A model generated the notes under the pieces. That model did no database searches. It saw nothing but the letters and a program-made list of their open reading frames with translations, and was not told the origin of the DNA. 64,000 bases of DNA from positions 43,118-107,117 of the forward strand of contig JABCZJ010000013.1 of the NCBI GenBank assembly GCA_013289715.1, read 5' to 3'. Positions 1 to 64,000 of the stretch are shown here, piece by piece. Each line of letters opens with the position of its first letter. The stretch's first letter is position 1. This DNA is from Acidobacteriota bacterium (GTDB lineage: Bacteria; Acidobacteriota; Terriglobia; Acidiferrales; UBA7541). The position numbers were made by a program, and so were the translations under genes.

Positions 1-1
1 A

Positions 2-619
2 AAAATTTCCGTCTATCAAGTGCTGCATCGTTTCGCGCCGCACATTCAAGCCGCCAAACATTTCCACACCGAAGCGTCGCAACTAGCAATCGCCCCCGTC
101 AAGGAAGCCATGCAAGTCGCGCACGACGCCAAAGTCCGCGTCCTTTTCGATCTCGATGTTTCCCCCAGCTTCTATGCCGAGTCCGACCTCGGCACCCAGG
201 ACGAACTCTGCACCGCGCTCCGCCTCGTGGACGTCCTCAAGCCCTGCAAAGCAGCCGCTCGCGAACTTACCGGCGAAGCCGACTATGAAAAAATCGCCAC
301 CGCCCTCCTGCGCATGGGCCCCACCGTCGTCGCCATCACACTGGGCGCAGACGGCTGCCTCATCGCCACTCCCAAAGAAATCGCCAGAGTCCCCGCCCTA
401 AAAGTGGAAGTAGTGGACACGACGGGCGCAGGCGACGCCTTCATGGGCGGCCTTTCCTACGCTCTCCTCCAAGGCTGGGATTGCCAAAAAGTAGGCCTGT
501 TCGCCAACGCCTGCGCCGCGCTATGCTGCACAAAAATCGGCGCCCGCGCCATGGCCAAACACGACGAAGTAATAGCGCTCATCAAGAACCAAAGCCCAAA
601 AGGCGCCGGCGCATTTTAG
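2..619 (+). CDS. PfkB-family carbohydrate kinase, C-terminal part (5' end outside window)
   Basis: The frame is open from the window edge (no stop in 2-19). The 'VDTTGAGDAFMGGLSYALL' stretch matches the PfkB/ribokinase-family DTxGAGD ATP-site signature. The length is too short for a full domain. Confidence 0.8.
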   Translation, partial: KISVYQVLHRFAPHIQAAKHFHTEASQLAIAPVKEAMQVAHDAKVRVLFDLDVSPSFYAESDLGTQDELCTALRLVDVLKPCKAAARELTGEADYEKIATALLRMGPTVVAITLGADGCLIATPKEIARVPALKVEVVDTTGAGDAFMGGLSYALLQGWDCQKVGLFANACAALCCTKIGARAMAKHDEVIALIKNQSPKGAGAF

Positions 620-635
620 CTGCGCGGACCCAGGT

Positions 636-705
636 ACTGACTTTGTAGCGGCCGGTTCGGGTTCATCGAACCGGGCAGCCGTTGGTTGTGACGTTGCCGT
701 CGTAC
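636..705. repeat. Intergenic REP-like repeat, family A (…ctttgtagcggcc + hairpin ccggttcg/cgaaccgg + gttg(t)gacgttgcc)
   Basis: It shares the 'tttgtagcggccggttc.ggttcat.gaaccgggcagccgtt' core with 29250-29310 and the 'ttgacgttgc…tttgt.gcggcc' arms with 3271-3337. Confidence 0.5.
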
Positions 706-743
706 TCGCGCGTTTTTCAATCGCATCTGTATAAAGGACCTAA

Positions 744-1724
744 ATGTTCACACCAACAACCTTCGGCACCGCCCTGTTAATGATGTTCGTCACTGCCGCC
801 TGCTGGGGCTCCTGGGCCAACACCTACAAAGGCGTTAAGAACTACCGCTTCGAACTCTTCTACTGGGACTACGCCATCGGAATTTTCCTAGCCGCCCTAG
901 TCTATGCGCTCACCATGGGCTCCACCACCGACGGCCCCACCAGCTTCCTCAATAATGTCCGCTCAGCCGACCTCTCCAACATCGGCTGGGCCCTCCTAGC
1001 CGGAATAATTTTCAACTTGGCGAACCTCCTCCTCGTCGCCGCGATCGACATGGCCGGCCTAGCCATCGCCTTCCCCGTAGCCATCGGCATCGCGCTGGTG
1101 GTAGGCACCGTCCTCAGCTTCGTCCAGCAGCAAAGAGGCAACGTAATGATGCTCGGCGCCGGAGTCCTCTGCGCCGTGGTCGCCGTAATCCTCGACGGCA
1201 AAGCCTACGGCGAACTCGGCGCCAACAAAGAAGCCTCGCGCAAAAGCATCATCGTCTGCGTCATCTCCGGCATCCTGATGGGTCTCTGGGCGCCCTTCTC
1301 CACCCGCGCCCTCACTCACGGAAACACCCTCGGCCCCTACAGCATCGCCGTCTTCCTCACCGGTGGCGCGCTGCTTTCCTGCCTCTGGTGGAATTTATAT
1401 TTCATGAAGAAGCCGCTGGTGGGCGAGCCCGTAGCATTCAGCGGTTTCTTTCGCGGCCCCGTCAACGGCCACGTGCTAGGCCTGCTAGGCGGCGCTATCT
1501 GGACCACCGGCACAGTCTTCAATCTAGTCGCGGCCAATTTCACCGGCGTAGCCATCTCCTACTCCATCGGCCAATCCGCTCCCATGGTCGCCGCCCTCTG
1601 GGGCATCTTCGTCTGGAAAGAATTCGCCGGCGCCAACAAACGTGCGCAAGCTTTTCTCGCGCTGATGTTCATCTTCTATTTCCTGGCGATTTTTCTGATC
1701 GCGCGAGCGAACACCGCCGGCTAA
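744..1724 (+). CDS. Polytopic membrane protein, DMT-superfamily sugar-porter-like (GRP/RhaT-like)
   Basis: 326 aa, about 10 hydrophobic segments, ATG start, directly downstream of a sugar kinase. The family assignment comes from overall resemblance only. Confidence 0.55.
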   Translation: MFTPTTFGTALLMMFVTAACWGSWANTYKGVKNYRFELFYWDYAIGIFLAALVYALTMGSTTDGPTSFLNNVRSADLSNIGWALLAGIIFNLANLLLVAAIDMAGLAIAFPVAIGIALVVGTVLSFVQQQRGNVMMLGAGVLCAVVAVILDGKAYGELGANKEASRKSIIVCVISGILMGLWAPFSTRALTHGNTLGPYSIAVFLTGGALLSCLWWNLYFMKKPLVGEPVAFSGFFRGPVNGHVLGLLGGAIWTTGTVFNLVAANFTGVAISYSIGQSAPMVAALWGIFVWKEFAGANKRAQAFLALMFIFYFLAIFLIARANTAG

Positions 1725-1770
1725 CAGAGCGCCATTGAATTTTTCCGTGGGCCGAACGGAATCACCGGCG

Positions 1771-3225
1771 CTACAAACGCGGCCGCCTGAACCCACCCGT
1801 AGCCGCCTCAATCTTCGCCGCAACCGCCAACACCGCCTCATCCTCCCAAGGCCTTCCCACAATCTGCACTCCAATCGGCAGTCCCTCAGGAGAACGCCCC
1901 ACCGGCACCACCGCCGCCGGATTTCCCAGCAAATTAAACCATTGCGAATAACTCATCGCCTTCAAATATTCCACCTTGCGCCCCTGCACCATCCATTCCC
2001 GCTCCCCATGATGAAACGCCGGAATAGCGCAAGCCGGACATAACAAAATCGGAAAAGTTTCCATCTGCCGCAACAATCTCTCGCGCAAAGCGTCGCGCCC
2101 CATCAAAGTGTTCAACCACTCCCGCCCATCGAGAGATGGCTCAAGCCCCACGCGCTCGCGCCAAGCGTGATACATCGGACTCAGTTCCGCCTCGCGCCCT
2201 TCGACCGTCGCAGCAAACGCCATCTGCACCGCGCGCCCAAATAAATTCCACCAAAGCTGCCACACGCGATCCAAATTCAGCGGCCGCCAAGCCTCCACTT
2301 GAAATCCCTGCCCGCGCAAAGCCTCCGCCGCCGCCTGCACCGCAGCGGCGGTTTCCGAAGTCACCGGCGTCACGCCGTCATCCTCGAAGTAAGCCACGCG
2401 CAGCTTCAGAATCTCCGAATCATCCCATACACGCAGCGGTACCGGCGCCGAAGCCGGATCGCCAATATCCGGCCCCGCCATCACCGCAAACAATCGCGCC
2501 ACATCCGCCACCGTCCGCGCCATCGGCCCCACCACCCCCAACTGCGCAAACGGCCCCGCCGACGCAGGATAATGTCCCGTACAAGGCACGCGTCCCGGTG
2601 TAGGCTTCAACCCGCAAATCCCCGAAAAATGCGCGGGAATCCGTATCGATCCGCCGCCGTCGCTCCCCACTCCCCCCGCCGAGCAGCCCGCCGCAATCGC
2701 CGCCGCTTCCCCTCCGCTTGATCCGCCCGGCGTCCTCTCCACGTCCCAAGGACTGTTCGTCCGCCCGTAAAGAGCATTATCCGTCTCATAAGCCATCAAA
2801 AATTCCGGCACATTCGTATTGCCCAACAAAATCGCGCCCGCCGCCCGCAAGCGTGAAACCAGCGTCGCGTCCTCCGACGGCACATAACCCTTGCGCAAAC
2901 GGCTCCCACACTCGCAAGGCCACTCCGCCACATCGACGGAGCTTTTCACAGAAATCGGGACACCATGCAAAGGCCCGAGCGCATCGATTCGGGAGCGCGA
3001 TCCCGCCGCCGCCTCGGCCATCGTCGCCTGCCTACGCGCCCCCTCCACATCCACACACACAAACGCATTCAACTTCGACTCGCGCCCACAATTCAGCTCC
3101 GCGATCCGCCCCAAATGCGCGTCCACCAGTTCCACAGGCGAAATCGTCCGCGCCCGAATCTGCTCGGCCATCTCCGCCGCCGAAAGAAAATTCAAATCAT
3201 CCATAGTGAACTCAACCAAAAGCAT
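1771..3225 (-). CDS. Amidase-signature family amidase
   Basis: 'GGSSGGEAAAIAAGCSAGGVGSDGGGSIRIPA' is the classical amidase signature (GGSSGG…GSIR.PA). An alternative ATG start lies at 3204 (MDDLNFLSAAEM…). Confidence 0.9.
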   Translation of the reverse strand: MLLVEFTMDDLNFLSAAEMAEQIRARTISPVELVDAHLGRIAELNCGRESKLNAFVCVDVEGARRQATMAEAAAGSRSRIDALGPLHGVPISVKSSVDVAEWPCECGSRLRKGYVPSEDATLVSRLRAAGAILLGNTNVPEFLMAYETDNALYGRTNSPWDVERTPGGSSGGEAAAIAAGCSAGGVGSDGGGSIRIPAHFSGICGLKPTPGRVPCTGHYPASAGPFAQLGVVGPMARTVADVARLFAVMAGPDIGDPASAPVPLRVWDDSEILKLRVAYFEDDGVTPVTSETAAAVQAAAEALRGQGFQVEAWRPLNLDRVWQLWWNLFGRAVQMAFAATVEGREAELSPMYHAWRERVGLEPSLDGREWLNTLMGRDALRERLLRQMETFPILLCPACAIPAFHHGEREWMVQGRKVEYLKAMSYSQWFNLLGNPAAVVPVGRSPEGLPIGVQIVGRPWEDEAVLAVAAKIEAATGGFRRPRL

Positions 3226-3270
3226 GCAAACGCGCCCGCCAGTCTAGCACGCGCGCCGGTACGACCCCGG

Positions 3271-3337
3271 GGATTGACGTTGCTTTTGAATTTGTGGCGG
3301 CCAGCTTTCGCTGGGCGCCTTTGACTTTGACGCGGTA
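3271..3337. repeat. Intergenic REP-like repeat, family A copy
   Basis: 'ttgacgttgcttttgaatttgtggcggCCAGCtttcGCTGGgcgcctttgactttgacgcggtag'. The arms are near-identical to 29246-29330, and the central hairpin has a different sequence. Confidence 0.5.
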
Positions 3338-3368
3338 GAATGTCCAACGCACTCAGAAAGGGAGCGTA

Positions 3369-6300
3369 ATGATCCGCATCACCCGCGCCGCAATTTTCCT
3401 GACGATTTTCACCTGCACACTCATCGCAGCCAGCCAAGAGCAACAGCAGCAATCAGACCAGCAACCATCGCAACCGCAGCAAGCACCTCATCACACAAAC
3501 GCCCGCACCCGCGCCGCAAGCCAGCAAAGAGAAGACGACTCCACCCCCCCAGCACCCGAAAACCCCCGCGCCGACGTAATCCGTGAAAATAATTTCGGCG
3601 TTTCCCTCATGAATCGCCAGCAATTCGAAAAAGCCCTGGGCAAATTCCAACGCGCCTGCATTCTCGACCCTGAAACCGACATCGGCTGCCTCAACGCCGG
3701 CATCGCCTTCCTCAACATGCAGCGCTTCGACGAAGCTCGCGAAATTCTGCAAAAATCCGCGCAGCGCGACCCGCGCAATCCCTGGGCCTGGTTCAATCTC
3801 GGCCTGATGGAAAAAGCCGGAGGCGACGCCGACGCCGCCATCGCCGATTTCCAGAAAGTCGCCGCGCTCGATCCCTACGACGCCGACACGCAATACTTTC
3901 TCGGCCTGATTGATTCCCAACAGCAGCAGTACGAAAAAGCCATCGCCGCCTTCCAGCGCGCGCTCGTTCTAAATCCCTTCCAAGTTTCCGCCGAATTCGG
4001 CATGGCCCAAGCCCTGCAACGCAGCGGCAAAACCGCCGAAGCCAAAACACACTTCGACCGTTTCCAACACATGACCTCGCAAAAACTCGGCAAGCCCGTA
4101 AGCTTCATCTACGGCGAGCAAGGGAAGTATTCTCTGGCCGAAATCATGCAGCCCGCCCCCGAGCCAGTGCCGCAAGCGATGCCGGTGCATTTCCGCAACG
4201 TCACACAAGCCGCCAACTTGCCCACCTCCGCCGGAGCACGCATCGCCACCACGCAACTGCACGGCGCAATCGACACCACACCCTCAGCGGCAGGCAGCGC
4301 AACGCTCTCCATGCGAAAATCTCGCACCGCGAAACCCGCCGCGCAAACTTCCGCCAGCACCCTAGCCCAATTCCTAGGCAGCGGCGCCTGCATCATCGAC
4401 TACAACAGCGACGGCAAACCCGACATTTTCCTGGTGGACGCCGACGGCCGCGGCAACTCCGCTCTCTACAAAAATATCGGCGCCGGAAAATTTCTAAACG
4501 TCTCCCGCGAAGCCCATCTCGATATCCACGGCCAAGGCATGGCCTGCGCCGTAGGTGATTACGACAACGACGGCAAGCCCGACCTGGCCATCACCATGAA
4601 CGGCAGAGTCATCCTGTTCCACAACGAAGGCAACGGCGCATTCAAAGACGAAACCAAAGAAGCCGGAATAGACACTGAAGCGCAAGCCGGCGCACGAGCC
4701 CTAGGCCTAACCTTCATCGATTTCGATCACGACGGCGACCTAGATCTCTACGTCACCCGCTTCAACGATTTCCCGCTAGCCAATTCCGCTGGCCCATTTG
4801 AATTCCCGACAGACGCCCCAACCCCCGGCAACGTCCTCTGGCGCAACAACGGCAACGGCACATTCACAAACTGGACCACAGAAACAGCCCTGGCAGGCAC
4901 AGCGCCCTCCGTAGGCGCAATCGCCAGCGACATCAACAACGATCGCGCCATAGACTTCGTCGTAACCGGCTGGCAAAAATCCCCCGTCGTGTATCTAAAT
5001 CCTCGCGAAGGCGCCTTCCAAGCCACCACTCCCTGGAGCAGCGACATGCCCGCTCCCACCGCCGGCGTAGTCGCGCTCGATTTCAACAAAGACGGCTGGA
5101 TGGACCTCGCCTTCACCCACTGGGGCGCCCCCGGCCTGAGCCTCTGGCGCAATAACGCCGGAAAAACCTTCGAACGAGTCAATCTCCCCGACCTCGACTG
5201 GATGCGCGGCTGGGGCCTTGCCCCAATTGATTACGACGACGACGGTTGGATTGACCTGGTGGCAGTAGGCGAAGATTTCTCCGGCGCAGGCCACATCGTC
5301 CTACTCCGTAACGAAGGCGCTGCCGGTTTCCGCGACGTCACCGCCGCGACAGGTCTCGACAAAATCGCGCTGAAAAATCCCCGGGGCATCGTCGCCTTCG
5401 ATTTCGATGGCGACGGCGCGACCGATCTCCTAATCACCCAAAACAATCTCCCGCCCGTGCTGCTAAAAAATGAAGGTGGCAATCGCTACAACTGGCTGCG
5501 CATCGCCCTGAAAGGTGAGAACGACAATAAATCCGCCATCGGCACAAAAGTAGAACTCTACGCCGGCGCCCTGCAACAAAAATGGGAAATCCCCGGCGCC
5601 TCCGGCTACCTGGGACAAGGCCCCGCGCCAATCGTCGCCGGCCTGGGCGCCGAACGCCAAGCCGACGTGATCCGCTTACTCTGGCCCACGGGCGTCCTGC
5701 AAGACGAACTAGAAATCCCAGCCCACAAAGAAGAACTCGTCACAGAAATCGACCGTCGCGGCAGCTCCTGCCCCATCGTCTTCGTCTGGAACGGCGAAAA
5801 ATTCGAATTTCTCGCCGACATGATCGGCGCCGGCATCGTCGGCCACTGGACCGGCCCGAACCAACGCAACATCCCCAACCCCGCCGAATATTTCAAAGTC
5901 ACCGGCTCGTTAGCCCAGCCGCAAGAGGGCCGCCTGCGTTTCAAGATGCTCGAACCAATGGAGGAGCTCGACTATCTTGACCAAGCCCGCCTGCTAGCGG
6001 TTGATCACCCGATAGACGTCGAAGTCTATCCCAACGAACATTTCGCCAGCGAACTCCCCTTCGCGCAATTCAAAGTAATCGCCAGCCGCGACGCCCATCT
6101 CCCCGTCGGCGCCTGGGACGATCACAGCCGCAATCTCCTCCCCCTCCTCAGCGAACAAGATCACAAATACGTCACGAATTTCCCGCTGGCTCCCTACGCC
6201 GGCTTCGCCGAAATGCACTGGATCGAACTCGACCTAGGCGATTGGGATCCCGCGCGCCCCCTGCGCCTCCTAATGGACGGTTTCACCGATTATTTCAGCG

Positions 6301-7064
6301 CCAGTTCCATGTACGCCGCCTGGCAAGCAGGCATCACTCCGGTGCCACCATACGTCGAAGTGCAAGACGGTTCCGGCCAATGGGTCAAAGTGATTGACGA
6401 CATGGGCTTCCCCGCAGGCCTCTCCCGCACGATGGTCGCCGACTTAACCGGAAAAATTCCCCAGGGAGCCCGCTTCATCCGCATCTCCACCAATCTCCGC
6501 GTCTATTGGGACCGCATCCGCGTGGATAATTCTCCCGAAGATACCGAATTCAAACTCACCGAAGTCCCCTTGGCCGAAGCCAAGCTGCAATTCCGCGGCT
6601 ACCCCCGCGTAGTCGAAGGCAATCCGAAAAACGATCTCTCCTACACATACCAAGATGTCAGTGCCACAGGCCCCTACGCCCGCCAAATCGGAAACTACAC
6701 CCGCTACGGCGACGTTACCGACCTGATACAGAAAACCGACGACGAATACGTAATCTTCGGCTCCGGCGACGAAGTTTCGGTGGACTTCGATTCCACGCAT
6801 CTGCCGGATCTGCTAAGCGGCTGGACCCGCGACTATTTCCTCTACGCCAACGGCTTCGCCAAAGACATGGACTTCTACGCCGCCCACGGCGACACAGTCG
6901 ATCCGCTGCCATTCCACACAACGACGCCGTACCCGTACCCAGATGGCGTAGCATACCCAGAAGACCCACAACATCTGGAGTACCTGCTGAAGTACAACAC
7001 CCGAGGGGTAGCAGGCCCAGCCAACGAAACTTTCCGCTTCGACTACCCGAAGCCTGAAAAATAG
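3369..7064 (+). CDS. Secreted TPR + FG-GAP/VCBS repeat + ASPIC/UnbV domain protein (CRTAC1-like, with long C-terminal extension)
   Basis: It has a signal-peptide-like N-terminus, a Gln-rich linker and TPR-like repeats. Repeated 'D.DGD..D' / 'DYDNDGKPDL' FG-GAP calcium-binding motifs are present. 'NRYNWLRIALKGENDNKSAIGTKVELY' is typical of ASPIC/UnbV. Confidence 0.85.
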   Translation: MIRITRAAIFLTIFTCTLIAASQEQQQQSDQQPSQPQQAPHHTNARTRAASQQREDDSTPPAPENPRADVIRENNFGVSLMNRQQFEKALGKFQRACILDPETDIGCLNAGIAFLNMQRFDEAREILQKSAQRDPRNPWAWFNLGLMEKAGGDADAAIADFQKVAALDPYDADTQYFLGLIDSQQQQYEKAIAAFQRALVLNPFQVSAEFGMAQALQRSGKTAEAKTHFDRFQHMTSQKLGKPVSFIYGEQGKYSLAEIMQPAPEPVPQAMPVHFRNVTQAANLPTSAGARIATTQLHGAIDTTPSAAGSATLSMRKSRTAKPAAQTSASTLAQFLGSGACIIDYNSDGKPDIFLVDADGRGNSALYKNIGAGKFLNVSREAHLDIHGQGMACAVGDYDNDGKPDLAITMNGRVILFHNEGNGAFKDETKEAGIDTEAQAGARALGLTFIDFDHDGDLDLYVTRFNDFPLANSAGPFEFPTDAPTPGNVLWRNNGNGTFTNWTTETALAGTAPSVGAIASDINNDRAIDFVVTGWQKSPVVYLNPREGAFQATTPWSSDMPAPTAGVVALDFNKDGWMDLAFTHWGAPGLSLWRNNAGKTFERVNLPDLDWMRGWGLAPIDYDDDGWIDLVAVGEDFSGAGHIVLLRNEGAAGFRDVTAATGLDKIALKNPRGIVAFDFDGDGATDLLITQNNLPPVLLKNEGGNRYNWLRIALKGENDNKSAIGTKVELYAGALQQKWEIPGASGYLGQGPAPIVAGLGAERQADVIRLLWPTGVLQDELEIPAHKEELVTEIDRRGSSCPIVFVWNGEKFEFLADMIGAGIVGHWTGPNQRNIPNPAEYFKVTGSLAQPQEGRLRFKMLEPMEELDYLDQARLLAVDHPIDVEVYPNEHFASELPFAQFKVIASRDAHLPVGAWDDHSRNLLPLLSEQDHKYVTNFPLAPYAGFAEMHWIELDLGDWDPARPLRLLMDGFTDYFSASSMYAAWQAGITPVPPYVEVQDGSGQWVKVIDDMGFPAGLSRTMVADLTGKIPQGARFIRISTNLRVYWDRIRVDNSPEDTEFKLTEVPLAEAKLQFRGYPRVVEGNPKNDLSYTYQDVSATGPYARQIGNYTRYGDVTDLIQKTDDEYVIFGSGDEVSVDFDSTHLPDLLSGWTRDYFLYANGFAKDMDFYAAHGDTVDPLPFHTTTPYPYPDGVAYPEDPQHLEYLLKYNTRGVAGPANETFRFDYPKPEK

Positions 7065-7078
7065 CCTCGACCAGTGGA

Positions 7079-7597
7079 ATGGCGTTTCGAGTGGGACCGG
7101 TGCCTTGTACACAGTTTCGTCGGAGTCGAAAACAGCGAATCCTGAGAAATTTTCAACGTTTTCGCATGAGGCTGTGCATCACCTCCAGGAGTTGTACAAA
7201 AAAATGCGAAGCGGAGTTGCGCATTTCTTCCTGGCCCCGATGGGACGATGACCTCGACCGCGGAACACTCACATTTTCTCAGGATGGACAGCCGAAGGTT
7301 GTTGCTGCAATCCAAGTCGTCGGTTCCACTTCACTATCGAGCGGTACGTGGCTGTGGAGTTGGGCGAATCAGTGCTTTCCGCTCTGCGTTACCCAGGAAG
7401 TTGAGAGGGTGCGGGCCTTTGGCGAGCTTGAAAATCTCCCGGCGTCAAGCGAAGCAAAGCGACCAGTCGACGAGCACGCGGGTTGGGAGATGACGGCAAT
7501 CGCGGCAAAGGTTCTCGGCGCAATGGGCGCTTATCGATTTCCGGCAGAAGATGGCTTTGTCTATCTCCTCTATTCGTCGGTTACGTTCGTTCAATAA
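7079..7597 (+). CDS. DUF6882-like hypothetical protein; N-terminus probably disrupted by a 1-nt insertion in an A7 tract
   Basis: The 'GTLTFSQDG…GSTSLSSGTWLWSWAN' core resembles the DUF6882 hallmark, recalled from memory. Upstream of the A7 tract (7198-7204) the annotated frame is Arg/Cys-rich and unnatural, while the adjacent frame reads naturally. Confidence 0.5.
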   Translation: MAFRVGPVPCTQFRRSRKQRILRNFQRFRMRLCITSRSCTKKCEAELRISSWPRWDDDLDRGTLTFSQDGQPKVVAAIQVVGSTSLSSGTWLWSWANQCFPLCVTQEVERVRAFGELENLPASSEAKRPVDEHAGWEMTAIAAKVLGAMGAYRFPAEDGFVYLLYSSVTFVQ

Positions 7598-7689
7598 GGG
7601 GCTCGATGCGCGGTGTACCCCCTCCGTTTCCGAGCATTGTCGTAAGTATGGTTCAAACGTTGACTGACTCACGGCAGTCGGCACAGCCC

Positions 7690-8703
7690 ATGCGGAGGTT
7701 CAAGGTGCGAAAAATTGGGATCATCATCGCGAGCTTCGCGTTTTTGTGCACAGTCGCCTGCAATACACAGCCATCGAACGTAAGCCATCCAACCGTGAAT
7801 GCCTCCACACCAACGCAGGCGGCGAACCCTCCCGCAGTTCTCCCTCCGACCGCGACGGGTGGCTTTGACGGCGCCCAAGCGTTCGAACACGTTCGCAAAT
7901 TAGTCGAAATTGGACCCCGCCCACCAGGCTCCGATGGAATCCATCGCGCGCAGACTTACATCATCAGCCAGCTAAAGGGTATCGGCTGCCCCATCGAGGA
8001 GCATGATTTCCACGGCTCGACGCCGCTCGGCGATATCGCGATGAAAAACATTATCGCCAAGATTCCCGGCACAGGCAGCGGCATCGTCCTCTACACCACA
8101 CATTACGACACCGTACGCTTGCCGAATTTCGTCGGCGCCGACGACGGCGGCTCAGGCACCGGCACGATGCTAGAGCTAGCCCGAATTTTCTGCGCTCGCA
8201 AGACCAAGAGCACTCTCAACACCTGGATCGTGTTTTTCGACGGCGAAGAAGCGCAGGGCGAGTGGACCGACAGGAGCAGCGTTCAGTGGAGCGATGCGGA
8301 CAGCACTTTCGGAAGCCGCGAGATGGCCGCCAGCATGGCGCTCTCCGGAGATCTCAAGCGAGTGAAAGCGATGATCCTAGCGGACATGATTGGCCCATCC
8401 GATCTGAAGATCAAGCGAGACAAAAACTCCACGCCGTGGCTCACCGATCTGATTTGGGCGACCGCCAACCAACTCGGTTATGCGAATGTCTTTGTGAACG
8501 AAAGTACGATCGTCTCCGGTGACGACCATCTCTCATTCATCCGCCGCGGTGTTCCCGCGTGCGACCTCATCGACGACGAAGTCCAGTCCACTTACTGGCA
8601 CACGCCCCAGGACACGCTAGAGAAGGTTGACCCGCGCAGCCTCGCAATCGTCGGCCACGTTTTCATTGAGACACTGCCCGCTCTGGAAAAGAAATTCCGC
8701 TGA
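7690..8703 (+). CDS. M28-family metallopeptidase (aminopeptidase / glutaminyl-cyclase-like), lipoprotein-type signal
   Basis: 'HYDT…FVGADDGGSGTGTMLELAR…VFFDGEE…ILADMIG' are M28 zinc-ligand blocks. ATG 7690 gives 'MRRFKVRKIGIIIASFAFLCTVAC', a signal peptide with a lipobox-like Cys. The longer ORF from 7483 overlaps the upstream gene. Confidence 0.85.
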   Translation: MRRFKVRKIGIIIASFAFLCTVACNTQPSNVSHPTVNASTPTQAANPPAVLPPTATGGFDGAQAFEHVRKLVEIGPRPPGSDGIHRAQTYIISQLKGIGCPIEEHDFHGSTPLGDIAMKNIIAKIPGTGSGIVLYTTHYDTVRLPNFVGADDGGSGTGTMLELARIFCARKTKSTLNTWIVFFDGEEAQGEWTDRSSVQWSDADSTFGSREMAASMALSGDLKRVKAMILADMIGPSDLKIKRDKNSTPWLTDLIWATANQLGYANVFVNESTIVSGDDHLSFIRRGVPACDLIDDEVQSTYWHTPQDTLEKVDPRSLAIVGHVFIETLPALEKKFR

Positions 8704-8874
8704 AGCCCAAGACTCCGCAAAATCCGTAACTCCTGCCGACCAACCCGCCGTCTCCCGTCGTTCCCAGTTAACAGTTATCGACCGGCCAGCCGATACTACG
8801 GTCGGCGCATGTAGGGTGCATCGGCGCAACGCCGAAGGGCAACGCCCACCTACGATCCCATCGTGGAGGCCTAC

Positions 8875-9522
8875 ATGCCCAATTTAGAGAACCTCAAAAA
8901 GCAAGCCAAACTCATACTGCGCTGGCATCGTGAACGGCACTATCCCGTCGCCGCACAAATCCGCGGGCTTCTACCTCGTTTCTCGAATATGCCCGATGCG
9001 GAGATTCTTGCGGCGAACTTCAAGCTCAGCGACGCGCAAGTAATGGTCGCAAGACAGCACGGCTTCGATAGCTGGCAGGCCCTGAAAGCCGGACTCTCCG
9101 CCACGTCGCACAAAGCGAAATCGCCGCAGTCCAAAGCCACGATTACCTGCGCCGAGCCGCAACTGTTCGTCACCGATCTCAAAAAATCATGCGAATTCTT
9201 CCAGCAGAAGTTAGGGTTTTCGCTCGTATTCGTTTACGGCGAACCTCCCTACTGCGCGCAAGTGCGTCGCGACGCAGCGCGCCTCAACCTTAGGTGCGTC
9301 GAGGCTCCCGTAATCGAGTCCACGGGCCGCGCTCGTGAGGAACTGCTGTCGGTATCCATGACTGTCGCTACAGCGGACGAGATCAAGCTATTGTTTCTTG
9401 AATTTCACTCCGCTGGGGTTACCTTTCACCAGAGACTGAAAAAGCAGCCTTGGGGCGCCAGGAATTTCATCGTCAAAGATCCGGATAGCAATCTGCTGTT
9501 GTTCGCCGGCCCCGCAAACTAG
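8875..9522 (+). CDS. Glyoxalase/bleomycin-resistance (VOC) superfamily protein with N-terminal helical extension
   Basis: The C-terminal 'QLFVTDLKKSCEFFQQKLGF…GARNFIVKDPDSNLLLF' is VOC-fold-like. ATG 8875 is preceded by GGAGG at 8865-8869. Confidence 0.75.
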   Translation: MPNLENLKKQAKLILRWHRERHYPVAAQIRGLLPRFSNMPDAEILAANFKLSDAQVMVARQHGFDSWQALKAGLSATSHKAKSPQSKATITCAEPQLFVTDLKKSCEFFQQKLGFSLVFVYGEPPYCAQVRRDAARLNLRCVEAPVIESTGRAREELLSVSMTVATADEIKLLFLEFHSAGVTFHQRLKKQPWGARNFIVKDPDSNLLLFAGPAN

Positions 9523-9545
9523 CAGCTCCCAAGCATGCCCTCCGC

Positions 9546-9574
9546 TTGCTTGCCGCCAAATACCGTGATAATTT
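9546..9574 (+). promoter_or_regulatory. Candidate sigma70-type promoter of the lipid operon
   Basis: TTGCTT (9546-9551), a 17-nt spacer, then TAATTT (9569-9574), about 38 nt upstream of ATG 9612. This argues against the TTG 9546 start used in the ORF track. Confidence 0.3.
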
Positions 9575-9611
9575 CACTACTTCCGAATCACCAGCAACAA
9601 CTCACGCAACG

Positions 9612-12023
9612 ATGTCGCAGTCTATTTCAAACGCTCAAATCTCGAAATTAAGCGGGCCTGCGCAACACGCCTCCGCGCCCGCGCGCGAGCCTGTCTTCTG
9701 GCGCGTCGAAGGCAGCCTGCTCAACCTCACCGCCGTCCGCCCCGTCGGCTTCTTCGCCTGGAATTCGCAAAGCTTCCTGGAACGCTGGACGCGCCGCGGC
9801 GCCATGGCCATTCTCGCCCTCGCCCGCCCCTTCCTCTACATCACCGACCGCGTCTTCGCCACCCGCCTCCTCCACACCGTCCTCCGCGGAGTCAGCCGCG
9901 ACCGTCTCGACCTCCTGGGCGAAGAATTCTTCGAATATTTTCTGAAGCCGCGCCTGAAGCAGCAAGGCATCGCGAAACTGCAAGAAGCAATAGCCGCAGG
10001 CGGCGAAATCGTCCTGGTAAGCCAGGGTCTCGATCACATCATGCGTCCTCTGGCAAAACATCTAGGCATCGCGCGCATCATTTCCAATCGCCTCGATTTC
10101 CGCGAAGGCATGGCCACCGGACGCCTACTCGACCCAGTGATCCGCCCCCGCGGCGCCTTCGCCAGATTCACCGGCAGCCAACCAGACGGCCGCGTCCCCC
10201 GCGAAAAGTTAATCAGCATTCTAGGCTTCGAAAAAAATCCGCAAGTGCTCGACGAAGCCGTCAAACCCGCCGAGCGCGCCGCGCCCAAAGTCTACGTTCC
10301 AGTAGTCCACTACGAGTCGCGCAATGGCCGTCCGGTTTTTTCAACTCGCGCAGCCTTGCGCGGAAAAAACATCCTGCTCATCGGCGCCACAGGCTTCATC
10401 GGAAAAGTCTGGCTAGCGAATCTGCTCACCGATCTCCCGGAAATCGGCCGCATCTACCTGCTCGTTCGTCACAACAAAGCCAACACGTCCCTCCAACGCC
10501 TGCAACGCGTAATCGAAGAATCCCCAGTCTTCGAAAAGCTGGCCGAACGCCACGGCGACAAATTCGCTGAATTTCTCACCGAGCGCATCGAAGTCGTGGA
10601 CGGCGACGTCAGCAAACCCAACCTAGGCCTAAGCGCGCAAGACCAGCAAAAGCTCTGCCGCACTCTCGACGTAATCGTCAACAGCTCCGGCCTAACCGAT
10701 TTCAACCCCGACCTGCGCGACGCGCTAGCAGTAAACGTCCGCTCGACAGCCTACGTCCTCGATTTTCTGAAAGAATGCAATCACGCATCGCTCCTGCACC
10801 TCTCCACCTGCTACGTAGTAGGCCAACGCGATGGCCGCGTCCTGGAAGAATTGCCAAAAAACTACACTCCGCGCGGCATAGCCGACTACGACGCGGTAAA
10901 AGAATGGCAATCACTGGAAAATGTAATCAAAGAAACAGAAGCCCGCGCCGAATCGCCTGAAATAACCGAAGAACTCCGCCGCGCCGCGCAAAAGAAAGAA
11001 CACGCCGCCAAAGACCTGCAAGGCCCGGCGCTAGAAAATCAAGTCCGCAAAAACCGCGTCCGCTGGCTCCGCCAAACTCTTACCGACGCAGCCTCCCGCC
11101 GCGCCAACGAACTAGGCTGGCCCAACACCTACACCTTCACGAAAAGCATTTCCGAATCCCTGATCTGCAATTTCCTGGACGCCAACCCGCAAGCTGCCAT
11201 CGCGGTAGTTCGTCCAGCAATCGTCGAATCCTCCCTGGAAAAGCCGTTCCTGGGCTGGAACGAAGGCATCAACACCTCTGCCTCGCTCTCCTACTTGCTA
11301 GGAACTTTCTTCCGCCAACTCCCCACCAACGAATCGAAGTGCCTCGACCTAATCCCGGTTGATCTCGTCTGCCGCGGCATGACCCTGATCTCCGCCGCCC
11401 TAGTCACCCGCCGCCACCAGCGGGTCTACCAACTAGCCACCTCGGTAGCCAACGCGTGCAACATGCGCCGCTCGATCGAACTCACTGGCCTGGGCCACCG
11501 CAAATTTTATCGCGCGCACACCGACATCCAGCAACGCATGCGCCTGCGCTTCGACGCCATCCCCGTTTCCAAAACGCGCTACGAAGCCATCTCCGCCCCC
11601 GCGCTAAAAGCTGTCGTGCAAGCCATCAACCGCACCATGGAACCGTTCGCGTCCAAGCCTCCGCTAGCCCGCCAGGAACGCGAACTAGAAAAGGTCGTCA
11701 AGCTCATCTCCCTCTTCGAACCTTTCATCCTTCACAACGATCACGTCTTCGAGGCCGCCAACGTCGAACGCCTCAGCGCCGCCCTTCCCCCCGACGAACA
11801 AGCCGACTTCGGCTACGATTCCCGCGCCCTCGATTGGTGGGATTACTGGATCAACGTGCACATTCCCGCTCTGCGCAAGTGGTGTTATCCTCTCATCGAA
11901 GGACGCCAGCCGGAATCGCGTCCCCGGCGCTCAGTCCCGCTCGGAGCACGCGGCGACACGAATGCCACCACCGCCGCGGGAGCAGCGGGCGCAGCAAGCT
12001 CGGGTCCGGCAACGGTATCCTGA
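9612..12023 (+). CDS. Fusion protein: degenerate HAD-IB-like domain + fatty acyl-CoA/ACP reductase (NAD_binding_4 'male-sterility' type)
   Basis: The N-terminal 'FWRVEGSLLNL' sits where HAD motif I (F.D.DGTL) is expected. The central part has 'LLIGATGFIGKVWL' (a TGxxGxxG Rossmann motif) and 'NTYTFTKS' (YxxxK), followed by a long C-terminal domain as in FARs. Confidence 0.85.
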   Translation: MSQSISNAQISKLSGPAQHASAPAREPVFWRVEGSLLNLTAVRPVGFFAWNSQSFLERWTRRGAMAILALARPFLYITDRVFATRLLHTVLRGVSRDRLDLLGEEFFEYFLKPRLKQQGIAKLQEAIAAGGEIVLVSQGLDHIMRPLAKHLGIARIISNRLDFREGMATGRLLDPVIRPRGAFARFTGSQPDGRVPREKLISILGFEKNPQVLDEAVKPAERAAPKVYVPVVHYESRNGRPVFSTRAALRGKNILLIGATGFIGKVWLANLLTDLPEIGRIYLLVRHNKANTSLQRLQRVIEESPVFEKLAERHGDKFAEFLTERIEVVDGDVSKPNLGLSAQDQQKLCRTLDVIVNSSGLTDFNPDLRDALAVNVRSTAYVLDFLKECNHASLLHLSTCYVVGQRDGRVLEELPKNYTPRGIADYDAVKEWQSLENVIKETEARAESPEITEELRRAAQKKEHAAKDLQGPALENQVRKNRVRWLRQTLTDAASRRANELGWPNTYTFTKSISESLICNFLDANPQAAIAVVRPAIVESSLEKPFLGWNEGINTSASLSYLLGTFFRQLPTNESKCLDLIPVDLVCRGMTLISAALVTRRHQRVYQLATSVANACNMRRSIELTGLGHRKFYRAHTDIQQRMRLRFDAIPVSKTRYEAISAPALKAVVQAINRTMEPFASKPPLARQERELEKVVKLISLFEPFILHNDHVFEAANVERLSAALPPDEQADFGYDSRALDWWDYWINVHIPALRKWCYPLIEGRQPESRPRRSVPLGARGDTNATTAAGAAGAASSGPATVS

Positions 12024-12035
12024 CACTCAACCACT

Positions 12036-13205
12036 GTGGCCATCCTCCTGACTGGTTCCACCGGATATATCGGCGCGCACATCGCGTCGAATTTGCTTAC
12101 GGGCCACTCCGACCCGCTGAATCTCCTCGTCCGCGCGCGCGACGAACAGGAAGCGCAAGAACGCCTCTGGCGCGCTCTCCAACTGCATCTTGATTTCGCG
12201 CGTTTCGACCAACTGTTGCACGAACGCATCCGCATTTTTCGCGGCGACCTCACCGACACGCATTTCGGCCTGGCGAACGACGACTACGCGCAACTCGTCC
12301 GCTCCACAGACTCCCTAATCCACTGCGCCGCATCCCTGAATCGCAAATCCGAAAAAAGCTGCCTCAACGTGAATCTCCGCGGCACGCTCGAAGTCATCCA
12401 ATTAGCCCAGCGGTCCCGCGACCAGCACGGCCTCCGCCGCTTCAGCCACGTCAGCACGGTAGCCGTAGCCGGTCAGCGGTCGAACGAAGTAGTTCAGGAA
12501 GATAACGCCATCGACTGGAACCGTTCCGACTACGATCCCTACGCCCGCACTAAAAAATTCTGCGAACACATGGTCCGCCAGCTCCTCCCGGACGTTCAGC
12601 GCACGATTTTCCGTCCCAGCATCGTGCTAGGCGACAGCCGCCGCCCCGAAACCAATCAATTCGACATGGTCCGCGCCTTCGTCTTCCTCGCCAGCCTCCC
12701 GATGCTGCCCTTCCGCCCCGGCGATCGCATCGATATCGTCCCGGTAGATTTCGTAGCCGACGCCGTCGCCACTCTTCATCAAAAAGAAAATCCCGCTCAC
12801 GAGATTTACCATCTCTCGTCTGGCCGCGAATCCGAAACATTCATCGAACTCACCGAAGCGCTCTGCAAAGCGCAAGACAAGCGCGGCCCCGTTTTCGTCC
12901 CCAGCTTCGAAAAATCCACCGAGAAAATCGTAAATGCCCTCGCCGGCCGCGCCGGAAAAATCGGCGGCCTAGCCACTCTGCTGAAAGTCTTCCTCCCCTA
13001 TCTTCTGTGGAACACGGTTTTCGACAACTCGCGCGTCGTCGAAGAACTCGGCCGTCATCCCGCCCCGTTCTCGCAATACAGCCTCCCCCTGCTCCGCTTC
13101 AGCCGCGAAAATCATTTCGTCTTCAAATATCGCGAATGGCCCGCCGACGCTCCCGTCCACACCGCCTCCCGCGCCGCCAATGCCTCTCCGGATCCGCGCC
13201 AATGA
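12036..13205 (+). CDS. SDR-type NAD(P)-dependent reductase (thioester-reductase / NAD_binding_4-like)
   Basis: '[14 protein letters not shown]' is a Rossmann motif and 'YARTKKF' is a YxxxK motif. The GTG start lies 12 nt after the upstream stop. Confidence 0.8.
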
Positions 13206-14626
13206 CCGACCTGCTCCTGGAATCCTGGGTCAGCGGCCTCATCGAGCTCAACAAGTTCGAATGGATGCTCGGCGCCGGTCATGCCTGGCAACCTGGCACA
13301 AGCCTGAAGCTTCTCTTCGCCGGTTACAACGGCACGCGCAACACCGGCTCCGACGTCCGCGTAGAGGAAATGATCCGCCAAGTCCGCCGCATCCTCGGCG
13401 ACGAAAATATCGCCCTCAGCGTCATGTCGCAGAATTTCGATCTCACCCGCGGATATTTCGGCGACGCGCGTCAGGTGCATCTCCCCGACGTCTTCCCGCC
13501 GTTCTTGCACAAGGTAGTCCGCAAGAATGACGGAGTCGTAGCCTGCGAAGGCTCCATGTTCAAGAGCAAGTTCGCCAACGCCCTCACCACAATGATGATC
13601 GGCGCGCTGGGCATCGCCTCCGCGCAAAATAAATTAAGCATCGCTTACGGTGCTGAAGCAGGCGCCATGGATCCGCTGCTGCAAAGAATGACCCACCGCT
13701 ATTGCCGCGATTCGCTCATCATCACGCGCAATGTCGAATCGCAAGCCGTCCTCGGCAAACTCGGCGTCCCCACCGAACTAGGCACCGACACAGCCTGGAC
13801 CTTCGAGCCGCTAGCCCCCGAATTCGGCCGCAAAGCCCTCCGCGACGCAGGCTGGGACGGCACAACTCCCGTACTCGCGATATGCCCGATCAATCCGTTC
13901 TGGTGGCCGGTCACCGCGTCGCTCGCAAAGTGGCTAGCGCACTCCGTAGCAGGCGCATACGAAAAAAGCTACTACCGCACGATTTACTTTCATCGCTCCG
14001 GCTCCCCAGTGGACGCCGCCTACGAAAAATATCTTTCAGAGATGGCCACGGGCGTAGCCGGCTATCAAAAATCGCGCAAAGTTTTCCCAGTACTGGTCGC
14101 GATGGAAATGCTAGATCGCGACGCCTGCGAGCGCGTCGCGCAAAAACTAGGCGGCACGCCGGTCTTCGGCTCCGACCAATTCAACATGTACGAGCTAGTC
14201 AGCATCCTGCGCGCCTGCGATCGCCTGCTCTCGTCGCGCTATCACGCCATCGTCACCACCATGCCCGCCGGCATTCCCTCCGCCGGAGTCACCATGGACG
14301 AGCGCATCCGCAATCTCCTGCGCGAACGCGGTCACGAACATCTGCTCATGCGCGTCGACGAAGCCGGCCTCGCCGACAAAATCGTCGCAGCCCTCCGCGC
14401 CCTCGACTCCCAAGGCGAGGAAATTCCCGACGCCGTGGAGCGCACCGTAGCCCGCAATCTGCAGCTCATGGCGCGTATGGGCACTTATTTCGAAGAGCAA
14501 GTCGCGCGCCGCTATCCGCAATTCCCCGTGCGCAAAGGCGTCCTAGGCTGGGAAGATTATCTTCCCCCGCTAGGCCCGGGCCTCGTAAAACTGCTCGAAA
14601 AACACAGCGGAGTCCTGGCCGCATGA
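13202..14626 (+). CDS. Polysaccharide pyruvyl transferase family homologue
   Basis: '[20 protein letters not shown]', '[17 protein letters not shown]…GTDTAW' and '[20 protein letters not shown]' parallel the CsaB/WcaK-type blocks (GY.G..N.GD / RD..S / R.H..I). The ATG overlaps the upstream stop (ATGA, 13202-13205). Confidence 0.65.
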
Positions 14627-16287
14627 CATTCGTCGAAAATATCTTCGCCCGACTGAAGAAATCCGCCACCGAACCGGTGCTCCAGGAAATTCACGGCGAA
14701 AAAATCCACTCCGTCACCGGCAGCGAACTGCTCGCGATCACCCAGCAAGCTCGCAACTTCCTGCTAGCCCGCGGCCTCAAAAAAGGCGATCGCTGCGCCC
14801 TGCTCGCGCCCAACCGCATCCGCTGGGCCGCGCTGGACCTAGCCCTGATGGCCGAAGGAATCGTCGTTGTGCCGCTCTACGCGCGCCAAGCCCCCGCCGA
14901 GCTGGTCGTGATGATGCAAGACTCCACGCCCTCGCGCATCATCTGTCTCGATGCCGCGATCGCCGCCGAAATAAAAAAGTTGTGGCCGCAAGCCCCGCAG
15001 ATTTCACTACTCGAAGGCGTCTTCGCCGGCGAACCAAGCACCCCCACGCCACCCATGCACCACGAAGACGCGGATGTAATCTCCATCATCTATACCTCAG
15101 GCACCTCCGGCGAACCCAAAGGCGTAATCCTCACCGCCGGAAACGTCGATCACATCGTAGCCGCCACAAATTCGCGCCTCGATAAATTAATGGGCCCCCG
15201 CAGCCAGGCCGACCGAATCTTTCAGTACGCTCCCTTCTGTTTCGCCGCGTCCTGGATACTCCTCCTCACCGCGCTGTCGCGTCACAGCGTCCTGGCGCTT
15301 TCCACCGATCTCGCCAAACTTGCCGACGAACTAAAAATCGCCGCGCCCGAATATTTCCTGAATGTCCCCACGCTCCTCGAACGAGTCCGCGCCAGAATTC
15401 AAACCACCGTCCAAGAGCGCGGCGGCCTGGCCACAGCAATTTTCCGCCGCGCCCAACAAGCCTTCGTCCGCCGCCACAATAAACAATCCAAAATCGGCGA
15501 TTTTCTCTGGCTGGCGCTAGGCAATTCCCTCATGTTCCCAGCAATCCGCAAGAGTATCGGCCCCAACCTGAAGGCCCTGATCTGCGGCTCCGCCCCGCTA
15601 GGCGTCGAAACCCAACTTTTCTTCATGATGATCGGCATTCCAGTCCTGCAGGTGTACGGCCTCACCGAAACCACGGCTATCTGCACCGCCGACGATCCCG
15701 CCCACGTCGAGCCCGGCTTCGTAGGCCCCGCAATCCCCGGCGTAGAAATGAAGCGCGCCGACGACGGCGAAATCCTGGTCCGCGGGCCCAATATTTTCGC
15801 CGGATACTGGCAGCGCCCCGCCGAAACCGCCAAAGCCCTGCAAGATGGCTGGTTCCACACCGGCGATCAAGGCGAACCCAATGCAAGCGGCAACTGGCGC
15901 ATCACAGGCCGTATTAAGAACTTGATTATCCTGAATTCAGGCCACAACATCGCGCCCGAACCCATCGAAGAAAAGTTAACGCAACATTTGCCCGAAGCCC
16001 AGCAGGTGGTCCTGATCGGCAATCAACGCAGCTTCCTCGCCGCTCTCGTCACGCCCAACGCCAGCAACGGCGCAAACAAATTAACCGAGCAACAAATTCA
16101 ATCCGCCATCGAAACCGTAAACGCCGCGCAGCCTCACTACAAACAAGTTCGCGCGTTCCACGTCGTCCCCGAACCCTTCACCATCGAAAGTGGCCTGCTC
16201 ACCACCATGGGCAAACTAAAACGCGACGCCATCACCGCCCGCTTCGACGCTGAAATCGAAGCGCTCTACCAGAAGAAATCCTCATGA
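14623..16287 (+). CDS. AMP-dependent synthetase/ligase (long-chain acyl-CoA synthetase-like)
   Basis: It has the 'IIYTSGTSGEPKGV' AMP-binding signature, 'YGLTET' and 'GWFHTGD'. An ATGA overlap (14623-14626) joins it to the upstream gene. Confidence 0.9.
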   Translation: MTFVENIFARLKKSATEPVLQEIHGEKIHSVTGSELLAITQQARNFLLARGLKKGDRCALLAPNRIRWAALDLALMAEGIVVVPLYARQAPAELVVMMQDSTPSRIICLDAAIAAEIKKLWPQAPQISLLEGVFAGEPSTPTPPMHHEDADVISIIYTSGTSGEPKGVILTAGNVDHIVAATNSRLDKLMGPRSQADRIFQYAPFCFAASWILLLTALSRHSVLALSTDLAKLADELKIAAPEYFLNVPTLLERVRARIQTTVQERGGLATAIFRRAQQAFVRRHNKQSKIGDFLWLALGNSLMFPAIRKSIGPNLKALICGSAPLGVETQLFFMMIGIPVLQVYGLTETTAICTADDPAHVEPGFVGPAIPGVEMKRADDGEILVRGPNIFAGYWQRPAETAKALQDGWFHTGDQGEPNASGNWRITGRIKNLIILNSGHNIAPEPIEEKLTQHLPEAQQVVLIGNQRSFLAALVTPNASNGANKLTEQQIQSAIETVNAAQPHYKQVRAFHVVPEPFTIESGLLTTMGKLKRDAITARFDAEIEALYQKKSS

Positions 16288-17087
16288 ACATCTTTCAAGG
16301 CGAAACTCTCTCGTGGCATGTGCTCGACGGCACCATCGAGCTAACTCTCGACCGCGCCCCCTGCAACGAAATCGGTCGCGCCACGCTAGCCGACCTGGAA
16401 AAATTCATCGCCGCGCTCCCCGCGCTGCAACGCGAAACCCACGCGCTAATCATCAGCAGCACGCGCAAAGAAGGTTTCTGCGCCGGAGCCGATCTCCGCG
16501 AAACTTACCGCGTAGCCCAGCAGCTTCCGAAGAACGACCGCCTGGCCGCTCTCCGCGATTTCCTCGAACGCATCCATGATGTGATGAACACTCTCGACGA
16601 AGCTCCCCTCACCACCATCGCCGCAGTCCACGGCGTCACCTTCGGCGGCGGCTTCGAACTAGCGCTAACCTGCGACCTGATCATCGCCGATAAAATGACG
16701 CGCTTCTGCTTCCCTGAGCTTCGTCTCGGCCTGATTCCCGGCTTCGGCGGAATTCCCCGCCTCAAGCGCGACCTCGGAAACGCCATAGTCCGCGACCTGC
16801 TTCTAACCGGCCGCAGCATCAACGCCGCAAAAGCCCAATCGGTCGGCCTCGTCAGCCAAGTAGCAGCCGAAGGCGACGCCCTCCGCGTAGCGCGATCCAC
16901 CGCCGCGCAGCTAAAAAAATTCGATCGCGGCACCGCCATCGCCGCCAAAAAATTCATCAAGCCAATCCCCCACGACGAGCTCCGCCGCGAAATCGAGATC
17001 TTTTGCGACCTTTTCATGCGCCCCGCGGTAGACGCCGGCCTGCGCAAGTTTGTCGAAAGCACCGACGCGCTCCCCTATCTCCCCTAG
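16284..17087 (+). CDS. Enoyl-CoA hydratase/isomerase (crotonase) family protein
   Basis: 'FCAGADL' and '[15 protein letters not shown]' are crotonase oxyanion-hole blocks. An ATGA overlap lies at 16284-16287. Confidence 0.9.
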
Positions 17088-17140
17088 CCCCGCGCACCAA
17101 CCATGCCGACCCAAGCAAAATTGTGGCAAGATAGAAAGAC

Positions 17141-17383
17141 ATGAACACCCTGGACAAAACCACCGACGAAGTCCTGCGCCTAGCCGCCGAACATTTCAAA
17201 GTGCAGCGCGAGCAGCTCGCTCCCGACGACGATTTGTTCAAAAAACTCGGTATCAACAGCCTCCAGGCCCTGGACCTCCTGACCCGCATCGAACAGCATT
17301 TCCAGATCGAGCTCCCCGACTACGAACTCCAGGGCGTAACCGACTTCCGCACCCTCGCCCAACGGATTCAATCACGCCTGTAA
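17141..17383 (+). CDS. Stand-alone acyl carrier protein
   Basis: 80 aa and acidic. '[16 protein letters not shown]' places a Ser at the phosphopantetheine-attachment position (the DSL-type motif, here NSL). Confidence 0.8.
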
Positions 17384-19092
17384 TGCTGGATCTTCGCCAA
17401 TTCAACTCGCTAGGGGAAGCGCTGCGCGCCGCACTAGATCGCTGGCCAAACGAAATCTGCCTCATCGAAGCCGATCGCGATCGTGAAAACGCGCGCCTCA
17501 CCTATCGCCAATTCAAAGAACAAGCGTTGCCCCTGGCGAGCGTGCTCCAAAATGCCGGACTGCGGGACAGCACACGCGCCGCCATAATTATGACCAATCA
17601 GTCCAAGTGGTTGATCTCCGCCTACGCGATTTTCTTCTGCGGCGGCGTCCTGGTCCCGCTCGATTACAAACTAACGGCCGCTGAACAACTGCAGCTTCTC
17701 GCCCATTCACGCGCGGAATTTCTGGTGATCGAATACCACCTGTGGCGCGCAATGACGCAATCCGAGCAATTCAAAGATCTAGCCGTGCACACGGTGCTGG
17801 TGACGGAAGCTCCGACGGGCGCTGATCTAGCAGGCGCGAATCGCTGGGAAGATTTTCGCGCCGCAGCCGAACCAACATTCATCCCGCGCAAACGCAACGA
17901 CCCCGCGTGCATCGTCTATTCCTCCGGCACCGGCGGACGCCCCAAAGGCTGCGTCCTCACTCACGAAAATTATCTCGAGCAATGCGTCGCCCTTACCTCG
18001 CTCTATCCCTTCTGGCCCGGCGTGCGCTACCTCAGCATTCTCCCCACGAATCACGCAATCGATTTCATGGTCGGCTTCATCGGCCCCTTCACCTGCGGCG
18101 CCACGGTCGTTCATCTGCGCACCCTGCGCCCCGAATTCATTCGCGAAGCCTTTACAAAATACAAAATCACCTACATGGCCCTGGTGCCCATGGTTCTGAA
18201 AAATCTAGAACGCGGCCTGCGCCAAAGATTCACGGATCTGCCAAAGGGCAAACGGAAAATCCTCAACGCGCTAATCGCAACCAACCGCGCCTTGACCCGC
18301 CGTCGCCCCCACCTGAAAATCAGCCGCGCGTTACTGCCGCAAGTCCATCGAGCTTTCGGCGGCGAACTTCGCGCCCTGTTCGTAGGCGGCGCTTTCACCG
18401 AACCCGAAACTCTGCAATTTTTCTACGATCTGGGAATCCCAGTAGGCAATGGCTACGGCTGCACCGAAGCCGGCACAGTGATCACCGTCAACGACCTGAA
18501 GCCTTTCCGGGGCGACACCGTGGGTAAGCCCCTTCCCGGCATGGAAGTGAAAATTGCAAATCCAGGCGCCGAGGGAATCGGCGAAGTAACGGTTCGCAGC
18601 CGCACACTCATGTCGCATTACCTCGACGATCCCGAAATGACCGCCGAAACCATCGTGGACAGCTGGCTCATGACCGGCGACCTCGGCCGCCTCGATCCCT
18701 CCGGCCATCTGCAACTCTTCGGCCGCAAGAAAAACATGATCGTCACCGAAGAAGGCAAAAATATTTATCCCGAAGACGTCGAAACCTATTTCGCCGGCCT
18801 CTCCGTAAAGGAATTCTGCGTCTTCGCCGCAAACTATCTGTGGCCAGCCCGCACCATGGTCGGCGAACAGCTCGTCCTCGTGCTGCATCCGGAAACCGGG
18901 CAAGAAATTACCGAAGCGCTCGTGAAAGACGTCGCCGAACGCAATCGCCGCCTCCTGAATTACAAACGCATCAGCGGCTATCTCCCCTGGGACCGCGATT
19001 TCCCGCTAACCGCCTCCCTGAAAAGCAAGCGCGCCGAACTAGCCGAACAAATCCGCCAATATCGCGATCGCAACGCCGTGGTGCCGCTATGA
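17383..19092 (+). CDS. AMP-dependent synthetase/ligase (candidate acyl-ACP/fatty-acyl-AMP ligase partner of the ACP)
   Basis: It has '[14 protein letters not shown]', 'YGCTEAG' and 'WLMTGDLG'. The ATG overlaps the ACP stop (TAATG, 17381-17385). Confidence 0.9.
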
Positions 19093-19129
19093 TTCACAGG
19101 ACGCTCCTTCAGCCGGAGCGCTCGCGCCG

Positions 19130-20032
19130 GTGAGCACGCAATTTCTAGCCATCGTGAATCCCGCAGCCGGCGGCGGCCGTTCCGGCCAACTCGCCGCGGG
19201 CATGTTAGAAAAAGTCCGCAATATCGGAATTGCTCTGGCCGTAAAGCACACAACTCGATCCGGCGAAGCCACCGAAATCGCGCGCCAAGCCTACCGCCAA
19301 GGGATCCGCAATTTCCTGGCGGTCGGCGGAGACGGCACCTCCTTCGAAATCCTCAACGGTCTGTTCCCGGATGCCGAAACGCGCGGCCGCCCCACGCTAG
19401 GCTTCCTCCCGCTCGGCACCGGCAATTCATTTCTGAAAGATTTCACAGAGCGCGGTGTCGAACACACCATCGCAGCCCTAAAAAAAAATACCCGCCGACC
19501 CTGCGACGTCATCAGGCTCCGCCACGCTCAAGGCGAACTATATTTCCTCAATCTCCTCACACTCGGCTTCCCCGCCGACGTCGCCGAAACCAGCAACCGC
19601 CGCTTCAAGCGCTGGGGCGAACTCGGTTACATCCTCGGCGTTTTCACGCGCCTCCTACGGCTCGAGCATCTAGCATTTCCGCATCACCTCGCCGAAACAA
19701 AAGAATGGAATCGCAATCCCGTCCTCTTCTTAACTTTCAACAACAGCAAATTCACCGGCGGCCACATGATGATCGCCCCCGACGCCGATCCCACCGACGG
19801 CCTGATCGAATACGTCCGCTGGGGCCCCATCGGCCGCCTCGGCCTCATCTGGACCCTGCCGCGCCTCTTCACCGGCACACACATTCGTCATCGCAAAGCC
19901 TCCCGCGCCGCTACGAAGCGCATCGATTTCGAACTCGCCGGCCCGGTAAACGTAATGGTGGACGGCGAAAGCATGCGCCTGGAATGCCAGCTCCTGGAAA
20001 TTCTTCCGGCCGCGCTGGACGTGATCGTATGA
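19130..20032 (+). CDS. Diacylglycerol-kinase-catalytic-domain lipid kinase (YegS/BmrU-like)
   Basis: 'FLAIVNPAAGGG' and 'LAVGGDGTSFEILNG' are DAGK_cat signatures. The start is GTG. Confidence 0.85.
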   Translation: MSTQFLAIVNPAAGGGRSGQLAAGMLEKVRNIGIALAVKHTTRSGEATEIARQAYRQGIRNFLAVGGDGTSFEILNGLFPDAETRGRPTLGFLPLGTGNSFLKDFTERGVEHTIAALKKNTRRPCDVIRLRHAQGELYFLNLLTLGFPADVAETSNRRFKRWGELGYILGVFTRLLRLEHLAFPHHLAETKEWNRNPVLFLTFNNSKFTGGHMMIAPDADPTDGLIEYVRWGPIGRLGLIWTLPRLFTGTHIRHRKASRAATKRIDFELAGPVNVMVDGESMRLECQLLEILPAALDVIV

Positions 20033-20778
20033 AGCAAGCCTATCGCAACGCCCGCTCGGCCCTCCTGTGGGCTGCAAGCGGATTACATTTTGCGGTGGTG
20101 GGAACAATTCTCATTCTGCTCGGCGCTGTCGTCGACCCACGCAAGAACGACTGGCCGCAGCGCGCATTCTTCCGCAATATTCTCCGTCTCGCAGGCGCGC
20201 GCTTCGAAGTGCGTCGCGCCCCGGGATTCGACGCTACTCGCACCAGCATTTTCATCTGCAATCACGTAAATCTCTTCGACCCGTTCGTGATCTACTCTGC
20301 CGTCCCGCAATTCCTGCGCGGCTTCGAACTGGAATCGCACTTCAAAGTGCCGGTCTACGGCTGGATGATGGGCCGCTTCGGAAATATTCCCGTGCCCGAC
20401 GCGCCCAGCCGCGAAGGCCTGGAAATCATGACGCAACGCGCCAAAGCCGCGCTCGATTCTGGCGTCAGCCTGGTCGCTTTCGCCGAAGGCTCGCGCACCC
20501 GCGACGGCCACGTCCGACTCTTCAAGAAAGGTATCTTCAGCATCGCGCAAAGATTCGGAATTCCCATCGTGCCCGTAAGCATGGTCGGCTCCTACCAATT
20601 CTTCCAAACCGGCCACTGGATGCTGCATCCAGAAAAAATCACGGTCTATCTGCACGATACGATTGACACGACGAAGATCGCGCGCGCCGACGTAGACGCG
20701 CTGCGCCAGCGCGTGCAGGAAATTGTTTCGAGCCCAGTGGAAAAATCGCTGCAGGAAAACCCTGTGAAGAAATTCTAA
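20029..20778 (+). CDS. 1-acyl-sn-glycerol-3-phosphate acyltransferase family (PlsC-like)
   Basis: It has 'FICNHVNLFDP' (the HX4D motif), 'FAEGSRTRDG' and 'IPIVPV', plus an N-terminal TM segment. An ATGA overlap lies at 20029-20032. Confidence 0.85.
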   Translation: MKQAYRNARSALLWAASGLHFAVVGTILILLGAVVDPRKNDWPQRAFFRNILRLAGARFEVRRAPGFDATRTSIFICNHVNLFDPFVIYSAVPQFLRGFELESHFKVPVYGWMMGRFGNIPVPDAPSREGLEIMTQRAKAALDSGVSLVAFAEGSRTRDGHVRLFKKGIFSIAQRFGIPIVPVSMVGSYQFFQTGHWMLHPEKITVYLHDTIDTTKIARADVDALRQRVQEIVSSPVEKSLQENPVKKF

Positions 20779-20808
20779 AAACTTTCGCGCCAAACCGCGC
20801 GCCCCGCG

Positions 20809-21456
20809 CTAAGAAATCTGCGTCGCGTCAGCCGCTGGCAATGATCGCCCCGCCCGCAGCTCCTGCCACGTATAAACCACGCGATGAATCACCGTAATCG
20901 TCGAGACCACCGCGATCACCCACAGCACTTGCGCCATGCGATTAAACGCGCCGCCCATGATCAGCAGCACCAACCGCTCGGGCCGCTCCATAAATCCCAC
21001 TTTGCACAAAGGAATAATCGATTCCGCCCGCGCCCGCGCATAACTCACCATGAACGAGCTCGCCATCGCCACGGCGGCGAGCGCCATATAAAACGGCCGC
21101 CCGATCAACGTGTAATGCACCACCAATCCCATATACAAAGCCAAATCCGAATAACGGTCCAGCGTCGAATCCAGAAACGCGCCAAACGCCGTCACCCGTC
21201 CCACGCGCCGCGCCACTTGCCCATCGGCCATATCCAAAAATCCCGCGAGAAACAAGACCGCCGCGGCCTGCCGGAACAGCCCCATCGCAAAAAGCGCCGC
21301 GGCCCAAGAATTCACCGCCAGCCCCAAAAACGTAAACATATTCGGCGTAATGCCCGTCGCCGCGAGGCCACTTACCACATGGCGCAGCAGCCATCCGCCG
21401 CCTTCGCCAATCCAATACGTGGGCGGCTTCTTCCGTTCGATTGCGCTGTTGTCCAT
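20809..21456 (-). CDS. CDP-alcohol phosphatidyltransferase family protein
   Basis: 'DMADGQVARRVGRVTAFGAFLDSTLDRYSD' matches D-G-x2-A-R-x8-G-x3-D-x3-D. The protein is polytopic. ATG at 21456; the longer ORF to 21534 overlaps scoB. Confidence 0.85.
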   Translation of the reverse strand: MDNSAIERKKPPTYWIGEGGGWLLRHVVSGLAATGITPNMFTFLGLAVNSWAAALFAMGLFRQAAAVLFLAGFLDMADGQVARRVGRVTAFGAFLDSTLDRYSDLALYMGLVVHYTLIGRPFYMALAAVAMASSFMVSYARARAESIIPLCKVGFMERPERLVLLIMGGAFNRMAQVLWVIAVVSTITVIHRVVYTWQELRAGRSLPAADATQIS

Positions 21457-21502
21457 GGTCAAAAAATCATACTCCGAATCCCCAGTAACAGAAATCCCGC
21501 GC

Positions 21503-22180
21503 TCACTTCGTCCGCAGCGCCATCTCCGGAACATTTTCGCTGCAACGCAATTTCGGCTCCGTCTGCTCCTGCACTTCCTCCGGCGTAAATCCCGGAGCCA
21601 CCTCGCGCAACACCAATCCGTCAGTCGTCACATCAATCACCGCCAAATCCGTGATAATGGTATTCACGCACTCAATCGCCGTCAGCGGATAACTGCAAGC
21701 GGTCACGATTTTGCGCTGGCCATCCTTCGAATTATGCTCCATCGTGACGATCAATTTCTCCGCACCCACGGAAATGTCCATCGCCCCGCCAATCCCGCCT
21801 GCGCCCTTCGCACCTGGCACCCGCCAATTCGCCAGATCGCCGCGTTCCGAAACCTGCAATCCGCCCAGAATACATATGTCCAGATGCCCGCCCCGCGTCA
21901 TTACATGCGCATCCACCTGCGAAAAATAAGCCGCGCCAGGCACCAGCGTCACTGGCACCTTCATCGCATCCACCAGATCGTAATCTTCCTCGCCCGCTTT
22001 CGCGCGCGGACCCATACCCAGAATTCCATTCTCGCTGTGAAAATAAACCACCACGTCTTTCGGCACGTACGCCGCAATCAGATTCGGTATCCCCCAACCC
22101 AAATTCACGTAAGCCCCGTCCGGCAGTTCCAGCGCCGCGCGTTCCGCGATCTGCTCCCGCGTCAGCCGCGCCTTAGGCAT
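21503..22180 (-). CDS. scoB: 3-oxoacid CoA-transferase subunit B
   Basis: 'REQIAERAALELPDGAYVNLGWGIP…' and 'SENG' (the catalytic Glu region) are typical of the family I CoA-transferase beta subunit. It overlaps the upstream subunit A gene. Confidence 0.9.
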   Translation of the reverse strand: MPKARLTREQIAERAALELPDGAYVNLGWGIPNLIAAYVPKDVVVYFHSENGILGMGPRAKAGEEDYDLVDAMKVPVTLVPGAAYFSQVDAHVMTRGGHLDICILGGLQVSERGDLANWRVPGAKGAGGIGGAMDISVGAEKLIVTMEHNSKDGQRKIVTACSYPLTAIECVNTIITDLAVIDVTTDGLVLREVAPGFTPEEVQEQTEPKLRCSENVPEMALRTK

Positions 22181-22853
22181 TGTGAATTCCCTTGGCCACC
22201 ACGATGCGGTCCACGTAAATCGAAGGCGTCACAATCGTTTCCGGATCCAGCGTCCCCGTTTCCACCACTTCATCCACTTCCACAATCGTGATCTTCGCCG
22301 CCGTCGCCATAATCGGATTAAAATTTCGCGCGGCCTTGCGATACACCAGATTCCCCATGCGATCCGCGCGATAAGCCTTGATGAACGCGTAGTCCGCGCC
22401 CAGCGCCTGCTCCAAAATATACCGCTTGCCGCGAATCACGCGCTCTTCCTTGCCTTTCGCGACGTCCGTCCCCACTCCGACAGGCGAATAAAACGCCGGA
22501 ATGCCAGCCCCAAACGCGCGCATCCGCTCGCACAGGATTCCCTGTGGCACCAGCTCCAGCTCCACTTCGCCCGCATCGAATTGCTGCTGAAAGTAAGTCG
22601 CGCCCGGTCCCGGAAACGCCGCCACCACATGCCGGATCTGCCGGTTCTTGAAAAGAATCCCCAGCTCGCCGTCGCCCGTTCCACAATTATTGCTGATTAC
22701 GCGCAAATTGCGCGCGCCCCGCCGCGCCAGCCCCTGAATCAAATTATTGGGAAACCCCGCCCCGCCGAATCCGCCGAACATGACGATAGCGCCATCGGGG
22801 ACATCTGCGACCGCAAGGTCCACCGAAGCAAGTACTCTGTCTTTTCGATTCAT
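22173..22853 (-). CDS. scoA: 3-oxoacid CoA-transferase subunit A
   Basis: 'DGAIVMFGGFGGAGFPNNLI…' is a typical alpha-subunit N-terminus. The two subunit genes are arranged as an overlapping pair. Confidence 0.9.
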   Translation of the reverse strand: MNRKDRVLASVDLAVADVPDGAIVMFGGFGGAGFPNNLIQGLARRGARNLRVISNNCGTGDGELGILFKNRQIRHVVAAFPGPGATYFQQQFDAGEVELELVPQGILCERMRAFGAGIPAFYSPVGVGTDVAKGKEERVIRGKRYILEQALGADYAFIKAYRADRMGNLVYRKAARNFNPIMATAAKITIVEVDEVVETGTLDPETIVTPSIYVDRIVVAKGIHNA

Positions 22854-23271
22854 ATTTGAAAGTGCCGGGGCAGTGCCGAACCCCGTGCTTCGTATAATGA
22901 TATATCCGTTTGATTCCCCTCTTCGATAAATACCACAATCCCCCCAAAACGCCGAACCGCCGCCCGCCGCGCCAGGCCTCAGCTGCTAGCTCCCGCGGCT
23001 AGATAAAAAAACTTTAGCGTCGGCGTGAGAACTCGAGAATCGTCCGAGCCGTTTCTAGCCACTCGCCACGAATCACGAGCCGCTGATTTTTTCCCAAACG
23101 CCTTTATCCCACGTCTGTCAAAATCGAACCCGCACCTGTCAGAAATCACCACGGGAATCAATCTTTTGCTACCGCATATCATACGGCGAGTGCCAAACCA
23201 TTTTTCACCGTGTACCGCCCGCCTCGTCTACAATCTCGAGCGACGCGGCTGCGCGGCCCGCCATCCACTAC

Positions 23272-24624
23272 ATGACTTCTCCACCGGCAAAACCGCGCTC
23301 CCCATTCCGCGAAGAAGAACTCGGCCCCATCCCCCGCCGCCGCTGGGTGATCGCGTGCGTGCTGGGCCTCGGTGTGCTGATAAATTATTTTGACCGCGTC
23401 AACATTTCGGTGTCGCAGGATGCGCTGCACGCGGCATTTGGCATCAACGCCGTGCAGTTCGGCTACCTCTTGAGCGCCTACAGCTGGACCTACGCCGCGC
23501 TGCAACTTCCCTGCGGCGTGCTACTCGACCGCTTCGGCGTAAAGCTCGTCGGCCGAGTCAGCACCCTACTCTGGAGCGTCGCGTCCTTCGGCGCAGCGGC
23601 CGCCGCCGGCGTGGGAAGTTTTTTCGCCGCGCGTTTGTTGCTTGGAGTTGGCGAAGCTCCCACCTTCCCGGGCAATTCCAAAGCCGTCGGCTACTGGTTT
23701 CCATCGCACGAACGGAGCCTCGCCACGGCGATTTTCGATGCGGCGTCGAAATTCGGCCCGGCCGTCGGAGTGCCGCTGCTCGGCCTGCTGTTGATTCACT
23801 TCGGCTGGCGCTGGAGTTTTGCCGCCACCGGCATTCTCAGCTTTCTCTATTTTTTATTGTTCTACTGGCTGTACCGCAATCCCAGCGAAGATCGATCCCT
23901 CACCGCCAACGAGCGCGAATTCATCGTGCGCGGCGGCGCGCAAGCCGAAGGCCACGGCAACATAAGACAAAGCAGCTCGCTCGCCTACCTGCTGCGCCAA
24001 CGCAAAGTGCAAGGCCTGGTGCTCGGCTTCGCCGCCTACAATTACACTTTCTATCTGCTGCTTACGTGGCTGCCCAGCTATCTGTCCTCGGCTCTGCACG
24101 TAAATCTGCTGCACTCCGTGCTGTATTCCAGCGTGCCGTGGCTGTTCGCCACTTTCACAGACTTTTTCATCGGCGGCTGGCTGGTCAACGCGCTCATCCA
24201 TCGCGGACGCGATGCTTCGCTCGTCCGCCAATGCGTTTTGGTAGGAGGCACCGCCTTCGGCCTGGGCATCCTGGGCGCCGCGCGCGCACACACACCCAGC
24301 AGCGCGCTTTTCTGGATCAGCGTATCGCTGGGAGGTCTTGCCGCCGCGGCTCCGGTCGGCTGGTCCATTCCGTCGCTGATTGCACCGGAAGGGAGCGTGG
24401 GAGCTCTCGGTGGAATACTAAATTTCGGGAATCAATTGTCGGCCATTGTCGCGCCGATCGTCACCGGATATGTGGTGGCGGCCACGCAGTCCTTCGCGTG
24501 GGCCTTCGTCGTGGCTACTGCCTTCCTGCTCGCGGGCATCGGCGGGTACGTCTTCTGGCTGGGCCGCATTGAGGCGATTCCTGAGCCGATCAGCACAGAC
24601 CCAATGTCCAGCGAGTCAAACTAA
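23272..24624 (+). CDS. MFS transporter, anion:cation symporter (ACS) type, sugar-acid transporter-like
   Basis: 450 aa and 12-TM-like. 'LINYFDRVNISVSQ' and 'LLGVGEAPTFPG' are typical of hexuronate/galactonate-type MFS transporters. Confidence 0.8.
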   Translation: MTSPPAKPRSPFREEELGPIPRRRWVIACVLGLGVLINYFDRVNISVSQDALHAAFGINAVQFGYLLSAYSWTYAALQLPCGVLLDRFGVKLVGRVSTLLWSVASFGAAAAAGVGSFFAARLLLGVGEAPTFPGNSKAVGYWFPSHERSLATAIFDAASKFGPAVGVPLLGLLLIHFGWRWSFAATGILSFLYFLLFYWLYRNPSEDRSLTANEREFIVRGGAQAEGHGNIRQSSSLAYLLRQRKVQGLVLGFAAYNYTFYLLLTWLPSYLSSALHVNLLHSVLYSSVPWLFATFTDFFIGGWLVNALIHRGRDASLVRQCVLVGGTAFGLGILGAARAHTPSSALFWISVSLGGLAAAAPVGWSIPSLIAPEGSVGALGGILNFGNQLSAIVAPIVTGYVVAATQSFAWAFVVATAFLLAGIGGYVFWLGRIEAIPEPISTDPMSSESN

Positions 24625-24635
24625 TCGCCAGAGTT

Positions 24636-25739
24636 TCACTGCGCCGGATAGTGTTTCTTCGCCTGCGTGCGCGAATTGAATACGTCGAAGCTCCCATCCG
24701 CATATCCGGTCAATTCCAAATAATTACCTGCGTCCGGCCCCGGCGGATTGGCGATAAATTCCGCGGGAACGTTGTGCGCCGGGCCGCCCTCATCCGAAAA
24801 ATGCACTTGCCACAAATTCTCCAGATGCGGCGATTTTTCGATGAGGTCCCAAGTCGAAGGTGTGCCGCCCTTTTTCGCGCCGTTATCCATGATTGCCACC
24901 CGCGGCGCAATCCCATACACCAATGCCGGGCTGCTGCTCTGCTGCCATCCATGATGCGAAACAATGTACACATCCACCTTCCCCAACTTATTCACCGGGC
25001 ACATCAATTCCATTTCCTTGTCCCAGGTCAGGTCGCCCAAATCCAGCAGGCGCAGCTTTCCGAAGGTGATGAAGGTTCCCAGCGAACGCAGATTTTCCGT
25101 TTTGTCCGCGGGGCGCGTCTCCGACTCCTTGCAAGCCGCATTCTCCTGCCCTGCTCCCGGCAGCGGCTTTTCGATCAACGCGCCATCCGCGCTGATCACC
25201 TCCACGCGCATTCCCTCAACCGGCAGCACCTCGCCCGGCTTTGGCGTAATCCGTTTGTATTTTCCAGTCGCGAGCAGCGCCTGATAAGCCTGCCAACCCT
25301 GCACGGTCGGCCCGTCTGTGCTCTCGCGATTCTCACCATGATCAATGAACGTAGCGATCGGAATCCGCGCGGCGAGTTGCGGCGCCCCGCCAACGTGGTC
25401 TTCATGAAAATGCGTGATCAACACGTAATCAAGTTTGTTGAGTCCCGCGTCTTTTGCCGCCGCCACGATGCGGTCCGCGTCCCGCCCATTGTTCCCGTCC
25501 CAGCCCGTGTCAATCAGCAGCGACTGCCCCTGAGGGGTAACAAACAAAGTCGCCTGCCCTCCCTCCACATCCACAAAATAAACCCGCAGTGACTTTTCGG
25601 CCGCTGACGAAGCTCCAGCCGGAGTCGCGATCGTTGCCGCCAGCAGCGCAATCGTGGCCAAACTGGCGCACACCGCCGCAAAAACTACGACGCTCAACGC
25701 TTTTCTGAAATCCAATCCGTGACGCGGGGAACGAGTCAT
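24636..25739 (-). CDS. Secreted MBL-fold metallo-hydrolase
   Basis: It has a signal peptide and the 'VLITHFHEDHVGG' (HxHxDH) zinc motif. Confidence 0.85.
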   Translation of the reverse strand: MTRSPRHGLDFRKALSVVVFAAVCASLATIALLAATIATPAGASSAAEKSLRVYFVDVEGGQATLFVTPQGQSLLIDTGWDGNNGRDADRIVAAAKDAGLNKLDYVLITHFHEDHVGGAPQLAARIPIATFIDHGENRESTDGPTVQGWQAYQALLATGKYKRITPKPGEVLPVEGMRVEVISADGALIEKPLPGAGQENAACKESETRPADKTENLRSLGTFITFGKLRLLDLGDLTWDKEMELMCPVNKLGKVDVYIVSHHGWQQSSSPALVYGIAPRVAIMDNGAKKGGTPSTWDLIEKSPHLENLWQVHFSDEGGPAHNVPAEFIANPPGPDAGNYLELTGYADGSFDVFNSRTQAKKHYPAQ

Positions 25740-26020
25740 GCCAAAGCTCCTAAGTCACCACTGTTCATTCTCGCGAACAACCTTGCCGACAAAGATAGTC
25801 AGTCCGCCGCTGCATTTCGTCAACACACTTGTTAGAGCCATTTGGCTCAGCGTGCGGCAGTTTCCGAGGTCGCGCCAAGTAAATCCGTGACGCCAGTTGC
25901 AACCTTTCGTCCGCAATATAATCCTATCTACTGATGACGCCAACCCCGTTGCGAAATCTCGAACCGAAGCGGGCCAAATACACATCGCAATTTTGATTCT
26001 CCGCGGAAGGAGCACCATAA

Positions 26021-27103
26021 ATGAAATTCAGAAAACTGGGCAATACCGGACTCATCGTCAGCGAAGTCGCCCTCGGCACCATGCAATTCGGCGGCAAGAT
26101 GAACATGGGCAACCTCGATCAGGACGCCACCACGCGCATGGTGAAGTTCGCCCTCGACAAAGGCGTCAACTTCATTGACACCGCCGACGTGTATAGCCTG
26201 GGAGAAAGTGAAACCCTGGTGGGAAATGCGCTGCAGGGCGTACGCAAGGAAATCGTCCTTGCCACGAAAGTCCGCCTGCCCATGAGCGACAATCTCAATC
26301 ATAGCGGCGCAACCCGCGTGAACATCCTGCGCGAAGTGGAGGACAGCCTCCGCCGCCTGCAAACCGACTACCTCGATCTCTACCAAATCCACGGATGGGA
26401 CAGCAACACGCCGCTCGAAGAAACTCTGCGCACCCTCGACGACATCGTGCGCCAGGGCAAAGTCCGCTACATTGGCCTCTCCAACTACATGTCCTGGCAA
26501 GCCGCCACCGCCGTGATGCTGCAGCAAAATCTGGGCCTGGAGAAATTTGTCACGGCCCAGATGTACTACAGCCTCGTCGGCCGCGGTCTCGAATACGAGT
26601 TTCAGTCGTTCGCCGAATATCACAACATCGGCATCCTGGTTTGGAGCGCGCTCGCCGGCGGTTTTCTCTCCGGCAAATACACTCGCGCGAATCCAACTCC
26701 CGCCGGCACGCGATTCGCCGAAGCAGGCGCGTTCGTTCCCTTCGACAAAGATCTCGGCTACCGCGTAGTGGATACGCTGAAAGAAATTGCCGCGCGACAT
26801 CACGTAAGCCCCGCGCGCGTCGCGCTTTCCTGGACGCTGGCACGCCCGGCCGTCAGCAGTGTAATCGTAGCCGCCCGCAAGCTCGAGCAGCTGGAAGACA
26901 ATATCGCCGCCGTCGATCTGCAGCTCGCGCCAGAAGACATCCGCCAACTAGACGCAGCGTCCGACCCCGGCGTCCCCTATCCAAAATGGATGGTCCTTCA
27001 ACTAGACGTCGCCGAAGACCCGCGCTCGAAAGCGCTCTACCCCGAACGCTACGCCGACGGCGGCGCGTGGAAAGACCTGCGAGACGGCCGCTGGTCCGGC
27101 TAG
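26021..27103 (+). CDS. Aldo/keto reductase
   Basis: 'MKFRKLGNTGLIVSEVALGTMQFG…FIDTADVY…LDLYQIH…VRYIGLSN' are canonical AKR blocks. An SD (GGAAGGAG) lies upstream. Confidence 0.9.
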   Translation: MKFRKLGNTGLIVSEVALGTMQFGGKMNMGNLDQDATTRMVKFALDKGVNFIDTADVYSLGESETLVGNALQGVRKEIVLATKVRLPMSDNLNHSGATRVNILREVEDSLRRLQTDYLDLYQIHGWDSNTPLEETLRTLDDIVRQGKVRYIGLSNYMSWQAATAVMLQQNLGLEKFVTAQMYYSLVGRGLEYEFQSFAEYHNIGILVWSALAGGFLSGKYTRANPTPAGTRFAEAGAFVPFDKDLGYRVVDTLKEIAARHHVSPARVALSWTLARPAVSSVIVAARKLEQLEDNIAAVDLQLAPEDIRQLDAASDPGVPYPKWMVLQLDVAEDPRSKALYPERYADGGAWKDLRDGRWSG

Positions 27104-27476
27104 GCTCGCGCCCTAATCACCGCGAGCGGGTGCCCCGCCCTTCGTTTTTGAAGGGTGGGAGTTCCGATGCTCCATCACCGGCGGCGCAAATCCGCAGATC
27201 ACCTTCGTCTTGCCGGAGCCGCCTGATTCATTTTGAGATATCATGGCAGCGTTTTGTTTCGCGCCGGCGCAATGGGATACTGCGGTACGGCGGGTTTGTT
27301 TCGGCGAACCGCACATTTCGCGGAAACATCACGCGCACGCGTCCGTGTAGAAATATTGTCACCGCGCCACCAGCAACGCGCGAGTAAACGTTTTCAGGTG
27401 CGGCAATACCGCTTGCAGAACTGCAAGTCGCGCGACAGACGATTTTGCGCCCCAACCGGCGCGGAGATTCGCACCC

Positions 27477-29198
27477 ATGACCATGAAAAAATTGCGCAGC
27501 CAGGAATGGTTCGGCCGCAAAGACCGCGACGGTTTCATCTATCGTAGCTGGATGAAAAATCAAGGCTGGCCGCACGACATGTTCAATGGCCGCCCCGTGA
27601 TCGGCATCTGCAACACCTGGTCCGAACTCACGCCTTGCAACGCACACTTCCGCGAAATTGCCGAATGGGTAAAGCGCGGGGTGTGGGAAGCAGGCGGCTT
27701 TCCGCTGGAATTTCCGGTGATGTCGCTCGGCGAAACTTTGCTGCGTCCCACCGCGATGCTCTTCCGCAATCTGGCCAGCATGGACGTGGAAGAATCCATC
27801 CGCGGCAATCCGATTGACGGAGTCGTCCTGCTGATGGGTTGCGACAAAACCACGCCTTCCCTGCTGATGGGCGCTGCGTCCTGCGACTTGCCCACCATCG
27901 GCCTTTCTGGCGGGCCCATGCTTAACGGAAAATTTCAGGGACACGATATCGGCTCCGGCACGGGCGTGTGGCAAATGTCCGAAAAAGTTCGCTCCGGGCA
28001 AATGAAGCTCGAGGAGTTCTTCGAAGCCGAAAGCTGCATGCATCGCTCAAAAGGTCATTGCATGACGATGGGCACTGCTTCGACGATGGCCAGCATGGTC
28101 GAAGCGCTGGGCATGGCCTTGCCGGGAAACGCCGCCATCCCCGCCGTGGACGCGCGCCGCCACACGCTTGCGCAATTCACCGGCCGCCGCATTGTAGAGA
28201 TGGTCAAACAGGATCTGCGCATGTCGCAAATTCTGACGCGCGCCGCATTTCAGAATGCGATTCGCGCTAACGCTGCGATCGGCGGTTCCACCAACGCTGT
28301 GATTCATCTGATTGCCATCGCCGGACGCATTGGAGTTCCGCTAACGCTCGCTGAATTCGATACGCTCGCATCGCACCTTCCGTGCCTGGTGAATCTGCAG
28401 CCGTCCGGCGCGTATCTGATGGAAGATTTTTTCTACGCGGGCGCCCTGCCCGCCGTCCTGCGAGAGCTAGGCGAAAATGGCGCGCTGGATCGCGATGCGC
28501 TCACCGTGAATGGCCAGACCATTTGGAAAAATGTCGCGGAGGCTCCTTGCTGGAATCGCGAAGTAATCCACACCTTCGCCAACCCCTTCAAACAGAATTC
28601 CGGCATCGCCGTGCTGCGCGGCAATCTTGCACCCGATGGCGCAGTCATCAAGCTCTCCGCCGCCAGTCCTCAATTGCTGCAGCACACCGGGCGCGCCGTG
28701 GTCTTCGATTCCATCGAAGATTTTTACGCGCGCATTGATCGGGAAGATCTCGACATCGACGAAACCTGCGTGATGGTACTGCAAAATTGCGGCCCGCGCG
28801 GCTATCCCGGCATGGCGGAAGTCGGCAACATGCCGCTGCCGCCGAAAATTCTTCGCAAAGGCGTGAAAGACATGGTCCGCATTTCCGACGCGCGCATGAG
28901 CGGCACCGCCTACGGGACAGTGGTGCTGCACGCTTCGCCCGAAGCCGCAGCCGGCGGCCCGTTGGCGCTCGCGCGTTCCGGCGACACGATCACGCTAGAC
29001 GTGCCCGCTCGCTCGATTCGCCTGAATGTGGACGACGCCACGCTAGCCGCACGCCGCGCCCAATGGACGCCGCCGCCGTCGCCCGCTCGCGGCTACGTAA
29101 AGCTCTACACCGAGCACGTGCAGCAAGCAAATCTAGGCGCCGACCTCGACTTCCTGGTTGGCAAGAGCGGCGCGCCAGTAGCCCGCGACAATCATTAG
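27477..29198 (+). CDS. IlvD/Edd-family dehydratase (sugar-acid dehydratase-like)
   Basis: 573 aa. 'PVIGICNTWSELTPCNAH', 'CDKTTPS' and 'SDARMSGTAYG' are IlvD/Edd family blocks. The context suggests an aldonate dehydratase. Confidence 0.9.
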   Translation: MTMKKLRSQEWFGRKDRDGFIYRSWMKNQGWPHDMFNGRPVIGICNTWSELTPCNAHFREIAEWVKRGVWEAGGFPLEFPVMSLGETLLRPTAMLFRNLASMDVEESIRGNPIDGVVLLMGCDKTTPSLLMGAASCDLPTIGLSGGPMLNGKFQGHDIGSGTGVWQMSEKVRSGQMKLEEFFEAESCMHRSKGHCMTMGTASTMASMVEALGMALPGNAAIPAVDARRHTLAQFTGRRIVEMVKQDLRMSQILTRAAFQNAIRANAAIGGSTNAVIHLIAIAGRIGVPLTLAEFDTLASHLPCLVNLQPSGAYLMEDFFYAGALPAVLRELGENGALDRDALTVNGQTIWKNVAEAPCWNREVIHTFANPFKQNSGIAVLRGNLAPDGAVIKLSAASPQLLQHTGRAVVFDSIEDFYARIDREDLDIDETCVMVLQNCGPRGYPGMAEVGNMPLPPKILRKGVKDMVRISDARMSGTAYGTVVLHASPEAAAGGPLALARSGDTITLDVPARSIRLNVDDATLAARRAQWTPPPSPARGYVKLYTEHVQQANLGADLDFLVGKSGAPVARDNH

Positions 29199-29204
29199 GG
29201 AGCG

Positions 29205-29390
29205 GTTGATTTTGTAGCGCCGGAGTCTCGCCGACTTTTTTGTCTTTGACGTTGCTTTTGAATTTGTAGCGGCCGGTTCAGGTTCATGGAACCGGGCAGC
29301 CGTTGCCGTCGGTTTTGACTTTGACGTAGCGGCCGCCTGCTCTTTTTTTTGTACGGGCGTTGTTGACGTTGCTCTTGAATTTGTCTCTGC
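29205..29390. repeat. Cluster of family-A REP-like units (at least 4 sub-units)
   Basis: Four related sub-units occur in series: 'ttgattttgtagcgcc…', 'tttgacgttgcttttgaatttgtagcggccggttcaggttcatggaaccggg…', 'ttttgactttgacgtagcggcc…' and 'gttgacgttgctcttgaatttgtc'. Related copies lie at 636-705 and 3271-3337. Confidence 0.5.
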
Positions 29391-29417
29391 TTGAGCAATT
29401 AACCCAGGGAGCCCAAA

Positions 29418-30683
29418 ATGTTGCGCTGGCGGATCGCAATACTGGTAAGCGCCGCGATCGCCATCAGCTATCTCGACCGTCAAACCCTCCCCGTGGCCGT
29501 AAAAGCCATCAGCAAAGACATCCCACTCACGAACGTGCAATTCTCCAATCTCCAATCAGCCTTCCTGCTCGCCTACGCCTTCATGTACGCAGGCGGCGGC
29601 AAACTTTCGGACACACTCGGCACGCGCCGCGGCTTCATGGTGATCATGATTTTCTGGTCGCTAGCGTGCGCCAGCCACGGCCTGGCGTTAACTTTCGCCA
29701 TGCTCGCCGTCAGCCGCTTCCTGCTGGGCATGGGCGAAGGCGGCGGCTTCCCCACCGCGACCCGCGCCGTAGCCGAATGGTTTTCAGTGAACGAACGAGC
29801 CACCGCTATGGGCATAATCAACGGAGGCACCGCCGTGGGTGCGGTCGTCGCGCCACCACTCATCGCGGTGATTCTCCTGTACCTAAACTGGCGCTGGATT
29901 TTTTTCATCACCGGCGCGCTGGGCCTGCTCTGGACCGCCTGGTGGAGAAAATCCTACTACCCTCCGAGCGAACATCCCGCGCTTGGCGCGCAGGATCTCG
30001 ACAAACTTCCGCCAATCGTCGCTCTCTCCGCCGCCACAAGAAAAATCGCGTGGCTCGATCTGCTGCGCTTCAAAGAAACCTGGGGCATCGTCACCGCAAA
30101 ATTCCTCAGCGACGCCGCCTGGTACTTCTATCTCTTCTGGCTGCCAAAATATCTCTACGACGCGCGCAACTTCGACATCAAAGCCGTCGGCGCCGTAGCC
30201 TGGATCCCCAACGCTGCTGCAGGCATCGGATGCTTGCTAGGTGGCTGGTTCTCAAGCCATCTGGTCCGCCGCAATCTCACAGTGAACGCAGCCCGCAAGG
30301 TCGCCCTCGGCCTAAGCGCCGCAGTAATGCCGCTGATCCTGCTGGTTACGCGCGCTCCCATCGCCTGGGCCATTGCAATCTTCAGCCTGGCATATTTCGG
30401 CCAGCAGTCCTGGTCCACGATGGTCATGGTTTTGCCCACGGATCTTTTTCCCAGCAGCGTAGTGGGCGCAGTAGCAGGCATGATCGGTTTCGGCGGCGCC
30501 ATCGGCGGCATTCTTTTCGGAGAACTGGCCGGTTACCTGCTCGATCACGGATTCGGCTACGAGACAGTATTCACTCTAGCCGCCACATTTCACGTAATCG
30601 CTTTTCTCGTGATACTAACGACGGTGCCCAAAGTCGCCCCGCTGAATATGGCGCAAACACTAGCAGCAGAAACCAGCTCATGA
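29418..30683 (+). CDS. MFS transporter (ACS / hexuronate-transporter-like)
   Basis: 421 aa and 12-TM-like. It has 'ISYLDRQTLPVA' and 'LLGMGEGGGFP' motifs. Confidence 0.8.
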   Translation: MLRWRIAILVSAAIAISYLDRQTLPVAVKAISKDIPLTNVQFSNLQSAFLLAYAFMYAGGGKLSDTLGTRRGFMVIMIFWSLACASHGLALTFAMLAVSRFLLGMGEGGGFPTATRAVAEWFSVNERATAMGIINGGTAVGAVVAPPLIAVILLYLNWRWIFFITGALGLLWTAWWRKSYYPPSEHPALGAQDLDKLPPIVALSAATRKIAWLDLLRFKETWGIVTAKFLSDAAWYFYLFWLPKYLYDARNFDIKAVGAVAWIPNAAAGIGCLLGGWFSSHLVRRNLTVNAARKVALGLSAAVMPLILLVTRAPIAWAIAIFSLAYFGQQSWSTMVMVLPTDLFPSSVVGAVAGMIGFGGAIGGILFGELAGYLLDHGFGYETVFTLAATFHVIAFLVILTTVPKVAPLNMAQTLAAETSS

Positions 30684-30692
30684 AGGAGCCCC

Positions 30693-31865
30693 ATGAAGAT
30701 TAAAGATGTTCGCACAAGAGCGGTCCGTTGGCGCGGCAAAACGGTTCCCTTGCCGCCGCATTTCTGCACGAATCCGATGGACCTGCTCACGCTGCCCGAA
30801 GCGTCCATGCAAACTTTCACGTTCCACGGCTGGCTAATCGTCGAGATTTTCACCGATGATGGTCACGTCGGCATCGGCAACGCCGCCCTCGCGCCTCCGA
30901 TCACCAAACAAGTGATCGACCTCTACCTGAAACCGCTACTCATCGGCACCGATCCATGGAACATCGAATTCCTCTGGCAGCACATGTACCGCAAAACGAT
31001 GGCGTTCGGGCGCAAAGGCATCGGCATGGCCGCAATCTCCGCTGTGGACATCGCGCTGTGGGACCTCCTCGGCAAATCCGCGAAGCAACCGGTCTTCCGC
31101 CTGCTCGGTGGCCGCACCAAACCGCGCATCCCCGTCTACGCCAGCCGCCTCTACAGCATCGAACTCAGCGAACTCGCCGCCGAAGCCAAGCGCTACAAAA
31201 AAGAAGGCTATCGCGCCATGAAACTCCGCTTCGGCTGGGGCCCCGCTGACGGCGCCGCAGGCATGCAACACAACGTCGACCTCGTGAAAACCGTTCGCCA
31301 GGCAGTGGGCGATGGCATCGACGTGATGGCCGACGCCTACATGGGCTGGACGCTCGACTACGCGAAACGCATGCTCCCCCTCCTCGAACCCTTCAATCTC
31401 CGCTGGCTGGAAGAGCCCGTAATCCCCGACGACATCCAAGGCTACGCCGAGCTGAAATCCTACGCGCGCATTCCCATCGCCGGCGGCGAACACGAATTCA
31501 CGCAGTACGGTTTCCGCGATCTCGTCGCCGCCCGCGCCGTGGATTACATCCAGTTCGACACGAATCGCGTCGGTGGCATCACCCAAGCGCGCAAAATTTC
31601 CGCGCTCGCCGAATCACACTCGGTCCCCGTGATTCCCCACGCCGGACAAATGCACAACTATCACGTCGTAATGGCCAGCCTGAATTCCCCCATGGCAGAA
31701 TATTTCCCCATCGTGGACGTAGAAGTCGGCAACGAACTTTTCTGGTATATCTTCGAGGGCGAACCGAAAGCCAAGGACGGATTCGTCGATCTCGACGACA
31801 ATCTTCCCGGCCTAGGCCTCACAATAAACGAAAAAGCCCTGGCAAAATTCGAAGTGATCGAGTGA
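30693..31865 (+). CDS. Enolase-superfamily (mandelate racemase/muconate lactonizing) sugar-acid dehydratase, L-rhamnonate/L-fuconate-dehydratase-like
   Basis: 'AISAVDIALWDLLGK', 'MADAYMGW', 'WLEEP' and 'IAGGEHE' mark the metal-ligand D/E/E and general-base regions of the enolase superfamily. Confidence 0.85.
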   Translation: MKIKDVRTRAVRWRGKTVPLPPHFCTNPMDLLTLPEASMQTFTFHGWLIVEIFTDDGHVGIGNAALAPPITKQVIDLYLKPLLIGTDPWNIEFLWQHMYRKTMAFGRKGIGMAAISAVDIALWDLLGKSAKQPVFRLLGGRTKPRIPVYASRLYSIELSELAAEAKRYKKEGYRAMKLRFGWGPADGAAGMQHNVDLVKTVRQAVGDGIDVMADAYMGWTLDYAKRMLPLLEPFNLRWLEEPVIPDDIQGYAELKSYARIPIAGGEHEFTQYGFRDLVAARAVDYIQFDTNRVGGITQARKISALAESHSVPVIPHAGQMHNYHVVMASLNSPMAEYFPIVDVEVGNELFWYIFEGEPKAKDGFVDLDDNLPGLGLTINEKALAKFEVIE

Positions 31866-31875
31866 GCCGCATCCA

Positions 31876-32877
31876 ATGACCCGACTGATCCAAATCGCAA
31901 AAGGCCGTCAACGCAAGGTGGCGCTAGTAGAAGAGCCCAAGCTACGGCTGCTCGACCAGACCTCGTCCACCTATTCCCTGGCGCAGGAAGCCGTCACGAG
32001 CGGCGCAAAATTGACGGCGCTCGTGCAAAAGAAACTCTCAAATGAAGCGCTCGACTACGACCCCATCTACAAAGGCGAATCCGATTGGCGCGTCCTGCTC
32101 CCGATCGATCATCCCGAAGAACCAACCCGCTGCCTGGTTTCCGGCACGGGCCTAACTCATCTCGGCAGCGCCCGCGATCGACAGGACATGCACGCCATGG
32201 CCGCAGAAAATCTCACCGACAGCATGAAAATGTTTCGCTGGGGGATCGACGGCGGCCGCCCGGCCGACGGACAAATCGGCACGCCCCCGGAATGGTTTTA
32301 CAAGGGCACTGGCACGCTTCTGCGCGCGCACAATGAGCCTCTCGATGTTCCGCCCTACGCGGAAGACGGCGGCGAAGAAGCCGAAATCGCCGGAATTTAT
32401 CTGATAGACGCCGAAGGCCGCCCGCGCCGCGTCGGCATGACCTGCGGCAATGAATTCTCCGACCACGTTTTCGAAAAAAAGAATTACCTGAATCTCGCCG
32501 GCTCGAAATTGCGCACCGCCTCTCTCGGTCCCGAACTGGCCATCGATCCCGCCTTCGATTCCGTCGCCGGCGAAGTCTCCATCGAACGCCTCGGCCACCC
32601 CCTCTGGACCAAAAGTATCCGCACCGGCGAAACCGAAATGTGCCACAGCCTGCGTAACATGGAGCACCACCACTTCAAATACGAAACGCATCGCCGCCCA
32701 GGCGACGTTCACGTCCATTTCTTCGGCGCCGTGAGCCTGAGCTTCGGCGAAGGCATTCGGCTAGCCACCGGTGACGTGATGCAAATCCAGTTCGCAGGCT
32801 TCGGCCGCGCGCTGCGCAACCCGCTAAAAGCGGCGACTGCCAAACCCGCACTCGTAGAAGTAATTCCACTGGGGTGA
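31876..32877 (+). CDS. GguC/AraD1-like FAH-fold protein (putative 2-keto-3-deoxy-sugar-acid dehydratase/hydrolase)
   Basis: 333 aa. 'LVSGTGLTHLGSARDRQDMH' resembles GguC-type proteins, recalled from memory. It sits in a sugar-acid operon. Confidence 0.55.
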   Translation: MTRLIQIAKGRQRKVALVEEPKLRLLDQTSSTYSLAQEAVTSGAKLTALVQKKLSNEALDYDPIYKGESDWRVLLPIDHPEEPTRCLVSGTGLTHLGSARDRQDMHAMAAENLTDSMKMFRWGIDGGRPADGQIGTPPEWFYKGTGTLLRAHNEPLDVPPYAEDGGEEAEIAGIYLIDAEGRPRRVGMTCGNEFSDHVFEKKNYLNLAGSKLRTASLGPELAIDPAFDSVAGEVSIERLGHPLWTKSIRTGETEMCHSLRNMEHHHFKYETHRRPGDVHVHFFGAVSLSFGEGIRLATGDVMQIQFAGFGRALRNPLKAATAKPALVEVIPLG

Positions 32878-33761
32878 ACGAATCAATGACCAAGCCACGC
32901 GTAGCAATTTTAGGATTAGGACTGATGGGCGCAGGAATGGCGGGCCGCGTCCTGACCGCCGGATTTCCACTCGCCGTCTACAATCGCAATCCGGAAAAAA
33001 CCGCCCCCTTTGCGAAAGCCGGCGCATTCGTCGCTCGCACGCCGCGCGATGCCGCCGCGCGCGCCGACATCATTATTAGTATGCTCGCGGACGACAACGC
33101 CTCCCGCGCCGTCTGGCTCGATAAAGATACGGGTGCGCTAGCCGCAGCCGCTCCCGGCACATGGCTCGTCGAATCAAGTACTGCGAGTGTCCAATGGATT
33201 CACGAACTGGCCGTAGCAGCCAAACACCGCCAATGCGAGCTGCTCGACGCTCCGGTAACCGGCTCGAAGCCGCAAGCCGCCGCCGGCGAACTGCTTTTTC
33301 TCGTTGGAGGTTCCGCCGAAGCCCTAGCCGCCGTCCGCCCCGTCCTAGTAGTTATGAGCCGCGACGTTCTCCATCTGGGTCCCCTCGGCAGTGGCGCGAC
33401 GCTGAAGCTCGTCAATAATTTTCTCTGCGGCGTGCAAGCCGCATCCCTAGCCGAAGCCATGGCGTTACTCAACGCCAGCGGCTTAGATAAAGAAAAATCA
33501 ATTGCAGTCCTAACCGCCGGCGCCCCTGGCAGTCCCCTCCTGAAAATCCTAACCACTCGCGCCGCCGCCAACGACTTCACCCCCAATTTCGCCCTGCGCC
33601 TAATGGCGAAAGATCTAACCTATGCCCGCGAAGAAGGCGCCCGCCGCGGCATAGCCATGAACACTGCCACCCCAGCCATCACCGATTTCGAAAAAGCGAT
33701 CGCTGCCGGCTACGGCGATAAAGACTTCTCCGCCGTAATCCCGGCTCTGCAAAAACCCTAA
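32874..33761 (+). CDS. NAD(P)-dependent 3-hydroxyisobutyrate/6-phosphogluconate-dehydrogenase-like oxidoreductase
   Basis: 'VAILGLGLMGAGMA' is a Rossmann motif and 'GSGATLKLVNN' is the family block. The start is either GTG 32874 (a GTGA overlap) or ATG 32886. Confidence 0.85.
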   Translation: MNESMTKPRVAILGLGLMGAGMAGRVLTAGFPLAVYNRNPEKTAPFAKAGAFVARTPRDAAARADIIISMLADDNASRAVWLDKDTGALAAAAPGTWLVESSTASVQWIHELAVAAKHRQCELLDAPVTGSKPQAAAGELLFLVGGSAEALAAVRPVLVVMSRDVLHLGPLGSGATLKLVNNFLCGVQAASLAEAMALLNASGLDKEKSIAVLTAGAPGSPLLKILTTRAAANDFTPNFALRLMAKDLTYAREEGARRGIAMNTATPAITDFEKAIAAGYGDKDFSAVIPALQKP

Positions 33762-33789
33762 CCGCAATCTCACCAATTGTGCACTCGGA

Positions 33790-33830
33790 AGGGCGGGGCT
33801 TCAGCCCCTGAAGCCGCCCTCGTTTTCTTC
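33790..33830 (+). terminator. Candidate intrinsic terminator of the sugar-acid operon
   Basis: An imperfect 13-bp GC-rich stem (AGGGCGG[gg]GGCTTCAG ccc CTGAAGCC GCCCT) is followed by 'cgttttcttc'. Confidence 0.45.
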
Positions 33831-34232
33831 AACACGACCGACACCGTCATGATCGTCGGCAGGGGCGCTGCTTGTGAATCGCCCTGCAGGGCGATTCATC
33901 CGGGGATCAAGCCGTGCGGGATCGAAGGGCTGCGCCCCAACTTGCCCGCGCGTCGACACGTTTACCGCGCCGTAGGGCCAGGGCATGCCGTGCCCGCCGC
34001 TTGGCACCGCGCACGCGCCAAAATCAACAATCCTCATTTGTCAGCGGGAATCACAGCGAAAAACAGAAGTGCCCTTGGTGTGTTTGTAAGTATTTGATAA
34101 TATTGGCATTAAAATTGAATAGTGTGAAAGTGTGTAAGTAAGTGTGTGAGTATTTGTGAATATCCTGCAATATCAGCTAGATTCAGCCCTCTAATTATGG
34201 AGCATGTCCCTATATTAATATCCCACTGGCAT

Positions 34233-34255
34233 AAAGTATCAAAAAATGATACTTT
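34233..34255 (+). promoter_or_regulatory. Perfect 9-bp inverted repeat (AAAGTATCA-N5-TGATACTTT), candidate AbiEi operator
   Basis: The repeat was read directly from the sequence. It ends 18 nt upstream of the abiEi TTG start, inside an AT-rich promoter-like region. Confidence 0.45.
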
Positions 34256-34273
34256 ACGTATGTGAATTAAGAA

Positions 34274-35065
34274 TTGAAATATCGGAATGCCAGAGAATAT
34301 GCGAACGGCCTCGCTGCCAGCGGGAAATATCACTTTACCTCTCGTGAAGCGCAGGATGCGCTCGGCGTTTCCGCCGCTGCCGCCAAGCTCGCACTGAACC
34401 GTTTAGCAAAACAGAAGCTGATCGCTTCCCCAGCGCGCGGCTTCTACGTCAATCTCCCACCGGAATATCAGTCTCTTGGCTGCCTTCCCGCCGACCAGTT
34501 TATTCCAGCGCTGATGAAGCGTCTCAATCTGTCATATTATACTGGCTTGCTATCTGCGGCACAGTATCACGGCGCAGCTCATCAGCGCCCGCAGCAGTTC
34601 CAGGTCTTCCTTGCAAGTAACCGGCGTCCGATACAATGCGGGGCAGTCCGCGTCGTCTTCATGGCGCGCAAGCGCCTGAAAGACGTGCCGGTTCAACCCT
34701 TCAACACGCCAAGGGGCACCCTGCTCGTTTCAACACCTGAAGCGACGGCACTCGACCTTGTGGGATACGCAGGCCATGCCGGCGGGCTCAATCAGGCGGC
34801 CACGGTCCTTTCCGAACTTGCAGAGCGGATTGATCCAGAGAAATTGGCCGTTGCTGCCCGGACAGCACCTATCTCCAGGGCGCAACGGCTCGGATACATG
34901 CTGGAACATCTTGGCTTCGCGGCCAAGATTCCGGCTCTCAAAGAATTTGTGCGCCAGCACGCAACGCAGTCAACCGTGCTCCTGCCGCAAGCGCAGCACA
35001 AGCGCGCCCGCCGCAATAAGAGCTGGAAGCTCTACATCAATGCAAAGGTGGAGGCGGAGCTGTGA
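34274..35065 (+). CDS. AbiEi-family type IV toxin-antitoxin antitoxin / transcriptional regulator
   Basis: The N-terminal wHTH-like 'GKYHFTSREAQDALGVSAAAAKLALNRLAKQKLIASPARGFY' and C-terminal 'YYTGLLSAAQYHGA…LVSTPEATALDLV' are typical of AbiEi. It overlaps the downstream AbiEii gene (GTGA). The start is TTG. Confidence 0.8.
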   Translation: MKYRNAREYANGLAASGKYHFTSREAQDALGVSAAAAKLALNRLAKQKLIASPARGFYVNLPPEYQSLGCLPADQFIPALMKRLNLSYYTGLLSAAQYHGAAHQRPQQFQVFLASNRRPIQCGAVRVVFMARKRLKDVPVQPFNTPRGTLLVSTPEATALDLVGYAGHAGGLNQAATVLSELAERIDPEKLAVAARTAPISRAQRLGYMLEHLGFAAKIPALKEFVRQHATQSTVLLPQAQHKRARRNKSWKLYINAKVEAEL

Positions 35066-35883
35066 TCCCACGTGACTACGTTACCGAATGGCGGGCGGTA
35101 GCCCCGTGGGTCCAGGATTTTCAGGTCGAGCAGGATCTCGTCATCAGTCGCGCGCTCGTCGAGATATTTTCGCACGTGCACCTGCGCGATGCGCTGGCGT
35201 TTCGTGGCGGCACGGCACTCTATAAGCTTCATCTCAGGCCCGCTGCGCGCTATTGAGAGAACATCGACCTCGTCCAGACGAAGGCAGAGGCAGCGGGTCC
35301 TACGATGGAAGCGCTGCGCGCGGTTCTTGATCCCTGGCTCGGTAAGCCGCAGTGGAAGCAGACCGAGGGACGCGTAACTTTCAGCTACCGTTTCCAGTCC
35401 GAGGATACACCCCCGATTCCTCTCCAGCTGAAAGTGGAGATCAATTCGCGGGAACATTTCGCGGTCTATGGTTTCAGGCGAATACCGTTCCGGATCGTGT
35501 CGCGCTGGTTCGAGGGCCGTTGCGAGGTTAACAGCTATGAATTGGACGAACTCCTTGGAACCAAAATGCGGGCGTTGTATCAGCGCAAGCAAGGGCGCGA
35601 CATATTCGACCTGGCAACAGCGCTGAATAATCCAGCGGTCAATCCTGATCGTGTCGTCGAGGCGTTCTCTGAATACATGACTAAGGACGGCCTCAAGGTG
35701 ACGCGCGCTCAGTTCGAGAAGAACATCGCGGCCAAGCTAGACGATCCCGAGTTCGCCGCCGACATCGGTCCCCTGCTCGCATCGGGATTTGCTTTGGACA
35801 TCAAGGCGGCGGCTGCCGTTTCATCACGCCTCATTGAACGCCTGTCGGGCGCTCCGTGGAAGGGCGACGAAAGGAAACAGTAA
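35062..35883 (+). pseudogene. AbiEii/AbiGii nucleotidyltransferase toxin, inactivated by in-frame TGA (35254-35256)
   Basis: ORFs 35062-35256 and 35305-35883 are in the same frame. The read-through gives 'FRGGTALYKLHLRPAARY*ENIDLV', with the stop at the Ser of the conserved GGTAL…R.S.D.D NTase motif. Confidence 0.8.
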
Positions 35884-36403
35884 GCATTATGTTCATGCTG
35901 GACACCTAACAGAAGAGCGGGAAGTATGGCGAAGTGGATTTTAAGTCTCTCATCCCGGCTTCTGCATCATCTTCGCTTTCAGCTAAGTCCGTGCGCTTTC
36001 TAGAAGATGACAATTTGCTACGTTGGTTGTCGTTGGCTGCATTTTGCTCCGATTTGTTCTCGTTCACGAAATTACAACAAAAGTTTGGGGTAAAGCTGCT
36101 GCGACCGAGCGGCTCTGGCATTTTGCGATTCTCAAAATAACGCCGGCGCGAACGGGCACGATGACCGTCCGCGGTCAATTGGAGACGCGTAATCCATTGG
36201 ACACCTACCTTCAGACCCGGTGTGTCCCCTTGTGCCGCCAGTATAGACTTGTGTCCCCTTCGAAGTGGCGCGTGGTTGCGGGTGTTACTGCTGTTCCACT
36301 TCTCCTGTGAGTATTCCCAAAGAAGTGTTCATCATCAATTGTGTGAATGACGTTGAGTTGCCGTTGATTAGGTATCGGGTTAGTTCACTACCAGGAGAAT
36401 GAA

Positions 36404-38521
36404 GTGAGCGATAACCAGGACTGCGTACTTCTCATTGAGAACGATCCCGCCGATGCTAGCTTGATCCGGGGGATTCTTGCCACCGTTCCGGTCGATGTGG
36501 AATGGGTTCGGGAACGCTGCGACGGGCTCGAACGACTGAGTCGGAGAGGGATAGGTGCGGTGATGCTCAATCTGTTCCTGCCCGATAGTCAAGGTATCAC
36601 GACATTTGACGAGGTATTTGCAGTGGCGCCACATATCCCGATCTTGATCCTGAGTGACTTGGAACGTGAGGATCTTTCCGCGCAATGTATACAGCGGGGA
36701 GCGCAGGATTATGTCCTGAAGAGGCATCTGGACCGCTATTGGCTGCCTCGAGCCCTACGTAACATGATCGAGCGAAAGATATTAAAAGAGGCGTTGTTCT
36801 TAGAAAAGGAACGCGCCCAGGTGATGCTGAACTCAATCGGTGACGCCGTGCTCAGCACCGACGTCTCGGGCAATGTAACCTATCTCAACGGGGTAGCTGA
36901 AGCCATGACCGGGTGGCCGTGGAAAGAGGCGGCAGGGCGCCCGGCCACCGAAATACTCAAAATTATCGACGGTTCAACGCGTGAATCCGCTCGGAACCCC
37001 GTGGAACTAGCCATCCAGGAAAACAAGACTGTTGGGTTGGCAACGAACTGTATTCTTGTGCGGCGTGACGGCTATGAATCTGGCATCGAAGATTCCTCCG
37101 CGCCCATCCACAATCGGGAGGGCCACGTTACCGGGGGCGTGATGGTTTTCCATGACGTGAGTGTGGCGCGAGCGCTGGCGCTACAGATGTCCCATCTGTC
37201 GCAACATGACTGTCTCACGGATTTGCCGAACCGAATACTACTCAAGGTGCTGCTCTCGCAGGCGATGGCGTTAGCCCGGCGCCACGACTATCGACTGGCG
37301 GTGCTGTTTCTGGATTTGGATCGCTTTAAGAACATCAATGAGGCCCTGGGACACGTAATGGGCGACAGACTTCTTAAAATGGTTGCGGCGCGTTTAGTGG
37401 CGTGTCTGCGCGGCTCAGATATAGTGAGCCGCGAGGGCGCGGATGAATTTGTCGTAATGCTTTCAGACATTAGGGGCGTGGACCACGCCGCCGAAGTCGC
37501 GAAGAAGATTCTCAGCGACCTCATGGTGCCCTATTCAATCGACCATCACAATCTTGATGTTACGGCGAGCATTGGCATCAGCATCTATCCCGATGACTTC
37601 GAGGATGCGGAGGCGCTGCTGAAGGCCGCGGACACGGCGACGTCGGACGCGAAGAAACAGGGGCGCAACAATTACCAATTCTTTAGAAGCGACATGAATG
37701 TACACGCGCGTGAGCGACAATCCCTCGAAAGCAGCCTGCGGCACGCCCTGGAGCGCCAAGAGTTTGTGGTGCATTACCAGCCGAAGATAAATCTGGAGAC
37801 CTGTGCCATTACGGGGGCAGAGGCGCTCATCCGTTGGCTGCATCCAGATCGCGGCCTCGTTCCTCCAGGTCAGTTCCTTCCCATTGCCGAAGAATGTGGC
37901 CTCATGGTGCCGATCGGGCAATGGATCACGCGCGCTGCATGTATGCAAGCCCGAGCATGGATGGACGCGGGTTTTCCGGCAGTGCCAGTGGCGGTGAACA
38001 TTTCCGCTGCAGAGTTCCGGAACGATGGCTACATTGCAGACCTGAAAGCTATCCTGACAGATGTTCGCTTGGAGGCACGTTATCTAGAAATTGAACTGAC
38101 CGAAACCGTCCTGATGCAGCATTCGGAGACCACGGCGTCTATACTTCAGGCCCTGAAAGCGATAGGTGTGCGGCTGGCGCTCGATGATTTCGGCACGGGG
38201 TATTCAAGTCTAAGCTATCTGAGGCGATTTCCGATCGACACGCTCAAGATCGACAGATCGTTCGTGCAAGAGATCACCGGTGATGCAAATGACGCCTCAA
38301 TTATAAAGGCAGTTATCGGCATGGGCCAAAGCCTCAAGCTCCGAGTAACTGCGGAGGGAGTGGAGACGCACGAGCAGTTCACTTTTCTTCAGGACCGCCA
38401 CTGCGACGAGGGACAAGGCTATTATTTCAGTCCGCCTGTAGTCGCCGAACAATTCACCGAGCTACTTAAGTCCGGCATAGGACGGAGCCGTCGTCCATTG
38501 GCGCTGGCGTCGCCGTCCTAG
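36404..38521 (+). CDS. Receiver(atypical)-PAS-GGDEF(degenerate)-EAL signalling protein
   Basis: The REC-like N-terminus reads 'VMLNLFLPDSQG'. A PAS domain follows ('NSIGDAVLSTD…VTYLN'). The GGDEF region reads 'RGSDIVSREGADEF'. The EAL domain has 'GAEALIRW', 'DDFGTGYSSLSYL', 'KIDRSFV', 'EGVET' and 'QGYYF'. Confidence 0.9.
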   Translation: MSDNQDCVLLIENDPADASLIRGILATVPVDVEWVRERCDGLERLSRRGIGAVMLNLFLPDSQGITTFDEVFAVAPHIPILILSDLEREDLSAQCIQRGAQDYVLKRHLDRYWLPRALRNMIERKILKEALFLEKERAQVMLNSIGDAVLSTDVSGNVTYLNGVAEAMTGWPWKEAAGRPATEILKIIDGSTRESARNPVELAIQENKTVGLATNCILVRRDGYESGIEDSSAPIHNREGHVTGGVMVFHDVSVARALALQMSHLSQHDCLTDLPNRILLKVLLSQAMALARRHDYRLAVLFLDLDRFKNINEALGHVMGDRLLKMVAARLVACLRGSDIVSREGADEFVVMLSDIRGVDHAAEVAKKILSDLMVPYSIDHHNLDVTASIGISIYPDDFEDAEALLKAADTATSDAKKQGRNNYQFFRSDMNVHARERQSLESSLRHALERQEFVVHYQPKINLETCAITGAEALIRWLHPDRGLVPPGQFLPIAEECGLMVPIGQWITRAACMQARAWMDAGFPAVPVAVNISAAEFRNDGYIADLKAILTDVRLEARYLEIELTETVLMQHSETTASILQALKAIGVRLALDDFGTGYSSLSYLRRFPIDTLKIDRSFVQEITGDANDASIIKAVIGMGQSLKLRVTAEGVETHEQFTFLQDRHCDEGQGYYFSPPVVAEQFTELLKSGIGRSRRPLALASPS

Positions 38522-39034
38522 GCCAGAATTGTCTCGCGGATAAACATTTCCGTGACGTGATTCCCGTCGGACGCGGCGTGAACAATTTCAGTTCGACCAA
38601 TCGCGCTTGGGCTGTGTCTGGCGCGGAGTTTCGCTGACGAAAGATGGCTCGCAAACGCGAGTTCGGTTTTTAAGCGTGAAATTAACTTTTCGGACGGGAT
38701 CAATCTCGGCGCCGCATTTGCCGCAAAGATCCGTCTGCGCTTCGCGCATTTCGGCATCAGACCTTTCGAAGGAAAGGTGCGCGACGCGGTGGACGCTATC
38801 ACGTCTTTGTCGGGGTTGGGAACCGCGCGTCAATCTTTCTCATTAACTCCACAGCGTTATCAATCGCGTCGCGGAACGCGTTTTCCCGTGCGGGTGATGG
38901 CCGGCGATCCAGACCCGCTGGTCGCCGAACCAGGAACATTCCGGCGACAAGATAAATTAATTTCTTTCGACCCTCGTCCATCGGAAAGACAAAATAGCAT
39001 GTTCGCTTTAGTTTCGCATAGCCATTCTTGACCT

Positions 39035-39834
39035 TCAACCGGCCGCTTTCCACAACTTCTGAAACTGTTCAACCGTTGCCGGCGCATATCCCGCATCGTG
39101 GCTGTTTACGTAAACGTATGCGCTGACACCTCGCCGGATTCTGCGCTGAGACACATTCACTCAGTTCATTAATTCTTTCGAGCGATCCACAATCACCTTG
39201 TCCCAGATTTTCGTTTGTTCCTCGATTCCCTTCCGATCCCGCAAGAGCCGGATGTAAGTGAAATCGGCGGTGATGGGATCAAACTTCTCAAATATCTCGC
39301 TCACGCGAGGCATCCAAGCCTGATCGATCAGCGCACAAGCGACTTTGTGCGCGCGCAACAGGTCGAAAAGCGGTTTGGAAAACCAGTTCTTGTTGCGAAT
39401 TTCGACCGCAAATTTGTACCTCTTCGGCAATTTTTTCAGAAATGGATCGAGCCGCACTAGAAAATCACCACCGCTCCTAAAAACCGTCCTGTTGAAATAT
39501 CCGAATTGGAAGAGGAGTGCCCCAAGCTTCTCACCCATCAAATCCAGCGTTTCTAGAGACTGCTGCAAGTCGTCGTCGCAGTCCTGCAAGACATTTTCGT
39601 GAGTGATGATCTGCGGAACCTTGGCGGCAAGAATGAACCCCGCGGGGTCTTGCGCTCCCAGCCGTTTACAGTGGCGACCGACGGCGTACGGTAAAACGTG
39701 GAGTCAACCTCGACCGTGTTGAATTTCGTCGCGTAATAGCGCAAGTAATCGGCGGCCTTCATCCCGGCAGGATAGAACGCTTGCTCCCAGCCAGCCGCGG
39801 TGAAGGCAGAAGTTCCGATGTGAAGATCAGTCAC
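39035..39834 (-). pseudogene. DUF72-family gene carrying a 1-nt frameshift and an in-frame TGA
   Basis: The N-terminal frame ('IGTSAFTAAGWEQAFYP…YATKFNTVEVDSTFYRTP') switches at about 39638-39641 to 'FILAAKVPQIITHENVLQDCDDD…'. TGA 39161-39163 is followed in frame by 'VNVSQRRIRRGVSAYVYVNSHDAGYAP…', the usual DUF72 C-terminus. Confidence 0.8.
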
Positions 39835-39946
39835 GCGGCCAACGTTCGCCCGCTAGATTATGAAAGTCAACTCGACAGCAGTGGCGCGATGAGGGAGCAG
39901 CCGGTCAACGTGCGGGATTGAACATCAGCCAATGGAGTCTAGACCG

Positions 39947-40246
39947 CTAACTTACATTCCATTCTGCAAGGTCTTCAGCGGTGGATTTTTCTCTCACGGA
40001 CTTCGTAAGATTGGGCTTGGCAATCTCCTTTCTCAATCGGGCTAGTAGCGCGGCGTGCGACTCTTTCTTCCGTTTCTTTCCCACGGTCTCGGCAGCCAAG
40101 GACTTCCGGGTTCCATGCGGTTCATCTCGTAGGCCACCTGCAACCAAAACACACCTCTTCCCGGTGGCGACTCCACACGTAGGACAGCGGACGGAAGATA
40201 TTTGCTCGTGTGTCAGTCGTCTCATTGTGATTTCTCCACTTTTCAC
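39947..40246 (-). CDS. Small basic Zn-ribbon-like protein
   Basis: 'CPTCGVATGKRCVLVAGGLRDEPHGTRK' has a C-x2-C…C…H pattern, and the tail is Lys/Arg-rich. The GTG start overlaps the crp-like stop (GTGA). An alternative ATG lies at 40225. Confidence 0.45.
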   Translation of the reverse strand: MKSGEITMRRLTHEQISSVRCPTCGVATGKRCVLVAGGLRDEPHGTRKSLAAETVGKKRKKESHAALLARLRKEIAKPNLTKSVREKSTAEDLAEWNVS

Positions 40247-40908
40247 TTAATGGACAGAGGACGGTTTTGTAGGAACTCGGCGACCCGAGCGCTATGTATT
40301 TGCAAGGCTCCGTTGTAGCTGACCAAACCCTTCCTCTTAAACTCGTTCATGAATTTGCTTACTCTTGCGCGGGTGGTACCAACCATCTCTGCCAGGGTCG
40401 ATTGGCTTACCTTCAGGGGGGAGTCCGACTTCGATTCCTTGGTTATCTCCCCAAACAACAACAGAACTCGTGCCAGTCGCCGTTCACTGAAATTGAAGAA
40501 TTGATCTATCAAGTCTTCCTCGAATCGAACAACCCGTGAAAGCAAGTATTCAACAAACGCGGTTGCAAACTGCGGGTCTCTCCTGAGCGTGCGAACGGTG
40601 CTCTCCTTTTGCAGCCGAATGACATTGGATTGTCCAATCGACCGCGCCGTGCAAATTCGCAGAGATTGCCCCGCCAGACAGCCTTCGCCAAAAAAACTAC
40701 CTTGCTGCAAGATGGCAATTATTGCTTTTTTGCGCGTGCTGACCACCGTGAGCTTCACCGTGCCGCTTTCCACGTAGAAGACGGAATCAGCCGAATCCCC
40801 CTGCGAAAAGACGATCTCTTTGTCTCGGTAGTTCCGAAAAGTCATCCCAGCATGGAACTTTTTGCGGAGAACTGTGCGACTGACGCCGAGGCTCCGCCTA
40901 CTCGCCAT
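40243..40908 (-). CDS. Crp/Fnr-family transcriptional regulator
   Basis: The cNMP-binding fold reads 'IVFSQGDSADSVFYVESGTVKL…FFGEGCL'. The C-terminal HTH reads 'STLAEMVGTTRARVSKFMNEFKRKGLV'. ATG 40908 is preceded by a GAAGGAG SD. Confidence 0.85.
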   Translation of the reverse strand: MASRRSLGVSRTVLRKKFHAGMTFRNYRDKEIVFSQGDSADSVFYVESGTVKLTVVSTRKKAIIAILQQGSFFGEGCLAGQSLRICTARSIGQSNVIRLQKESTVRTLRRDPQFATAFVEYLLSRVVRFEEDLIDQFFNFSERRLARVLLLFGEITKESKSDSPLKVSQSTLAEMVGTTRARVSKFMNEFKRKGLVSYNGALQIHSARVAEFLQNRPLSIK

Positions 40909-41012
40909 TCTAGTCTGCTCCTTCAATGAGCTTAGGAAACTTGTCCAGCGGGCACCAATCGTAGACTTTCCGGACTAACCCGTCTAGATGAGCAAAATTG
41001 ATCACCCGCAAG

Positions 41013-41363
41013 ATGTACACAATTGAACGGCCAGAAGTGAGTGAACTATTTCATCCGAAGACCGCGAAGGCGCAGACACGAAAGCGAGACGACGAATTCT
41101 TTATTGAGAATTGCAGTCGCCAAGTGCCAGCAGTGAATACCACGGATGGAATCGGGGCAGTCATCAAGAACAGGTCCATCGACGCGAAGAGAGTCGAACG
41201 CTACCTGGAGAGCAAGTTTGGCGAGTCGCTTGAGACGGTGCGCGCGGAGATGCATGACCTCGCGGAAGCCTTCCGGCCGGTGATTCCAGAGGGCGTGACA
41301 GGCTGGGGCGCCAAAGTAACTTTGGACACTGATCGAATCCGGTCGGTAGCGGCAGCGAAGTGA
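41013..41363 (+). CDS. Hypothetical protein
   Basis: An ORF with no recognisable motif, divergent from the crp-like gene. The start is ambiguous (TTG 40998 or ATG 41013). Confidence 0.3.
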   Translation: MYTIERPEVSELFHPKTAKAQTRKRDDEFFIENCSRQVPAVNTTDGIGAVIKNRSIDAKRVERYLESKFGESLETVRAEMHDLAEAFRPVIPEGVTGWGAKVTLDTDRIRSVAAAK

Positions 41364-41423
41364 CGGGCACCAGCCCCCACCGTTTGCAGACTCGAGGGGT
41401 CCGTCACGAATGCGATTTCGCGT

Positions 41424-41495
41424 TTACAAAGCGCGTACGATCCAAATGACCAAAAGGATAACGACTAGGGTTCCAATCAATCCATATCCGAACAT
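41424..41495 (-). CDS. 23-aa hydrophobic micro-protein (MFGYGLIGTLVVILLVIWIVRAL)
   Basis: It is below the ORF-track size cut-off. The ATG is preceded by GGAGG with an 8-nt spacer. The peptide has a single TM-like helix and a basic C-terminus. Confidence 0.4.
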   Translation of the reverse strand: MFGYGLIGTLVVILLVIWIVRAL

Positions 41496-41891
41496 AGTGG
41501 TCGCCTCCAAACTCAAGATCGTCGGATTCAGAAACCCGATGAGCTACTCTGGATTATTGGCTCGGCGATTTATGTCGCATTTGGCACACAATGCGTGTAA
41601 CCCGTGGGAGATCGAAGGGAGTCTTTTGCGAATCTCAAAATGACCAGCAGCACACAGCGCGGAATTGCCGTGCGGCAAAAAACGCCCTGCGGTGGAAATG
41701 GCGCCGGCCAAAACCCGAAGCGTCCGCCATTTTGATATTCGAATTAGCTCGTAGCCACTCCGCCAATTAGATGAGCCGTCCGCCCGGAGGCGTTTCTATT
41801 TCTCACCTTCAGGACAATTTATTTATTTCGTTGCCTTCCGCCGTCGTTCGCTTTATCGTTTAGCCATTGCAATGTCTATGTTCCTGCGCAG

Positions 41892-43550
41892 GTGGCCATG
41901 TGGAAAGTCTCTTCATTTGCCAAGGGCGTTTGGAATCCCGTAAAAATCTCTGAACTCCCAGCTGGTACCGCGCCTTCGAGCGAGGCGGCACTATCTGCAG
42001 GGCGGACACTCCTCCAAAACCAATATAGCCACTTGCTCGAATATCTCGAAAGCGAGGCCTCCGGCCATCGCGAGCTCGGCCGCGCCTCTACTTCACGCAA
42101 CGCGATTGAAGTTTGGGCAAAGGCCGCGCAGGAACAGTCGGTCGAATTTGACTGGGCCGGCGCTGGGAGGATCGAAGCTCTCGATGAGGCTCTCGGGTAT
42201 TTCCCAGATTTTAAGCCCTCGGATAATGTACGCGCTATCCCAACCACGCTTGCCTGGCATGATCGCACAGGCGCGATCATTCCAATCAGCATTGACGCGG
42301 AGGAACTTCTCATCGAATACGAGCCGAGTTTCGAGGACGAGAATCGCATCGCGCGGCTGCGATATCGTCATGCGACGCCCGAGCACGCTCTCGAAACTAT
42401 CTTTGATTGGCGCGGCTACTTCGGCACCGCAAGCGTTGTAGTTGACGGATGGAACACGATGCGACGGGCGGGAAACAAATTCGTTGTTTCTGTCCGTGCC
42501 AAGTTTGGCTTCATAGTCGGCAAGGTCTTGCACAGGCTTTCACGCCCGCAGCCGACCCTCGATCACGATCCCCTGTTCGTCGAACGCCTGGCTTCCGCGA
42601 TCAGCGCGCATCCTAAGGTCGCGGACGGCGTGCCCGGTCTCGATCGCATCTCGCCGGTAGCCCACGATACCGCTATCGTCTTTGTTCACGGTACGGTCTC
42701 CTGCGGGATCCAGAATTTGAAGGACCTGTATCCCGAACACCTTCACGTCCCCACATATCGGTTCGAGCACGATACGTTTCTTCCAGTGCCCGAGAACGGC
42801 GCAAAGCTCGCGGAACTGATCTCTTCTAACCTCAATGTCAAGCAGCTCATGATCGTTGGACATTCCCGCGGCGGGCTAGTTGCGCGCGTCGGACTGGAGA
42901 AACTTCGCAAACAGCACTACCCCGCTGCCATGGCTCTCCATACCTTTGGCACTCCACATCTGGGTACTCCCTTAGTTCAGATAGGGACCAAGCTTCGTAA
43001 CCAGATTTTCAAATTGGGCGGCCTGGTCATGGGCGCGCTGCCAGCGCTGACGCCCCTCGCTCTCGCTTATTCCTGTTTACTAGACGCCCCGGCGCTTCCG
43101 CTCGGTATCGACGTAATGCGATCGAACAGCCAGGGATTGGCACTCCTTAACGAACTCGGCGATAAGCAAAACGTAGAATGTTGGGGAAGCCAGTTCGATC
43201 GCAATGCGGGCACGTCAGGATTCGGCATCGAGATCGAAAACATACTCTTCGGGGCTCTCGATGGTATACCGAACGACCTCGTCGTGCCGACCAGCTCCGC
43301 CCTGTTCTTCGGTAACTCACGCCCTCTCCTCAAATGCTCGCACATCCAATACTTCCAAGATGCTGCTGTGCAGAAATTCTTCGACTCTCTGCGCCCCGCA
43401 GGCCCGCTTTCGACGCCGGCGCCGACTGCGACCTCTGTCGTGGAAACCCAGACGGATGTAAAGACTTCTCCGCTGATAAAACTCAAGAGCAAGAATGACA
43501 CTACTAAAGGCAGCGCGAAGACCTCTGTAGAAAAGAAGAAAAGTCCCTGA
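41892..43550 (+). CDS. Alpha/beta-hydrolase (lipase/esterase-like) protein with ~250-aa N-terminal domain of unknown function
   Basis: 'IVFVHGTVSCG' and 'MIVGHSRGGLVAR' (the G-x-S-x-G nucleophile elbow) are present. 'FGTPHLGTP', 'NDLVVP' (Asp) and 'CSHIQYF' (His) fit a lipase-type triad. The C-terminal tail is Lys/Ser/Thr-rich. Confidence 0.7.
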   Translation: MAMWKVSSFAKGVWNPVKISELPAGTAPSSEAALSAGRTLLQNQYSHLLEYLESEASGHRELGRASTSRNAIEVWAKAAQEQSVEFDWAGAGRIEALDEALGYFPDFKPSDNVRAIPTTLAWHDRTGAIIPISIDAEELLIEYEPSFEDENRIARLRYRHATPEHALETIFDWRGYFGTASVVVDGWNTMRRAGNKFVVSVRAKFGFIVGKVLHRLSRPQPTLDHDPLFVERLASAISAHPKVADGVPGLDRISPVAHDTAIVFVHGTVSCGIQNLKDLYPEHLHVPTYRFEHDTFLPVPENGAKLAELISSNLNVKQLMIVGHSRGGLVARVGLEKLRKQHYPAAMALHTFGTPHLGTPLVQIGTKLRNQIFKLGGLVMGALPALTPLALAYSCLLDAPALPLGIDVMRSNSQGLALLNELGDKQNVECWGSQFDRNAGTSGFGIEIENILFGALDGIPNDLVVPTSSALFFGNSRPLLKCSHIQYFQDAAVQKFFDSLRPAGPLSTPAPTATSVVETQTDVKTSPLIKLKSKNDTTKGSAKTSVEKKKSP

Positions 43551-43947
43551 GTCACCGTGATCACCAGAATCGCGCTATTTTGAGATTCGCAAAATCCTGC
43601 AGCAGGATGGGTCCCCTCCCGGAAAAATCCACTAACGTCTTCAAACTCTCACATCTCCATTGACTCGCAGATCGACAATTTGTATTTTGGGTTCACGCGT
43701 GGTCAAGCGCGAACTAGTCGGGACTGTGGCACCTGACAGCGAGACCAGGCTGACGCCTGACCGTTGTACGCACAAGCCGCTTAGAAAAATAGGGGCTGCG
43801 CTCCAACGCGAAGCTCGGCATAACTGTGACTCCCCTATAAAGCGCGCCCAATTTGGCACGGGCCTCTGGAATCTTCTGGAGGTGTGTACCGTGTCAATAA
43901 AATCAAATTCGCGAAGCAATTCTGCCCCAGCGTCTACTCCAATCCCT

Positions 43948-44701
43948 TTCGCGGAATTTTGGAACAAAAGCAAGTGCGCGCAGTGCGGTTCCGTAATTCG
44001 CAGAGGCGCTCCGAGGTGTTTGGTACTGTTCGCTGAACTCGGCGTCGGCCCTGGGTCTAGCGTGCTCGTCGCGATGTACCACACCGGCATGAGGATCGGA
44101 GAAGTGCTCGCGATTAAGTGGGATGAGGCAGACATCCCCGAGCGCGAAATCCACCTTGAACCTGGCACAACGAAGCACGACGAGGCACGCACTCTCCCGC
44201 TCCACGGTGAACTCCTCGAAGTGATTCAAATCCAGCGAGCGATGCATGATCGGAAGCATCCGGCGTGCCAGCCGGTTTTTTTCGCACGGCGGGAAGCCGA
44301 TCAAAAATCGATACAAGGTGTGGCGGACGGCGTGCGTGAAGGTCGGACTCGGAAGGACCGTCTGCGCCGCGCGCTCGGGCGAAATTGGCGAATCGGGTGC
44401 GTGTGCGCGGTGTTCCGGCAAGGCTGCAAAATCTGTGGGGTTAATTCGTCACGACCTTCGTAGAACCGGCGTAAGAGATCTGATTCGCGCCGGAGTTCCG
44501 CGGAGCGTCGCGATGAAAATCTCAGGGCACAAAACGGAGTCCGTATTCGAGCGGTACAACATCACATCGCAGGACGATCTTAGCGAGGCCGCGCGGAGCC
44601 TAACGCGGTATCTTGAAACGCAGGACAGCCAAAGCACAACAAAAGTGACCGTCGCGCAAACTTCCTCAGAAAAACAGCCAGCCGTAAGTCTTTTGAATTA
44701 A
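43948..44701 (+). pseudogene. Tyrosine recombinase (phage-type integrase) remnant: N-terminal domain missing, frameshift at T7 tract
   Basis: 'LVAMYHTGMRIGEVLAIKWDEADI' (the catalytic Arg box) is in one frame. 'HDLRRTGVRDLIRAGVPRSVAMKISGHKTESVFERYNI' (the H-x-x-R…H…Y boxes) is in another. The junction is at T7 44276-44282. Confidence 0.7.
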
Positions 44702-44702
44702 G

Positions 44703-44787
44703 TGCCCGGGGTGGGGGTCGAACCCACACGTCCCGTTAAGGACAAAGGATTTTAAGTCCTCCGCGTATGCCATTCCGCCACCCGGGC
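44703..44787 (-). tRNA. tRNA-Leu (anticodon UAA)
   Basis: I folded the cloverleaf by hand. The acceptor stem is GCCCGGG/CCCGGGC and the anticodon stem is GAGGA/TCCTT with loop CTTAAAA. It has a long variable arm (type II), T-arm GTGGG-TTCGACC-CCCAC and discriminator A. CCA is not encoded. Confidence 0.9.
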
Positions 44788-44952
44788 AGGGTCGCTCGAA
44801 GAACCGCGGGAAAAACTCACCAAAGATTAGCACGACGCCCCACCACGAGGCACCTGTCCACTCGCCACGAAATCCCACAACCCGCGCGCGACGCTCGAGC
44901 CGGATGGTGATAGCCTTATCCGCTGAACCGTTCGCCGGATGAGTGTTTTGCT

Positions 44953-45036
44953 TGTCATCCCGAACGGAGTCCCGCGCTTTTTCTTCCCGTCCGCAGTTTG
45001 GCGGGCGCGGGACGCAGCGCGGGATCTCGCTTTCCC
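44953..45036 (+). repeat. Structured ~84-nt repeat, family B, copy 1
   Basis: 'TGTCATCCCGAACGGAGTCCCGCGCTTTTTCT…GGCGGGCGCGGGACGCAGCGCGGGATCTCGCTTTCCC', with an internal GTCCCGCGC/GCGCGGGAC stem. It is near-identical to 46063-46145. Confidence 0.6.
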
Positions 45037-45067
45037 ACGCCGTGCGAACCCGGAGGCGCACACCAAA

Positions 45068-46000
45068 ATGCGCAAACCCATCGTGGTAGCAGGCAGCATC
45101 AATCTTGATCTCGTGGCCAGCGCCGACCACGTCCCCCTCCCCGGCGAAACCATCATCGGCAAGGATTTCCGCACCTTCCACGGCGGCAAAGGTGCCAACC
45201 AAGCCGTAGGCGTCGCGAAACTGGGCTACCCCGTCAGCATGTTAGGCAATGTCGGCGACGATTCGTTCGGCTCCGCGCTGAAAACCGCCCTCCGCCAATC
45301 CGGCGTCGCCGTGCAATCCGTCCATGCCGTAAAAGGTTCCTCCGGGGTCGCGCTCATCAATATCGGCGGTGACGGCCAGAACAACATCGTTGTAGTCCCC
45401 GGCGCAAACGGCAAACTTCAGCCCAAAGACATCACCGCGCACTCCGCATTGCTGCGCAAAGCAGGCATGATCCTCGCGCAACTGGAAATCCCGCTCATCA
45501 CTCTAGAAACCCTCGGCGCCTTCGCGCATCGCTACAAAATTCCGCTGATGCTCGATCCCGCCCCCGCTCGCGAATTGCCGTCGGGCCTCCTGCAGGTCAC
45601 CGGCTGGATCACTCCCAACGAAAGCGAGACGCGCATTCTCTGCGGCCTGCCTCCCACCGAGCCGGTCACTCCCGCCACGGCCGCGCGCTGCGCCAATCTC
45701 CTTCTCGAACGCGGCCCGAAAAATGTCGCAATTAAAATGGGCGCACAAGGCGCCTTCATCGCCACCGCCGATGGCATCCGCGAAATGGTTCCTTCGTTCG
45801 CAGTAAAAGCAATCGACTCTACCGCCGCCGGCGACGCCTTCAACGCCGGCCTTGCAGTCAGCCTGCTCTCCGGCAAGCAGCCTCTCGTGGCCGCGCGCTA
45901 TGCGACCGCAGTAGCCGCAATCTCCGTAACCCGCAACGGCGCCCAACCTTCCATGCCTACGGCCCGCGAAGTAGAAAAATTCCTGAAGTCCCAGAAATAG
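45068..46000 (+). CDS. rbsK: Ribokinase
   Basis: The protein is collinear with E. coli RbsK as I recall it: 'GSINLDL', 'PGETIIG', 'GGKGANQAV', 'NESE' and 'DSTAAGDAFNAGLA…TRNGAQPSMP'. ATG 45068; the longer ORF from 44939 translates through repeat B. Confidence 0.9.
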   Translation: MRKPIVVAGSINLDLVASADHVPLPGETIIGKDFRTFHGGKGANQAVGVAKLGYPVSMLGNVGDDSFGSALKTALRQSGVAVQSVHAVKGSSGVALINIGGDGQNNIVVVPGANGKLQPKDITAHSALLRKAGMILAQLEIPLITLETLGAFAHRYKIPLMLDPAPARELPSGLLQVTGWITPNESETRILCGLPPTEPVTPATAARCANLLLERGPKNVAIKMGAQGAFIATADGIREMVPSFAVKAIDSTAAGDAFNAGLAVSLLSGKQPLVAARYATAVAAISVTRNGAQPSMPTAREVEKFLKSQK

Positions 46001-46062
46001 CGGCCGCCCCGGTTTGCCCTTGGATCGGCCAGCACTCCGCCACATTTCACAAAAAATGTGCG

Positions 46063-46145
46063 TGTCATCCCGAACGGAGTCCCGCGCTTTTTCTGACCCG
46101 CCGCCCTCTGGCGGGCGCCGGACGCAGAGAGGGATCTGCTTTCCC
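46063..46145 (+). repeat. Structured ~83-nt repeat, family B, copy 2
   Basis: It is in the same orientation as copy 1 and lies between the convergent rbsK and TPR genes. Confidence 0.6.
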
Positions 46146-46149
46146 CCGC

Positions 46150-47373
46150 TCATTGCACCCTGGGCTCCGCCGTCAATTCCGGCTGCGGCAATTCCCCCTG
46201 GTTCAACTCACTGTGCCGCCGCTCGCGGCTCGTATTCAATAAATCCGTAGCCGTCAAAAGTTCCTTCTGCGCTTCTTCTGTCCTCCCCAACCGCATTAAT
46301 ATCTGCCCCTTCAAATTGTGATAATTCGCATTATTCGCATCCATCCGCAAAGCCGAATCCGCCGCCCCCAGTGCCAAGGAAAATTTCCCCTGCCGCTGAT
46401 AAACCCGCGCCAATCCAAAATAAGAACTAGAAAGGTGCCCATCCAACCGCAGCGCCCGCCTGAAATTTTCCTCCGCCTTCGCGTCGTCCTGCAAATACGC
46501 ATAAACCACGCCCAGCCGGTCGTAATCGAAAGCCACGTCCGGCTCGATCTCCGCATCCTTCAGGAATTCGTCCCGCGCTTTCTCAAAATCCGCCCGCGCC
46601 AAGTAGGCCAAACCCAAATTGAAATGCAGAAACGGCAGCCGCGCATCCAGCTCCGCCGCCTCCTGCAGTTCCGCGATCGCTTTATCATTCTCCTCGCGGT
46701 TCAGCGCCGCCTTCCCCATCAGCAAATGATATTCAGCCGTATCGCGCCCCAGCTCCACAAACCTCGTCAGCGCCCGCTCCTCCAAATCGCTCCGCCCCGC
46801 TTTGTTCGCCGCATTCCCCAGCACATATAGATAATTCAAGTCCGATGATTCGTCGGCCCAGATCGGCTCCAAAGCAGTCACCGCGTCGCCATACCGCTCC
46901 GTGAAAAAATAACAAAGCCCCAGCAAGTAACGCGCCTGCACCGACTCCGGCCGGTCGCGCACCACCGTTTCAAACGGCGCAATCGCCGAATGAAAATCAT
47001 TCTGCCGGTAATAAACCAATCCAATATTCAAACGTATCCCCGCGACACTCGGCGCCAGCCGCTCCGCTTTCTGCAACAATTCCAACGCCTGCCCCCACTG
47101 CTGCCGCCGCATCGCAATCACTCCCAAATTCGCATAAGCACCCGCCTCCCGTGGATCCGCCGTCAGGACTTTCCGGAACGCCCCCGCCGCCTTGTCCAGT
47201 TCCCCAGCCCGCAAAGCCGCTTCCCCCTCGGCAAAAAGCCCCGCCAAGTCCTGCGCCGCCGGTGCAACCCCGCCGGAGTGAGCCGCTTGCTGCGCGGCCG
47301 ATCCCACCGACGCGCCGCTGCCGACTACGGCAGTCGCTAAAAGCACCACGCGCAATATTCCGCCGCACTTCAC
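46150..47373 (-). CDS. Secreted tetratricopeptide-repeat protein
   Basis: It has a signal peptide (GTG start) and multiple 34-aa TPR-like units (…A…F…AL…P….A…LG…Y…). Confidence 0.8.
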   Translation of the reverse strand: MKCGGILRVVLLATAVVGSGASVGSAAQQAAHSGGVAPAAQDLAGLFAEGEAALRAGELDKAAGAFRKVLTADPREAGAYANLGVIAMRRQQWGQALELLQKAERLAPSVAGIRLNIGLVYYRQNDFHSAIAPFETVVRDRPESVQARYLLGLCYFFTERYGDAVTALEPIWADESSDLNYLYVLGNAANKAGRSDLEERALTRFVELGRDTAEYHLLMGKAALNREENDKAIAELQEAAELDARLPFLHFNLGLAYLARADFEKARDEFLKDAEIEPDVAFDYDRLGVVYAYLQDDAKAEENFRRALRLDGHLSSSYFGLARVYQRQGKFSLALGAADSALRMDANNANYHNLKGQILMRLGRTEEAQKELLTATDLLNTSRERRHSELNQGELPQPELTAEPRVQ

Positions 47374-47649
47374 GGCTAAAAACTAGCACACTTCGCGCCC
47401 GCTCGCCCGACGCCTGGGTACGCCGCTCTTGACAAAGCGCATTTACGGCAAAGATAGATCGGGTCAACGCGAGTTTGTCGAAACAGCTTCACGTCCGACC
47501 ACGGCTCGCACGCTGTGCAGAGCTCGCAGCAAATTCGGCGGGTTCGTGCGTGCCGAGCAAATCGAGTAGGCCTTGATGCAAAATGCAGTGACCGCCGGCT
47601 ACCCGCCTCCGAGGCCTCCCCACCGCGCCATGACCCCGAAGTTTTTCGC

Positions 47650-47677
47650 TTGACATATCCTCGCTCCCGTATATAAA
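47650..47677 (+). promoter_or_regulatory. Candidate sigma70-type promoter for the TonB-dependent receptor
   Basis: TTGACA (47650-47655), a 16-nt spacer, then TATAAA (47672-47677). This would give a leader of about 200 nt before ATG 47890. Confidence 0.35.
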
Positions 47678-47889
47678 TCACTTTTAATAAATTTAATAAA
47701 ACGTTTGGGGTGGGGTCTTTCAAGCTTCTGAATGCTGTTTGCCGGGATAGCTGTTCCCGCACTGGTCTCAGCTTAGCCTGCCAGCTCTGCTGCGACCCCC
47801 ACCACCCATCGCGCAATACCAGCAACTTCGGGTATTAGCATTTCGGGCTAGCAAAATCCGCGCGTACGCTGCGCTACCTGGAGACGTAA

Positions 47890-50800
47890 ATGAGATACCT
47901 TCGCCAAGCAGGTTGCCTGTTCGCGTTTTTCCTGTGCGCGTCCGCCGCCTTCGCGCAAGACACCGCCACGCTGAACGGCACCGTGCATGACACCACCGGC
48001 GCAGTAGTAGCCGGCGCCACCGTCACCGTCAGCAACGCCACCATCGGCATGAACAAGACCACCACCGCCAATGGCGACGGCGATTGGGTAATCCCCTATC
48101 TGCCCAGCGGCGCCTACGACGTCAGCATCACCGCCAAAGGTTTCAAGACGTACGAGGCCAAGGGCGTGGTCCTCCGCGTAGGCCAAAAAGCGCGCATCGA
48201 CGTCACGTTGGAAGTCGGCTCCCTCGCCAGCGAAGTCGTCGTCGCAGGCCAAGGCCTCGCCCAAGTCGAAACGCAGTCCGCGCAAGTCGGCGGCACCATC
48301 ACCGGCGCCGAAATCACGCAGCTGCAATTGAACGGCCGCGACTTCGCGCAGCTCATCACTTTGACCCCCGGCGTCAATAATCAAACCGGACAAGATGAAG
48401 GGACAGTCGGCATCGCGGGCAATACGGTGTATTCCGTGAACGGCGGCCGGGGTGAGAACAACAACTGGGAACTCGACGGCGGCGACAACATGGACAACGG
48501 CAGCAACAACTCGCTGAACGTTTATCCCAGCATTGACGCGATCCAGGAAGTGCGCGTTCTAACCTCGAATTACGGCGCGGAATACGGCCGCAACGCGTCC
48601 GGCACCGTCGAAACCGAGCTGAAGTCCGGCACCAGCAGCTTCCATGGCGACGTGTACGAATTCAATCGCAACAACATTTTCAATTCGCGAAATTACTTCG
48701 ATCAAACATCCTCCGCCCCACCCTATAAGAAAAATGATTTCGGCTACACCATCGGCGGCCCCATCTACATTCCCGGCCACTACAACTCAGACAAGAGCAA
48801 AACCTTCTTCTTCTGGTCGCAGGAATGGCGCCTCGAACGCGTCCCCAACACTTTCAACCTTGCCGTCCCCTCCAACGCCGAGCGCGGCGGGAATTTTTCC
48901 GACGTGTGCCCCGCGGCTGGAACCGTATTTTACCGCGGCGATCCCAACAGCGTTCTAAATCCCGAGCCGACCGCGTTTTATCCGGACTGCCCGGCGGCCT
49001 CCGCCAACACCGGCAATCCAGCGATCACGTCCTACAACACCTTCCCCAACAATCAAGTAACCGTTGACCCCAACGCCCAAGCGATCCTCGCCGAAATTAG
49101 CGCCCCCAACAGCACCACCGGTTGCCCTTCCACCATCGGCGCCTGTTACAACGCGTCCATTTCCCAGCCCACCTTTTGGCGCGAAGAGCTTCTCCGCGTG
49201 GATCACAATTTCACCAACAATTTGCGCGGCATGTTTCACTACGTCCACGACTCCTGGAACACCACCACGCCCACCACGCTGTGGTCCAACGCCACCCTTC
49301 CCTCGATCCAAACAAAATTTGTCGGCCCCACCACCAGCGCCGTGGCCCGTTTGACGTACACCGCTTCACCCACTCTGGTGAACGAATTCGTCTTCAGCTA
49401 CACCAGCGACCACATCTTCCTGAGCAACGTTGGCCCCTTTGAACGCCCCGCCAGCATGACGATGACCGGCCTGTTTCCCGATTTTGGCGGCAAACTGCCC
49501 ACAGTCTCCGTCGCCGGAAATGCCGCTTACGGTGCCGGGTTCACCGCCGATCCTTCCGATGAGCCTTGGAACAACGCGAATCCCACCTACACCATTCGCG
49601 ACAACCTCACCAAAATTTTCGGTAAACATACCCTGCAGATGGGCGCCTACGGTGTCATCGCTCAGAAGAACGAGTTCGCCAGCATCGGACTCCAGGGCTC
49701 CCTGAGCTTCGATGCGTCCAATTCCCTGGTTTCCAATGGAAACGCCTTCGCCGATCTCCTCGTCGGAAACATCTCCACCTTCTCCCAGCCAAATCACGAG
49801 CCCAAATACTACAACCGCTACAAATATATCGAGCCCTACATCAACGACGATTTTCACGTCACCTCACGCCTCACTCTGAATGTCGGTATACGCTTGAGCC
49901 TTTTCGGCAATTATTACGAGAAGTACGACAATGCCTTCAACTTCGAGCCGTCCGCTTTCAACCAGACCAACGCGGTATCGGTCGGTCCCAACGGCAACCT
50001 CTTTGCCGACCCGGGGTTGACTGAGCCTCTGACGCCGACAGATCCCCGAAACTTCAACGGCATCGTGCAATGCGGCACGTCAGGTTTTCCCCGCACTTGC
50101 ATGCAAGGACACGTATTCAACCCGGCGCCGCGCGTGGGTTTCGCGTGGGATATATTTGGCGACGGAAAAACCTCTCTGCGTGGCGGCTACGGCGTCTTCT
50201 TCGATCACGGCAACGGCAATGAAGCCAACACCGAATCTCTGGAAGGTAACCCTCCGTTCGTGCTCAACCCGCAGCAACCGAACATCGCTCCGGGCGTCAA
50301 CGGCTGCGCTCAATCAACCGGCTACCTCTGCATCGGAGGCGGCGCAGGCGCGCTCGCCTATCCTCTGACCGTCTTCTCCATCCCAACGAAAAGCATTTGG
50401 CCCTACGCCCAGCAATGGAACCTGAGCATCGAACGCGAGCTGTTCAAGAACACCGTAGGCCAAATCGGGTATGTCGGAAGCAAAGGCACAAATCTCTCCC
50501 TACAGTTGGACGGGAATCAACTTCATCCGACGCCAGCGGCCGAGAATCCCTATCAGCCCGGCCAAGTCCTCACCCAATCGGATTGCACTAGCGGTCTTGT
50601 TAATGGTAATCCGCTCACGCCGATCACTAATTCGCCGATGAGCGTCCAAGAAAATTTCAGCACTGCCTGCGGCAACGATCCCTCCCCCTTCCGACCGTAC
50701 GTCGGATTCGGCTCCATCACCGCCAAGTCCTATCGCACCAATTCATCCTACAATTCGTTGCAGATGTCCATCCGCCGCACCATCGCGCCGCTGGTCATCG

Positions 50801-51570
50801 CCGCGTCCTACACCTACAGCCACTCGATCGATGACTCCTCCGACTGGGGCGATCAGAACTTCGTGAATTCCTACGATGTGCGCGGCAACCGCGCCAGCTC
50901 CAACTTCGACGAACGCCAGATTTTCACCTTCAGCTACGTTTACAACATTCCCTGGTTCACCCAAGCCGGCTGGTCGAAAAAAGTCTTTGGCGGCTGGGAG
51001 TATTCCGGCATCACCTCGTTCAATACCGGACAGCCCTTTAGCGTTCTCTACGGAATATTCGGCGACAACGCCGGCGTCGGCAACGGCGTGGGCACCAACG
51101 GCTCTTACGCCGATGTGACCGGCATCAGCCCTTACAGCAAGCCGTCCGCAGCCGTTATCGCGTCACTGGTTCCCGGCAGCGGACCGTTGCTCTACAATCC
51201 TGCCGCCTTTGCCGCACCCACCGGCCTTACCTTCGGCGACTCCGGCCGGGACTTCCTGAACAATCCCAGCCGTTTGAACTTCGACATGGCTCTGTTCAAA
51301 AATATCCCGATCCACGAATCCATTGCCCTGCAGTTCCGCGCCGAGGGCTTCAACATCTTCAATCACACCCAATGGGAGAGCGGCAATTCCACGGCTAGCA
51401 CCACCGGTAGCGGCGGCGTCGCCAACAATTCATTGACCTGCTTCGGTGGCGCAAACAATTCCGCCGCCGACCCGTCATGCCTCGGCCCCGCCGCATGGAA
51501 CGGCTTCCTGCAGCCACAAGCCGCCCACAACCCACGCATCTTCCAGTTCGGCCTGAAACTGCTGTTCTGA
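47890..51570 (+). CDS. TonB-dependent outer-membrane receptor with N-terminal carboxypeptidase-regulatory-like domain
   Basis: A signal peptide is followed by 'LNGTVHDTTGAVVAGATVTVSN…GDWVIPYLPSGAYDVSITAKGF' (CarboxypepD_reg). A plug-like region follows ('GAEITQLQLNGRDFAQLITLTPGV'). The long beta-rich barrel ends in a terminal …LLF. Confidence 0.9.
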   Translation: MRYLRQAGCLFAFFLCASAAFAQDTATLNGTVHDTTGAVVAGATVTVSNATIGMNKTTTANGDGDWVIPYLPSGAYDVSITAKGFKTYEAKGVVLRVGQKARIDVTLEVGSLASEVVVAGQGLAQVETQSAQVGGTITGAEITQLQLNGRDFAQLITLTPGVNNQTGQDEGTVGIAGNTVYSVNGGRGENNNWELDGGDNMDNGSNNSLNVYPSIDAIQEVRVLTSNYGAEYGRNASGTVETELKSGTSSFHGDVYEFNRNNIFNSRNYFDQTSSAPPYKKNDFGYTIGGPIYIPGHYNSDKSKTFFFWSQEWRLERVPNTFNLAVPSNAERGGNFSDVCPAAGTVFYRGDPNSVLNPEPTAFYPDCPAASANTGNPAITSYNTFPNNQVTVDPNAQAILAEISAPNSTTGCPSTIGACYNASISQPTFWREELLRVDHNFTNNLRGMFHYVHDSWNTTTPTTLWSNATLPSIQTKFVGPTTSAVARLTYTASPTLVNEFVFSYTSDHIFLSNVGPFERPASMTMTGLFPDFGGKLPTVSVAGNAAYGAGFTADPSDEPWNNANPTYTIRDNLTKIFGKHTLQMGAYGVIAQKNEFASIGLQGSLSFDASNSLVSNGNAFADLLVGNISTFSQPNHEPKYYNRYKYIEPYINDDFHVTSRLTLNVGIRLSLFGNYYEKYDNAFNFEPSAFNQTNAVSVGPNGNLFADPGLTEPLTPTDPRNFNGIVQCGTSGFPRTCMQGHVFNPAPRVGFAWDIFGDGKTSLRGGYGVFFDHGNGNEANTESLEGNPPFVLNPQQPNIAPGVNGCAQSTGYLCIGGGAGALAYPLTVFSIPTKSIWPYAQQWNLSIERELFKNTVGQIGYVGSKGTNLSLQLDGNQLHPTPAAENPYQPGQVLTQSDCTSGLVNGNPLTPITNSPMSVQENFSTACGNDPSPFRPYVGFGSITAKSYRTNSSYNSLQMSIRRTIAPLVIAASYTYSHSIDDSSDWGDQNFVNSYDVRGNRASSNFDERQIFTFSYVYNIPWFTQAGWSKKVFGGWEYSGITSFNTGQPFSVLYGIFGDNAGVGNGVGTNGSYADVTGISPYSKPSAAVIASLVPGSGPLLYNPAAFAAPTGLTFGDSGRDFLNNPSRLNFDMALFKNIPIHESIALQFRAEGFNIFNHTQWESGNSTASTTGSGGVANNSLTCFGGANNSAADPSCLGPAAWNGFLQPQAAHNPRIFQFGLKLLF

Positions 51571-51603
51571 GCCGCAACAATTCGCACGGCGAAGTACACA
51601 CTG

Positions 51604-51642
51604 AAAAAAAGGGCGCCGCGGAAACCCGCAGCGCCCTTTTTT
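51604..51642. terminator. Bidirectional intrinsic terminator
   Basis: A7, then GGGCGCCGCGG aaac CCGCAGCGCCC (an 11-bp stem with 1 mismatch), then T6. It lies between convergent genes. Confidence 0.7.
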
Positions 51643-51864
51643 AATTTCGAAGAAGACTATTGGGCGCTAGCCACGGTAGGGGCGCGCTTGCTGCGCCCGA
51701 GCTCGCCCAACCGTCAACATCTCTACGGCTCAGTTCCTGGGAACGCCAATCTCCCGATTGGCGTCTTTCGAACGCAGTGCCGCGTTCCGTTTCCATTTAA
51801 AAAAGCGCCGGTGCAGTTGCCGTTGCCTTTCTCTGTGCCCTCTGTGTTAAATCTTTCGCCCTTA

Positions 51865-53697
51865 TCAGTGTTCATCTGCGTTCATCGGTGGTGCCTTTGA
51901 CCTGGCGTCCCCCGCAAGTGGAGTTGTCCCCTGGATACCTTGCCCCTCCACCAGCACATAAATCTTATCCGCCGCCACGCCCGTAAGTTTTTCCACCGCC
52001 CCGCTAGGCCACAAAATCTCCACCGAATCCAAACTCGTCGCCTTCCCCAACCCAAAATGCAACCGCAAATCATTCTGCGAAAGATAACTCGCCCCGCCGC
52101 GCACTTCATTAAATTGCACCAGCTTCCCAGCCCGCACCGTCACCCGCGTCCCAATCGCCGCGCGATTGCTCTTCGTTCCCAGCAATCGAAATTCCACACG
52201 ATGATTCCCCGCGACTCCATGATTCAGCAACAAACTCGGCGCCTCGCCCACATTCAGCAACAGCACGTCCAGGTTGCCGTCGTTCGCCACATCCCCAAAC
52301 GCCGCTCCGCGCCGCGAAGCCACCGGCACCGCACCCAATCCCGCCGCCGCAGCCGATTCCGTGAAAGTCCCGTCGTGATTATTCATGTGCAGCAGCAAAG
52401 GCTCCTTGTAGCGCGCGATCCCCTCCAGCTGGTCCATCTGCGGATACACGTGCCCGCTCGCGACGAACAGATCCACCCAACCATCATTATCAAAATCAAA
52501 AAAACCAGTCCCCCATTTCACATAAGGGTAGCTGGGCTTGGCGACTCCGGCCTTCCAGCTGACATCATCAAATCCCTTCGCGCCCAAATTTTGATAAAGG
52601 TTGTCTTCCTGGTCCGCGAAATTCGTCACGAAAATATCCAGCCGCCCGTCGTGATCGTAATCCCCGAAATCCACGCCCATCGAACCATCCGCGTCGCCTT
52701 CGCTGCTCAGCGCCGCGCCCGCCAGCATTCCCTGGTCCGTGAAAGTCCCGTCGTGATTATTGTGATAGAGAAAATTCGGCCCCGTATCGTTGGCCACATA
52801 CAAATCGGGCCAGCCATCATTATCGTAATCGCCCCACACCACGCCCAATCCGTAATACCCGTTCGGGTCGCTCACGCCCGCCTTCTGCGACACTTCCTCA
52901 AACGTCCCGTCGCCGCGATTGTGATACAGTAGATCCGTTTCGCCCGTCATCCCCCAGGGACCGCACTGCACCACGATCCCGCGAAACTTGCATGTTCCGA
53001 ACGCCGCCACGTTATCCAGGTCCACATGCACGTAGCGCGAAACAAAAATATCCACGAACCCATCCTTGTCGTAATCCGCCCAAGCCGCGCCGGTCATGAA
53101 CCCGCTCCCGCGCACCCGGGCCTTGTCCGTCACATCCTCAAAAGTGCAATTCCCCCGCCCGCGATACAGCGCGTTCCCGCCATACCCCGTGACAAAAATG
53201 TCTAAAAATCCATCGTTATCAAAATCCGCTACGGCCACGCCCATCCCCCAACCCTTGCGCGTCAGCCCCGCCGCCTGCGTACGATCTACAAATCTCAGCG
53301 GCGCGCCCTCGCGATTCCCCACCTGGCGGTACAAAGTAACCATCAAATCCCCACCATTCTTGTAACGATCCACCGTCGACCCGTTCACCACCAGTGCCGA
53401 CAGCACCCCGCTGTTATCGCAATCAATAAATCCCACGCCCCCGCTCATGGACTCCACAATATATTTTTTTTCAGGCGAAGCGATGTGCGCCACCGTAAGC
53501 CCCGCACGCGCGGAAATATCCTCAAAGGTAGGAACCGCCGTTGAAGTGTTCGCGCGCTGCGTTAAGCCGGAAGCGGATTTCTTGTTGTCTTGCGCGCCGC
53601 CCGGAGTGGAAAGCGCGCCACCCGCAGCGCACAAGAACACAAACACCGCGAGCGCCACAAGCGCAAAATGTTTTTCTCCGCTGGAGACGGGTCCCAA
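51865..53697 (-). CDS. CRTAC1-family protein (FG-GAP/VCBS repeats + ASPIC/UnbV)
   Basis: Repeated 'DFDNDG.LD', 'DYDKDGFVD' and 'DYDNDGWPD' motifs are present. The C-terminal 'NHRVEFRLLGTKSNRAAIGTRVTV…GGASYLSQND' is ASPIC/UnbV-like. The start is probably TTG. Confidence 0.85.
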   Translation of the reverse strand: MGPVSSGEKHFALVALAVFVFLCAAGGALSTPGGAQDNKKSASGLTQRANTSTAVPTFEDISARAGLTVAHIASPEKKYIVESMSGGVGFIDCDNSGVLSALVVNGSTVDRYKNGGDLMVTLYRQVGNREGAPLRFVDRTQAAGLTRKGWGMGVAVADFDNDGFLDIFVTGYGGNALYRGRGNCTFEDVTDKARVRGSGFMTGAAWADYDKDGFVDIFVSRYVHVDLDNVAAFGTCKFRGIVVQCGPWGMTGETDLLYHNRGDGTFEEVSQKAGVSDPNGYYGLGVVWGDYDNDGWPDLYVANDTGPNFLYHNNHDGTFTDQGMLAGAALSSEGDADGSMGVDFGDYDHDGRLDIFVTNFADQEDNLYQNLGAKGFDDVSWKAGVAKPSYPYVKWGTGFFDFDNDGWVDLFVASGHVYPQMDQLEGIARYKEPLLLHMNNHDGTFTESAAAAGLGAVPVASRRGAAFGDVANDGNLDVLLLNVGEAPSLLLNHGVAGNHRVEFRLLGTKSNRAAIGTRVTVRAGKLVQFNEVRGGASYLSQNDLRLHFGLGKATSLDSVEILWPSGAVEKLTGVAADKIYVLVEGQGIQGTTPLAGDARSKAPPMNADEH

Positions 53698-54083
53698 TGC
53701 GCAACTACTCTAGCCGCGCATCTTCCCGTTGTCCATGTTTGACGGGAGCCCTCCGATCGCCCCCCGCCCAGTCCACGATGGAGTGCGGCGGCTTGCCGCC
53801 GCTTTCGTCGAGGCGCAATGTGCGACGACGAAACGAGCTAGGCGAGGCTTGCCTCGCCCGTTACCCAGCACCAGTTCCACGCGCAGCCAGAACAGGGGCG
53901 CTGCTTGCCTGCCGCAGGTTCTCTCTGCGAACTCTGCGCTCCGACCTCCGCGACCTCTGCGTCAAATCTTTCGCCTTGCGCCAACAAACCTAGCGCCGCC
54001 CTGCCAAGTACCTCCCAGTTTCCCTATCCCCCACATCCGCTTTTGCGATTGGACAGCGACGCGCAGCCCCGCTAACTTTGTAT

Positions 54084-54809
54084 ATGGACACCACGACAGC
54101 CACACACGACGCCGATGTCGATCTACTCCACGACCTTGGCAGCAGCATCGCCGCCAGCGGCCAGGATCCTCTCCACGAAGTTCTCGCACGCGTGCTCGAA
54201 TTCGCTGTCGCGCTTGTGAATTGCGATTCTTGCTTCATCTACGTCCAGGACGAGGAAGAACTCGTCCTGCGCGCCTCGAAAAATCCCCATCAGGAAGTAG
54301 TCGATCGCCTGAAGCTGCGCGTCGGCCAAGGCATCACCGGCTGGGTCGCCGAACACCGCACCGCCGTAGCCGTCGCGCGCAACGCCGCAAAGGATCCGCG
54401 TTTCAAGTTCTTCAATCAATTGCCGGAGGATTCCTACCAGGCATTCCTATCCGTCCCGTTGCTCTGCCGCGGCCGTCTCGTCGGAGTCATCAACCTTCAG
54501 CACATCCGCCCGCACGTTTACAAACAGCGCGACATCCAGCTGATCTCCACGGTCGGCTTTCTGGTCGGCGCAGAAATCGAAATGGCGCGCCTGGAAACCG
54601 CCAACACCCAGCTCTCGGAGCGCCTCGAAACTCGCAAGCTCCTCGAGCGCGCTAAAGGCATCCTCCAGCGCGACATGGCCACCACCGAAGAGAAGGCCTA
54701 CCTCACTCTCCAGCAACAAAGCCGCCAGACCCGCAAATCCATGAAGCAAATCGCCGAAGCCATCATTCTCTCCGACGAAGTAAAACGCTCCCAGAAATTC
54801 GCCTCGTAA
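54084..54809 (+). CDS. GAF + ANTAR domain RNA-binding regulator
   Basis: The GAF-like region runs from 'CDSCFIYV…' to '…FLSVPLLCRGRLVGVINLQH'. The C-terminal 'LETRKLLERAKGILQRDMATTEEKAYLTLQQQSRQTRKSMKQIAEAII' matches the ANTAR helical pattern. Confidence 0.85.
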   Translation: MDTTTATHDADVDLLHDLGSSIAASGQDPLHEVLARVLEFAVALVNCDSCFIYVQDEEELVLRASKNPHQEVVDRLKLRVGQGITGWVAEHRTAVAVARNAAKDPRFKFFNQLPEDSYQAFLSVPLLCRGRLVGVINLQHIRPHVYKQRDIQLISTVGFLVGAEIEMARLETANTQLSERLETRKLLERAKGILQRDMATTEEKAYLTLQQQSRQTRKSMKQIAEAIILSDEVKRSQKFAS

Positions 54810-54968
54810 TCCACCGCCAATCCCGCGCGCCAACAGGACTCGCCCACCATCCCGACAAGCAAGCACGCGCGCACAACAAAACGCCGGCGCGGAAGCAGGC
54901 CCACCTTCAGCCCACCGCCACGCCGGCGCACCAATCACGAATCACCAATCACTACTTACTAATCACCG

Positions 54969-55418
54969 TCACTTCGCCTGCAAGTACGACGTCATCTTCG
55001 AATCAGGCGCAGCCTTCTTCCGCGCCAACTCCACATTCGGCCGTTCCGCGCCGTAATGCAGCACCACGCCCAATCTCTCCACGTACAACGCAGTCACCAC
55101 CGCTTGCCCGTCTCTGATTTCCAGCGTCATCCTGCCCGTGTCGTCACGCTTGATCTCGCTGACGAACGCCGGAATCACAATCCCTTTGCCCGTGCCGTCC
55201 GCCGTGAAAATCGTCACCGGAGGCGGCGACACGCTATCCTCCACCGCAAACGTGTAATCACCCGCCGGTAGCATCACCGTTCCCCACTTCGCCGGGCTGG
55301 TTAGCGTGAACCGGCCGGCGATCACCGGCTGTGCTCCCGCATTCGATGGAAACGCAAACGATGAAACCAAAGACAACAGCAACACGCAAATCCGGGACAG
55401 TTTCTTGCTCGATGTCAT
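54969..55418 (-). CDS. Secreted hypothetical protein
   Basis: ATG 55418 is preceded by GAGGAGG. The signal peptide is 'KKLSRICVLLLSLVSSFAFPSNAGA'. I recognised no family motif. Confidence 0.55.
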   Translation of the reverse strand: MTSSKKLSRICVLLLSLVSSFAFPSNAGAQPVIAGRFTLTSPAKWGTVMLPAGDYTFAVEDSVSPPPVTIFTADGTGKGIVIPAFVSEIKRDDTGRMTLEIRDGQAVVTALYVERLGVVLHYGAERPNVELARKKAAPDSKMTSYLQAK

Positions 55419-56135
55419 AAATTCCTCCTCAGGAATTCGTTGTCGTAAACGCCGCCGCATGCTTCGGCGCGCGTTGCTAAGGTTGGATCATTGCGGACGA
55501 CAAGGTCAGCAAGTGACGCGTTCGAAAAACAGTGGTTAGGAGGGAACCTCTGAGTTCGTGCCCATCATCACGTCAAGGAGATGATCGGCATGTTTACTTT
55601 GCCGCCATCTACCCACGATGTCCAATTCAAAGAATCCATGCAATCCATAATCTTTCCCAGTCCCTTTCCAGGACCGACGCACCGCCGCGCGCCGTTCCTG
55701 GGAACAAAAACCTCCCGATTGGTGTTGTGGCCCTTGGTAGGGCGCTGCTTGAGTGCTATGGGAAGATCTGTGGCGCTCGACGGGCTTACGATTTCGCACC
55801 ACCGCATCCCTGAGGAATTGGGCGGGGGGGTGGAATGGACCTGGTGCACAAAGCGGAGGACATGCACCTGCGCCGCTGGGCGCGGCGTCCAGTCACCCCT
55901 TGACAAAACTACTGGCGGTAGTATCTTCCTCCAACTGACAGGCGCAAGTTTCCCTGCAGGAAGCTGAACCAAGCGAATTCGCTCAGTCAGCTGACTGAAA
56001 TTCACGACTTCTTAAGATGTACGCAAGTTGTCGAAGCTCGGCCGCCAAGGGTGCAAGCCACGATTCTGTTCCGACGCCGCAGCGAGACGAACCGGGCAGG
56101 AAATCGTATCCACCGTGCGAGGAGGAATCAACGAA

Positions 56136-59063
56136 ATGAAGACAGTCAATGCACTACTCCTGTGTTTTTTTCTCATGGCCGCGGGCGCTTTTGCGCAGCA
56201 ACAACCGAGCAGCAGCCCGCAAGATGCGCGTTCAGCCAGCGCGCCCAAAGCGGTGAAGAAAGCGAAGTCCAAGAAGAGGATCCAGAAGGAACAGAAAGAG
56301 GTCGCGGCAGAATCAGAGCAGGAGTCGTTACCACCACTGCTTTCCGAGCGCCTCAAGAAATTCTCGCAAACGGTTCCAGACAATGGCGGGCTCAGCAGCC
56401 CCGGAGGCCTGGCGCACCAGGAGTTTATGCATCGCGCCTATCCGGGTACAACGATCCCGGCGGACCGAATCGAGGGAGCACGGGCAGCCCATGCAGCCAT
56501 GGCAGGGAAAGACTTCAGCCACGATACGCTCGGCCCATGGCAAAGCTTCGGGCCCAGCTACGCGCTCTACCCTTTCACTCCGCTGCGCAGCTTCGCATCA
56601 TATATTCCGAACGCCTACCCGGCGGCCAGCCGCACCACAGCCATGGCGCTCTCCTCGCATTGCCGGGCGGACAAGTGCACGTTGTGGGTCGGTCCCGCAG
56701 GCGGTGGTATTTGGCGCACTCGCGATGCGATGGATGACCAGCCGCAGTGGAAATATCTCTCCGGGGTTTTTGCAATCAACGCGATCGGCTCCATCGAAAT
56801 AGATCCAAACGATCCCGACGGAGACACTCTGTGGGTTGGCACAGGCGAGGCCAATGCCTGCGGCAGCGGATGCGAAGCCGGCGTAGGTCTCTACAAGAGC
56901 AGGGATGGTGGGGATTCCTGGGAAGGCCCCATGGGCCAATCGGTGTTCAACGAGCGTGCCATCGGCTCGATCGCGGTGAAACCGGGAGACCCGAACACGA
57001 TTTACGCGGCAACCACGCAGGGCCTTCGCGGCCAGTCGTCGGTCTGCTGCAATGGCACTGTCGATCTGATTCCGGGTGCGCCGAAGTGGGGCCTCTACAA
57101 GTCCACGGATGGCGGTCACAGTTGGACCTTCATCCACAACGGCTCAAGCGACGTTTCGGTATGCACGGGGGACCTGAACGAAGCTGAGGATAATGATCCA
57201 TGCTCGCCATTCGGTGTGCGGCGCGTGGCGCTTGATCCTTCGAATCCGGATATCGTTTATGCCAGCTCGTATTCCCGCGGAGTCTGGCGCTCGAAGGACG
57301 CCGGGAAAACGTGGACGCAAATCAATCCGTCGCTGAATCCCATAGATACCGCGATGCGCCCGGATATTTCGGTTACCACCCTGCCCAACGGGAAGACACG
57401 CATGTATCTGTACGAGGGGTCCTCTGGCACGCCACCTGCGCAGCTCTCGCGCAGCGACGATGTGACAACTCCCACTCCCGTGTTTAACGTCCTTTCCAGT
57501 CCGAATCCGGCTAACCCCGGCTATGGCGCCTACAACGACTGCGGAGGCCAGTGCTGGTACGACAATCGCGTTGCCACTCCTCCCGGGGCCCCGGACATGG
57601 TTTACGTCGGAGGCTCGTATTCCTACGGTGAGACCGGAGGCATTTCCAATGGCCGCGCCTGGGTGCTTTCCTTCGATGCGGGCGTATCTTTCACCGATAT
57701 GACCATGGATGCCACCGACCCGGTGCAGCCCAACGGGATGCACCCGGATGAGCACTGGATCGTATTTCATCCCAGCAATCCTCTGCTGTTCTGGGCTTCG
57801 TCCGACGGCGGCATCATCCGTTCCAGCGGTGCCTTGACCGACATATCCGCAAACTGCAGCACGCGCGGACTGTCGCCAGTAGCCCTGGCTCGCTGCCAGC
57901 AACTGCTCTCGCTGGTTCCCACGCGGCTCCGAGGCATCAACAAGGGGCTGACAACTCTGCAATTCCAGAGCCTCTCGGTGAATCCGTTTGACCCCAACGA
58001 TCTCCAGGGCGGAACGCAGGACAACGGCACTTGGGAAACGATCTCGGATACAGATCATTCCCAGTGGAACCAGACGATATTCGGTGATGGTGGCCAGTCT
58101 GGTTTCGACGTGCTGAATCCTCAATATCGCTTCCACACCTACGCCGGCCCGGAACCCGACTCGAATTTCAGTGGCGGGCTAACGTCGGACTGGAATTTCA
58201 TCGGGGACACATTCTTCATCTTCTCCGAGCCAGCCGAGTTCTACTTTTCGATCATCTCCGACCCCAACCCCAAGGCTCACACAACGCTCTATGCCGGCAC
58301 GGGTCACGTTTGGCGGACCAAAACCCAGGGTGTAGGAAACCGAACTCTGGCGGCGTTCCGTGCAAACTGCAACGAATTCACCGGCGTTGATCCTGCGGGT
58401 ACCTGCGGCGATTGGGTGCCGCTGGGCGATCCCTCAGCCAATGGACAATTGATCGGGTCAGATTACGGTGCCGACCGAGCGGGTATTGATGTTGCGGCAG
58501 TCGCTCGGACCGCGCAGAACACCTCCACGCTTTGGGCGGCCACGGCGGCCGGACGCGTCCTCATTAGTAAGAACGCGGACGCGGAACCGGAGACGTCAGT
58601 GACGTTCACCCGGCTCGACTCCCTGGTTGCGAACAGCCCGGGAAGATTCGTCAGCGGGATATTTATCGATCCTCGCGATAGCAACCGCGCTTGGTTGTCA
58701 TACAGCGGATATAACGCCTCAACACCCTCAACACCTGGCCATGTTTTTGAGGTGCGGTACAACCCAGCCGACGGCACCGCAACGTGGAAAGACCTCAGCT
58801 ACGACTTGCTCGATACGCCGATCACGGGTATCGCGCGGGACGAGGTCACGCACGATATATTCATCTCCAGCGACTTCGGCGTTTACAAGCTCGTGCCCAA
58901 GGAAAAGTCCTGGAAACTTGCGGCGCCAGGAATGCCGAACATCGAGGTTGCGGGGCTTACCATCGTGCCCAGTGCGCACAGACTTTATGCCGCCTCTCAT
59001 GGCCAGGGAGCGTGGCTACTGGCTCTGCCCGCCAGCTCGGATGATGACGACGGCGGCAATTAA
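56136..59063 (+). CDS. Secreted BNR/Asp-box repeat beta-propeller protein (sortilin/VPS10-like glycosidase-like)
   Basis: It has a signal peptide after ATG 56136, with an SD (GGAGGA) at 56121. Multiple Asp-box-like motifs are present ('SRDGGDSWE', 'STDGGHSWT', 'SKDAGKTWT', 'SFDAGVSFT'). Confidence 0.8.
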   Translation: MKTVNALLLCFFLMAAGAFAQQQPSSSPQDARSASAPKAVKKAKSKKRIQKEQKEVAAESEQESLPPLLSERLKKFSQTVPDNGGLSSPGGLAHQEFMHRAYPGTTIPADRIEGARAAHAAMAGKDFSHDTLGPWQSFGPSYALYPFTPLRSFASYIPNAYPAASRTTAMALSSHCRADKCTLWVGPAGGGIWRTRDAMDDQPQWKYLSGVFAINAIGSIEIDPNDPDGDTLWVGTGEANACGSGCEAGVGLYKSRDGGDSWEGPMGQSVFNERAIGSIAVKPGDPNTIYAATTQGLRGQSSVCCNGTVDLIPGAPKWGLYKSTDGGHSWTFIHNGSSDVSVCTGDLNEAEDNDPCSPFGVRRVALDPSNPDIVYASSYSRGVWRSKDAGKTWTQINPSLNPIDTAMRPDISVTTLPNGKTRMYLYEGSSGTPPAQLSRSDDVTTPTPVFNVLSSPNPANPGYGAYNDCGGQCWYDNRVATPPGAPDMVYVGGSYSYGETGGISNGRAWVLSFDAGVSFTDMTMDATDPVQPNGMHPDEHWIVFHPSNPLLFWASSDGGIIRSSGALTDISANCSTRGLSPVALARCQQLLSLVPTRLRGINKGLTTLQFQSLSVNPFDPNDLQGGTQDNGTWETISDTDHSQWNQTIFGDGGQSGFDVLNPQYRFHTYAGPEPDSNFSGGLTSDWNFIGDTFFIFSEPAEFYFSIISDPNPKAHTTLYAGTGHVWRTKTQGVGNRTLAAFRANCNEFTGVDPAGTCGDWVPLGDPSANGQLIGSDYGADRAGIDVAAVARTAQNTSTLWAATAAGRVLISKNADAEPETSVTFTRLDSLVANSPGRFVSGIFIDPRDSNRAWLSYSGYNASTPSTPGHVFEVRYNPADGTATWKDLSYDLLDTPITGIARDEVTHDIFISSDFGVYKLVPKEKSWKLAAPGMPNIEVAGLTIVPSAHRLYAASHGQGAWLLALPASSDDDDGGN

Positions 59064-59088
59064 ATCTCCCTAACTCACAGCTGGCCAA

Positions 59089-59117
59089 GGGGAGTCTCGT
59101 CGGGGGCTCCCTTTTTT
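59089..59117 (+). terminator. Intrinsic terminator
   Basis: An 8-bp stem (GGGGAGTC / GGCTCCCT, including G-U pairs) with an 8-nt loop is followed by T6. Confidence 0.6.
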
Positions 59118-59233
59118 GAGTACGCTGGCTTGGTGGGTGGTGCCGGTGGCGTTGGCTTTTACTTTGGAACGCCACGTGTTGGCGGCGGGGTCTACGCGGA
59201 CGTCACCTCGACGCTAATCTGCGAAGGAAAGCG

Positions 59234-59650
59234 ATGGGTCCGCTTTTGATCATTGGACAGGGCTTGAAGACACCAGGGGTTCTGCTGGTCTTACTCGGCA
59301 CCGTCGTGACCGTCGCCGGATTGTTGCCAGGTGTGAACTTCTTCACCGCGCTCCCCACCCTGCGTGGCATTGTCAGGAAAACGCTTCCGACCTGGTTTGG
59401 TCGGCTCTGCTTCGTCGCCGCTGGGGCGTTCTTGGTCTACTGGGGTCTGACGCACGGGCGACGGTGACTGTCTGCGGTGATAGCCCGGTGGCCGACCATT
59501 CGGCACACTTTCACGATTGATGCCGAAGGCGTCCTGCGGGACCAACACATCGGCGACGCCCCGATCGAAGGCAAGCTGAAAAAACTCCTAGCCCAAGCCC
59601 GCGCATTACGGCAGCCGTCGCAGCCAGCGGAAACGGCCGCTGCGCGGTAA
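59234..59650 (+). pseudogene. Possible remnant of a membrane-anchored TlpA/redoxin-like protein (in-frame TGA, thioredoxin core missing)
   Basis: A 77-aa hydrophobic ORF is followed, after TGA 59465-59467 and in the same frame, by 'ARWPTIRHTFTIDAEGVLRDQHIG…'. This resembles the C-terminal beta-strand region of TlpA-type redoxins. No CxxC motif is present. Confidence 0.3.
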
Positions 59651-59788
59651 GCGCCCGCCCAATCCTTGTACACCTCATTGGGGCTGGACACCTCCCTGAT
59701 TTTGCGGCGACACCTGCTCTTCCGGGGGGTGAAGGTGGCCGTGGCAGACTCGCTTGACAGACCCTGCTTTCTATCGTAAATAGATAGG

Positions 59789-60145
59789 ATGACTACCGTA
59801 GACAGTCTACCTGACGACGACAGACTTGAACTGCTGCAAGGAACTCTGGAAGTGCTGATCCTCCGAAGCCTGCAGCGAGAGTCGAACCACGCCTATGGCA
59901 TCTCGCAGTTTCTGCAACAACAATCCGACAGTGAGATTTTCGTCGATAACGGATCCCTGTACCCTGCGCTGCAACGTCTTCTGCAGCGCAAATGGATTTC
60001 CCCGCAGTGGAAGACTTCGCCCAACGGGCGGCGCGCCCGCTATTACAGACTGACGCTGGCCGGGCGCAAGCAACTGATCAAGGCAACTTCGAAGTGGCAG
60101 CGATTTGCTCTAGCCATGGCAAGGATTCTGGCAGCGGAGAGTTGA
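59789..60145 (+). CDS. PadR-family transcriptional regulator
   Basis: 'LLQGTLEVLILRSL…HAYGISQFL…GSLYPALQRLLQRKWI…RRARYYRLTLAGRKQL' is the canonical PadR wHTH. Confidence 0.9.
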   Translation: MTTVDSLPDDDRLELLQGTLEVLILRSLQRESNHAYGISQFLQQQSDSEIFVDNGSLYPALQRLLQRKWISPQWKTSPNGRRARYYRLTLAGRKQLIKATSKWQRFALAMARILAAES

Positions 60146-60149
60146 TTTC

Positions 60150-62789
60150 ATGCGCCAATGGTGGTCGAAGGTAGCACGTGCGCTCGGGAAAAGGCGGAAT
60201 CTCGCCGACGAACTGCAGCAGGAGATGGACGCCCATCTTCAGTTCCTGATTGATGAAAATCGGGAGCGAGGGATGCCGCTCGAAGAGGCGCGTGCCGCCG
60301 CGCGGCGCCACTTTGGTAACGCGACCGCCGTGCACGAGCGAAGCTATCAAGCATGGCAATTCCCTACGTTTGAATCGCTCCTGCAAGACCTTCGCTACGC
60401 GGCGCGAGGTATCGGGAGAGCCCGCGGCTTCTCGCTCATCGTGATTCTGACGCTGGCTGTCGGAATCGGCGCAAACACCGCCATCTTCAGCGCGGTGTAT
60501 GCCGTTCTTCTGAAGCCGCTCCCTTTCCCTTCGGGCGAGCGTCTGGTGTGGCTCGGCGAGTCCTCCGCGAAAGCCAGCGGCATCAGCGTAACCTGGATCA
60601 ATTTTGAACACTGGCGCATGGAGAATCACTCCTTCGAGTCGATGGCTGCCTTCCAGAAGGCCGATCTGACGCTCACCGGCCGGGGTCAGGCCGTGCTCAC
60701 ACGCGCCGGTGTCGTCACAAACCGATTTTTTGGGCTGACCGGCTCTCGTCCGATAATGGGTCGCCTGCTGACCGCGAGCGATGATGGATCGCGGTCTCCT
60801 GCGACGGTCCTGGTGACCAGGGCTTTCTGGGCCGAAACCCTATCAGCCGATCCGCAGATCATCGGCAAGACGATCACCCTCAATGGAACTGCATACATTG
60901 TCATCGGCGTCCTTGCCCGAGATCCCGGCTTCTTCCTCCCGCCGGTCGATTACTATCTTCCCTTCCGTCCTTCCGCTGCGCAGGCTTCAAAGCGCGACGA
61001 ACACGAATCGATGCGCGTGCTCGGTCTGCTCAGGCCTGGAGTCACGCTATCCCAGGCGCGCTCGGATTTGGATACCATCCTGCAGCGGCTCGCGCAGGCA
61101 GATCCGGGCCCGGAAAGCGACCATCGCGCGTTTGCCGAGTTCCTCACCGAGCACCGAACCGGCGACCTAACGCACGTGTTTGTCCTCTTGATGGCTTCGG
61201 TTTGCCTGATCCTGATTCTGGCTTGCGCGAATATCGGCGGCCTATTGCTGATTCGCATGACCACCCGCGCGCGAGAGATGGCAATTCGCACTGCAATCGG
61301 CGCGGGGCGCAGGCGGCTTGCACGGCAGCTTCTGACGGAAACCGTGTCGATTACGCTGCTTGGCGGTGCGTTCGGAATCGTTCTCGCAGGCTTTGGACTT
61401 CGCGCGATAGAGGCGCTCGGGCCGCGCGATATTCCGCGGCTTTCAGAAGCCAGTCTGAATCTCCCGGTGTTGATCTTCGCTGCGGCGCTGACGCTGGCAG
61501 TGACACTGCTGTGCTCCCTGGTACCCCTGGTGCATTCAGACATGGTGAATCTGACGATACTGTTGAAAGAGAGCAGCACCGCTTCGGGCACCAGCCGAAT
61601 TGGACACGCGCTGCGCGGAGGCCTGGTCATCGCGGAGGTCGCGGTGGCTGTCATCTTGCTCTTTGCTTCAGGGATCCTGCTGCGCAGCTTGTGGGCTGCC
61701 GAGAACTTGAATCCTGGATTCGAGGCCAAGCATTTGCTTGCACTCGAGTTGCAATTGCCGCCTCTACCGTACAAAAGCGCGGGGGCCATTCTCGACTTCT
61801 ATGCGCGCCTGGAAGCCGCGCTTCGTGCGCAACCGGGAGTCGAATCCGTTGGCGCCGTGAACTGCCCTCCGGCTGCTGGCGACTGTCGCGACTGGTGGTA
61901 TTCGGTTGTGGAGAAACCAACGCCCGGCTCGCAGGATGTGCCCGTCACGCTGGTCAATATGGCTGACGCGGCGTACTTCCAGACCATGCGCATTCCGCTC
62001 GTAGCCGGGCGCGCTTTATCTGATGCGGATACGGCGGGTAGCCCGACGGTCGCGTTGATCAATGTAGAGATTGCGCGTGCGTGGTGGAAGGACTCCGGGT
62101 CCGCTCTCGGCCAGCACATTAAAGTCGGCGGACCCTACATGGAAGGTCCCGTCGTTGAAATCGTCGGTGTTGCGGCGAATGTTCCCCAGATTGGATTGGA
62201 CAGTCCGCCCTTGCCCGAGCTCTATCTATCGGCCGCTCAGCGGGCCGATGCCGCAATGGTCGTGATGATACGGACCAAGGGTGACCCGGAGAGCATGATT
62301 GCAACCGTGCGGCAAACATTGGCTACGATTGACGACAACATTCCGATTCAGTCCTTGAAAACCGCCGATACATGGCTCGGTGACACACTTGTGCAGCGGC
62401 GCTTCACCACGCTGCTGCTGGTCCTGTTCGCCGGCATTGCGGTGATCCTCGCGAGCATAGGCTGCTATGGTGTTTTCAATTACTGGGTTAGCTGCCGAAG
62501 GCAGGAGATCGCCATTCGCATGGCAATGGGAGCGGGGACCGTCGCCATCTTACGTCGTACGGGAAGGCAAGTTGCGAGTTTAGGCGTGATCGGGTTAGTC
62601 GCTGGGCTCGCAGGAAGCTGGGGCGCATCGAGATGGCTCGACAGCCTCGTCTTCGGAGTTTCTACCCACGATCCAGTCGTGTTCACCTCCGCCGCATTGG
62701 CTGCATTCCTGATCGTATCGCTCTCTGCCGCAGTTCCGCTCTGGCGCGCCACGCAAATTGATCCCATCGAGACGCTGCGCGCGGCCTGA
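60150..62789 (+). CDS. ADOP-type duplicated ABC-transporter permease (2 x MacB periplasmic core + FtsX)
   Basis: 879 aa. The N-terminal prefix 'ELQQEMDAHLQFLIDENRERGMPLEEARAAARRHFGN' is typical of acidobacterial PadR-linked permeases. Two FtsX-like 4-TM modules are present. Confidence 0.9.
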   Translation: MRQWWSKVARALGKRRNLADELQQEMDAHLQFLIDENRERGMPLEEARAAARRHFGNATAVHERSYQAWQFPTFESLLQDLRYAARGIGRARGFSLIVILTLAVGIGANTAIFSAVYAVLLKPLPFPSGERLVWLGESSAKASGISVTWINFEHWRMENHSFESMAAFQKADLTLTGRGQAVLTRAGVVTNRFFGLTGSRPIMGRLLTASDDGSRSPATVLVTRAFWAETLSADPQIIGKTITLNGTAYIVIGVLARDPGFFLPPVDYYLPFRPSAAQASKRDEHESMRVLGLLRPGVTLSQARSDLDTILQRLAQADPGPESDHRAFAEFLTEHRTGDLTHVFVLLMASVCLILILACANIGGLLLIRMTTRAREMAIRTAIGAGRRRLARQLLTETVSITLLGGAFGIVLAGFGLRAIEALGPRDIPRLSEASLNLPVLIFAAALTLAVTLLCSLVPLVHSDMVNLTILLKESSTASGTSRIGHALRGGLVIAEVAVAVILLFASGILLRSLWAAENLNPGFEAKHLLALELQLPPLPYKSAGAILDFYARLEAALRAQPGVESVGAVNCPPAAGDCRDWWYSVVEKPTPGSQDVPVTLVNMADAAYFQTMRIPLVAGRALSDADTAGSPTVALINVEIARAWWKDSGSALGQHIKVGGPYMEGPVVEIVGVAANVPQIGLDSPPLPELYLSAAQRADAAMVVMIRTKGDPESMIATVRQTLATIDDNIPIQSLKTADTWLGDTLVQRRFTTLLLVLFAGIAVILASIGCYGVFNYWVSCRRQEIAIRMAMGAGTVAILRRTGRQVASLGVIGLVAGLAGSWGASRWLDSLVFGVSTHDPVVFTSAALAAFLIVSLSAAVPLWRATQIDPIETLRAA

Positions 62790-63032
62790 TGAAGAGGAGC
62801 GCGCAGGCGAGTGGCCGACCCTTTCATACCTCCGAGACGCAAGACTTAGGTTTTCGGGCTGGCGGTCGGCCGGCCCGGAACGCTTCATAGCACCAGAGCA
62901 TGAGCCTCACGCCTGGCGTCGGTGAGAATGGGGCCCGCCGAGAATCCAAAGACATTCACTCGGGAAGTTCGCAGTGCTTGGCCACCGGCTCGCGAAATAT
63001 CACGCGACGCTATGCAGAGGTGACGTTTCACT

Positions 63033-64000
63033 ATGCTAAGATTCCGCGCATTCATGCACCGACCAATTAAAACAGTTGTCCTGTGTATCGTTTTCCTGAT
63101 GCCGACAATCGTGGGCGCGCAAGCGCCGAACTTGCCGGCCATTTCCTTCGCGACCATTGAGCAAGGGATCGCCGTACTGACGAACCGTGACGATTTTGTG
63201 TCCCGTCTGAGTGCGTTCGATCGCGCTGCGCGAATGAAGACGGACCACGACGTCACGGAGCAGGAGTACCTCGCCTTTGTTGCGAAAAACGTTCTCGCCT
63301 GGACTCCCAACGAGCAGGACGCCGTGCAATCCGCGTTCAACGGTCTGACTGCCAAACTGAGCGACCTCAACCTGCCGTTTCCGAAGACCATCCTTTTCAT
63401 CAAGACGACCGGCGACGAAGAAGGTCACGCGGAATACACGCGTGCCAACGCGATTATCCTTCCTCAGAACGCGCTCGCCGCAAACAGAAGAAGCGCTCTA
63501 CAAGGCACGATCGCGCACGAACTGTTCCACGTGCTCTCGCGGAACGCTCCTGATTTGCGCGAACGGGCGTACGCTGTGATCGGATTTCAGCCCTGCGGCG
63601 AGATTCCGTTCCCGCCTACTCTGGCCGCTCGCAGGATCACGAATCCTGATGCTCCGAAGAACGACCACTGCATCCGCGTTGCATCGGGCCCAACGTCAAT
63701 CTGGGCCGTGCCGATACTGTTTTCAAAATCCGACCATTACAATCCGGCGAACGGCGGCGAATTCTTCGACTATCTCGATTTTGAATTTCTAGTAGTTGAA
63801 AAGTCTGGCTCGCACGCGACTTACGATCCGTCGAAAGTCACGCTTTTGGGCGTCGGTCAGATACAAGGTTTCTATGAGCAGGTCGGACGCAATACCGACT
63901 ACGTCATTCATCCCGAAGAAATCCTGGCGGACAACTTTGAGTATCTGTTGATTGGCAGGCCGAACCTTCCTTCACCGGACATTCAACGCAGACTCGCCGC
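63033..64000 (+). CDS. Secreted HExxH-motif protein (putative zinc metallopeptidase-like), 3' end outside window
   Basis: It is absent from the ORF track because it has no stop in the window. My translation gives 'MLRFRAFMHRPIKTVVLCIVFLMPTIVGAQA…' (a signal peptide), then 'TIAHELFHVLS' (HExxH), then 'DYVIHPEEILADNFEYLL'. The frame is open to the window end. Confidence 0.6.
   Translation, partial: MLRFRAFMHRPIKTVVLCIVFLMPTIVGAQAPNLPAISFATIEQGIAVLTNRDDFVSRLSAFDRAARMKTDHDVTEQEYLAFVAKNVLAWTPNEQDAVQSAFNGLTAKLSDLNLPFPKTILFIKTTGDEEGHAEYTRANAIILPQNALAANRRSALQGTIAHELFHVLSRNAPDLRERAYAVIGFQPCGEIPFPPTLAARRITNPDAPKNDHCIRVASGPTSIWAVPILFSKSDHYNPANGGEFFDYLDFEFLVVEKSGSHATYDPSKVTLLGVGQIQGFYEQVGRNTDYVIHPEEILADNFEYLLIGRPNLPSPDIQRRLA

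Follow-up and report, generated by a model that had tools for sequence, protein, structure and literature searches.

A conserved operon of Acidobacteriota predicted to make an unusual, probably ether-type membrane lipid from reduced fatty acids

Nine co-directional genes and one convergent gene, located in a 64,000-nucleotide stretch (hereafter the window) of the genome of an uncultured soil bacterium of the Acidobacteriota, form a conserved locus that we are inclined, on balance, to regard as a dedicated operon, passed whole from one lineage to another, whose role is to build a non-standard membrane lipid out of fatty acids that have been reduced to alcohols. The product is most likely an unusual membrane lipid of the ether-type (alkyl) or otherwise reduced glycerophospholipid class, probably ether-linked, and made by a route not yet described.

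Inspection of open reading frames, Pfam matches and motifs recovered all ten genes at 9546–21456, with the domains and catalytic motifs that the original prediction had assigned to them (Table 1). Five junctions overlap, by ATGA (g2/g3, g3/g4, g4/g5 and g8/g9) or TAATG (g6/g7), which fits the translational coupling proposed there. The first available start of g1 is TTG 9546 and the likelier one ATG 9612, with conservation among orthologues beginning at about residue 28 of the ATG-9612 product, while g10 has an alternative upstream start at ATG 21534. Where JGI has called genes on further contigs from this population, the g2 product is 389 aa long and that of g3 474 aa; g4 encodes 554 aa in three of the four cases listed and 508 aa in the remaining one, whose locus end truncates the gene. 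The 30-nt gap between g9 and g10, whose stop codons face each other, contains a hairpin.

Table 1 Features of the operon, in window positions.
Feature	Position	Strand	Basis or remark
g1: pseudo-HAD + fatty acyl-CoA reductase (FAR) fusion	9546..12023	+	Pfam
g2: stand-alone thioester-reductase-type SDR	12036..13205	+	NAD_binding_4
g3: polysaccharide-pyruvyl-transferase superfamily, GT-B fold, predicted PEP-dependent	13202..14626	+	PF04230, CsaB model
g4: long-chain acyl-CoA synthetase, FadD11/ACSL type	14623..16287	+	AMP-binding + AMP-binding_C_3
g5: crotonase, enoyl-CoA hydratase type	16284..17087	+	ECH_1
g6: dedicated acyl carrier protein (ACP)	17141..17383	+	PP-binding
g7: second adenylate-forming ligase	17383..19092	+	AMP-binding
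g8: YegS/Rv2252/BmrU-family lipid (diacylglycerol-type) kinase	19130..20032	+	DAGK_cat + YegS_C
g9: PlsC-type lysolipid acyltransferase	20029..20778	+	PF01553
G+C-rich hairpin	20786..20801	.	terminator-like for minus strand; consensus match only
g10: CDP-alcohol phosphatidyltransferase, phosphatidylinositol-phosphate (PIP)-synthase type	20809..21456	-	PF01066

The closest relatives were found in Ca. Acidiferrales and other Acidobacteriota MAGs, in agreement with the acidobacterial origin, and all loci found derive from MAGs or metagenome contigs. In 80 species-level Acidobacteriota genomes the order g1–g9 with convergent g10 recurs as far as the fetched flank extends, and is maintained down to 50–65% identity; g3 is at least 65% identical between acidobacterial classes. 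Neighbours outside the operon (glyoxalase, CoA-transferases) are not conserved in the Acidobacteriota loci. A relative of the operon’s central gene is present in at least 563 species genomes, and a core comprising the HAD, FAR, thioester reductase, pyruvyl-transferase-like, acyl-CoA ligase, crotonase, ACP, second ligase, lipid kinase and acyltransferase genes occurs in the same order in MAGs of the Myxococcota (L081, L083), Planctomycetota (L082) and Pseudomonadota (L089), with g2–g8 of L081–L083 being 41–59% identical to the window proteins. Conserved synteny outside this genome, whose absence would have counted against the original prediction, is thereby found both within the Acidobacteriota and across at least four phyla.

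The product of g1 combines HAD (PF12710; 46.9 bits, about 9783–10154), NAD_binding_4 (186.5 bits, about 10380–11378) and Sterile (38.5 bits, about 11679–11885) domains, and its nearest PDB entry is the fatty acyl-CoA reductase 7eoz (8e-45). The two functions fused in g1, HAD and FAR, are encoded separately in the Myxococcota. In the HAD domain the nucleophile motif DxD is replaced by RxE (F-W-R-V-E-G), as it is in Myxococcota homologues, so the earlier label ‘pseudo-HAD’ is correct. The nearest structure to g2 (NAD_binding_4, 162.7 bits; TIGR01746, 145 bits against a cut-off of 213) is the terminal reductase of MxaA (4u7w, 5.5e-23), a protein that converts an ACP-bound thioester into the alcohol. 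TGxxGxxG and YxxxK are present and conserved in orthologue alignments of both enzymes, motif conservation having been gauged across 52–81 orthologues depending on the gene. An identity as sugar-nucleotide epimerases was rejected for both, as NAD_binding_4 scored 186 and 163 bits versus 29 and 60 bits for Epimerase; with the nearest structures, these scores uphold the predicted FAR and thioester-reductase types.

The ligase g4 matches AMP-binding (190.7 bits) and AMP-binding_C_3, and its TSGTxGxPKG motif reads YTSGTSGEPKG in the translation. The crotonase g5 (ECH_1, 131.6 bits) keeps both catalytic glutamates (GGGFE, FPE), with GGGFELAL and a further 11-residue stretch conserved in 68 orthologues, and no acyl-CoA dehydrogenase or 3-hydroxyacyl-CoA dehydrogenase was present in the cluster, either in the window or in the other-phylum loci examined. 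The ACP serine of g6 (PP-binding, 50.5 bits) lies in LGINSL, conserved among orthologues. Its stop codon is overlapped by the start of g7 (AMP-binding, 238.6 bits), which is probably an acyl-ACP ligase, and in the Blastocatellia a KASIII gene stands directly upstream of this ACP–ligase pair. Together, g7 (A), g6 (T) and g2 (R) make up a stand-alone A-T-R set resembling carboxylic-acid-reductase and NRPS-like A-T-R systems but, unlike the latter, consist of separate proteins embedded in a phospholipid-assembly operon.

Proteins of the g3 superfamily include the ketal-pyruvyl transferases CsaB, WcaK and Pvg1p, with which g3 shares PF04230 (31.1 bits; cut-off 25.3) and CsaB model (TIGR03609, 60.8 bits) matches, PEP-binding positions and a two-Rossmann GT-B-like fold. 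The AF2 model (pLDDT 93.4) has GT-B enzymes as its best Foldseek matches, a generic placement only at a TM of about 0.5. Alignment with E. coli WcaK (hhalign probability 94%) pairs R176, D196, R346-x-H348 and R368 of g3 with the R, D, RLH and K of WcaK, and these residues are invariant in 57 multi-phylum sequences. The homologous Arg, Arg-x-His and Lys/Arg positions of CsaB have been shown by mutagenesis to bind PEP (PMC10435577). On these sequence and model comparisons, g3 is a GT-B-fold enzyme retaining the PEP-binding R...RxH...K/R signature and is predicted to be PEP-dependent. However, it differs from CsaB, WcaK and Pvg1p in its PF04230 score of only 31 bits, in lacking a polysaccharide or glycan context, with no glycosyltransferase or sugar-nucleotide genes nearby in any locus examined, and in its linkage to FAR and acyl-CoA synthetase, with which it is fused elsewhere. 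For example, the metagenomic protein P0130 combines a g3-like domain with the C-terminal, Sterile-bearing part of a FAR, while P0174 (967 aa) joins a g3-like to a g4-like (ACSL) domain. The absence of glycan context, together with these linkages and fusions, suggests that the acceptor is probably a lipid, namely a lipid alcohol or diol. More distant g3 relatives were found in NRPS or oxygenase contexts.

The remaining genes resemble phospholipid-assembly enzymes. The kinase g8 (DAGK_cat, 82.8 bits; YegS_C, 76.9 bits; TIGR00147, 115.9 bits versus a cut-off of 118.65) belongs to the same YegS/Rv2252/BmrU family as Rv2252-type diacylglycerol kinase, with GGDGT conserved in its orthologues. Similarly, g9 (PF01553, 67.8 bits) has HVNLFD (HX4D) and EGSRT conserved among orthologues, and the Aas acyl-ACP-phospholipid acyltransferase ranks second among its NCBIfam matches. 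The g10 product (PF01066, 60.8 bits; NF040950, 155 bits, cut-off 180; NF045883, 126 bits, cut-off 170) comes closest to the PIP synthases (PgsA1) of mycobacteria and Renibacterium, with mycobacterial 6h53 the nearest PDB entry (2.3e-23) and DMADGQVARx8Gx3Dx3D present and conserved in orthologues. Unlike PgsA1 and the Rv2252-type kinase, g10 and g8 fall below the curated equivalog cut-offs, as g2 does for its own best NCBIfam family, and the lipid substrate of g8 and g10 probably differs from ordinary diacylglycerol. No inositol-phosphate synthase gene was found in the 64-kb window. The convergent position of g10 is kept in 51 Acidobacteriota loci and a search of the regions flanking L081–L083, from two other phyla, yielded no g10 homologue, while one Blastocatellia variant (L086) lacks both kinase and acyltransferase. 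Since g10, among the loci searched for it, is confined to the Acidobacteriota and L086 dispenses with g8 and g9, the assembly end appears less fixed than the core.

From these gene contents, motifs, fusions and conservation patterns we infer substrates, an order of steps and a product. In a fatty-chain module, g7 would load a fatty acid onto the dedicated ACP g6, with KASIII added in the Blastocatellia, and the MxaA-like g2 would reduce the ACP thioester to an aldehyde or alcohol. A CoA-linked module of g3, g4, g5 and g1 may then modify the chain and reduce a second carboxyl group. Finally, g8 and g9 would turn the lipid alcohol into a phosphatidic-acid-like molecule, to which the PIP-synthase-like g10 of Acidobacteriota may add an inositol-phosphate-type head group.

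The operon would work like the myxobacterial Elb system for ether lipids in using adenylation, ACP, reductase and acyltransferase functions. As outlined in PMC9131029, ElbD combines FAR, ACS, ACP and AGPAT domains (Lorenzen et al. 2014), in line with the domain set named in the original prediction, and the M. xanthus elb operon also encodes the HAD-like ElbB and the NAD-dependent SDRs ElbA and ElbE. On that account, elbA–E and the operon have in common a HAD-like protein, FAR-type reductase, adenylating ligase, ACP, AGPAT-type acyltransferase and extra SDR. The description of the operon as a split and extended Elb-like system therefore stands for the domain repertoire, including the ElbB-like HAD and ElbE-like SDR, but not for gene order, as ACP before ligase and acyltransferase after kinase are not collinear with the FAR-A-ACP-AT of ElbD as described there. 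The operon also differs in carrying these functions on separate genes, apart from the new HAD–FAR fusion, in four more conserved genes (pyruvyl-transferase-like, second ligase, crotonase and lipid kinase) and, in Acidobacteriota, in the PIP-synthase-like gene. In sponge Acidobacteriota and Poribacteria, some elb-like clusters have elbD split between reductase and A domains, and acyltransferase, DAG kinase and CDP-alcohol phosphatidyltransferase genes border some of them (bioRxiv 10.64898/2026.06.23.733905; PMC9426513). These clusters partly share the phylum of the operon but have a multidomain elbD homologue as their defining gene; the main text and supplement of the bioRxiv study make no mention of a pyruvyl-transferase, and a crotonase was looked for in its supplement only. 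By its described domain content and order, the operon is a cluster type distinct from elb. As Myxococcota have the fully split form too, it represents a separate type and not the outcome of elbD being broken up in Acidobacteriota. The Sterile-domain FAR and acyltransferase also resemble the eukaryotic and MXAN_1676-type ether-lipid route (FAR1, GNPAT, AGPS), but no AGPS (FAD-linked alkyl-DHAP synthase) homologue was found in the cluster in any locus examined, and of the established ether-forming enzymes (AGPS, PlsA/Ger) the cluster contains none.

Under a strict split-ElbD reading, which we consider unlikely, orthologues of elbB, elbD and elbE would make 1-O-alkyl ether lipids by the M. xanthus mechanism, with g3, g4, g5 and g8 as accessories. 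The HAD, FAR, A, ACP, AT and SDR repertoire matches, and elb-like clusters are reported in which elbD is split or genes for DAG kinase and CDP-alcohol transferase lie close by, but the gene order is not collinear with ElbD, g3, g4 and g5 are conserved across phyla as strictly as the ‘Elb-like’ genes, and Myxococcota themselves carry the split cluster. A glycerol-free lipid seems highly improbable: g4 and g5 would yield a 3-hydroxyacyl-CoA and FAR a 1,3-alkanediol, of which g3 would make a pyruvate ketal or which kinase and acyltransferase would use as a backbone. This would keep g3 within the ketal chemistry known for its family (PMC10435577), the alkanediol having the 1,3-diol geometry of a hexose 4,6-diol, and would suit the two hydratase glutamates of g5 and a FAR following the ACSL–crotonase pair. 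However, enoyl-CoA would have to come from outside the cluster, and the acyltransferase, or the second ligase, ACP and reductase set, would be left without a substrate. We know of no such diol or ketal lipid from these phyla. The least probable of the readings is an NRPS-like secondary-metabolite or storage-lipid cluster, producing a fatty aldehyde or alcohol, wax ester or signal molecule that has no structural function in membranes. Natural-product clusters typically contain A-T-R systems, MxaA provides the structure nearest to g2, and distant g3 relatives have NRPS or oxygenase neighbours, but the very high conservation of g3 between classes, the breadth of species genomes and the linked lipid kinase, PlsC-type and PIP-synthase-like genes tell against this reading.

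Within the favoured reading of a reduced membrane lipid, a more specific and tentative form, itself doubtful, has g3 forming the ether bond. Here g3 would move enolpyruvate from PEP to the fatty alcohol of the fatty-chain module, giving a 2-alkoxyacrylate; g4 would make its CoA thioester, g5 would hydrate this 2-substituted acryloyl-CoA to 2-O-alkylglyceroyl-CoA, much as crotonase hydrates methacrylyl-CoA, and g1 would reduce it to 2-O-alkylglycerol for acylation and phosphorylation by g9 and g8. Such a scheme employs every conserved gene, accounts for two ligases, two reductases and a hydratase with neither dehydrogenase in the cluster, and agrees with the retained PEP signature, the adjacency and overlapping junctions of g3–g4–g5 and the FAR–g3 and g3–ACSL fusions, while KASIII beside the ACP module points to that module carrying the fatty chain. 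On the other hand, it is a chemical argument only, g3 is placed just generically among GT-B enzymes, and a 2-O-alkyl product is predicted, whereas the alkylglycerols reported from Acidobacteria and Myxococcus are mainly 1-O-alkyl. In addition, those PS_pyruv_trans enzymes that have been characterised act on sugar diols to form ketals, not on mono-alcohols to form enol ethers (PMC10435577). If this form of the pathway were true, the glycerol backbone of the lipid would derive from PEP and not from G3P or DHAP.

The cluster comprises nine ORFs in the same direction and one convergent ORF (g1-g10), and Pfam assigned to them all of the domains that the original prediction had named (see table). 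Gene junctions carry ATGA overlaps at four positions and TAATG at one. The stop codons of the convergent genes g9 and g10 are 30 nt apart, with a G+C-rich hairpin in between. When genes were called independently by JGI on further contigs from this population, the products of g2 and g3 and, on three of four contigs, of g4 had identical lengths. The catalytic motifs checked were intact and are kept in alignments of 52-81 orthologues, the TSGT motif of the ligase g4 being seen in the window translation. The fusion protein g1 has the TGxxGxxG Rossmann motif, catalytic YxxxK and C-terminal Sterile domain of an alcohol-forming fatty-acyl reductase (FAR), with FAR 7eoz as its nearest structure (8e-45); that of the reductase g2 is MxaA. 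Motif I of the HAD part of g1 reads R-x-E, not DxD, the nucleophilic Asp being absent in the window protein and in two Myxococcota homologues, and this domain, although HAD-like by Pfam, is predicted not to be an active phosphatase. The crotonase g5 carries the oxyanion-hole motifs and both catalytic glutamates (GGGxE ... PE) of an enoyl-CoA hydratase, a motif definition based on rat ECH (E144/E164), and 68 orthologues preserve a 16-residue stretch and FPELRLG. The lipid kinase g8 scored 115.9 bits on TIGR00147, for which the cut-off is 118.65, and its GGDGT motif is conserved. The phosphatidyltransferase g10 has an intact CDP-alcohol motif and scored under cut-off against both NF045883 (phosphatidylinositol-phosphate synthase; 126 bits, cut-off 170) and NF040950 (archaetidylinositol-phosphate synthase; 155 bits, cut-off 180), and its nearest structures are PIP synthases.

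Features of the window and of related loci; positions are those of the window unless the row names another locus (L-number)
Feature	Position	Content	Basis or context
Probable lipid cluster	9546-21456	g1-g10	ORF calling
g1		HAD PF12710 (46.9 bits), NAD_binding_4 (186.5), Sterile (38.5)	Pfam
g2		NAD_binding_4 (162.7 bits); also Epimerase	Pfam; thioester-reductase-like by NCBIfam
g3		PS_pyruv_trans PF04230 (31.1 bits; gathering score 25.3)	Pfam
g4		AMP-binding, AMP-binding_C_3	Pfam; FadD11-like by NCBIfam
g5		ECH_1 (131.6 bits)	Pfam
g6		PP-binding	Pfam
g7		AMP-binding (238.6 bits)	Pfam
g8		DAGK_cat, YegS_C	Pfam; YegS/Rv2252/BmrU family by NCBIfam
g9		Acyltransferase	Pfam; AGPAT domain by NCBIfam, Aas acyltransferase second-best match
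g10		CDP-OH_P_transf	Pfam; closest in NCBIfam, under cut-offs: archaetidylinositol-phosphate and phosphatidylinositol-phosphate synthases
CoA-transferase A/B pair	21503-22853, minus		immediately upstream of g10, same strand
Repeat and outer-membrane proteins	3369-7064, 51865-53697, 47890-51570	two FG-GAP/ASPIC-UnbV repeat proteins, one with N-terminal TPR; one CarboxypepD_reg and large outer-membrane beta-barrel protein	
One-direction gene block	26021-33761	aldo/keto reductase, IlvD/Edd-family dehydratase, mandelate-racemase/enolase-superfamily protein, 3-hydroxyisobutyrate-dehydrogenase-like protein	
Low-GC stretch	34000-44800	GC 0.53-0.55 versus about 0.59	ends at tRNA-Leu(taa)
AbiEi/AbiEii toxin-antitoxin pair	34274-35883		in low-GC stretch
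Response-regulator-PAS-GGDEF-EAL protein	36404-38521		in low-GC stretch
Partial phage-type integrase	43660-44463		in low-GC stretch
tRNA-Leu(taa)	44702-44787, minus		
Negative GC skew, plus strand	1-24000 and 46000-56000	about -0.2, positive AT skew	
GC skew about 0	26-46 kb and 56-64 kb		
L086, Blastocatellia	5656-18257	variant of the cluster	
L066, Blastocatellia	15807-19919	variant of the cluster	
L081, Myxococcota MAG		HAD, FAR, thioester reductase, g3-like, ACSL, ECH, ACP, ligase, DAGK	
L083, JGI metagenome contig		order of L081 plus acyltransferase	protein cluster named Nannocystaceae
L082, Planctomycetota MAG		g3-like through acyltransferase	
L089, Pseudomonadota MAG		thioester reductase through acyltransferase, then TetR gene	
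L088, distant g3 member	1330-16223	KASIII, ACP, AMP-ligase, Orn/DAP decarboxylase, fatty-acid hydroxylase, P450, PLD, autoinducer synthase	

Several features of the window lie apart from this cluster. The GC skew, very strongly negative, continues unbroken over the minus-strand genes at 20.8-22.9 kb and so would seem to reflect replication or mutation more than coding. The low-GC stretch, which also contains a Crp-family regulator and a DUF72 fragment, is probably an integrated genomic island. The one-direction block looks like a sugar-acid catabolic cluster, and two of its ORFs (29360-30703 and 31876-32877) had no Pfam match. The outer-membrane beta-barrel protein with a CarboxypepD_reg domain is of a type common in Acidobacteriota.

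The pyruvyl-transferase homologue g3 shares 80-93% identity with thousands of proteins from soil metagenomes, those with names being Ca. Acidiferrales or Acidobacteriota. When each GTDB species was represented by one genome, g3 relatives turned up in at least 563 genomes. The best 80 of these, with g3 65-93% identical, are Acidobacteriota MAGs (Acidiferrales, Terriglobales, Terriglobia and Blastocatellia), two of them labelled Verrucomicrobiia. When all window proteins were searched by tblastn, the order g1-g9 with convergent g10 recurred in these best 80 loci wherever the flank was long enough, with identities of the cluster proteins falling to 50-65%. A lack of synteny outside this genome, which the original prediction had named as evidence against a dedicated lipid pathway, is thus not what was found: gene order is shared, as far as the flanks reach, by these 80 loci and by loci in other phyla. 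Every acidobacterial locus covering g1 has HAD and FAR fused. Some loci have insertions between g5 and g6 (outer-membrane barrel, S9 peptidase, parts of ABC transporters), all unrelated except a KASIII gene in Blastocatellia. There (L086, L066) the FabH-like KASIII gene is directly upstream of the ACP gene and a DUF4199 gene is inserted between the HAD-FAR and reductase genes, and L086 has genes for a methyltransferase and a SnoaL-like protein where the kinase and acyltransferase would be expected. Both MAGs labelled Verrucomicrobiia (L021 and L043; g3 77-79% identical) are probably represented by mis-binned acidobacterial contigs, a recent transfer being less likely; L021 has the full cluster, and L043 is cut off just after g3.

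The upstream glyoxalase gene was found by tblastn in none of the 80 loci, and all-against-all clustering of their ORFs, in which conserved shadow ORFs from the other reading frames prevailed, yielded no further family as widespread as g1-g10. The CoA-transferase pair was rejected as a member of the system, being kept only in the closest relatives (L001-L019). Its end overlaps the longest g10 ORF, and g10 may be expressed by read-through from this pair in this genome.

Beyond the Acidobacteriota, the g3 family proved modest in size and distinct, and comprised 934 clusters at E<=1e-3, mostly of about 470-490 aa, among 1.84 billion 50%-identity representatives searched, and a query with a distant member retrieved named homologues from Myxococcota (Nannocystaceae), Planctomycetes, Pseudomonadota, Tistlia and Collimonas. 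The g2-g8 proteins of L081-L083 share 41-59% identity with those of the window, and in the Myxococcota loci HAD and FAR are two genes. No g10 turned up in the L081-L083 flanks, nor do the gene calls of L089 include a CDP-alcohol transferase. All cluster carriers found are uncultured; no cultured carrier was encountered, the g3 homologue of Collimonas humicola having another gene context, and tblastn gave no match to g3 on plasmids. More distant g3 relatives occur in acyl, NRPS or oxygenase contexts, never in glycan clusters. For example, among members at 30-45% identity, which include that of L088, the one in Tistlia (L084) adjoins an esterase and an NRPS and that in Collimonas humicola (L090) adjoins AurF-like and Asp/Arg-hydroxylase genes, and these small-molecule contexts, with that of L088, suggest a broader non-glycan role for this PF04230 branch.

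Although g3 passes the PF04230 gathering score, it is not a CsaB by sequence, since it scores 60.8 bits against the CsaB equivalog TIGR03609 (cut-off 213). Profile alignment with E. coli WcaK (hhalign; probability 94%, E 1.3e-7) placed g3 residues R176, D196, R346-Y-H348 and R368 on R, D, R-L-H and K of WcaK, and R176, D196, R346, H348 and R368 are invariant in a 57-sequence multi-phylum alignment. In CsaB, R148, R306, H308 and K328 bind PEP according to docking and mutagenesis (PMC10435577), and, with the correspondence of g3 to CsaB running through WcaK, g3 is very probably PEP-dependent. An AlphaFold model built on the 57-sequence alignment (pLDDT 93.4, pTM 0.92) matched GT-B structures in the PDB by Foldseek at TM about 0.5 (UDP-GlcNAc 2-epimerases, GT1 glycosyltransferases and OGT); there was no sequence match to g3 in the PDB, and a profile search gave chance IpaD matches only. 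Two metagenomic fusion proteins link g3 to its neighbours: in P0130 (640 aa, probably N-terminally truncated) a g3-like domain follows the C-terminal Sterile part of a FAR, and in P0174 (967 aa) such a domain precedes an ACSL resembling g4.

Taken as a pathway, the cluster holds two independent sets for carboxyl activation and reduction, an A-T-R arrangement of g7, g6 and g2 and a CoA ligase-FAR pair of g4 and g1. The ACP set would handle the fatty chain, as supported by the KASIII gene beside ACP in Blastocatellia, and the overlapping junctions and the fusions suggest that g3, g4, g5 and g1 act together. The resulting lipid alcohol would then be turned into a phospholipid by g8, g9 and g10. 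We lean, by a modest degree, towards an alcohol-level and probably ether-type glycerophospholipid as the product. A more specific scheme, which we consider unlikely, is an oxygen-independent route to glycerol ether lipids in which phosphoenolpyruvate supplies both the ether bond and the C3 backbone. Here g3 would use PEP to enolpyruvylate a fatty alcohol, making the ether bond of a 2-alkoxyacrylate; g4 would convert this to its CoA thioester; g5 would hydrate it to 2-O-alkylglyceroyl-CoA, by analogy with the hydration of methacrylyl-CoA by crotonase; and g1 would reduce it to 2-O-alkylglycerol, which would be acylated, phosphorylated and given a head group. This route uses every conserved gene and fits a cluster in which g5 is hydratase-competent by its motifs and dehydrogenases are absent, whereas it predicts 2-O-alkyl products and 1-O-alkyl glycerols are those commonly reported. 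As the most economical detailed scheme it is put forward as a long shot, and nothing relevant in the literature searched connects ether lipids with PEP or with a pyruvyl transferase.

Other readings of the cluster fared differently. Polysaccharide pyruvylation was rejected because glycan genes are absent: in the window, L081-L083, L086 and L089, the neighbours of g3 include no glycosyltransferase, flippase or sugar-nucleotide gene. With sphingolipid synthesis the cluster has an ACP, a ligase, an SDR and a lipid kinase in common, but it lacks a serine-palmitoyltransferase-type gene, and that reading was rejected. The closest comparison is with the elb operon of Myxococcus xanthus, which encodes ElbA (SDR), ElbB (HAD-like), ElbC (unknown function), ElbD (ABF88003.1 / Q1DC43; FAR-ACS-ACP-AGPAT) and ElbE (SDR) and of which the chemical steps are unknown (PMC9131029). 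Homologues of elb have been reported from subdivision-4 Acidobacteria (PMC13159169, PMC10087280), and among the elb-like cluster families of sponge Acidobacteriota and Poribacteria some have a split elbD and some adjoin acyltransferase, DAG-kinase and CDP-alcohol-transferase genes (bioRxiv 10.64898/2026.06.23.733905; PMC9426513); the preprint and its supplement (bioRxiv 10.64898/2026.06.23.733905) do not mention a pyruvyl transferase. Like Elb, the window cluster encodes a HAD-like domain (PF12710 in g1) and an NAD_binding_4/Epimerase protein (g2), which match ElbB and ElbE/ElbA at family level. In contrast to the single multidomain ElbD, the corresponding functions lie on g1, g7, g6 and g9, and the two are not collinear, with ACP before the ligase and the acyltransferase after the kinase; the window cluster also has four further conserved genes, and its split form occurs in Myxococcota as well. 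The description as a split, extended Elb-like system holds for the shared functional repertoire and fails for the multidomain ElbD and for collinearity. The cluster would work like Elb as a variant whose membership of that system is putative, and the original interpretation is partly supported.

To our knowledge, the formation of alkyl ether bonds by aerobic bacteria is unresolved, and no phylum is more closely linked than Acidobacteriota with aerobic ether and brGDGT lipids that lack an explanation. That elb or agps genes contribute to the ether lipids of Acidobacteria, or to the brGDGTs used as palaeoclimate proxies, is undemonstrated (PMC11868695). As the present cluster shows, BLAST matches to ElbD in metagenome surveys may come from another system. 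The cluster described here is abundant in soil Acidobacteriota, as seen from the spread of g3 relatives over species genomes and metagenome proteins, and is kept as a unit across phyla. Its PEP-type transferase was unexpected, and together with the crotonase it suggests a concrete ether-forming chemistry, an in vitro testable candidate for the missing step. If the phosphoenolpyruvate scheme is true, soil Acidobacteriota would use it widely, and Myxococcota, Planctomycetota and Pseudomonadota would have it too; even without an ether product, the cluster represents a widespread, uncharacterised lipid pathway.
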